Of a stretch of DNA of 32,000 bases, positions 1 to 32,000 are shown one piece after another. The notes beneath the pieces are model-generated. The model was given only the letters and a program-made list of their open reading frames with translations. It had not been told where the DNA came from and did no database searches. Numbering within the stretch: position 1 is the stretch's first letter; every line of letters starts with the position of its first letter. The position numbers and the translations under genes were made by a program. Source of the stretch: Christensenella minuta (GTDB lineage Bacteria > Bacillota > Clostridia > Christensenellales > Christensenellaceae); assembly GCF_003628755.1 (NCBI RefSeq), contig NZ_CP029256.1:111585-143584 (forward strand), given 5' to 3'.

Positions 1-1
1 C

Positions 2-433
2 GTTGATACCCCCGAGTCCGCCGTGCATGGCGATCGCCGCGCCTGAAAGTCCGGCAATCAGCGCGTGGCTTTCACTGGTGGGGATGCCAAACAGCCAGGC
101 AACGGTAGCCCATGTCACAATGGCAACCATCGCCGCGCACAGGGCAACCAGCGCTTCGTGCGGATCGCCGCCGAAATCCACCATGCTATAGATCGTATAG
201 GCGACGGTAGCGTTGATCATGGTCATCACCAGCACGCCGAGAAAATTAAAAACAGCCGCCATCAAAATAGCCGGCTTTGGTCTTAGGGCACGGGTCGAGA
301 CACACGTTGCGATTGCGTTCGGCGCATCCGTCCATCCGTTTACGAGGATCACACCCAGCGTCAGAATCACGGTAATCAAAAGGGCGGGATTGGAACCGAG
401 CTGGGAAATAAACTCTGAAAGCGAAATCGTCAT
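2..433 (-). CDS. PiT-family inorganic phosphate transporter, N-terminal 144 codons (gene continues past the left edge)
   Basis: Absent from the ORF track because it has no stop in the window. Reverse-strand ATG at 433-431, with GAGGAAA about 6 nt upstream (around 439-445). Translation MTISLSEFISQLGSNPALLITVILTLGVILVNGWTDAPNAIATCVSTRAL...WLFGIPTSESHALIAGLSGAAIAMHGG is hydrophobic throughout. It carries the PiT signatures (NGxxDxxNAIAT and GIPxSxSHALIxG). The frame stays open to position 2. Confidence 0.8.
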   Translation of the reverse strand, partial: MTISLSEFISQLGSNPALLITVILTLGVILVNGWTDAPNAIATCVSTRALRPKPAILMAAVFNFLGVLVMTMINATVAYTIYSMVDFGGDPHEALVALCAAMVAIVTWATVAWLFGIPTSESHALIAGLSGAAIAMHGGLGGIN

Positions 434-540
434 GTTGGTTTCCTCTGTTATGAAAAATGATTGCAACTATATCAATTAATATACCCGCAAATCATAAAAA
501 AATTCTAAATTGCGTGAAATTATTTTTACAAATTTTTTAC

Positions 541-574
541 AAAAGGCCCCGGAAGCGTTTGCGGCTCCGGGGCC
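541..574 (-). terminator. Rho-independent terminator downstream of the YhgE/Pip gene
   Basis: Stem GGCCCCGGA (545-553) pairs with TCCGGGGCC (566-574). On the minus strand it is followed by TTTT (plus-strand AAAA at 541-544). It lies 22 nt after the stop at 596-598. Confidence 0.6.
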
Positions 575-595
575 CTCTCTGTTTTCGCGCGGATC

Positions 596-3010
596 TCATG
601 CGATCCGCATCTGCTCCACCTTATCCTGAAGCTTTTCAGCGCGGTTTTTGAACGCGATGGAAAGTCCGAGGGAAACGCCGAGGAAGACCGCAAGAATGCC
701 GATGCACTGCCAGATCAGCGTAATATCGTTTCCCGATATCGCTTCCCGCAGCGCGGTCACGCAATAGGTAAACGGCATGAACGGGTTCAGTACCCGGAAG
801 AAATTCGGCACCAGCTCGAGCGGGAAGGTGCCCGCGTCCGATGTCAGCTGCAAAATTAGAAGCACAATGGCGATCAGCCGCCCCGCGTCGCCCAGCAGGG
901 AGATCAGCGTCTGCACGATGGCAATGGAAACGAGCGACATTACAACGACCGTAAAGAAATACATCCCGATATGGTTCGGCACAAGTCCAAGCGCCAGCAC
1001 TGCCGCGCCCACCAGTACGGCCTGCAATACCCCTACGAACGCATACGAAAGAAACTTGCCGACGACAGCCTGTGCGCTGCCCGCCGCAAAGCGCGGGTCG
1101 GCCTTGGGCGAAATGATGAAGAACATCAGGATCGCGCCCACCCACAGGGAAAGCGGGATGAAGTACGGCGCGAATCCGGTGCCGTAATCGGGCACGGGAT
1201 TGATCGGCCGGCTGGATATGGTCACCGGACCGCTGATATAATCCGCCATCGCCCCGCTGGAATTTACGAGGTTCCCGTCGATATAAGACACGCCGTCAGC
1301 CAGCTTTTCGGAAAGCGCCTGCGATCCGCCTGTCAGCCGCGATACGCCGTCTGTAAGTGCGGGCAGCTGGTTTTCCATTGCAGCCATACCGTCCGACAGC
1401 GCCGCGGAGCCGATGTAAAGCTGCCCGATGCCCGCAGCCGCCCTGCCAACGCCCGTTTCCAGCGCATTACTGCCATCCCTCAGCTGCGATACGCCATCCA
1501 TAAGGACGGGCGTCTTGACGGAAAGCCGCTGTGCCCCGGCGGTAAGGACCGAAGCGCCGTCCGCAAGCTCGCCGATGCCTGCCGTCAGTGCAGGGATATT
1601 GCCGGAAAGCTCGGCGATCCCTGCATTGACGGCGCCGGAACCGCTTGCCAGTTTTGCAGCCGCGCCAGCGGCTGCTTCCGTACCTGCCACCAGCTGCGAT
1701 ACGCCCGCCGCAAAGGAGGGTGAGCCGTCCGGCATCGCGGAATTGGCCGGATCGAGCGTATAAGACAGGCTGCCGAGTCCCGCGGCCACGTCCGCAAGGC
1801 CGCTTTTTGCGGATTCAATCCCGCCGTTCAGTGTGCCGAGGTCCGCGTGATAGGAAGACTGCAGCTGGTCAAGCGCGGCGGAGATATCGTCTGCGGATGC
1901 GCCGCCCGCGGCCAGGGCCTTGATCCCATCGATTGCGGTATCGAAATCTGAGGTCGAAGAAGTCGCGGCGGCCAGCGTGTCGAGACCGCCCGAGACCTGT
2001 CCGGTCCCAGCGGACAGTTGATCCACCGTGGATTTTAGGGCAGACGTTCCGTTTTGAACTGCTTCCGCTCCGCCGGTCAGCGCAGGCATCCGGCTGTTCA
2101 GGCTTTCAAGGCCGTCCGCTAATTTCTGAGAACCGGACGCGAGGCGGTCCACACCGCTTGCCAGCTCGCCGCTTTTCTGCGCGAGGGTATTGATTCCGCC
2201 GGATACCTGTTCGGCGCCGTCCGCTAGCCGCGCCGTGCCGTCCGCTAGCGCGGGCAGTTGGCTTTGCAGGCTTTCAAGGCCATCCGCCAACCGCGCGCTG
2301 CCGCTTTCCAGGGAAGGCGTGTTCCCGTCTAGCGTGCCAAGTCCGGTTTTCAGCGTGGCGGCGCCGTCCGCAAGCTGCGAAGCGCCCGACGAAAGGTCGG
2401 GAATCTTGCCGGAAAGCTCGAGGATGCCATCGTAAAGCTGTGAAGCGCCGCCCGACGCCTGGGAAAGTCCATCCCTCGCGTCATAAAGCCCGTCGAACGC
2501 GCCCCGCGTATATTCCTTGGTCACTGAAGCGGAAACCCTTTCCTTCAATTGCGTTTCCACATTGCCTCCGATCTGCGAGGCAAGGAAGTTCTTTGCCTGG
2601 TTCGAGGTATAAACGATTTCCGCCTTGGTCGGCGCGGCCGTTTTGGCGTTCACGATCTTTTGCGAAAAATCCTCGGGGATCGTAAACAGCGAATAATATT
2701 TGGTGTTTTCAAGCCCGTCGGCAAGGTCGTCCCGGGAGATAAAAGACCATCCCACCTCGTCGTTGCCCTTCAGGTCGTTCACCACCTGTTCCCCGTAATT
2801 TACATCCTTGCCGTCCAGCGCCGCGCCCCTGTCGAGATTCAGCACCGCGACGGGAAGGTCCTTAAGCCGTCCGTACGGGTTCCAGAACGCCGCAAGGTAG
2901 CATAGGCTATACAGCATCGGTACGATCAGTATCGCCGCCACGGAAACGCGGATGAACCGGTTCCTGAAAATCCCCGATATATCGCTTCCGGCGATTTTTG
3001 CAAATTTCAA
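596..3010 (-). CDS. YhgE/Pip domain-containing membrane protein (phage-infection-protein-like, ABC-2-type C-terminal membrane domain)
   Basis: N-terminus ...KFAKIAGSDISGIFRNRFIRVSVAAILIVPMLYSLCYLAAFWNPYGRLKDLPVAVLNLD matches the YhgE/Pip N-terminal domain. The centre is about 400 aa of degenerate L-x-D/S-G coiled-coil repeats. The C-terminus has several TM helices (FAPYFIPLSLWVGAILMFF..., LLILQLTSDAGTFP...). I prefer the TTG start at 3010, which sits 8 nt after AAAAGGGAG. The track's GTG at 3019 overlaps that Shine-Dalgarno sequence. Confidence 0.85.
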   Translation of the reverse strand: MKFAKIAGSDISGIFRNRFIRVSVAAILIVPMLYSLCYLAAFWNPYGRLKDLPVAVLNLDRGAALDGKDVNYGEQVVNDLKGNDEVGWSFISRDDLADGLENTKYYSLFTIPEDFSQKIVNAKTAAPTKAEIVYTSNQAKNFLASQIGGNVETQLKERVSASVTKEYTRGAFDGLYDARDGLSQASGGASQLYDGILELSGKIPDLSSGASQLADGAATLKTGLGTLDGNTPSLESGSARLADGLESLQSQLPALADGTARLADGAEQVSGGINTLAQKSGELASGVDRLASGSQKLADGLESLNSRMPALTGGAEAVQNGTSALKSTVDQLSAGTGQVSGGLDTLAAATSSTSDFDTAIDGIKALAAGGASADDISAALDQLQSSYHADLGTLNGGIESAKSGLADVAAGLGSLSYTLDPANSAMPDGSPSFAAGVSQLVAGTEAAAGAAAKLASGSGAVNAGIAELSGNIPALTAGIGELADGASVLTAGAQRLSVKTPVLMDGVSQLRDGSNALETGVGRAAAGIGQLYIGSAALSDGMAAMENQLPALTDGVSRLTGGSQALSEKLADGVSYIDGNLVNSSGAMADYISGPVTISSRPINPVPDYGTGFAPYFIPLSLWVGAILMFFIISPKADPRFAAGSAQAVVGKFLSYAFVGVLQAVLVGAAVLALGLVPNHIGMYFFTVVVMSLVSIAIVQTLISLLGDAGRLIAIVLLILQLTSDAGTFPLELVPNFFRVLNPFMPFTYCVTALREAISGNDITLIWQCIGILAVFLGVSLGLSIAFKNRAEKLQDKVEQMRIA

Positions 3011-3030
3011 TGCACACACTCCCTTTTAAA

Positions 3031-3052
3031 TTGTACTGACTAGTCAGTACAA
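3031..3052. promoter_or_regulatory. Perfect 22-bp palindromic operator (TTGTACTGACT/AGTCAGTACAA), probable binding site of the adjacent TetR-family repressor
   Basis: Exact inverted repeat read directly from the sequence. It sits immediately downstream of the putative -10 of the yhgE promoter and upstream of its RBS. A related half-site, GTACTGAC, recurs at 3788-3805 in front of the TetR gene. Confidence 0.6.
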
Positions 3053-3080
3053 TAATATTGCTTTATGTACTATTTGTCAA
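3052..3080 (-). promoter_or_regulatory. Sigma-A-type promoter for the YhgE/Pip gene
   Basis: Minus-strand TTGACA (plus 3075-3080), a 17-nt spacer, then TATTAT (plus 3052-3057). The operator palindrome abuts the -10. Confidence 0.5.
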
Positions 3081-3148
3081 CATATTTTTGGCAGCGAAAC
3101 AGCGGGAAAATTAAAATTGGAAAGGCAGGCCTACAAAATCCGGCAACT

Positions 3149-3176
3149 AAAAAATGCGCGGAGCCGCGCATTTTTT
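3149..3176 (-). terminator. Rho-independent terminator after the TetR gene (symmetric, potentially bidirectional)
   Basis: AAAAAATGCGCG-GAGC-CGCGCATTTTTT: a perfect 12-bp stem including the flanking A and T runs, with a 4-nt loop. It lies 37 nt after the TetR stop (3213-3215). Confidence 0.7.
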
Positions 3177-3212
3177 AAGCCGCCGGAAAGCAGCGGAAAA
3201 AGCAGGGAAAGC

Positions 3213-3767
3213 CTAGAGGATTCCATGCAAATAATTTTGGATCAGCAGGCTGGAAATATCTTTTTTCTGCGGTCCGGCCATGGCGCTGTAAACGGCAGCC
3301 GAGACCATCGTACCGAGAAAGCCGAACACCGCGGCCGCGGTCTCTTTTTCGGTGCCCTTTTCGATCCTCAGCTCGCCGATACATTCGCGGATCAGCTGTG
3401 CATATTCGTTCAGCTTGCCGCGCAGCAGGCGCTGGCGTTCCTCCTGGCCGAACAGCTGGCTTAAGATCACCTTGACAAAGTTTTCGTTTTTGCGGACGAC
3501 ACGCAGCTGCGACTTACACAGCCCGGCGATCTTCTCCTCGGGAGGGAGCGGCTTTTCAAGGATCAGCCTGGCGTCGTCGATCATATGGCCAAGGCCCGTC
3601 TGCATTACAAACAGGAACAGGTCTTCCTTGCTTTTGAAATGATAATACAAAGTGCCCTTGGCGACCTTTGCCCGCTCCGCGATTTCGTCCATTGCCGCGC
3701 CCGTATAGCCCGATTGTGAAAATACGTCCACCGATGCCTCATAAATTGCTTCTTTTGTTTTATTCAT
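3213..3767 (-). CDS. TetR/AcrR family transcriptional regulator (184 aa)
   Basis: MNKTKEAIYEASVDVFSQSGYTGAAMDEIAERAKVAKGTLYYHFKSKEDLF is a canonical TetR N-terminal HTH. ATG at 3767-3765, preceded by GGGGTGG. The 480-aa track ORF (3213..4655) is an artefactual upstream extension through the divergent promoter region and the MBL gene. Confidence 0.9.
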   Translation of the reverse strand: MNKTKEAIYEASVDVFSQSGYTGAAMDEIAERAKVAKGTLYYHFKSKEDLFLFVMQTGLGHMIDDARLILEKPLPPEEKIAGLCKSQLRVVRKNENFVKVILSQLFGQEERQRLLRGKLNEYAQLIRECIGELRIEKGTEKETAAAVFGFLGTMVSAAVYSAMAGPQKKDISSLLIQNYLHGIL

Positions 3768-3787
3768 GGAAACCACCCCAAAATAGA

Positions 3788-3805
3788 ATTGACCGGTCAG
3801 TACAG
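3788..3805. promoter_or_regulatory. Imperfect palindrome related to the 3031-3052 operator (autoregulatory TetR site candidate)
   Basis: ATTGACCGGTCAGTACAG shares the GTCAGTAC / GTACTGAC half-site. It lies between a putative minus-strand promoter (TTGCTA at plus 3833-3838, 17 nt, TATAAA at plus 3810-3815) and the TetR RBS. Confidence 0.45.
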
Positions 3806-3854
3806 TTTCTTTATACCCTATTCGCAGGCAAATAGCAAGAAGAAAAGAATGGGA

Positions 3855-3883
3855 TTGAAAAACAGGAAAAAGAGGTATACAAT
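3855..3883 (+). promoter_or_regulatory. Putative promoter for the MBL-hydrolase / rlmH unit
   Basis: TTGAAA (3855-3860), a 17-nt spacer, then TACAAT (3878-3883). It is divergent from the TetR promoter. Confidence 0.45.
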
Positions 3884-3917
3884 GATTTGTATTGGAACAG
3901 ATAGAAAGGCACAACAT

Positions 3918-4712
3918 ATGGAGCTGAAGATCGCCCCGCTGTTCAGCGGATCGAAAGGGAACTGCATCTACGTCGGCACGGAAAGATCCAAGGTCCTTGT
4001 GGACGCGGGCTATTCGTGCACGAAAATCGTATCCGAACTGCAAAAGGTCGATATCCATATGGAAGATATCGACGGCATTCTCATTACGCATGAACACAGC
4101 GACCATATCGCGGGCGTGGGTGTGATCTCCCGCAAATTCGATATCCCGGTTTACGCGAACGGGCAAACGTGGTGCGAGATGGAAAAGCGCCTCGGCGAGG
4201 TGCGGCCGGGGAATATCCGTGTGATCGACGAACAGGATTTTTATGTCGGAGAGCTGTGCGTCCAGCCATATGAAATATCGCACGACGCTGTGCGTCCCTT
4301 TGGCTATAGCCTCACTGCGGGCGGGAAAAAGGTCAGCGTGATGACCGATCTTGGCCGGGTCACCGAAAAAATGCTCGCGCAGGTCGCGGGTTCCTCCATC
4401 GTGCTGCTGGAATCCAACCACGATGTCGAAATGCTCAAATGCGGGCCGTATCCTTACTATCTCAAACGCCGTATCCTTTCCACGCACGGTCACCTGTCCA
4501 ACGACGACGCGGCCCAGACTGCGATGCGTTTGGCGGCGGCGGGCGTGCGCGGCATCCTGCTCGGCCATCTTTCCGAAAAAAATAATTTTTACGAGCTTGC
4601 CTATGAAACGGTGTGCGGCTTCCTGCGGCAAAACGGGGTCGTAATCGGTAAACATGTCGCAGTCGCTATGGCAAAGCGCGAAGGTGTAACCGGTATTTAC
4701 GCTGCCGTATAA
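3918..4712 (+). CDS. MBL-fold metallo-hydrolase (YycJ/WalJ-like)
   Basis: MELKIAPLFSGSKGNCIYVGTERSKVLVDAGYS...ILITHEHSDHIAGVG contains the HxHxDH motif. ATG at 3918 is preceded by GAAAGG (3904-3909). The track start at 3789 lies inside the promoter region. Confidence 0.85.
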   Translation: MELKIAPLFSGSKGNCIYVGTERSKVLVDAGYSCTKIVSELQKVDIHMEDIDGILITHEHSDHIAGVGVISRKFDIPVYANGQTWCEMEKRLGEVRPGNIRVIDEQDFYVGELCVQPYEISHDAVRPFGYSLTAGGKKVSVMTDLGRVTEKMLAQVAGSSIVLLESNHDVEMLKCGPYPYYLKRRILSTHGHLSNDDAAQTAMRLAAAGVRGILLGHLSEKNNFYELAYETVCGFLRQNGVVIGKHVAVAMAKREGVTGIYAAV

Positions 4713-4744
4713 AAAGGGCGCCGCCCGGGAGTGGGGAAAAACCG

Positions 4745-5218
4745 ATTAAAATCAAAATTGTATGCGTAGGAAAATTGAAGGAAGCTTTTTACGAAAAAGC
4801 GCAGGCAGAGTATGCCAAAATGCTCGGCCGTTTTTGCCGTATCGTGATTGACGAACTGCCGGACGAACCGCTCACGAACGTAAAGGGAGAAAAGGCCGAA
4901 GAGGCGGTCCGCGCGGCGGAGGGGGAGCGTATCCTCAGGAGATGCGAGGGCTATGTGGTCGCGTGCGATGTACGCGGGAAGGAAATGTCTTCCGAAGCCT
5001 TTGCGGAAAAGCTCGGCAGCTTGATGTCCGGTGGGAGCAGCACCCTCACCTTTGTGATCGGCGGCTCGCTCGGGCTTTCGGCCGGGGTGCTCGGCCGGGC
5101 GGATTTACGGCTCTCCCTTTCCCGGATGACGCTTCCGCACCGTCTGTTTCGCATCGTTCTGTTAGAACAGATATTCCGCGCGTTCAAGATCATGCATGGG
5201 GAAACCTATCATAAATAG
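4745..5218 (+). CDS. rlmH: 23S rRNA (pseudouridine1915-N3)-methyltransferase RlmH (SPOUT family)
   Basis: ...KIKIVCVGKLKEAFYEKAQAEYAKML...TFVIGGSLGLS...LSLSRMTLPHRLFRIVLLEQIFRAFKIMHGETYHK aligns end to end with RlmH as I recall it (e.g. B. subtilis MNINIVTIGKLKEKYL...). The conserved first 10 residues lie upstream of the first canonical start (TTG 4775). The only plausible initiator is ATT at 4745, 8 nt after GGGAGTGGGG (4727-4736). Confidence 0.85.
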   Translation: MKIKIVCVGKLKEAFYEKAQAEYAKMLGRFCRIVIDELPDEPLTNVKGEKAEEAVRAAEGERILRRCEGYVVACDVRGKEMSSEAFAEKLGSLMSGGSSTLTFVIGGSLGLSAGVLGRADLRLSLSRMTLPHRLFRIVLLEQIFRAFKIMHGETYHK

Positions 5219-5292
5219 AATATTTTTTGAGATAGTTTTGGAAACAGAACGTATATTAAGATGACAGGAAAACAAAAAAGGGGGCAATGAAC

Positions 5293-5430
5293 ATGGCGAA
5301 GATTAGGAAAGAAAACGGACGGATATTTGCGGATGGGCAGCCGGTAGAAATGGGTAAGTTCCGCAAGCTGACTGACGACGAGTTGAATGCGGTAGACGGC
5401 GGGATCAAGATATACACGAAATCCCACTGA
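5293..5430 (+). CDS. Small ORF (45 aa) encoding a double-glycine-type leader peptide, ending at an in-frame TGA
   Basis: Below the ORF-track size cut-off. AAAGGGGGC (5278-5286) lies 6 nt upstream of ATG 5293. An alternative ATG at 5350 would give an 18-aa leader. Translation is MAKIRKENGRIFADGQPVEMGKFRKLTDDELNAVDGG/IKIYTKSH*. Relative to the GG, the leader has V-4, L-7, E-8, L-12 and F-15, which is the classical double-glycine leader pattern. Confidence 0.5.
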   Translation: MAKIRKENGRIFADGQPVEMGKFRKLTDDELNAVDGGIKIYTKSH

Positions 5431-5565
5431 TACGGTCCGGACTATTTGGTGTGCGGAGGCTGCGGCAGCAAAAGCTGGACGATCATCGGTGGAGAAGAGC
5501 CGAACTGGCTGATTATCAGATGCGATAAATGCGGGCGCGTTTCCAGGGAGAAAATCGATACCTGA
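5431..5565 (+). other. In-frame continuation of the preceding ORF beyond TGA 5428-5430 (44 codons with a CxxC...CxxC zinc-ribbon-like motif)
   Basis: Same frame as 5293. Translation is YGPDYLVCGGCGSKSWTIIGGEEPNWLIIRCDKCGRVSREKIDT*, with coding-like GC3 usage. There is no RBS or obvious start of its own. The only terminator follows this segment rather than the TGA at 5428. Confidence 0.4.
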
Positions 5566-5576
5566 TTAGCATCTCC

Positions 5577-5603
5577 AAAAGGACGCATCCAGCGTCCTTT
5601 TTT
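5577..5603 (+). terminator. Rho-independent terminator
   Basis: AAAAGGACGC-ATCCA-GCGTCCTTTT followed by TT. It begins 12 nt after the TGA at 5563-5565. Confidence 0.7.
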
Positions 5604-5605
5604 GG

Positions 5606-5634
5606 TTGAAAAATCCGGTTTATGGTACTATAAA
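5606..5634 (+). promoter_or_regulatory. Putative promoter (TTGAAA-17-TATAAA, or extended -10 TGgTACTAT)
   Basis: TTGAAA at 5606-5611, a 17-nt spacer, then TATAAA at 5629-5634. Alternatively TGGTACTAT at 5623-5631. The string GGTTTATGGTA..CTATAAAA recurs at the ogg promoter (26591-26612). Confidence 0.45.
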
Positions 5635-5639
5635 AATAA

Positions 5640-5901
5640 TACCGCCATACATCAGGGCAATAGCGCCCGTGGACCGGGAGACCCGGCCCGCGTCCGTCCG
5701 CAAAACAAAAGCGGCGGTTACGGCGGAAAACTACAGTATCATTGGCGGGGCCTATTCGGCGGTGAGCGAGACGCTTGCGCGGGAATATCCCATCCCGGCC
5801 AGGCGTACACGGCCGCTTCGCGAGGTCGGGCAGATGGATTATTTGCGGCAGGCGCTGCACCTTTGAAAGTGAAGTAAGCAGTGCTTTGGAATAATGATAA
5901 T
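5640..5901 (+). other. Unassigned GC-rich transcription unit: either a small CDS (GTG 5669 to TGA 5866, 65 aa) or a structured non-coding RNA
   Basis: It is bracketed by the promoter-like element at 5606-5634 and the terminator at 5902-5932. GC content is similar to coding DNA, unlike the other intergenic regions. The frame of track ORF 5606..5866 has coding-like GC3 codons (...AAVTAENYSIIGGAYSAVSETLAREYPIPARR...), but its TTG start coincides with the -35 and has no RBS. I recognised no motif from SRP, RNase P, tmRNA, or T-box RNAs. Confidence 0.3.
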
Positions 5902-5932
5902 AAAAAAGAACTCGATAGTTGAGTTCTTTTTT
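5902..5932. terminator. Bidirectional rho-independent terminator (serves pilA on the minus strand and the 5640-5901 unit on the plus strand)
   Basis: AAAAAAGAACTC-GATAGTT-GAGTTCTTTTTT: a perfect 12-bp stem with an A run on one side and a T run on the other. It lies 32 nt downstream of the pilA stop (5964-5966). Confidence 0.75.
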
Positions 5933-5963
5933 ACTAAATCAAATATGAATATTCAATTTGTTG

Positions 5964-6380
5964 TTAAGGCGTATAGGTCCCGGTCTTTGTTGGATCGCCT
6001 TCATCCGTCCATGTCGTAGATGTGACTTGATTTCCGTTGACGTTAACGGTTATTAAACCGGAGAAGTTGTCTCCCAGAAGCGTTTTGATCCTGCCTGCAA
6101 AACCAGTGTCCCCCAGGGCTGCGACTGTTTCATTTGTGATAGTTGCCACAGGGTCTACGGGATCTTGCGTTAAGGAAATCGCCGCGGCTGCTGCCGCCGC
6201 CGAATAGACCGACCTTGCGTTGGCAGTTGCGACAGAGCTGTTTGCTTCATTGATATAACCGATCATATTCGGGATGAGGATCGCCGCAAGGATCGCAAGG
6301 ATTGCGATCACGATAATCAGTTCGATGAGCGTAAAGCCTTTTTTCTTCTTGCTGCGGTGGCGTTGAAATAGTTGATACAT
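5964..6380 (-). CDS. pilA: Type IV major pilin (prepilin-type N-terminal cleavage/methylation domain)
   Basis: MYQLFQRHRSKKKKG/FTLIELIIVIAILAILAAILIPNMIGYINEANSS has the canonical G/FTLIE class III signal with Glu+5 and a hydrophobic alpha1-N helix. It is 138 aa, has GGAG 8 nt upstream, and has its own promoter and terminator, as expected for the abundant subunit. Confidence 0.9.
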   Translation of the reverse strand: MYQLFQRHRSKKKKGFTLIELIIVIAILAILAAILIPNMIGYINEANSSVATANARSVYSAAAAAAAISLTQDPVDPVATITNETVAALGDTGFAGRIKTLLGDNFSGLITVNVNGNQVTSTTWTDEGDPTKTGTYTP

Positions 6381-6396
6381 AACAATAACTCCTTTG

Positions 6397-6431
6397 ATAA
6401 AATAAATAGGACAGGCCGCCGTGGCCCTGTC
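6397..6431 (-). promoter_or_regulatory. Terminator-like hairpin inside the pilA 5' leader (possible attenuator or mRNA-stabilising stem)
   Basis: Minus strand reads GACAGGGCC-ACGGC-GGCCTGTC followed by CTATTTATTTTA. It lies between the putative pilA promoter and the pilA RBS. Confidence 0.4.
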
Positions 6432-6489
6432 TTTGTGGGCGGCCGGATATCCTTAGAAGGAAGCGCCGCTCACGTATTGCATAATTCAT

Positions 6490-6518
6490 ATTTTACACGC
6501 AAAACAATATAAAGTCAA
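6490..6518 (-). promoter_or_regulatory. Putative pilA promoter
   Basis: Minus-strand TTGACT (plus 6513-6518), a 17-nt spacer, then TAAAAT (plus 6490-6495), inside an AT-rich island. This predicts a leader of about 100 nt. Confidence 0.5.
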
Positions 6519-6558
6519 TCAGGTATATATTTAATTATTCGCATAAAAACGGGAAAAA

Positions 6559-6879
6559 TCAGGTATCCGGTGGATACCTCGCGGGCAGTGTGACAAACCG
6601 GTCGATAAAATCGCGCCCGTCCTCCCTGTCCCATTGCGCGAACTTTATTTCGCCCCTTTCGCTGAACGCGATACGGATTTCTCCGCCGTAAGGGAAGCTT
6701 TCCCCAAGGCGGTCCGTGTCCGTGATATAAAAGAGCTCCCCGTCGCTCAGGTCATAGGGGGTTTCCGTGGAATGCGTCGCGGTATAAAGGAGGCCGCTGT
6801 AATAAAGCTGCCGCGCATAGCTTGCGTACTGCGCCTTGCGGTACTCCACCGAAAAGGTAAAGACGGCAATCAAAATCAC
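6559..6879 (-). CDS. Hypothetical small membrane-anchored protein between pilT and pilA (start uncertain)
   Basis: The open frame continues upstream of the GTG at 6879 as ...SRKAFIYTLTGIGIAVAVILIAVFTFSVEYRK, a complete TM helix, but has no ATG/GTG/TTG there. The ATG at 6953-6951, just after the pilT stop, is in a different frame. I recognised no family. Confidence 0.4.
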   Translation of the reverse strand: MILIAVFTFSVEYRKAQYASYARQLYYSGLLYTATHSTETPYDLSDGELFYITDTDRLGESFPYGGEIRIAFSERGEIKFAQWDREDGRDFIDRFVTLPARYPPDT

Positions 6880-6955
6880 TGCGACCGCAATGCCGATACC
6901 GGTGAGCGTATAGATAAAGGCCTTCCTCGACGCTCCCTGTCCGACGGAATCATAC

Positions 6956-8011
6956 TCAGATTTGGACGTAACGCTTCAACTCCTCTTTGCTGGCCGCCCG
7001 GTCGAGGGCAGCCTCCATAGTAATTGTACCGTCCTTCACCAGCCGCGCAAGATACATATCGAGGCAGATCATTCCCGTCCGCGTGTTCGTCTGCAATACG
7101 GAGGCGATCTGGAAGGTCTTGCCCTCGCGGACAAGGTTTGCCACAGCGTCGTTCACCAGCATAATCTCAAAAGCCGGAACGCGTCCTGAACCGTCCGCGC
7201 GGGGGATCAGCGTCTGCGTGATGACGGCCCTAAGGACCGTCGCCAGCTGCGTGCGCACCTGTTGCTGCTGGTAAGGCGGAAACACGTCGATAATCCTGTC
7301 GATGGTCTTGGCCGCGCCGATGGTATGCAGAGTAGACATCACCAGGTGTCCGGTCTCCGCCGCGGTAATGGCGGAGCTGATGGTCTCGAGGTCGCGCATT
7401 TCCCCCACAAGGATCACGTCCGGGTCCTCGCGCAGGGCGCTCCTGAGCGCGGAAGAAAAGCTCCTTGCGTCGCGCCCGATCTCGCGCTGGTTGACCATGC
7501 TCTTTTTGCTCGCGTGCATATATTCTACCGGGTCCTCAAGCGTCAGGATGTGGCAGCTGCGTTTTTCGTTCACCGCGTCGATCATCGCCGCGAGCGTGGT
7601 GGATTTACCGCTTCCGGTCGGCCCGGTCACCAGAACAAGGCCGCGCGGGTAATCCGCAATTTCCGCAAAGATGGAAGGCAGGTTCAGTTCGCCGATGGTC
7701 GGAATATCCTTTTGCAGCAGGCGGACGGCGATGCCAATCTCGCCCCGCTGGCGGAAGATATTGACCCTTTGCCGCTCCCCGGACGGTGTCTGGTACGAAA
7801 AATCGACGTCCCCGTCCTCCGGGCTGCCGCTGCCGCCGCTTTTTTGCAGCATCTCCCGCGCGATTTCGGCAACTGTCTGCGGGGTAAATACGGGCCTGCC
7901 CGAAAGTCGCTTCAATTCGCCGTTTTTACGCACGATCGGTGGCTCGCCGCAGGCGATATGGATGTCCGAACAGTCCATCTCGCGGGCCATGCCAATCAAT
8001 TCGTCTATCAT
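6956..8011 (-). CDS. pilT: Type IV pilus retraction ATPase PilT
   Basis: 351 aa. MIDELIGMAREMDCSDIHIACGEPPIVRKNGELKRL..., Walker A GPTGSGKSTTLAAMID, LTLEDPVEY, ILVGEMRDLETI and AAETGHLVMSTLHT are all PilT/PilU-family hallmarks. It lacks the N-terminal extension seen in PilB. Confidence 0.95.
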   Translation of the reverse strand: MIDELIGMAREMDCSDIHIACGEPPIVRKNGELKRLSGRPVFTPQTVAEIAREMLQKSGGSGSPEDGDVDFSYQTPSGERQRVNIFRQRGEIGIAVRLLQKDIPTIGELNLPSIFAEIADYPRGLVLVTGPTGSGKSTTLAAMIDAVNEKRSCHILTLEDPVEYMHASKKSMVNQREIGRDARSFSSALRSALREDPDVILVGEMRDLETISSAITAAETGHLVMSTLHTIGAAKTIDRIIDVFPPYQQQQVRTQLATVLRAVITQTLIPRADGSGRVPAFEIMLVNDAVANLVREGKTFQIASVLQTNTRTGMICLDMYLARLVKDGTITMEAALDRAASKEELKRYVQI

Positions 8012-8024
8012 AAAAAAGTCCTCT

Positions 8025-9731
8025 CTATTCTTCTTCCGCCGTCGCGATGCGGTACAGCTCGAAAATATCGGTTTTTCCCTCTCGCAGCAGGTCGAGCGCG
8101 TTGTCCATCAGGAATTTTTGATTTTTGTTTTTCAGGTAACCAAGGATATCCTGCGTCTTTTTGTGGCCGACGACCATGTCACGGATGGCGTTGTCCGTTT
8201 TGACGATTTCGTGCACCGCTGTCCGGCCGTAGTGCCCGGTATTATTGCACGCGTCGCAGCCTGCGCCGTAATAAAGCGTAGGGATATCCTCCATTCCAAG
8301 CGAATGCAGGTAGGAAATATCCGCGCCGGTCGGCGTATAAACCGCCCTGCATTTGGGGCAAATCAGCTTTACAAGGCGCTGCGCCACCACGCCCACGACG
8401 GACGAAGCCACGACGTATGGCTCGAGGCCCATATCCACAAGACGCATAAAGGTGGAAGCGGCGTCGTTGGTGTGCAGGCTCGACAGTACAAGATGCCCGG
8501 TGATGGCGGCGCGCGAAGCGATATCCGCGGTCTCCGCATCGCGGATTTCCCCGATCATAATAATATCCGGATCCTGCCGCAGGAAGGCGCGCAGGCCGGA
8601 GGCAAAGGTAAGCCCGGCCTTGGGGTTCACCTGCGTCTGGCTGACGCCGGAAATCACCTTTTCCACCGGGTCTTCCACCGAAACGACGTTCACAAGCGGC
8701 GTCGCGATCTCTGCGAGAATAGAATACAGCGTGGTGGATTTTCCGCTCCCGGTCGGTCCGGTCACCAGCACGATGCCGTTTGGGGCGCCGATCAGCCTGT
8801 AAAAAAGCTCGATATTTTCCGGCGTCATACCCAGCTGCTGGATTTTATAAATGCCCGACTTGCTGTCTGTTAAAAGCCGCATAACAATCTTCTCTCCGAA
8901 CACGGTGGGCATGGAAGATACGCGTACGCTGATTTCCGAATCCTCCACCTGCGCGTTAAACCGTCCGTCAAGGGGCAGCCTGCGTTCCGCGATGTCCATG
9001 TCCGCCATGATCTTGATACGCGTCACGAGGGACGCGTGCGCGGACGGGGAAAGCTCGGTGATGTCCACGAGGTCGCCGTCGATCCGGAAGCGGACGCGGG
9101 TCACGCTCTCGCACGGTTCGATATGGATGTCGCTGGCACGCTTCAGGTATGCCTGCTCCACAAGCATGCTCACAAAGCGCACGATCGGGGCGCTCCCCAC
9201 CCGGCCCTCGATCTCGGAAAAATCCTCGCCGGCAAGCTGTTCAAGGCTCTCCGACACCTCGCGTTCACGGCTGATGTCCTCGGCAATTTCGTCCACCTGG
9301 TGCAGCGCGTAAAAACGCTCGATCGCGCTCTCGATTTCATGCTTGGGCGCGAGGGAAGTCTCGATCCTGCGGCCCTTGACGAGGCCCAGCTGGTTGATCG
9401 CGTCGTAATTAAGCGGGTCGGAAGTCGCGATCTCAAGGACGTTTCCCTGCAATTTCACAGGCAGCACGGAATATTCCCGCGCCAGCCTTTCCGGCACCTC
9501 GCGGATGACTTCGTTTGGGATATTGATATGCTGCAAATGGATTCGGGGAACGTTCAGGCGCTTTTGTAGCGCCTCCATCAGATGCTCCTCGCTGATAATG
9601 CCAAGGTCGATCAAAATATCGCCCAGCCGCTTCCCGCCGGACTGTTTCTGGATATCGAGCGCGCTTTTCAGCTGTTGCTCGTTGATAATGCCGCTGTCTA
9701 CCAGCAGTTCGCCGATCCTGATATTCTTCAT
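8025..9731 (-). CDS. pilB: Type IV pilus assembly ATPase PilB (GspE family) with N-terminal MshEN domain
   Basis: 568 aa. N-terminus RIGELLVDSGIINEQQLKSALDIQ...RLGDILIDLGIISEEHLMEALQKR, Walker A GPTGSGKSTTLYSIL, SVEDPVE, IMIGEIRDAETA, and a C-terminal tetracysteine CPKC...CDAC. Confidence 0.95.
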   Translation of the reverse strand: MKNIRIGELLVDSGIINEQQLKSALDIQKQSGGKRLGDILIDLGIISEEHLMEALQKRLNVPRIHLQHINIPNEVIREVPERLAREYSVLPVKLQGNVLEIATSDPLNYDAINQLGLVKGRRIETSLAPKHEIESAIERFYALHQVDEIAEDISREREVSESLEQLAGEDFSEIEGRVGSAPIVRFVSMLVEQAYLKRASDIHIEPCESVTRVRFRIDGDLVDITELSPSAHASLVTRIKIMADMDIAERRLPLDGRFNAQVEDSEISVRVSSMPTVFGEKIVMRLLTDSKSGIYKIQQLGMTPENIELFYRLIGAPNGIVLVTGPTGSGKSTTLYSILAEIATPLVNVVSVEDPVEKVISGVSQTQVNPKAGLTFASGLRAFLRQDPDIIMIGEIRDAETADIASRAAITGHLVLSSLHTNDAASTFMRLVDMGLEPYVVASSVVGVVAQRLVKLICPKCRAVYTPTGADISYLHSLGMEDIPTLYYGAGCDACNNTGHYGRTAVHEIVKTDNAIRDMVVGHKKTQDILGYLKNKNQKFLMDNALDLLREGKTDIFELYRIATAEEE

Positions 9732-9826
9732 TCGTCTTAAACTCCCAAATTGTCGATTTTCGTGCGCCGTCCCAAACGGCGGACGGCCAACCGCACCGGG
9801 GCGGCCGCGTTCTGTTTATCCGGGTG

Positions 9827-9855
9827 CTGAAAAAATGCCCGATCTGTGTTAAGAT
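9827..9855 (+). promoter_or_regulatory. Putative pilD promoter (extended -10)
   Basis: TGT-TAAGAT at 9847-9855, with a weak -35 CTGAAA at 9827-9832 and a 17-nt spacer. Confidence 0.35.
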
Positions 9856-9921
9856 ATGGAACAGGACAAAAGAGGCCGGATGCCGTCCCTGCTGCACGCA
9901 TCCGCCCGGGGGAGGAACCGC

Positions 9922-10686
9922 ATGCAACTTATACTCGTCGTATCTTATATTTTTTTATTCGTTCTGGGGCTTATAATCGGCAGCTTCCTGAACGTGTGTA
10001 TCTACCGGATTCCGAGGGGCGTCTCCGTCGCTTCCGGCCGTTCGGTCTGCCCGGGCTGCGGAAGTATGATCCACGGGTATGATAATATCCCTGTCTTAAG
10101 CTACCTGCTCCTGCGCGGGAAGTGCAGGAGCTGCGGCGCGCGCATTTCACCGCGCTATCCGTTGGTAGAGCTGCTCACGGCAGGATGCTTCCTGCTGTGC
10201 GGGGTCCGCTATGGCATTTCCATAGAAACCGTTCTGTTCTGCGCCTTTTCCGCCGTCCTGGTCGCCGTCGCCTTTATCGACATAGATACGCAGGAGATTC
10301 CGGACAGGTTCCACTTCATTATCCTCGGACTCGGCATCGCGGCCCTGTTTCTGGTTCCGGAGGTCGGCTGGATTTCCCGCTTGGTGGGCGCGGCCTGCAT
10401 CAGTGTTCCCATGCTCGTGATTGCCTTGGCGACGGACGGCTTCGGCATAGGCGACGTCAAACTGATGGCGGTCAGCGGCTTCCTGCTCGGATGGAAAAAC
10501 ATTGTTTTTGCCGCCCTCGCCGGCGCGGTGCTGGCCGCTGTCTGCGCGCTCGTCCTGATCGCCCTGAAGAGAAAAACCAAAAAAGACAAAATTGCGTTCG
10601 GTCCCTATCTTGCCATCGCGCTGTTTACCGCGGCGCTCTTCGGCGATACGATCGTCAGCGCCTACCTGTCCCTGTTCTCGCTCTGA
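9922..10686 (+). CDS. pilD: Prepilin peptidase / N-methyltransferase (A24 family)
   Basis: MQLILVVSYIFLFVLGLIIGSFLNVCIYRIP..CPGCGSMI...GKCRSCGARISPRYPLVELLT (two CxxC pairs). The catalytic Asp contexts are FIDIDTQEIPD and GFGIGDVKLM. ATG at 9922 follows GGGGGAGG (9908-9915). The track start at 9856 adds an implausible basic extension. Confidence 0.9.
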   Translation: MQLILVVSYIFLFVLGLIIGSFLNVCIYRIPRGVSVASGRSVCPGCGSMIHGYDNIPVLSYLLLRGKCRSCGARISPRYPLVELLTAGCFLLCGVRYGISIETVLFCAFSAVLVAVAFIDIDTQEIPDRFHFIILGLGIAALFLVPEVGWISRLVGAACISVPMLVIALATDGFGIGDVKLMAVSGFLLGWKNIVFAALAGAVLAAVCALVLIALKRKTKKDKIAFGPYLAIALFTAALFGDTIVSAYLSLFSL

Positions 10687-10689
10687 TGC

Positions 10690-11346
10690 CTACGCCCCGG
10701 CTGCGTCCGCCGCGTCCTGCGCGGCCTGTTCCGCCTCTGTTGCTGCGGCGTCAAGCGCCGCGTCTCCCGGCTGTGCCACCGCGTAAAGCTCCGCCTGGAT
10801 AGAAGTTGCCGACGGCAGCTGCGGGTTTTCCATGTCGATATAAAATTCCGTGACCACCATATAAGGGAGTTCGTAAAGCTGCTCGAGGACGTTCGCCGTC
10901 TGCTCGAAATTTCCGGTTGCCGTGAACTGCAGCACCACGCGCGAAAGGAATGCGCTTTGCTCCTGTTCCGGCTGCTGGCTGCCGTCTGTGCCGTCGCCGG
11001 CCGCTTCATATTCCCCGATGCTCAGGGAATCCAACGTAACGCCCGCCTTGCTGCAAATGTCGCTCACCAGGTAATGGATGTCGTAATTTTTCATTGCGGG
11101 CGGGATCAGCTCCTCGTTTTCCGCATACCGTTCCTCGATCTCGGCAAGCGCCGTCTCGAGCGCCGGTTTCGCGGCAAGCCGCGTCTCCATTTCCATCCGG
11201 GAAGCCTCGAGCACCGCCAGTGTGTCTGCCTTTCCGGTATTTTGCTGCATAACCGGGAAAATAAGCAGCACAAAGGGGACAACAGCCACCAGGATCACCA
11301 GCAGGACGATTAGCAATACCTTTTCGCGTTTCTGTAATTTTTTCAT
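10690..11346 (-). CDS. pilO: Type IV pilus assembly protein PilO-like
   Basis: 218 aa. Short basic N-terminus, a single TM (VLLIVLLVILVAVVPFVLLIFPV), a coiled-coil segment, then a globular C-terminal part. It sits after pilM-pilN, and its ATG overlaps the pilN stop (ATGA at 11343-11346). Confidence 0.7.
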   Translation of the reverse strand: MKKLQKREKVLLIVLLVILVAVVPFVLLIFPVMQQNTGKADTLAVLEASRMEMETRLAAKPALETALAEIEERYAENEELIPPAMKNYDIHYLVSDICSKAGVTLDSLSIGEYEAAGDGTDGSQQPEQEQSAFLSRVVLQFTATGNFEQTANVLEQLYELPYMVVTEFYIDMENPQLPSATSIQAELYAVAQPGDAALDAAATEAEQAAQDAADAAGA

Positions 11347-11918
11347 TCTGCTGCGCCTCCTTCCGGAAGGACGCAGGCCACGGAGAATACGTACCCCTCC
11401 TCAGGCGTTCCCTGAAAACCGGGATAACCTACTTCCCGGAAATAATCCAGCCGATCAAGCGCCTGCACGAAATCGGCGGGGGGCAGGTTGTCCGAAGTCC
11501 TGCATTCGATGGTAAGGGCCGCCTTGCCGAGCGCAAGCCCGGTGATGGTTACGCGTTCGGGTTTTACGGATACGATTTTGCTGTAAACGGCGCCGCTGTA
11601 CTGGGACGAAGCGGCAAGCGCGTCCTGCGCGGCCCCCGCCGCTTCGTCGTATTGCGCATATCCCGAAATCTGCGATTGAATTTCGTTCACTTCCTGTAAT
11701 TCAAGGGCATGGTCCGCGATATACTGGTCTGCGATTGCGATCTGCGTATCGAGCATGCTTCCGCGCGCCGTCGCCAGGAAATATCCTCCGCCCACGCACG
11801 CCGCGAGGACGATGAACACAAGTACGAGTATAAAGCCGGAGCTTACGGATTTTACGCTCGTCGGCGCGGCTTTTCTGTTTTGAAACATATTTACGGTCGT
11901 TTTCAAATTCCTGTTCAT
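11343..11918 (-). CDS. pilN: Type IV pilus assembly protein PilN-like
   Basis: 191 aa, starting at the ATG at 11918-11916: MNRNLKTTVNMFQNRKAAPTSVKSVSSGFILVLVFIVLAACVGGGYFL.... This gives a short cytoplasmic tail, one TM and an extracellular domain. The ATG overlaps the pilM stop (ATGA). The longer 343-aa track ORF is an out-of-context extension into pilM. Confidence 0.7.
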   Translation of the reverse strand: MNRNLKTTVNMFQNRKAAPTSVKSVSSGFILVLVFIVLAACVGGGYFLATARGSMLDTQIAIADQYIADHALELQEVNEIQSQISGYAQYDEAAGAAQDALAASSQYSGAVYSKIVSVKPERVTITGLALGKAALTIECRTSDNLPPADFVQALDRLDYFREVGYPGFQGTPEEGYVFSVACVLPEGGAAE

Positions 11919-12838
11919 TTTTCCAGCAGCGCCCCCGTTGCATATGCGTATTGATGGAATAAAAATCCGCTGGGCGCGGATACCGCGGCCGGGCGGGGCA
12001 GTAGGGAAACCGGCAGCCCCAGCGCGGCGGAAATACCGCCGGCCATCTCTTCGCTTGCGGTGTCGCCGAAAATAAAAATCGAATCGCACGCCCGGCCGGG
12101 GTATTTGATGGATTGATATTGCATCATTTTGGAAATATTCTGCGTAGCCGCCTCCATTGCTGCGGAAACGTCGTAACGGTGTCCGGCAGAGTCGGAAAAC
12201 GCTTGTTTGCCTGGCATCACCACATCCGAACGGGTCAGGGAAATATTGGGCTGGGCGAGCAAGGTAACGTGGATACGCGAACTGCCCACGTTCGCGGCGA
12301 TGATATCGCCGGATGAAAAACCGTTTCCCAGGTGCTGCAGTTGATATAGGCAGTGTTGCGCCACTGTGTAGCAATACGGTTTTTTCCCGGCAAGGGAAAG
12401 AATTTCCGCGACGGATTCCACAAGGGAACGCCTTGCGAGATAGGCCTGCACCCGGCAGAATGTGCTGCCGTCCTGAGGGAATACCTCCAGGATCGTATAA
12501 TCCAGGATGGAATCGTCCGAAGTCTGCGATTTATAAAGCTCCCCCTGCACGATGTTGCGCATAGCGATCGGATTTTTTTCATAAGGCAGCACGAATTCGT
12601 TGGAAATCACGCTGCTCTTCGATACCAACACGGTTGCCCGGCTGCCGGAAAAACCGGAAGAAAGAAGCCCGCGCACAGCGTCCGCCACAGCCCTCTGGTC
12701 TGCGGCCCCGTCCGCGTCCATATACCCCGGAAGGGGAACGCTGGCCGCGTGGTCCACGGAAATTTTCCCGCCGGAAACCTTCCCGTTTACGGCGCGGATA
12801 TAAAGATTTGTAAAGTCTAAAGCGATCAATCGGTTCAC
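11915..12838 (-). CDS. pilM: Type IV pilus assembly protein PilM (actin-like ATPase fold)
   Basis: VNRLIALDFTNLYIRAVNGKVSGGKISVDHAASVPLP... has a typical PilM N-terminus, and the gene sits in the pilC-pilM-pilN-pilO order. The preferred start is GTG at 12838, after GGAGGCGCAGGAGAG. The track start at 12904 would add 22 basic residues. Confidence 0.8.
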   Translation of the reverse strand: MNRLIALDFTNLYIRAVNGKVSGGKISVDHAASVPLPGYMDADGAADQRAVADAVRGLLSSGFSGSRATVLVSKSSVISNEFVLPYEKNPIAMRNIVQGELYKSQTSDDSILDYTILEVFPQDGSTFCRVQAYLARRSLVESVAEILSLAGKKPYCYTVAQHCLYQLQHLGNGFSSGDIIAANVGSSRIHVTLLAQPNISLTRSDVVMPGKQAFSDSAGHRYDVSAAMEAATQNISKMMQYQSIKYPGRACDSIFIFGDTASEEMAGGISAALGLPVSLLPRPAAVSAPSGFLFHQYAYATGALLEK

Positions 12839-12932
12839 CTCTCCTGCGCCTCCGTTGCCGGAAACGCGCCGTCCCACCTCGGCGGAACGGCTTTTGCGAC
12901 GCACCGGGCCGGCCCTTCCGCGGGGAAGAAGC

Positions 12933-14129
12933 CTACAGCATGCTCGAATACATCGAATATATAGGCAGCATCACAGCTGCCAGCACAATCGTTATAATAA
13001 CAGCCAGCACGATCAGCATCACCGGCTCCAAAATAGAAATCATCCGGTTGATGGCGTTTTCGGATTCCGTGTTATAGTAATCCGAAATACTGGCAAGGAT
13101 ACGGTCAAGGCTGCCCGATTCCTCCCCGATACGCACCATGGAAGGAAGCAGCCGGTCGAATACGTTCGCCCGTTCGATGGCCGACGAAAGGGATTCGCCC
13201 ATGCTGACGTCCTGCATCAGCGAAGTAAACAGCCGGTCGATATACAGGTTGCCGAGGACGTTCGAGGACAGCCGCAGCGATGTAATCAGCGGGATGCCGC
13301 TCGCATACAGGATCGACATAGAACGCGCAAAACGCGCGGAATATACGGTGCGGTTCATTTTCCCCGTAATGGGTATGCGCAGCTTCATACGGTCGAGCAC
13401 GTAACGGAAGGAGGGCATACGCGCGGAATTCAAAAACAAAACGGCGGCCGCAGCGATCGCGAGGATGATCCACATCCAGTAATTCACCATGAAACCGCTC
13501 ACACTCATGACAAACTCTGTAATCGGGGGGATTTCAGCATTCTGGAACATGGTCATCATATTCGGAAGCACAAAAGTAAAGAGCAGGATAATCACACCCA
13601 CCGAAACGACAAGCAAAATCGTCGGATAGATCGTTGCCGATTTGATCTTATGCATCAGCTTGTTCTCATTTTCATAGTGGCCCGCAAGCGTCAAAAGAAT
13701 GGAATCGAGGTTGCCGCTCGTTTCACCGGATTCGATCATGTTGGTAAGGAAAGGCGGGAAAGACTGCCCCTCGAGCCGCATCGCCTGCGAGAGGGACATC
13801 CCCCTCTGGATGCTTTCATAGACGGAAAGGTATAATTCGCGGATTGCGGGCGTCTCCGCCGTCTGGTAGAGCACCTCGAAAGCCCCCGTCATGCTCAGCC
13901 CGGATTCCATCATCGTGCCCATTTTCCGGCAGAAAACGATAAGCTCCCTGGTTTTCATCTTGTGGAGGCGCCGCCGCGCCTGCTGCGCGTCCGCGTCCTC
14001 GCTGTAGGAAAGGCAATAAAGCCCCTGCTCGCGAAGGGAAGCGTAAAAGGACGGGATGCCGTCCGCCGTAAGGATGCCCTTTACTGTTTTGCCCTGAGCG
14101 TCGCGGGCGGTATATCGAAACTGACTCAA
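12933..14129 (-). CDS. pilC: Type IV pilus platform protein PilC (GspF family)
   Basis: 398 aa. MSQFRYTARDAQGKTVKGILTADG... is a typical GspF/PilC N-terminus. It contains two T2SF repeats with three TM segments (e.g. ATIYPTILLVVSVGVIILLFTFVLP, ILEPVMLIVLAVIITIVLAAVMLPIY). TTG start. Confidence 0.95.
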   Translation of the reverse strand: MSQFRYTARDAQGKTVKGILTADGIPSFYASLREQGLYCLSYSEDADAQQARRRLHKMKTRELIVFCRKMGTMMESGLSMTGAFEVLYQTAETPAIRELYLSVYESIQRGMSLSQAMRLEGQSFPPFLTNMIESGETSGNLDSILLTLAGHYENENKLMHKIKSATIYPTILLVVSVGVIILLFTFVLPNMMTMFQNAEIPPITEFVMSVSGFMVNYWMWIILAIAAAAVLFLNSARMPSFRYVLDRMKLRIPITGKMNRTVYSARFARSMSILYASGIPLITSLRLSSNVLGNLYIDRLFTSLMQDVSMGESLSSAIERANVFDRLLPSMVRIGEESGSLDRILASISDYYNTESENAINRMISILEPVMLIVLAVIITIVLAAVMLPIYSMYSSML

Positions 14130-14296
14130 TCCAAAGGTACGACCTTTCTGAAATAATACTGTCTAAATACGGTTATGTTTACGGTCAAAAAAATAAGTCC
14201 GCACAACAATATAGTTTTATCATATCATAAATCACAAATTCCGCAACAAAACTTCATATGAAAATTTTAAAATAATGGATGATTCACAACATCTTG

Positions 14297-14305
14297 TGGT
14301 ATACT
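14297..14305 (+). promoter_or_regulatory. Extended -10 element (TGgTATACT) for the giant-pilin operon
   Basis: It lies at the right edge of a 160-bp AT-rich island shared with the divergent pilC operon. The same TGGTATACT occurs at the ogg promoter. This predicts a leader of about 135 nt. Confidence 0.45.
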
Positions 14306-14447
14306 GGATTAGTCGGGGATTGTATTTTGACTGGGCGGTCAAAGCGGCATAAATCAAAGAACGGCTTTGCGGGCGCAAAGAGGGAATGTGTTTTGCCGTG
14401 CACCGTGCAGGAGAGGGAATTAATTTTCTTGCGGAGGGAGCCTGTTC

Positions 14448-17400
14448 GTGGTTTTAACGAAAGGAAAAAGCAAACTGGCTTTTACGCTGGTAGAACTCGT
14501 TGTCACCATTGCGATTATCGGAGTGCTGGCGGGAATATTGATCCCGTCGATTTTTGGTTACATCAAAATGGCCAAAATGGAAGGGCTCAATAACAACGCC
14601 CGTACGGTTTTTCTGGCGGCGCAGAACTACCTGACAGGCTGGACGGGCGACGGGAACGACGCGGCGGCGCTTGATCCGGATGGAGCGCCGGTAGACCTTA
14701 AAAAGATACTGCCGGAAGTCCCGCAAAAAGAAATGGACGAAAACGGCGGCAATATCAGACACCTCGCGCTCGCGCGCATGGATTCAGATGGGGAAAAACG
14801 GCAAAGCAGGCTCTACCAGCTCCTCTCCGGTTACATTTCAGATCAGCTCTTATTGGAAAAATCGATCCTCCTCGAGTATAACGCGAAGACGGGGCAGGTG
14901 CGCTCCGCGTTTGTTTCGGAAGAACCGTTTTTAGACTACGCCGGGGAGGACGGCGATCCGACGAATGTGAACGACCGCAGGGAGGATGCCCTGTGGGAAA
15001 AAGAGCAGGGATATTACGGGGTGGATTATACGGGCAGCCTGCCCGAACGCGTGGAAGACCAGACTCTTTCCGTACGTATCGTGAACAGCGGCGGCATGCT
15101 GGGCGTGGAGTGCGACATTGCGGATTATTTGAACGCAAAGGAAAACACCCAATACGAATTCCGCGTATTTTCCTTGGAGGACCCGAAAAAAGGATATACG
15201 TTCACCTTCGACCCCAACGCGGTCACCGACCGGGCGTCCGCCGGTGGAACGGTATGGGCGGTCACGTACAACAACGCAAAAACCGCGATCGAAAAAGCGG
15301 ATCCTGCCAGGCCCATGGTCTATAAAACGGAGGTGGACCCGGACGGGACCGGGCACATCGTATGGATTCTCGATGTGTTCAGTGAATGGAACGCTTATAA
15401 TTCCACGCGGGACATGGGCATAGCGAATTGCTATCCCGACCTTCCGGTCGGCATGCTCGATGCGCAGGTTACGGCACGGGCGGCGGATACGGGCGGCGAG
15501 CTTGCCGTAAAGCAGTCCGGGAATATGGAGCACAGCTATTTTGCCGGGCAGGAAAAGGGGGCGGACGGAAGCCTTACCTATACGCTCCGTGACGCGCGGC
15601 AGTTAAACAATGTGCGCTATATGACCAACGAAAAAGGGTATATCACAGGCGCCTTCAAACAGATCGGCGATATCAGTATGCGGGCGTTTTTCGATCAAAC
15701 GGGCGACCGGGTCCTGGCCGAGGGAGCGCGGGTCACCATTGCGCCGCTGGGCATATTTGCCGGAACCTACAGCGCGGAGGACGCAAAGGCTGCGGTGGGA
15801 GAAGACGGAAACTATAAAATAACCGAGCTCATGGCCGCGTCCGTGTCCGGACAGGCCGGGCTGTTTGAGGAAAACCGGGGAAGCGTTCAAAACCTCACGG
15901 TCGAGGGCGCGCAGGTGGGAACGGAAACCGTTCCCGTGAGGACTGCGGGCGGCGTCATTGCGGGAACGAACGCAAACGTGGGCGTACTCCAAAACTGCAA
16001 TGTCTCGGGAAGCGTCACGGGCGGGGCGTCGGTAGGCGGCCTCGCGGGCGTGAACAACGGGAAGATCATTGGCTGCAAGAGCGGCGTATTCCCCGCGCCC
16101 GGGACGGCGAACGCCGTACAGTATACCTATAAAAATACTTATTTCTACACGGAAAAAGTGCTTCGGAACCAGAAACCGGTCGAGATCGAAAAGGAATTGC
16201 CGTGCGTGCTTTCTTCCGGGCAAGCCCGTGAAAAGGGTGCCGCTGTCGGCGGCGTTACGGGCACGAATGCGGGAACAGTCTCTCAGTGCATCAATATTTC
16301 ACAAATAGAGAACCACTCGGAAAACGGACGGGCGGGGGGCCTTGTGGGTCTTAATGCCGGAGGCGTGCTCAAGGAGAGCTATAATGCGGGCCGGGTCGTT
16401 GCGGAAGGAGACGGCGGCAGCGTTGGCGGCGCCGCAGGAGAAAACGGCGCGCGCATTGAAAACTGCTATAACACAGGACGGATCAATCTAAAGGACGGCG
16501 GCAAAAATGATCCCGGGGACGACATCCCGCTTGCAAACGGCATGATCGGCGGCGTAGCCGGCCGCAATACGCAGGACGGGCAGCTTGCGGACTGCTATGC
16601 GATCAACTATATCGGCTATAACGAGTGGCAGGAAAACACTGTTGCGGGCGGTATCGTCGGACGCGACGAAACAACGGACCCTGATTTTATCACCAACTGC
16701 AGTTTTATTCCCGGTGAAAACCTGACGAATGCGCTCGGCGTTTCCATCCTTGGCGCGCGCGGAGAACTGCGGGCCGTCTACCGGCCGGAAGACCTTGCGG
16801 ACTACTATACGGATGAGCCGTGGCGCAGGGACGACCCTTCCGTCGCGGATACTTTTTACTACAGGTATCCGTATTTATACGGCCTCAAAAGCGAGCAGGC
16901 CACTCCGTGGGAACAGATTACGCCGGCAGTACCAGCGCTCATGGCGCGTATGCAAAACGGCGAACTGCTGACGGCGGAATGGACCAATGGGGCCTCTGCC
17001 CTGCAAAAGGGAATTTCCGTGGAATTACTGGATGAAAGCGGCCATGTGCTCGACACCATCGGGGATATCAGCCTGCCTGCGCTGCGCGGTATAACATCCG
17101 TGCGCGAAGCCCTGCAAAATCCTCTGACCGGGAATTCAGGCAGGGAGTACCCCGTTTTTTACGAAGACGATACTTATAAAATTGTGTTGGACGGCATTTT
17201 GATGGACGATCTGCAAAACACGATCGAAAATCATTTCCGTGACCGGCAAGGCATTGGCGTGCGCGTGACCTATCCGGGAGAAGAAACAGTTGTTTCCAAC
17301 CTGGAAAATCCGCTGTACGCGGGGACGGCGGATGAGGGAAATCAGATCGCGAATGCGCGGCATCTATATAATGTACGCTACCGCAGCGGCGAAAATTTTG

Positions 17401-20156
17401 TGCAGACGGGAAATATCGGACTGCATAATTTCGACGGCAGCGAAGCGGTGATCCCGCCTATAGGCGAACTCACGGGCAGCTATGACGGCGGGGGTTATTC
17501 CATTTCCCAATTGCTGGTCGCCGCAAAAACCGGCGACGCGGGCTTGTTTGCGCAGGTCGGCGAGACGGCAGCGGTCAGGGACCTTGCTTTAGAATCGGGT
17601 GCGGTCATGGGCCGCGGAAACGTCGGCGGCATTGCCGGCGTGAACTATGGGACGGTAAGCGGCTGTACGGTCAAGCCGGGCGTAAGCGTTGCGGGCAGTG
17701 CCGGCAGCGCGGGAGAACAAAAGAATATCGGCGGCGTCGCCGGGCTGAACGCCGGGTCCGCTGCCGGTGCGGACAGGCGTCCCGTAACGCCTGCCGATAA
17801 TTACCTGCATGCCGAAAACGGCGCATGGCAGGGCAGCAAAGATAAACGGATTCTGTATACGGCCGGCGGCGCGCTGCCGGCTCAGTTCAACGAACTCTAT
17901 CTTGCGTTCCAAACGCTTGACCTGACGGAAACGAATACGCCGCCTGGCTGGGAAAAAAGGCCGGACCAGCTGGGCGTCGCGGTGACGATAGAAGACACGG
18001 TCTATCCGCTGTACCGGCGCAGTGCGGGGAGAATAACCGCCCTTACGGTGGCGGACCTCCAGGGCATGGGTGAAAAAGCGGCGCAGGGATATTATATCCG
18101 CTGCTATTTGACCTACGACGGTGCCGGATGGGCGCTGGAAGCGGACGGGCTGACCGACCAGCCCGGTTATTCCGCATATTCAGGCGAAATCATCGGTTGC
18201 ATCAACGAAGCGTCCCTCGCGCAGACGGCGGACACAGCGAATGCGGGAGACAGTCTCGGCGGTGTCGCTGGGGCCAACGAAAGCATCATCCGGGACTGTG
18301 TGAGCGGTACGGTTCCAGCGGCGCCTTCCATGACGCTGCAGGAGGTCCTTGCCAACGCGACGCGCTATACCGCGGTAAACGCAGAGACGGTGGGCGGCGT
18401 TACGGGCGGCAATACGGGCGAAATCACCGGATGCGTCAATGCGGCGCAGGTTTCTTCGGCTGCAGGCAGTCTCGCGGGCGGGATCGCGGGCAGCAGCGTA
18501 AACCTAGTCGACCGGTGCTACAACGCCGGGACCGTGCAAATGACGGGGGCCAGCGGCAGCGTAGGCGGCGTTTTAGGAAAAAACACCGGTACGGTTACCA
18601 ATTGCTATAATACGGGCCGCGTCAATGTGGAAAGCGTGAAAAAGTCCTCCGTAACGCTTGCGGACGGCAATATCGGCGGCGTTATCGGCCGAAACGGGGA
18701 AAGTGCCGCAGTGAATGCGTGCTATAACATCGGCTATGTAGGCGACGCAGCGGGCAGCGGCTCGGCGGGCGGCGTCATCGGCCTCAATAAAAATACGTCG
18801 CCGTCCGCTGCGCGGGTGCAGAATATCTACACGCTCGCGGAAGCGGCGCTCAATAAAAACGCCGTCGGCGCCGGAACGGTAAGCGGCGTACAGGATGAGC
18901 CGGTCACGAAGGATGCGCTCATTGCGGCACGTATCGGGACGGCGTTTACCGCGGATGCCGTCCCTGTGTCCGGCACCTATCTGTACCCGTATCCTTATCT
19001 GCGCGGCGCTTCCGCTGCGCAGCGCACCCCGTGGGAAGATACGACGCTGTCCGACGGCCTGAAGGGTTCGGGCACCTATGGCGATCCATACCAGGTTTGG
19101 AGCGCGGACGACCTGCAGCTCGTCGAACAGTACGACAGCAAAACAAACGACGCTTATTTCCAGCAAATGGAGGATATCGATATGCTGGGTGTAGGCTATC
19201 GGCCGATCGCCAGCTTCAAGGGTCATTTCGACGGGGCGGGACACATTATTTCAAACCTTACGCCGCTTATCGGAACGCTGGAAGGCGGCTCGGGAGATCC
19301 GGGGCGTTACGCGGGTGGGCTTATGCTCCGGTCCAATGGAAATGTCAGGAATGTCTGCCTGGTCAATCCGCAAATTGTGCTTTCCTACCGTGAGCCAAAG
19401 GATGCGTGGGGAAATATAAACCAGTTATATTTGGGCGGAATTGTGGGCATGACAAGCGGCCGGGTGGAAAACTGTATGGTGATCGGCGGTTCAATTACCG
19501 CGGTGATCGAAAGAGATGCTTTCGATGTGACCGCTTATCTGGGCGGCGCGGTAGGATATAACACGGGCGGGGCGGTTGATTATTGCGGCTGTACGGCGGA
19601 TATTATACTGGTAAACCAGGGCACGAAACTGAAAGGATCTTATCTGGGCGGTCTTTCCGGACGCAGCTATGGAAGCGGCGTGAGCCACTCCTATTTTGCG
19701 GGTACGCTCGGGAGCGTCGAAACATCCGTCCTTAAAGGAGGCATTGCGGGGCTCAATGAAGGTGCGGTTAATTCCTGCGTAATTCTCGAGGGCAGCGCAC
19801 AGCAGGCGGCAGGATCGGGCAATGCGGCTTCACCGGTGGAATTTTGCAGCGGACGTACTATGGCTTCAAATAGTATCCTCGGCATTCTGGGCGGCGGCGT
19901 GTGGCATTTTGTCCCGGAAAGCGGGTATCCGTATCCGCTTTCCGTCGATGTCACGGCGGTTCTGCCCGCGGCGTCCTTCAATACGCTTCCGGCAGAGGAG
20001 CCCTCGGCCCGGGAAACGGCCCCCAGCCCGTCAGGAGGCGCGGAGCCTTCGTCCCAAGAGACGGCGGAGCCGGAACTGTCTCCGTCCTTGCAGCCGGAAC
20101 TGGATGCGGCAAAAAGCAGTGCCGGATCGGAACAGACGGGCGGTGAGGCGGCATGA
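14448..20156 (+). CDS. Giant (1902 aa) prepilin-type N-terminal domain protein with about 20 GLUG-type repeats in three modules; candidate modular minor pilin / pilus-borne adhesin
   Basis: GTG at 14448 lies 7 nt after GGAGGGAG. The N-terminus MVLTKGKSKLA/FTLVELVVTIAIIGVLAGILIPSIFGY is a class III signal with Glu+5. The downstream part carries repeated GG(I/V/L)(A/V/T)G.N.G.(I/V)..C.N.G motifs, e.g. VGGLAGVNNGKIIGC, VGGAAGENGARIENCYNTGRI, VGGVLGKNTGTVTNCYNTGRV and LGGIVGMTSGRVENCMVIGG. These are typical of the GLUG motif family. There is no second TM segment and no LPxTG, and the C-terminal tail is rich in P, S, E and A. Confidence 0.9.
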   Translation: MVLTKGKSKLAFTLVELVVTIAIIGVLAGILIPSIFGYIKMAKMEGLNNNARTVFLAAQNYLTGWTGDGNDAAALDPDGAPVDLKKILPEVPQKEMDENGGNIRHLALARMDSDGEKRQSRLYQLLSGYISDQLLLEKSILLEYNAKTGQVRSAFVSEEPFLDYAGEDGDPTNVNDRREDALWEKEQGYYGVDYTGSLPERVEDQTLSVRIVNSGGMLGVECDIADYLNAKENTQYEFRVFSLEDPKKGYTFTFDPNAVTDRASAGGTVWAVTYNNAKTAIEKADPARPMVYKTEVDPDGTGHIVWILDVFSEWNAYNSTRDMGIANCYPDLPVGMLDAQVTARAADTGGELAVKQSGNMEHSYFAGQEKGADGSLTYTLRDARQLNNVRYMTNEKGYITGAFKQIGDISMRAFFDQTGDRVLAEGARVTIAPLGIFAGTYSAEDAKAAVGEDGNYKITELMAASVSGQAGLFEENRGSVQNLTVEGAQVGTETVPVRTAGGVIAGTNANVGVLQNCNVSGSVTGGASVGGLAGVNNGKIIGCKSGVFPAPGTANAVQYTYKNTYFYTEKVLRNQKPVEIEKELPCVLSSGQAREKGAAVGGVTGTNAGTVSQCINISQIENHSENGRAGGLVGLNAGGVLKESYNAGRVVAEGDGGSVGGAAGENGARIENCYNTGRINLKDGGKNDPGDDIPLANGMIGGVAGRNTQDGQLADCYAINYIGYNEWQENTVAGGIVGRDETTDPDFITNCSFIPGENLTNALGVSILGARGELRAVYRPEDLADYYTDEPWRRDDPSVADTFYYRYPYLYGLKSEQATPWEQITPAVPALMARMQNGELLTAEWTNGASALQKGISVELLDESGHVLDTIGDISLPALRGITSVREALQNPLTGNSGREYPVFYEDDTYKIVLDGILMDDLQNTIENHFRDRQGIGVRVTYPGEETVVSNLENPLYAGTADEGNQIANARHLYNVRYRSGENFVQTGNIGLHNFDGSEAVIPPIGELTGSYDGGGYSISQLLVAAKTGDAGLFAQVGETAAVRDLALESGAVMGRGNVGGIAGVNYGTVSGCTVKPGVSVAGSAGSAGEQKNIGGVAGLNAGSAAGADRRPVTPADNYLHAENGAWQGSKDKRILYTAGGALPAQFNELYLAFQTLDLTETNTPPGWEKRPDQLGVAVTIEDTVYPLYRRSAGRITALTVADLQGMGEKAAQGYYIRCYLTYDGAGWALEADGLTDQPGYSAYSGEIIGCINEASLAQTADTANAGDSLGGVAGANESIIRDCVSGTVPAAPSMTLQEVLANATRYTAVNAETVGGVTGGNTGEITGCVNAAQVSSAAGSLAGGIAGSSVNLVDRCYNAGTVQMTGASGSVGGVLGKNTGTVTNCYNTGRVNVESVKKSSVTLADGNIGGVIGRNGESAAVNACYNIGYVGDAAGSGSAGGVIGLNKNTSPSAARVQNIYTLAEAALNKNAVGAGTVSGVQDEPVTKDALIAARIGTAFTADAVPVSGTYLYPYPYLRGASAAQRTPWEDTTLSDGLKGSGTYGDPYQVWSADDLQLVEQYDSKTNDAYFQQMEDIDMLGVGYRPIASFKGHFDGAGHIISNLTPLIGTLEGGSGDPGRYAGGLMLRSNGNVRNVCLVNPQIVLSYREPKDAWGNINQLYLGGIVGMTSGRVENCMVIGGSITAVIERDAFDVTAYLGGAVGYNTGGAVDYCGCTADIILVNQGTKLKGSYLGGLSGRSYGSGVSHSYFAGTLGSVETSVLKGGIAGLNEGAVNSCVILEGSAQQAAGSGNAASPVEFCSGRTMASNSILGILGGGVWHFVPESGYPYPLSVDVTAVLPAASFNTLPAEEPSARETAPSPSGGAEPSSQETAEPELSPSLQPELDAAKSSAGSEQTGGEAA

Positions 20157-20713
20157 ACGGGAAGCGCAGGGCAAAAGAAGGGGCGTCGATGATTATCGCC
20201 CTGATCCTGCTGATCGTTTTCTTGGTGATCGGCACGTCCGTGCTCACAGCCGCGTCGGCGTCGGTCGGCAGAGCTGCGGCGCTGCGGGAGGAAAAGCAGC
20301 TTTATTATTTCGCGCGGTCGGTTGCCTCCACCTTCACGGAAGGAATGACGGACCTGTGGGGCACCGTATGGGGCCCCGTCAATAAAATGCTCGAAGCCGA
20401 CCGGGAAGGGGAAAAGACGGAATACAGCTACCATTGCACGGTTTCCGTGCAAAACCTGTCGCAGGACGGCGTGCCCGACGATTTTTTGTCGGAAGACGGT
20501 ACCCGGCTCAATATGGAGCCGGTCGCACTGACCGCGGAGGGTGTCCGCTTTGACGAAAACGGGACGCTGTATTCGGTCGGGAAACTGACCGCGGCGTTCC
20601 ATGTGCAATATAAAAGCCGGGACTATCAGCTTGTCGCGGAGTATACTTATCAAAAACCGGAGGATGGAGATGCGGAAACGGGCTGGACGCTTGTCAAATA
20701 CGGCAGGCCGTAA
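20153..20713 (+). CDS. PilX/GspK-like minor pseudopilin (no Glu+5)
   Basis: MNGKRRAKEGASMIIALILLIVFLVIGTSVLTAASASVGRA resembles the PilX N-terminal domain (basic stretch, G-A/S, then a hydrophobic helix). The ATG overlaps the upstream stop (ATGA at 20153-20156). The alternative ATG at 20189 is less consistent with the family. Confidence 0.65.
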   Translation: MNGKRRAKEGASMIIALILLIVFLVIGTSVLTAASASVGRAAALREEKQLYYFARSVASTFTEGMTDLWGTVWGPVNKMLEADREGEKTEYSYHCTVSVQNLSQDGVPDDFLSEDGTRLNMEPVALTAEGVRFDENGTLYSVGKLTAAFHVQYKSRDYQLVAEYTYQKPEDGDAETGWTLVKYGRP

Positions 20714-21020
20714 AACCGGGAATCGGTGGAAAAGGGGCGAGCTGCTGGTCGAGACGATCGTGGCGATCGCTGTTTTTGTAGTGGTCATGGTCGCGGTTTC
20801 GGCGATGGTGGCCGTCTCCTATCATATGCTCAATGCATCGCGGGAGCAATACGGACAGATACGCCAAAGATGCTCGGATATCGAAACCATGCAGGACGTG
20901 GGCGGCTACGAAAGCTCCGTACTGGAATTCCGGTTTGATGACCAAAACGATTCACAGACGAACGCCGCCATCCGGGTATATGGGGAAGGCCCGGTCACGT
21001 TCTTTACGCTGGGGAAATAA
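20670..21020 (+). CDS. Minor pilin-like protein with atypical G/ELLVE cleavage motif
   Basis: MRKRAGRLSNTAGRKTGNRWKRG/ELLVETIVAIAVFVVVMVAVSAMV has Gly-1, Glu+5 and a hydrophobic helix. GGAGG (20659-20663) lies 6 nt upstream of ATG 20670. It overlaps the preceding gene by 44 nt. Confidence 0.6.
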   Translation: MRKRAGRLSNTAGRKTGNRWKRGELLVETIVAIAVFVVVMVAVSAMVAVSYHMLNASREQYGQIRQRCSDIETMQDVGGYESSVLEFRFDDQNDSQTNAAIRVYGEGPVTFFTLGK

Positions 21021-21545
21021 ATGAGACGCAGGAACCTGTTACGGAAACTGAAGAAAGGCTTCACACTGGTCGAAATGGTGATCGCGATCGCTGTATTTGC
21101 GGTTTTTTCCGCCGGAACGGCGGCTGTTTTGGTGCCGGTGCTGAATGTTTACAGCGGCGCGGTCCAACTGTCCGACGCGCAGCTTGTCGCCGCCAACATA
21201 CTTGATGCGGTGCAAAACGAGCTTGTTTATGCGCGTCCGGATCGGGAACCCGAAATTTCGGAGGACGGTTCGCTGATCGAGTTTAACGGCGTTTATCCAA
21301 ACACGAGGATTACGTCGGCTCCCGCGGGGGAGACGCCGGGTTACCTGTATATTGCGCGCAGTGCGCAGGCAAACTTCGTGCCCTGCTATGACGAGCGCTA
21401 TTACCGCAGCGACACCGTAGAGGTGTTTTTTGCCAAAGCCGGGGAATCCCATGCCCTTACGGTCACGGTCACGGTGAAAGACAGGAACGGCCGCGCGGTC
21501 TATACGGCGAAGCAAAGCGTCACGCCGCTTGCTTGGGTTTCCTGA
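21021..21545 (+). CDS. Minor pilin (prepilin-type N-terminal cleavage/methylation domain)
   Basis: MRRRNLLRKLKKG/FTLVEMVIAIAVFAVFSAGTAAVLVPV carries the canonical motif. The ATG directly abuts the upstream TAA (21018-21023). Confidence 0.85.
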   Translation: MRRRNLLRKLKKGFTLVEMVIAIAVFAVFSAGTAAVLVPVLNVYSGAVQLSDAQLVAANILDAVQNELVYARPDREPEISEDGSLIEFNGVYPNTRITSAPAGETPGYLYIARSAQANFVPCYDERYYRSDTVEVFFAKAGESHALTVTVTVKDRNGRAVYTAKQSVTPLAWVS

Positions 21546-21654
21546 AATCCGTCCGCGGCGGACGCGGCCCCGTTCGGCCCTGCCGCCGTCTCCTGCGCTC
21601 CTGCCTTGGAGCGGCTGCGTTTTCCGTTTGCCAAAGCGAAATATCCGCAAAAGC

Positions 21655-21682
21655 GGGCCGCGCGCAATATTGCGCGCGGCCC
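21655..21682 (+). terminator. GC-rich perfect 28-nt palindrome; probable terminator of the minor-pilin operon
   Basis: GGGCCGCGCGCAAT/ATTGCGCGCGGCCC, followed by TGATTCTTGTT. It lies 110 nt after the stop at 21545 and overlaps the -35 region of the glnS promoter. Confidence 0.55.
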
Positions 21683-21689
21683 TGATTCT

Positions 21690-21698
21690 TGTTATAAT
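21690..21698 (+). promoter_or_regulatory. Extended -10 (TGT-TATAAT) for glnS-gltX
   Basis: TGTTATAAT lies 37 nt upstream of the glnS ATG. The RBS AAAGAGG is at 21721-21727. Confidence 0.5.
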
Positions 21699-21734
21699 AA
21701 AAGTTCGTAAGAGAATTGGAAAAGAGGTTCATTT

Positions 21735-23381
21735 ATGGCGGAAAACGAGTCAAAGAATTTTATCGAAGAGATTGTTGGGCGAGATCTTGCAGACGGAAAA
21801 GTGGATCGTGTTGTAACGCGGTTCCCACCCGAGCCGAACGGCTACCTGCATCTTGGCCACGCGAAATCCATCTGCCTCAATTTCGGGCTGGCGGAAAAGT
21901 TCGGCGGAAAGTGCAACCTGCGCTTTGACGATACCAATCCCGCCCGTGAAGATGTAGAATATATAAACGCCATCAAACGGGATATTGAATGGTTGGGTTT
22001 TGAATGGGCGGCCGAAGCCTATGGCTCGGATTATTTCGGATTCATGTATGAATGTGCGGAGCGCCTGATCGAAAAGGGGCTTGCCTATGTGGACGACCTC
22101 ACGCCGGAGGAAATGCGTGCATACCGCGGCACGCTCACGGAGCCGGGGAGGGAAAGCCCATACCGTGGAAGGACGCCCGAAGAGAATATGGACCTGTTCC
22201 GCCGTATGAAAGCGGGCGAATTTGAAGACGGCACAAAGGTGCTGCGCGCGAAGATCGACATGAGTTCCCCAAACCTTAACATGCGTGACCCCGCCATTTA
22301 CCGCATCGTAAAAGCGCCTCATCACCGTACGGGCGAAAAGTGGGTCATCTATCCGATGTACGATTTTGCGCATCCGCTCGAGGATGCCTGTGAGGGCGTG
22401 ACGCATTCGGTGTGCACGATGGAATTTGAAGACCACCGCCCGCTGTACGACTGGTTCATAGAAAACTGCGAGTGTAAGAACGTTCCGCACCAGTATGAGT
22501 TCGCGCGTCTCAACCTGACGCATACGGTTATGAGCAAACGGTACCTGAAAAAGCTGGTCGACGACGGCGTGGTCTACGGATGGGACGACCCGCGTATGCC
22601 CACGCTTTCCGGCGTGCGCCGCAGGGGATATACGCCCGCCGCGATCCGCGATTTCTGCGAACGTATCGGCGTTGCCAAGGCAGTATCCGAGGTAGACGTG
22701 CGCCTGCTCGAGCATTGCGTGCGCGAAGACCTCAACGCCCATGCGCCCCGCGTAATGGGGGTGCTCCGGCCTCTTAAGCTCACAATAGAAAACTATCCTG
22801 AGGGAAAAACGGAGCTGCTGGCGGCGGAAGACCTGCCGGGCGGGGAAAGCACTCATGAAGTGCCGTTCTCGAAGCACCTTTTTATCGAGCAGGACGATTT
22901 CCTCGAGGTAAAGCCCAACAATAAATATTTCCGTCTGTATGTGGGTGGCGAAGTACGCCTCAAGAATGCCTATATCATCAAGTGCGAACGTGTGGTGAAG
23001 GACGCAGACGGCAGCATCGCGGAAGTGGTCTGCACCTACGACGAAACAACGAAATCCGGCGGCGAGAACAGCGGACGGAAGGTCAAAGGCACGCTGCATT
23101 GGGTGGAGCGCGATACTGCGGTAAAGGCACAGGTGCGGCTGCTGGATTATCTGTTCACCGAGTCCGCAGACGGTACGTGCGTGGCGAACCCTGACTCGCT
23201 GACCGTCCTCGACGGCGCGGTGATCGAGCCGCATATCAGGACTGCGGAAAAGGGCAGCCGCTTCCAGTTCATGCGGCAGGGCTATTTCTGCATCGATACA
23301 AAAGATACGGCGGACGGCAAACTGGTATTCAACCAGATCGTGAGCCTGAAGGACAGCTTTGCCAAAACAATGAAAAAGTAA
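21735..23381 (+). CDS. glnS: Glutamine--tRNA ligase
   Basis: 548 aa. [44 protein letters not shown] contains the HIGH region, and [11 protein letters not shown] contains the KMSKS region. It has the typical GlnRS length and a C-terminal anticodon-binding domain. Confidence 0.97.
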
Positions 23382-23470
23382 CGCGCGCCGTATGCGGCGG
23401 CAGGGCGGAGCGGCCTATAAGGTCCCTGCCAGAAGGAAGGAACAGACCAGGAATCGAAAGGAATGGTATT

Positions 23471-24928
23471 ATGGAGATAAGAACAAGATTCGCGCCCAGC
23501 CCGACGGGCTACCTGCACATCGGCGGCCTGCGGACGGCGCTGTACGCATACCTGTTTGCCAAAAAGAACGGCGGGAAATTCATCCTGCGCATCGAGGATA
23601 CGGACAGGGAACGCCTTGTAGACGAGGCAAGCGAGATCATCTACCGCACGCTGAAAGATACGGGACTCATCTACGACGAAGGCCCGGATGTTGGCGGGGA
23701 GTATGGCCCCTATATCCAGTCCGAGCGCAAGGATATCTACCGTGATTACGCGGAAGAGCTCGTCCGGCGCGGCGCGGCTTATTATTGCTTTTGCACCAAA
23801 GAGCGCCTTTCCGGCCTGCGCACGGAGTGTGAGGCAAAAGGAGAACAATTCAAATACGATAAGCATTGCCTCAGCCTCACGCCGGAGGAAGTGCGGGCAA
23901 AGGTCGCTGCGGGCGAGCCGTATGTCATCCGCCAGAATATCCCAACGGAGGGGGAAACGACGTACAGCGATATGGTCTACGGCGACGTCACGGTCCCAAA
24001 CAGCGATATGGAGGATAACATCCTCCTGAAATCGGACGGCTACCCGACTTATAACCTCGCAAACGTGGTGGACGACCATCTGATGAAGATTACGCATGTC
24101 ATCCGCGGGATCGAGTATCTTTCCTCTACCCCCAAATATAACCTGCTCTATGAAGCGATGGAGTGGGACGTACCGGAATATATCCACCTGCCCCCGGTCA
24201 TGCGGGATAAACACGCGAAGCTTTCCAAGCGCCACGGGGACGCTTCCTATGAAGACTTTGTGGAGAAAGGGTTCCTCTCTGGTGCGATCCTCAACTATAT
24301 CGCGCTTCTTGGCTGGAGTCCTTCGGACAATCAGGAGATTTTCACGCTGCCTGAGCTTGTAGATGCGTTCGACGTATCGGGCATCAGTAAAAGCCCGGCG
24401 ATCTTTGATGTGGAAAAACTGAAATGGATGAACGCGGAATATATCCGCGCGCTTTCGGAAGAACAGTTTATTGAAATGGCAATGCCGTATTTCGGGCAGG
24501 TGATCGACCCGGAAAAGTTCGACCTGCCGCTCATCACCCGGCTGATCCAGCCGCGCCTCGAAGTGATGACAGAGATACCCGATAAGCTCCGGTTCCTTTC
24601 CAAGCTGCCGGATTACGATATCAGCCTTTACAGCCATAAAAAAATGAAAGTCACGCCGGAAAGCGCGCTCGTATACCTTGAAGCCGCCTATCCCGTCCTG
24701 CGGGACCTCCCGGATTTCACGGAGACGATGATCCACGATTCCATGATGGAGCTTGTGGAAAAATTGGGCGTGAAAAACGGGCAGCTGCTCTATCCGCTGC
24801 GCGTCGCGGTATCCGGTACGCCCGTCACCCCGGGCGGCGCGATCGAGATCGCCTATCTCCTTGGCAAGCACGAGACGCTCTCGCGCCTCGAAACGGGAAT
24901 TGCCAAGCTCAAAGATGCGCTCCAATGA
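23471..24928 (+). CDS. gltX: Glutamate--tRNA ligase
   Basis: 485 aa. MEIRTRFAPSPTGYLHIGGLRTALYAYLFAKKNGGKFILRIEDTDRER contains the HIGH region, and KLSKRHGD contains the KMSKS region. Confidence 0.97.
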   Translation: MEIRTRFAPSPTGYLHIGGLRTALYAYLFAKKNGGKFILRIEDTDRERLVDEASEIIYRTLKDTGLIYDEGPDVGGEYGPYIQSERKDIYRDYAEELVRRGAAYYCFCTKERLSGLRTECEAKGEQFKYDKHCLSLTPEEVRAKVAAGEPYVIRQNIPTEGETTYSDMVYGDVTVPNSDMEDNILLKSDGYPTYNLANVVDDHLMKITHVIRGIEYLSSTPKYNLLYEAMEWDVPEYIHLPPVMRDKHAKLSKRHGDASYEDFVEKGFLSGAILNYIALLGWSPSDNQEIFTLPELVDAFDVSGISKSPAIFDVEKLKWMNAEYIRALSEEQFIEMAMPYFGQVIDPEKFDLPLITRLIQPRLEVMTEIPDKLRFLSKLPDYDISLYSHKKMKVTPESALVYLEAAYPVLRDLPDFTETMIHDSMMELVEKLGVKNGQLLYPLRVAVSGTPVTPGGAIEIAYLLGKHETLSRLETGIAKLKDALQ

Positions 24929-25017
24929 TGTGCGGCTCCTTGGCTGCAAAGCCCCGTTTTACGCTGCGGGGGGCCGGCGGAAAGGATTGTCGATTGGAAG
25001 GAGCCGGAGAAGTTTGC

Positions 25018-25047
25018 TTGACTTTCTCCTGCCCGTTGCGATATAAT
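25018..25047 (+). promoter_or_regulatory. Promoter of the rpsF-ssb-rpsR operon
   Basis: TTGACT (25018-25023), an 18-nt spacer, then TATAAT (25042-25047). Confidence 0.6.
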
Positions 25048-25066
25048 ATTTTGATGTAACGTCCTT

Positions 25067-25089
25067 GCCCTGCGGACAAAAAGCAGGGC
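25067..25089 (+). promoter_or_regulatory. Hairpin in the rpsF 5' leader (candidate S6:S18 autoregulatory leader)
   Basis: GCCCTGC-GGACAAAAA-GCAGGGC lies between the promoter and the RBS GAAGGAGG. An rpsF leader structure bound by S6:S18 has been described in bacteria. I cannot confirm here that this hairpin matches that motif. Confidence 0.3.
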
Positions 25090-25117
25090 CATTAGTCCAG
25101 AAGGAGGTGAATTACGG

Positions 25118-25414
25118 ATGATAAAGTACGAATCCATGTACATTTTGAAACCGGATATGGAAGAGGAGAAAAAAGACGCGCTCGTAAAGCGTTTTTCCGA
25201 TATCGTCGAAAAAAGCGGCGGTAAGATGGAAAAGATCGACGAGTGGGGAAAAAAGCGTCTTGCGTATCCGATCCAGTATCTGAACGACGGTTACTATGTA
25301 CTCATGACGTTTGAGGCGGACCCGACGCTCCCGGCAGAGCTTGAAAGAAATTACAAGATCTCCGACGATGTGCTCCGCTACATGGTTGTCAATCTCGAAG
25401 ACCAAAAAGCGTAA
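25118..25414 (+). CDS. rpsF: 30S ribosomal protein S6
   Basis: MIKYESMYILKPDMEEEKKDALVKRFSDIVEKSGGKMEKIDEWGKKRLAYPIQ; canonical rpsF-ssb-rpsR context. Confidence 0.97.
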   Translation: MIKYESMYILKPDMEEEKKDALVKRFSDIVEKSGGKMEKIDEWGKKRLAYPIQYLNDGYYVLMTFEADPTLPAELERNYKISDDVLRYMVVNLEDQKA

Positions 25415-25478
25415 GCAGGAAATTGCACGGGCAGGTCTTACCTGGCCCTGAAACGACCAAACAAAGGATGGTTCCAAG

Positions 25479-25925
25479 ATGAATAAAGCGATTCTGGTTG
25501 GTAATTTAACAAGGGATCCGGAACAGCGCACAACGCCGTCCGGTGTTTCCGTCACAAGCTTCACGGTCGCGGTTACGCGCCGTTACAAGTCCCAGGACGG
25601 AACACAGCAGGCGGATTTCATCAATTGTGTTGCATGGCGCTCGACGGCCGAGTTCATTGCGAAGTATTTTACAAAGGGCTCGCGGATCGGCATCGTAGGC
25701 ACAATACAAACACGCACTTACGACGACCAAAACGGCGTCCGCCGTTATGTGACGGAAGTTGTCGTGGATGAAGCGGAATTTGTGACGAGCAAGGCGCAAA
25801 ATCCGGGCGCGTCGCGTGGTGATATGCCCGCGCAGCAGGCTCCCGCACAGCAAAACGCAGATGACCTGTTTGCTGAAGAATTATCAGATTTCCAGCCGCT
25901 CGACGATGCGGAGCTGCCGTTCTGA
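25479..25925 (+). CDS. ssb: Single-stranded DNA-binding protein
   Basis: MNKAILVGNLTRDPEQRTTPSGVSVTSFTVAV... forms the OB fold, and the acidic C-terminal tip is DDAELPF. Confidence 0.97.
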   Translation: MNKAILVGNLTRDPEQRTTPSGVSVTSFTVAVTRRYKSQDGTQQADFINCVAWRSTAEFIAKYFTKGSRIGIVGTIQTRTYDDQNGVRRYVTEVVVDEAEFVTSKAQNPGASRGDMPAQQAPAQQNADDLFAEELSDFQPLDDAELPF

Positions 25926-25993
25926 CGGATCATTCACGAAGCCGCGGCGCACGATGCGCAAGGCGGCGATTTTAAGCAAAGGAGATGTCTCAA

Positions 25994-26242
25994 ATGAGCG
26001 AAGAAAGAGCGAGAAGACCGATGCGCGCAAGACGCCCGAGAAGGAAAGTATGCGCCTTTTGTGCGGACAAATCGGAATTCATCGATTATAAAGATGTTGC
26101 GAAGTTAAGGAAATACCTGACGGAGCGCGGTAAGATCATGCCCAGGCGCGCTTCCGGTACGTGCGCGAAGCACCAGCGCGAGCTTGCTGTTGCCATCAAG
26201 CGGGCAAGAGTTATGGCGCTGCTGCCTTATGTCTCAGACTAA
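25994..26242 (+). CDS. rpsR: 30S ribosomal protein S18
   Basis: [80 protein letters not shown] prefer the ATG at 25994 because the ATG at 25985 directly abuts the GGAG Shine-Dalgarno sequence. Confidence 0.93.
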
Positions 26243-26390
26243 TTCATCTGCACGGCGGTCTCTGGATTTTCGGATTGCGCGGCGGGCTCAGCGTATTCTG
26301 CGCTTTTGTCCGGCACGCTTCCGGTACGATCGATCCGGATGTTGTCCGTGTACGCTTCGTTGATCCGAAGCAAAAAAAGCAAGACAGGGA

Positions 26391-26423
26391 GGACATATCC
26401 TGATTGGATATGTTCTTTTTTTT
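26391..26423 (+). terminator. Rho-independent terminator about 150 nt downstream of rpsR
   Basis: GGACATATCC-TGATT-GGATATGTTC forms a 10-bp stem with one G-U pair. It is followed by eight T residues (26416-26423). Confidence 0.7.
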
Positions 26424-26596
26424 ACCCGCCGCCTTTACGGTGCGCATCCGTATGCGCCGGCGCGCTGCCCGTCCTGTCCGTGCGGCGCGGACACATTCCC
26501 TGGGCTTCCGCAGGTTTGCACGGCATACCCCGCGTATCACACCCGTGTATTTTGTATGACGCGGCGAATCAATGTGCTGTAATCGCCGCTGGTTTA

Positions 26597-26605
26597 TGGT
26601 ATACT
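26597..26605 (+). promoter_or_regulatory. Extended -10 (TGgTATACT) only 7 nt upstream of the ogg ATG
   Basis: TGGTATACT at 26597-26605, then ATAAAAT, then ATG at 26613. No Shine-Dalgarno sequence is present. Confidence 0.45.
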
Positions 26606-26612
26606 ATAAAAT

Positions 26613-27467
26613 ATGGATGTAGCCTATGAAAATGGCGCCGCGCTGGTGCGTACAGGGTGTTTCGAGCCGCGGCATATCTTTGAAAACGGGCAGGCCTTCC
26701 GCTTTTTCCCATGCGGGGCGAACGCCTATGAAGGCGTGGCGCACGGGCGGTATCTGCGTGTGGAAAAAGTGCCGGAGGGCGCGCGCCTTTATCCATGTAC
26801 GCAGCAGGATTTTGAGCGGGTATGGAAGCGTTACTTCGACCTGGAACGGGATTATGCTGCACTGTTTTCGGATTGCGGCGACAGTGTCCTGAAACAGGGG
26901 ATGCAATATGGCTGCGGGCTGAGGCTTTTGAACCAGGAGCCGTTTGAGACGCTGATTTCGTTTATCGTGTCCGCCAACAATCATGTGAAACGGATTCGCG
27001 GCATCCTCCGGCGCATCTGCGCATTATACGGCGAACCGTTCTCCTTTGAGGGGAAGACATGGCACCGCTTCCCGGCGCCTGCTATACTCGCGGGGCTTTC
27101 CGAGGAGGCGCTCGGCGAATGCGGCAGCGGCTACCGCGCGCCCTATATCAAAGGAGCGGCGCGGATGGCTGCGGAGGGCTTTTCGCTTGAAGCGCTGCGC
27201 GGGATGGGATATGCGGACGCGAAAAAGGAACTGCAGCGGCTGCCCGGTGTGGGTCCGAAAGTCGCGGATTGCGTCCTGCTGTTCTCCCTTGGCTTCTACG
27301 ATGCGTTCCCGGCCGATGTATGGGTCAGGCGGGTGCTGCGTGAGCAATATGGATTTACAGGGAACGACAGGCAAATTTATGAGTTCGCGCGGAAACGCTT
27401 TGGGCCGTACGCGGGGATTGCGCAGCAATACTTGTTTTTCTGGAAGCGGGAAAACAGCAAAAGCTGA
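26613..27467 (+). CDS. ogg: 8-oxoguanine DNA glycosylase / DNA-(apurinic or apyrimidinic site) lyase (Ogg, HhH-GPD superfamily)
   Basis: 284 aa. The N-terminal OGG_N-like segment is FEPRHIFENGQAFRF. The HhH-GPD core is LQRLPGVGPKVADCVLLFSLGFYDAFPADVWVRRVL. Confidence 0.85.
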   Translation: MDVAYENGAALVRTGCFEPRHIFENGQAFRFFPCGANAYEGVAHGRYLRVEKVPEGARLYPCTQQDFERVWKRYFDLERDYAALFSDCGDSVLKQGMQYGCGLRLLNQEPFETLISFIVSANNHVKRIRGILRRICALYGEPFSFEGKTWHRFPAPAILAGLSEEALGECGSGYRAPYIKGAARMAAEGFSLEALRGMGYADAKKELQRLPGVGPKVADCVLLFSLGFYDAFPADVWVRRVLREQYGFTGNDRQIYEFARKRFGPYAGIAQQYLFFWKRENSKS

Positions 27468-27531
27468 TTTTGTTTGATACCGTTTGTGGACGGATTAGAT
27501 ATTTTTATAAAATTTGGAGGAAACGGAACTT

Positions 27532-28254
27532 ATGAAGCTTCTCGTAGATACCCATACGCATACGGTGGCGAGCGGCCATGCGTATTCTACCCTGCGTGAA
27601 AATGCGCTTTTCGCGGCGAAAAAAGGCCTGGAAGCCTTTTGCTGTACGGACCACGGTCCGGGCCTCGCGGGCGGCGCGCCGGATTTTATCATCAGCGTGC
27701 TCCAGGGATTGCCGGACGTTTTGGAAGGAGTGCGCATGATCCGGGGCTGCGAGCTCAACATCCTGGACAGTGAGGGAAATATCGACCTTTCCGAGCGGTA
27801 CCTGAAGCGGACGGAATTTTTGGTCGCGTCCATGCACGATATCGTGGTTGCGCAAGGTACGGTGGAAGAAAATACGGCGGCGCTTGTGAATGCGCTCAAA
27901 AATAAATATGTCGACGTGGTGGGGCATCCGGGCAATCCGCATTATGCCGTCAATATAGAGGAAGTGGTGGATGCGGCGAAGCGCTGCGATAAGCTGATCG
28001 AGATCAACAGCCATTCTTTCCGCCACCGCAGGGGCAGCGATAAGACCTGCCCGCAGTTTATCCGCCTGTGCAAGCAGAAGGATGTGCGGATCACCGTGTC
28101 GTCGGATGCGCATGCGTGCTATAACGTGGGAAATTTCGAGGATGCGGTCCGGGCGCTCGAAGCGGAGGACTTTCCGCAGGAGCTGATCGTCAGCCGCAGC
28201 CTCGGCGCGTTTACGGAGTATCTCCGGGAACGCAAACAAAGAATCGAAAAATAA
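27532..28254 (+). CDS. PHP-domain phosphatase (YcdX-like)
   Basis: MKLLVDTHTHTVASGHAYSTLRENALFAAKKGLEAFCCTDHGP... contains the PHP His motifs. GGAGG (27516-20) lies upstream of ATG 27532. The track's TTG at 27514 overlaps the Shine-Dalgarno sequence. Confidence 0.85.
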   Translation: MKLLVDTHTHTVASGHAYSTLRENALFAAKKGLEAFCCTDHGPGLAGGAPDFIISVLQGLPDVLEGVRMIRGCELNILDSEGNIDLSERYLKRTEFLVASMHDIVVAQGTVEENTAALVNALKNKYVDVVGHPGNPHYAVNIEEVVDAAKRCDKLIEINSHSFRHRRGSDKTCPQFIRLCKQKDVRITVSSDAHACYNVGNFEDAVRALEAEDFPQELIVSRSLGAFTEYLRERKQRIEK

Positions 28255-28265
28255 GGAGACCTTTT

Positions 28266-29849
28266 ATGGCATATAAGACCCTATACCGCGTATTCCGCCC
28301 CAGGACCTTCGATGAGGTCTACGGGCAGCAGCACATTACGGACATCCTGAAAAAGCAGGTGATGACCGGACAGCTTTCGCATGCCTACCTTTTTTACGGC
28401 CCGCGCGGGACCGGGAAAACAAGCACGGCTAAGATCCTTGCAAACGCAATGAACTGTCTCGATCCGCAGGGCGGGAATCCCTGCGGCAAGTGCGAGGTCT
28501 GTACAGGGGCCGCAAACGATGCGTTTGTAGACATCGTGGAGATCGACGCGGCGTCCAACAACAGTGTGGACAATGTGCGCGATATCCGCGAAAAGGTTTC
28601 GCTTCTGCCCGCGCTTGGGAAATACAAGGTATATATCATCGACGAGGTGCATATGCTTTCCCCCGGTGCGTTCAACGCGCTTTTGAAGACGCTCGAGGAG
28701 CCACCCGCGCACGCGGTGTTTATCCTCGCGACGACGGAAATCCGCAAGCTCCCGGCGACGATCCTGTCGCGCTGCCAGCGCTATGATTTCAAGCGGATTA
28801 CGGAGGAAGATATCGTCGCCCGCCTGCGCGAGGTCGCAGAGAAAACGGGTGTGGAATACGAGGAAGAAGCGCTCTGCATGATTGCGCAGTCCGCCGAAGG
28901 GGCGATGCGCGACGCGCTCTCCGTGATGGACCAGTGTATCGCTGGTCAGGATTCCCTGACGCTCGGACATGTAAACGAAGCGATGGGCATTGCGGATACG
29001 GAGCGTACCCGCGCCTTATGCGGGGCGGTGCTCGGTGAAAATCCGGCGGAAGCCCTCGGCCTTTTGCAGGGCATGCTGAAAGACGGGATCGAGCCGCACA
29101 ATATCCTGCGGGATATTATCGTGGAATTATCCGGACAGCTTGCAAAGGAGGCCGCGGACGCCTACAGGTGCGCCAACCTTTTGCGTGTGCTGGAAGTGTT
29201 TATTTATAACCAGAACATCCTGCGGTATGCGGCCACGCCGGACGCGGTGCTGGTCGCGGCGGTTGCGCGCGCCGCGGTCAACACGACGGATGTAGATACG
29301 GAAGATATGGACCTGCGCGTAAAGAAGCTTGAGGCGCGGGTGGAAAAACTCGCCGCAGACTTTGCTTCGGGTAAGCTGGCCGCGGCGGCGCCGGGACAGA
29401 AGCAGGCGCCCGCTCCGCGGGGGGGCGTGCCCGTGCAGGCAGAGATTCCCGGCACACAGGATCTTGCCGGAAACGCGATCAGGGCAGTAGAGCAGGAAGA
29501 AAAAGCACAGCAGGAGGAGCAAGAGGAAGAGATGCCTGAGGCAGGCGAAGCGTTAAAACAGCTGCGTGCAAAAATTGGTAGCGAACTTCCGGTGCTGGCC
29601 CCGGCGGCAGCTGCGGTCCGCGGTATCAATGCAAAGGGCAGCCTGCTTCAGTTCATCGCGGACGAGGCGGACAGCGTGCTTGTGGACATGCTGTGCAAGG
29701 AAGAATACCTTGCGCAGATGAACGGGATCATTGCGGAAATTTTCGGGCATACGATGGTGCTCGAAACGCGGTATGAACAAAAAGAGGAAAAAAGTATGGA
29801 GCAGCAGCTCTTTGACCTTTTTGGAAAAGATAAAGTTGTGATAAAATAG
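28266..29849 (+). CDS. dnaX: DNA polymerase III subunit gamma/tau
   Basis: YRVFRPRTFDEVYGQQHITDILKKQVMTGQLSHAYLFYGPRGTGKTSTAKILA..., Zn module CGKCEVC, DEVHMLS and SRCQRYDF. It has the canonical dnaX-ybaB-recR context. Confidence 0.96.
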   Translation: MAYKTLYRVFRPRTFDEVYGQQHITDILKKQVMTGQLSHAYLFYGPRGTGKTSTAKILANAMNCLDPQGGNPCGKCEVCTGAANDAFVDIVEIDAASNNSVDNVRDIREKVSLLPALGKYKVYIIDEVHMLSPGAFNALLKTLEEPPAHAVFILATTEIRKLPATILSRCQRYDFKRITEEDIVARLREVAEKTGVEYEEEALCMIAQSAEGAMRDALSVMDQCIAGQDSLTLGHVNEAMGIADTERTRALCGAVLGENPAEALGLLQGMLKDGIEPHNILRDIIVELSGQLAKEAADAYRCANLLRVLEVFIYNQNILRYAATPDAVLVAAVARAAVNTTDVDTEDMDLRVKKLEARVEKLAADFASGKLAAAAPGQKQAPAPRGGVPVQAEIPGTQDLAGNAIRAVEQEEKAQQEEQEEEMPEAGEALKQLRAKIGSELPVLAPAAAAVRGINAKGSLLQFIADEADSVLVDMLCKEEYLAQMNGIIAEIFGHTMVLETRYEQKEEKSMEQQLFDLFGKDKVVIK

Positions 29850-29882
29850 AGATCAAATGAAAACATTTTGGAGGATTGAACA

Positions 29883-30218
29883 ATGGCAAAAGGCGGATTT
29901 CCGGGCGGGATGAATATGCAGAATATGATGCGTCAGGCGCAGCAGATGCAGGCGAAGATGCAGCAAATGCAGGCGGAGCTTGAAGAGCGGGAGGTCGAAG
30001 CGACGGCCGGCGGCGGTGTTGTGCGCGTGGTCGCGACGGGAAAAAAGATGATTAAAAGCATTGAAATACAGGAAGCGGCAGTCGATCCGGACGATGTGGA
30101 AATGCTGCAGGACCTCGTGATCGCAGCCGTCAATGAAGCGCTCACGAAAGCGGATGAAATGATGCAGGCCGAAATGGGAAAGATTACGGGCGGCATGAAC
30201 CTGGGGGGGCTGTTTTAA
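29883..30218 (+). CDS. ybaB: Nucleoid-associated protein YbaB/EbfC
   Basis: MAKGGFPGGMNMQNMMRQAQQMQAKMQQMQAELEEREVEATAGGGVVRVVATGKKMIKSIEI; 111 aa; located between dnaX and recR. Confidence 0.95.
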   Translation: MAKGGFPGGMNMQNMMRQAQQMQAKMQQMQAELEEREVEATAGGGVVRVVATGKKMIKSIEIQEAAVDPDDVEMLQDLVIAAVNEALTKADEMMQAEMGKITGGMNLGGLF

Positions 30219-30809
30219 TTGAACCTGCAATCCTACCAGAAACTGGTCGCCCAGTTCTGTAAGCTTCCGGGGATCGGCGCAAAAACGGCGCAGCGTCTTG
30301 CGTACCATGTGCTGAAAATGCCGGAAGCAGAGGTGAAGCAGTTTGCGGTCGATATGTACGACGCGCGGCGCCGGGTGAAATACTGCAAAATATGCGGGAA
30401 CCTGTGCGAAGGCGAAGTGTGCGAAGTGTGCGAAGACCCGCGGCGCGACCATTCGCTGATCTGCGTCGTGAAAGATGCACGCGATGTTTTTGCGATCGAA
30501 AAAACGCATGAGTACCGCGGGCTTTACCATGTGCTGGGCGGAACGATTTCCCCGCTCGAGGGAGTCGGCCCCGACGATATTGCGATCGACCAGCTCCTAG
30601 CCCGCCTTGGCGGAGAGGTGAAAGAAGTTATCCTCGCCACCAACCCGGACGTGCAGGGCGAGGCGACGGCGGCATATATCAGCCGGCTGCTGGGCGGCTA
30701 CGATATCAAGATATCCCGTATCGCGCATGGTATCCCGATCGGTGCGGAGCTTGAATACGCGGACGAGATTACCCTGGCAAAGGCCCTCGAAGGCCGGACC
30801 TCTGTGTAA
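30219..30809 (+). CDS. recR: Recombination protein RecR
   Basis: [24 protein letters not shown] forms the HhH motif. [16 protein letters not shown] forms the Zn finger, and a Toprim domain follows ([16 protein letters not shown]...). The TTG start directly follows the ybaB TAA. Confidence 0.95.
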
Positions 30810-30893
30810 ATAGGATTCGGAGGGCGGGACATATCCGGCCTGTAAAACCATGCGCCTCCCTGCGGGAGGTGCGGACAGCGGAGGCGTTTCTCC

Positions 30894-31457
30894 ATGTATG
30901 ACAGTATTAAGACGCTGTATGAAGCGGTTATGAATTGTAAAAAATGCAGACTCTCGCAGACAAGGCAGCATGCCGTGTTCGGCGAAGGCAGCCTGCATGC
31001 GGACGTGATGTTCGTGGGCGAAGGCCCGGGCGCGCGGGAGGATGAGCAGGGCAGGCCGTTTGTCGGTCCGGCAGGGCAGCTTCTCTGCCGTATGCTGGAC
31101 GAGATCGGGCTCCGGCGCGGGGATGTATATATCGCCAATGTGGTCAAATGCCGTCCGCCGGGAAACCGCGATCCTCAGGATGACGAACGGGCGGCCTGCA
31201 TCGATTACCTGCGCAGCCAGGTGGCGTTCGTCAAACCGAAGGTAATCGTGTGCCTCGGGCGCATCGCGGCGGGCGTTATCCTCGGCCGCGGCGTACGGAT
31301 GATGAAAGAGCACGGCGTGTGCGTAAAGGTTAAAAACTTTTACATCATGCCCACGTTCCATCCGGCCGCGCTGCTGCACAATCCGGACTATGTGCAATAC
31401 GCGAAACATGATTTTCAGGTGCTGAAGGGAACGCTGCATGGACTCGAACTCTCTTGA
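30894..31457 (+). CDS. udg: Uracil-DNA glycosylase, family 4 (Fe-S type)
   Basis: NCKKCRLSQTRQHAVFGEGSLHADVMFVGEGPGAREDEQGRPFVGPAGQLL, ANVVKCRPPGNRDP and FHPAALLHNP: the GEGPG and HPA motifs plus the cluster cysteines. Confidence 0.9.
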   Translation: MYDSIKTLYEAVMNCKKCRLSQTRQHAVFGEGSLHADVMFVGEGPGAREDEQGRPFVGPAGQLLCRMLDEIGLRRGDVYIANVVKCRPPGNRDPQDDERAACIDYLRSQVAFVKPKVIVCLGRIAAGVILGRGVRMMKEHGVCVKVKNFYIMPTFHPAALLHNPDYVQYAKHDFQVLKGTLHGLELS

Positions 31458-32000
31458 ACGTTTATATGATCGGATCAGCGGAGCATATCCGGGGCAGGAG
31501 CTTGTGTTTGGCGACGGGAAGCCGGATGCGGGGCTGATGCTCGTGGGAGAAGCGCCGGGCCGGGACGAGGTCGCGCAGAAAAAACCGTTTGTGGGCCGGG
31601 CCGGGCAAAACCTGACCGGGTTCCTTAAAACACTTGGGCTGTCCCGGACGGAGATTTACGTTACAAACGTATGTAAATTCCGGCCTACGAAGGTGAGCGC
31701 CAAAAACACGGTTTCCAACCGTCCGCCCACCCGGGAGGAAATCCTTGCCGCACAACCGTTCCTGTGGGAAGAGATCAGGCTCGTTGCGCCCCGGCTTCTT
31801 GTGACGCTTGGAAACACGCCGCTTCGCGCGGTCAGGGGGTTTAACGCCGTCATCGGCGATCACCACGGCAAAGCGGAGCGAATTTCCCTCGGCACAGGGG
31901 AATATTGGCTGTTTGCGCTCTATCATCCGGCCAGCATCATCTACAATCCCTCCCTCAAAGAAACCTATTCCCAGGATCTTTCAAATTTGGCCGTATGGCT
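31438..32000 (+). CDS. Uracil-DNA glycosylase family protein, second paralog (partial; runs off the right edge)
   Basis: Not in the ORF track because it has no stop in the window. The ATG at 31438 overlaps the preceding gene by 20 nt. Translation is MDSNSLERLYDRISGAYPGQELVFGDGKPDAGLMLVGEAPGRDEVAQKKPFVGRAGQNL...TNVCKFRP...LYHPASIIYNP. It has the GEAPG and HPA motifs but lacks the N-terminal CxxC. Confidence 0.85.
   Translation, partial: MDSNSLERLYDRISGAYPGQELVFGDGKPDAGLMLVGEAPGRDEVAQKKPFVGRAGQNLTGFLKTLGLSRTEIYVTNVCKFRPTKVSAKNTVSNRPPTREEILAAQPFLWEEIRLVAPRLLVTLGNTPLRAVRGFNAVIGDHHGKAERISLGTGEYWLFALYHPASIIYNPSLKETYSQDLSNLAVW

Follow-up and report, generated by a model that had tools for sequence, protein, structure and literature searches.

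The window analysed here is a stretch of 32,000 nucleotides from contig NZ_CP029256.1 of Christensenella minuta. It holds a complete type IV pilus (T4P) locus, pilA-T-B-D-O-N-M-C, in which each component is confirmed by Pfam (the O component as an O-like protein), much as the first-pass annotation had read it. Within this locus lies the gene of a giant prepilin, which opens an operon divergent from pilC and is followed by a cassette of three small pilin-like genes. The features of the locus are:

5964..6380, minus strand: pilA, candidate major pilin of 138 aa with the junction KKG/FTLIE (N_methyl 40.4 bits, translation)
6956..8011, minus strand: pilT, retraction ATPase (Pfam T2SSE and MshEN matches, reported jointly for pilB and pilT)
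8025..9731, minus strand: pilB, extension ATPase (same joint matches)
9856..10686, plus strand: pilD, prepilin peptidase (A24_N_bact and Peptidase_A24, E 3.1e-33 and 2e-16)
10690..12904, minus strand: pilM, pilN and pilO-like genes of the alignment subcomplex (PilM_2, PilN and T2SSM matches)
12933..14129, minus strand: pilC, T2SSF platform protein (Pfam T2SSF, E 2.9e-57)
14433..14439, plus strand: ribosome-binding site GGAGGGA, 8 nt 5' of the GTG start, read from the sequence
14448..20156, plus strand: giant modular prepilin gene (ORF list, translation, Pfam and NCBIfam matches)
20153..20713, plus strand: minor-pilin-like gene 1, 186 aa (PilX_N 20.6 bits, below cut-off; GspK N-terminus, E 0.014)
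about 20664..21020, plus strand: minor-pilin-like gene 2, about 118 aa, start uncertain (translation; weak prepilin matches)
21021..21545, plus strand: minor pilin gene 3, 174 aa, with the junction KKG/FTLVE (N_methyl 33.2 bits, TIGR02532 30.7 bits)
21655..21682, plus strand: GC-rich hairpin with a 12-bp stem after the cassette (terminator-like scan)

The pilN frame as listed is too long and overlaps pilM, judging by the gene sizes in locus L001. No riboswitch or other known RNA is found in the 320-nt leader or in the rest of the window. The hairpin after the cassette is a possible operon terminator, an assignment that is tentative because its T-tail is poor. All three small pilin-like genes reported in the first pass are present, but only the third passes both N_methyl and TIGR02532. 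The product of gene 1 has a hydrophobic N-terminus without Glu5 and is weakly GspK- and PilX-like, that of gene 2 begins its hydrophobic helix after RG/ELLVE and gives weak prepilin matches, and minor pilin 3 has weak matches to GspJ and GspI. Typing of the three small proteins as I, J and K is drawn solely from such weak matches, which are confined to the N-termini and fall below cut-offs (E 0.014 to 3.5e-5).

The giant gene and the three small genes co-occur in T4P loci of C. intestinihominis and of Christensenella, Lachnospiraceae and Roseburia MAGs. Positional homologues of small genes 1 and 3 are present in loci L001-L004 and those of gene 2 in L001, L002 and L004, and the giant with its three-gene cassette recurs in locus L006 as well. 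A 2,356-aa ORF beside the cassette in L002 was considered as a second adhesin and rejected; it encodes a PAS-GGDEF-EAL-GAF protein.

The giant gene starts with a GTG codon and its product, as encoded, is 1902 residues long. The protein begins with MVLTKGKSKLA followed by FTLVELVVTIAIIGVLAGILIP, a class III prepilin signal with Glu at position +5 (Glu16), and cleavage at the predicted site would leave a processed pilin of 1891 residues with a mass of 197.4 kDa and a pI of 4.6. The type IV prepilin N-terminus proposed in the first pass is borne out: Pfam N_methyl (PF07963), expected within residues 1-35, matches residues 9-31 with 21.9 bits (cut-off 21.2), TIGR02532 reaches 19.3 bits (cut-off 16.3), and family profile alignments put Phe12 in register with the first mature residue of solved pilins, PilE1 of S. 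sanguinis matching best (E 1.9e-12). The margins of the two signal models are narrow for the giant alone; 43 of 45 and 21 of 21 relatives match too. Residue -1 is Ala in the giant, while the usual residue is Gly, as found in 125 of the 131 signal-bearing relatives; definitions of the class III signal allow Gly or Ala at this position (PMC8179133, PMC3244431). The KLA/FTLVE junction is unchanged in the alignment of four giant-pilin orthologues.

The only hydrophobic segment of the protein spans residues 14-32 (Kyte-Doolittle peak 2.79, next-best window 1.2), in agreement with the earlier observation that neither a further hydrophobic segment nor an LPxTG signal follows. A sortase- or SLH-anchored surface adhesin is ruled out, since a scan of the whole protein reveals no LPxTG motif or C-terminal hydrophobic segment and Pfam gives no SLH match. 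Identity with a tip adhesin of the PilY1/PilC type was also set aside, because Pfam finds no PilY1 C-terminal β-propeller in the giant and the giant is itself a prepilin.

Along the giant pilin, the following regions are distinguished:

14448..14480, plus strand: leader peptide MVLTKGKSKLA, residues 1-11, with predicted PilD cleavage at Ala11/Phe12
14481..15062, plus strand: pilin module, residues 12-205 (AF2 model, PilE1 8pfb profile alignment, family profile)
15063..15593, plus strand: β-rich domain 1, residues 206-382 (all-β by DSSP on the AF2 model, pLDDT 62-97)
15594..16937, plus strand: GLUG module 1, residues 383-830 (Pfam Glug, coil profile, AF2, Foldseek)
16938..17351, plus strand: β-rich domain 2, residues 831-968, presumed spacer between the paralogous modules 1 and 2
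17352..19067, plus strand: GLUG module 2, residues 969-1540 (coil profile, BLASTP against module 1)
19068..19955, plus strand: GLUG module 3, residues 1541-1836 (coil profile, BLASTP)
19956..20153, plus strand: acidic low-complexity tail, residues 1837-1902 (composition, alignment)

The AF2 model of the N-terminal part is built on a 45-sequence family alignment and has a mean pLDDT of 78.3. It replaces an earlier model of residues 1-385 from 5 sequences, which had a mean pLDDT of 52.6 and gave only noise in Foldseek. In the model, the pilin module consists of the α1 helix (residues 14-67), an αβ-loop and four β-strands (residues 103-108, 139-145, 151-157 and 187-191), with pLDDT values of 83-98 across residues 40-200. 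This predicted topology fits the pilin fold, in which an α1 helix of about 50 residues packs on an antiparallel β-sheet, and the structure prediction suggested in the first pass yields a probable pilin-like fold after the helix. The profile alignment with PilE1 (8pfb) spans mature residues 1-84. The module ends at about residue 195, and a low-confidence linker at residues 200-204 separates it from the added domains.

Beyond the linker, β-rich domain 1 is probably a β-sandwich spacer; its Foldseek matches are weak and of Ig-like or adhesin type only. Pfam Glug (PF07581, which we take to be InterPro entry IPR011493) matches the giant with 49.5 bits against a cut-off of 20.5, and the coil profile detects 18 firm coils and 1 marginal coil, distributed as 7, 8 and 4 across the three modules, close to the 20 or so repeats estimated initially. 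In GLUG module 1, an N-terminal cap and 7 coils are modelled as a β-solenoid with pLDDT above 90, which closes with the motif YRYPYLYG...TPWE, and strands 832-844 of β-rich domain 2 are seen at the end of the model. GLUG module 2 has 2 + 6 coils, with residues 1110-1265 (nt 17775-18242) forming a variable insert, some 156 aa long, between the two groups, and is 29.5% identical to module 1 across 383 aa (BLASTP, E 6e-41). GLUG module 3 has 4 coils and, on the evidence of the alignment, is dispensable, because it is missing from orthologue P0003. The tail, put at about 65 residues rich in Pro, Ser, Glu and Ala in the first pass, comprises 66, of which 43 are Ala (13), Ser (11), Glu (10) or Pro (9), and is kept even in P0003. 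We propose that, beyond its pilin module, the giant forms an elongated acidic array in the order β-sandwich, GLUG, β-sandwich, GLUG, GLUG and disordered tail.

The alignment shows this architecture to be kept in four orthologues. Since these are full length and syntenic, the idea that the gene is a fusion, a pseudogene or an assembly artefact was dropped, and since the prepilin signal is also present in 130 of the 151 relatives analysed, the association of signal and GLUG repeats is, by sequence comparison, not due to chance. A scan of species-representative genomes with two peptide patterns yielded orthologues from C. intestinihominis and a single MAG alone. The giant is about 62-63% identical to its C. 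intestinihominis orthologue, and between the same species identity is 60-68% for the pilins and 91-94% for PilB, PilC, PilT, GlnS and GltX; the giant thus diverges as fast as the pilus subunits while the machinery stays conserved. Conservation falls along the protein from 75% in the pilin base to 38% in the distal insert and tail, the module 2 insert being 35-44% conserved among orthologues.

A profile of the N-terminal module without its helix yields 222 clusters in an exhaustive search of representatives, and 151 of the relatives found by profile search were analysed. The canonical signal, KG/FTLxE with a hydrophobic helix, is the one counted above in 130 of them. The exceptional size claimed in the first pass does not hold up against this family: among the 131 signal-bearing relatives, 52 are at least 1902 residues long and 22 at least 3000. 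Relatives carry up to 58 GLUG motifs, the number of modules varies, and Glu5 is invariant in those compared. One relative, P0165 from Oscillospiraceae, is encoded outside any T4P locus. Both the 249-aa 'fragment' P0010 and P0033, of 830 aa, derive from assemblies full of frameshifts, so that some of the short members are possibly truncated. Word-index homologue searches miss the family, which the exhaustive representative search uncovered: residues 1-381 retrieve only fragments and DUF1559 pilin-like proteins that match at the helix, and the helix-less family profile returns fragments only. Judged by these comparisons, the giant is of middling size within a large and uncharacterised gut-Clostridia family of giant pilins, whose longest member has 6,548 residues.

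To our knowledge, just one domain, of about 30-35 kDa, is grafted onto each characterised modular pilin. The giant has the composition by which Raynaud et al. (2021) define a modular pilin, namely a pilin module, a linker and then modules found elsewhere; GLUG solenoids are shared with IgA1 proteases and with surface proteins anchored by SLH domains or LPXTG. Two other GLUG proteins, P0005 and P0006, have SLH domains. The signal, the predicted fold, PilD and the machinery, the cassette and the divergence rate all agree in silico with the original annotation as a modular pilin. Dataset S1 of Raynaud et al. (2021) lists an 'IPR012902 - IPR011493' architecture in 6 proteins, described as an M26 peptidase module; like the giant, these combine a prepilin motif with IPR011493, but they are listed as single-copy bimodular proteins only. 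The novelty first claimed is therefore partial: the bare architecture was already tabulated, while the giant, multi-module version, the common N-terminal module, the cassette and the missing protease site are not described in that paper, where the most extreme multi-domain pilin cited has 860 residues and a different repeat. The literature searched, with most subscription journals outside its scope, contains no earlier description of GLUG domains on pilins, giant prepilins or Christensenella T4P.

PilB (vWA module) and PilC (lectin module) of S. sanguinis provide the precedent for tip-located modular pilins (PMC8179133, PMC9934059). They share with the giant a monoderm-lineage T4P locus, a class III signal with Glu5, a pilin module some 180-200 residues long, a short linker, a module that is not T4P-specific and a co-encoded partner pilin without Glu5, and among solved structures it is PilE1 of the same species that matches the N-terminal module best. 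Unlike them, the giant is 4.2 times the length of PilB (1891 versus 454 processed residues), as the expected several-fold difference had implied, and, where PilB and PilC have just a vWA or a lectin domain, carries five extra domains in series, two probable β-sandwiches and three GLUG solenoids, plus a disordered tail. It also has three small partner pilins where S. sanguinis has PilA alone. In diderm T4aP, PilY1/PilC with PilHIJK (GspHIJK) is likewise a large effector with four tip or priming subunits, one of them without Glu5. The giant cassette is probably functionally analogous to this set, although PilY1 is a non-pilin with a C-terminal β-propeller, whereas the giant would be an effector that is itself a pilin. 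CofB/TcpB, ComZ (with a β-solenoid module) and GspK are large minor pilins with extra domains (PMC8179133). They too join a pilin module to β-rich or solenoid domains and are predicted at the tip, but they fall short of it several-fold in size, have extra domains not related to GLUG, and belong to other T4F classes and hosts than the giant.

We favour, with moderate confidence, the view that the giant is a modular type IV minor pilin processed by PilD and located at the tip, and infer its display on the pilus and its function as an adhesin. As in general prepilin biology, the α1N helix would insert the prepilin in the membrane, and the remaining 1,870 or so residues would be exported and fold outside. 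PilD, encoded 4 kb away, would cut after Ala11 and methylate Phe12. By analogy with the HIJK complex and S. sanguinis PilABC, the pilin module (residues 12-205) and the three small pilins may come together on the PilC/PilMNO platform as a priming complex, in which small protein 1 would probably sit on top because it is without Glu5. PilA, polymerised beneath this complex by PilB, would lift it to the pilus tip. The GLUG array, with no catalytic motif, may serve as a ligand-contacting or reach-extending element, and retraction by PilT could allow force to pass through it in attachment or in aggregation between cells.

We know of no demonstrated binding or adhesive function for GLUG. The GLUG profile matches 3n6z (BACOVA_03286) with E 2e-19, and Foldseek relates GLUG module 1 to the same structure (E 1.9e-6, TM 0.53 on the target) and also to the IgA1 proteases 7uvl, 6xja and 7uvk. 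Sequence and modelled fold indicate homology between the GLUG modules and the NTD2 β-helix found in M26 IgA1 proteases (6xja from S. pneumoniae, 7uvk and 7uvl from G. haemolysans), where this gating β-helix is the sole characterised GLUG relative (PMC9637739). The M26 label in InterPro, which Raynaud et al. (2021) used for IPR012902-IPR011493, prompts the idea that the giant is a pilus-displayed, IgA1-protease-like enzyme. The homology to NTD2, a Peptidase_M26_N match in 1 of 45 relatives and the source, a gut bacterium exposed to IgA, would all suit such an enzyme, but it is extremely improbable, given that neither HExxH nor HxxEH occurs anywhere in the giant (whole-protein motif scan), that Pfam finds no Peptidase_M26_C or Peptidase_M26_N in it, and that just 2 of the 151 relatives have any HExxH string. 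In the IgA1 proteases themselves, the β-helix serves for gating or as a scaffold and is not the catalytic part (PMC9637739). Since it has no HExxH motif, the giant is not a protease by this reckoning, and its sequence already contradicts that identity. It differs from the M26 enzymes further in having no MD/CTD protease domain, G5 domain or LPXTG anchor, and in that its β-helix is triplicated and joined to a pilin.

The reading of the giant as a processed tip pilin has its own difficulties. The folded extracellular part, of about 175 kDa, must pass the cell wall, and the peptidoglycan mesh is reported to stop globular proteins larger than about 25 kDa (bioRxiv 10.1101/2024.11.04.621531); the Ala at -1 in the giant's lineage, against Gly in most relatives, and the position of P0165 outside any T4P locus also speak against it. 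The size of 197 kDa, the wall-passage problem and the placement of P0165 would fit a surface protein that is processed by PilD and not polymerised, its signal and α1N helix acting as a membrane anchor or export tag, and its GLUG array either tethered to the membrane across the wall or pushed out or released by a piston-like action of the T4P/T2SS type; T4P-dependent export of non-pilin proteins is reported in C. perfringens (bioRxiv 10.1101/2024.11.04.621531). We consider this rather unlikely. A role as mere anchor is hard to explain when the globular pilin head, beyond the helix, is the best-conserved part (75%) and defines the 222-cluster family, and it also sits poorly with the invariant Glu5, the linkage to three minor pilins, one without Glu5, and a locus with PilT and a normal major pilin, as a retractile pilus would have. 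A structural fibre or matrix component on show at the pilus or the cell surface, whose solenoid rods extend reach or drive homotypic flocculation without a dedicated ligand, seems less probable again than a non-polymerised protein. It would account for the repetitive, rod-like build and for the variable number of modules (module 3 lost in P0003, up to 58 GLUG motifs in relatives), and Christensenella species do flocculate and enmesh M. smithii (PMC7002349). However, the species studied for flocs gave no orthologue in the species-representative scan with two peptide patterns, and fast distal divergence suits ligand or immune pressure equally well. The floc paper (PMC7002349) did not identify a molecular basis for the flocs and does not mention pili or adhesins, and a link between them and the giant pilin is only hypothetical.

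Extending the tip-located minor pilin to the whole family leads to a broader idea, which is possible but doubtful: such 'mega-pilins' could be a distinct, widespread tip class of gut Clostridia (Christensenellales, Lachnospiraceae and Oscillospiraceae), 0.8-6.5 thousand residues long, with a GLUG fibre of tens of nm and a three-pilin partner set, that replaces the PilY1-type effector. In Christensenella, the mega-pilin could be the agent of flocculation and Methanobrevibacter co-aggregation, or else bind host IgA or mucus.

The acquisition of new functions by type IV filaments is currently explained by modular pilins, and a family with at least 175 kDa of solenoid per pilin, and several-fold more in relatives, stretches that model. 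It raises the questions of how such giants are extracted from the membrane, what place they take in the filament and how they pass through the cell wall. The family would also set the uncharacterised GLUG domain in a defined biological context. For gut commensals that are abundant but little studied, among them the Christensenellaceae, a health-associated family that aggregates with methanogens, it marks out T4P as a probable surface-interaction organelle.

The giant prepilin gene lies in a complete type IV pilus (T4P) gene set, so that the full machinery locus claimed by the first-pass annotation, which had read the product as a modular pilin or pilus-displayed adhesin of about 200 kDa, stands.

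Genes of the T4P locus (Pfam) and the giant prepilin gene (ORF list and translation)
5964-6380 (-): pilA
6956-8011 (-): pilT
8025-9731 (-): pilB
9856-10686 (+): pilD, both domains
10690-12904 (-): pilO-like, pilN and pilM
12933-14129 (-): pilC
14448-20156 (+): giant prepilin gene, 1902 codons, GTG start

The giant's reading frame, called as first annotated, has a ribosome-binding site, GGAGGGA, 8 nt 5' of its GTG, and about 320 nt of AT-rich intergenic DNA lie between it and the divergently transcribed pilC. A possible extended -10 promoter element, TGgTATACT, is located at 14297-14305 (+), about 140 nt before the start codon; it escaped a simple sigma-70 scan, and an Rfam search of the whole window, including the ~140-nt leader, gave zero family matches. 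The 343-aa pilN ORF shares about 460 nt with the pilM ORF (11343-12904 (-) region), and its PilN domain is confined to residues 264-334. Since pilN has 191 aa in C. intestinihominis, its true start in the window is placed internally. Elsewhere in the window, a 480-aa ORF (3213-4655 (-)) has a TetR_N domain confined to residues 304-348, and is either over-extended upstream or a TetR regulator whose N-terminus is unusually long, by 300 aa. An 807-aa membrane protein (596-3019 (-)) combines ABC2_membrane_3 with DUF3533 (YhgE/Pip-like), and its coiled central region gives weak tape-measure-like matches.

The prepilin signal with Glu+5 is recognized by both N_methyl (Pfam; residues 9-31, 21.9 bits, cut-off 21.2) and TIGR02532 (19.3 bits, cut-off 16.3). 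In profiles of the orthologues and of the wider family, Phe12 falls on mature residue 1 of type IV pilins with solved structures; the top match is S. sanguinis PilE1 (8pfb, E 1.9e-12), whose alignment covers α1 and the αβ-loop up to mature residue 84. The predicted cleavage signal, MVLTKGKSKLA/FTLVE, has Ala at -1 and Glu at +5. The published definition of the class III signal allows 'Gly or Ala' at -1 (PMC8179133, PMC3244431). This Ala is unusual in the family, where 125 of 131 signal-bearing members have Gly; it is present in all four Christensenella orthologues, while the window's own pilA and third minor pilin have Gly. Judged from sequence, it could indicate slower or regulated processing. 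Residues 14-32 form the sole hydrophobic segment, and a search of the giant for LPxTG or a C-terminal anchor found none, in keeping with the claim that the pilin N-terminus is the only anchor. The predicted mature protein has 1891 aa, a mass of 197.4 kDa and a pI of 4.6.

An AlphaFold run on residues 1-385 with five sequences was poor, while a second, on residues 1-845 with an alignment of 44 family members, gave a mean pLDDT of 78.3 and a pTM of 0.70. This model, which bears on whether a pilin-like fold follows the helix, places α1 at residues 14-67, then short helices within the αβ-loop, and β-strands at 103-108, 139-145, 151-157 and 187-191 (pLDDT 83-98). The N-terminal module is therefore predicted, from the model and the partial profile alignment, to have pilin topology. 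A low-confidence linker (residues 200-204) leads to an all-β domain (208-380), and from residue 383 on the chain forms a regular short-strand solenoid with pLDDT above 90. The Pfam Glug match reaches 49.5 bits (cut-off 20.5), and a coil profile finds 18 firm coils and one marginal, close to the 'about 20' repeats first counted.

Parts of the giant beyond the first β-domain, by self-comparison (residues)
383-830: Module 1, 7 GLUG coils
831-968: β-domain 2, no GLUG coils
969-1540: Module 2, 2 + 6 GLUG coils with an insert of about 156 aa between
1541-1836 (nt 19068-19955): Module 3, 4 GLUG coils
1837-1902: tail, no GLUG coils

The tail, reported as about 65 aa rich in P, S, E and A, comprises the last 66 residues, 65% of them A, S, E or P. 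Sequence comparison shows modules 1 and 2 to be clear paralogues, with 29.5% identity across 383 aa (E 6e-41). The solenoid matches 3n6z (BACOVA_03286, 'putative IgA1 protease') both by sequence profile (E 2e-19) and by Foldseek (E 1.9e-6, TM 0.53 on target), and the next Foldseek matches are the IgA1 proteases of S. pneumoniae and G. haemolysans. What it matches in these enzymes is NTD2, a β-helix acting as a gate for the substrate (PMC9637739). Since a motif search of the giant found neither HExxH nor HxxEH, a reading of the protein as an M26 protease is rejected.

The giant belongs to a much wider group. An exhaustive HMM search, in which its helix-less region (residues 36-385) was run over 1.84 billion cluster representatives, yielded 222 proteins at E ≤ 1e-3, of which 79 reach E ≤ 1e-10; in nearly every case the match starts at about residue 36-40 of the protein found. 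Among 151 sequences (the best 147 of the 222 matches and four orthologues, some truncated), 130 have the canonical KG/FTLxE and hydrophobic helix, with a C-terminal LPxTG in none of them. At least three GLUG-type motifs are present in 111 of the 116 members of ≥700 aa, with a maximum of 58; Pfam on 45 shorter members gives N_methyl in 43 and Glug in 22. The 131 signal-bearing sequences have a median length of 1524 aa; 52 are ≥1902 aa, 22 are ≥3000 aa and the longest has 6,548 aa. The giant is therefore a mid-sized member of a sizeable, uncharacterised family, and the earlier claim of exceptional size is withdrawn. Members are mostly unnamed metagenomic sequences; the organisms named are Christensenellales, Roseburia and other Lachnospiraceae, Oscillospiraceae and other Bacillota MAGs, and source names, where given, are generic ('prepilin-type N-terminal cleavage/methylation domain-containing protein', 'pilus assembly FimT family protein'). 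In two contigs with short relatives (L005 with P0010, L006 with P0033), all T4P locus genes are fragmented, with pilB in 2-4 pieces; this points to frameshift-ridden assemblies, and short members from such sources are artefactual truncations.

A full-length search finds only four orthologues: one identical sequence from a metagenome, one at 63% that corresponds to the C. intestinihominis AF73-05CM02 locus, one at 60% (P0003), and one at 48% from a Christensenella sp. MAG, named 'type II secretion system protein' at NCBI. P0003 precisely lacks module 3 and keeps the P/S/E/A tail, so gain or loss affects entire modules, and the tail is kept selectively. Synteny is kept in both genome loci.

Identity between the window and C. 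intestinihominis
PilB, PilC, PilT, GlnS, GltX: 91-94%
PilA: 62%
Giant: 63%
Three small proteins: 60-68%
Giant, pilin base and first β-domain: 75-77%
Giant, Module 1: 71%
Giant, Modules 2 and 3: 57-64%
Giant, Module 2 insert and tail: 38%

With the giant and the pilins both at 60-68% and the machinery at 91-94%, the giant diverges along with the exposed subunits of the filament. Inside the giant, identity declines from the pilin base toward the distal parts, a gradient that, as a reading of sequence divergence, would be expected of a conserved assembly interface bearing variable, exposed, ligand- or immune-facing distal parts. By the identities of the housekeeping proteins, the window belongs to a Christensenella species that is near C. 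intestinihominis and yet separate from it.

Three small genes, claimed to be pilin-like, do follow the giant, but only one encodes a textbook prepilin, the 174-aa protein with KKG/FTLVE and an N_methyl score of 33.2 bits. The 186-aa protein, whose N-terminus is hydrophobic but lacks Glu5, is weakly similar to PilX_N and to the GspK N-terminus, and the protein of about 118 aa, with RG/ELLVE, gives weak matches throughout. A GC-rich hairpin (21655-21682) lies 3' of these genes. Directly after the cassette, 21735-24928 (+) holds a tandem pair of genes for class I Glx-tRNA synthetases, the one glnS-like (548 aa) and the other gltX-like (485 aa). Unlike in the window and C. intestinihominis, where glnS holds this position, the Christensenella sp. 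MAG (L002) has there, at 17219-24289 (+), a gene for a 2,356-aa PAS-GGDEF-EAL-GAF c-di-GMP signalling protein, which might point to a pilus regulated by c-di-GMP in that lineage.

In a Lachnospiraceae MAG, three genes (187, 103 and 194 aa) come after a 2,962-aa member, and beyond them lie pilins, pilD, pilC, pilB and pilT; in a Roseburia MAG, the T4P locus holds a 3,893-aa member with genes of 155, 116 and 182 aa. Each small protein of the window pairs by phmmer with a positional counterpart in these loci (186-aa, E 2e-9 and 7e-6; 118-aa, E 7e-5; 174-aa, E 5e-11 and 1.5e-10), and the relative on L006 is divergent from pilC in exactly the window's arrangement. From this recurring order and these pairings, the recurrent unit is a four-gene cassette of a giant and three small minor pilins, one without Glu5. 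The 6,548-aa member (L007, 9001-28647 (+); signal GRAG/FTLLE) carries an NlpC/P60 cell-wall hydrolase domain, has pilin-like genes around it and adjoins an ORF of >3,877 aa and choline-binding proteins; a peptidoglycan hydrolase borne by a pilin might matter for getting through the wall or for attack on other cells. A 3,391-aa Oscillospiraceae member (L008, 9001-19176 (+)), with faint FIVAR and Glug matches, is an orphan outside any T4P locus, flanked by a his operon with toxin-antitoxin genes and by a chemoreceptor gene.

The cassette is reminiscent of the HIJK tip/priming set; the I-, J- and K-type matches of the three small proteins are weak. It also recalls S. sanguinis PilABC: there PilA, which is I-like and lacks Glu5, nucleates the tip complex that carries two modular pilins (PMC9934059). 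Following established prepilin biology and these two precedents, α1N would insert the giant into the membrane and PilD would cut it after Ala11; the giant and the three small pilins would then build a priming complex, beneath which PilA would polymerise, placing the giant at the pilus tip. The three solenoids alone would form about 9 nm of rod at 4.8 Å per coil, plus caps, β-domains and insert, and narrow solenoids end to end might pass the wall more easily than a 175-kDa globule. A binding function of the GLUG array is plausible.

We hold it somewhat probable that the giant is such a PilD-processed modular minor pilin at the tip, on the basis of its class III signal, predicted pilin head, short linker, GLUG solenoids and β-domains, together with the cognate PilD, machinery including PilT, the conserved minor-pilin cassette and its pilin-like divergence. 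The main rival, that it is processed by PilD without polymerising, and is either tethered to the membrane or exported with the help of the machinery, as T4P-dependent export of non-pilins reported in C. perfringens would allow, seems unlikely, since both the globular pilin head and Glu5 are conserved.

The concept of the modular pilin is already established, and the GLUG giants add a multi-module variant to it. In the nomenclature of domain entries, IPR011493 is presumably that of GLUG. Raynaud et al. 2021, who defined modular pilins (>1,200 in 264 architectures, the most extreme multi-domain one of 860 residues), list 'IPR012902 - IPR011493' with 6 proteins in Dataset S1, interpreted in the text as an M26 peptidase module. 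The searchable literature does not describe multi-module giant pilins of 2-6.5 thousand residues, their family-specific shared pilin head, their conserved three-pilin partner set or their spread across gut Clostridia, nor does it mention the absence of a protease site in GLUG pilins. Christensenella flocculates and co-aggregates with M. smithii in a study that does not describe the molecular basis (PMC7002349). A link of the giant to these behaviours is speculative; the giant's gene was not detected in that study's species in a scan of GTDB species representatives with two peptide patterns, among which the window's own genome was not included. Taken together, the family is more remarkable than the one member in the window.
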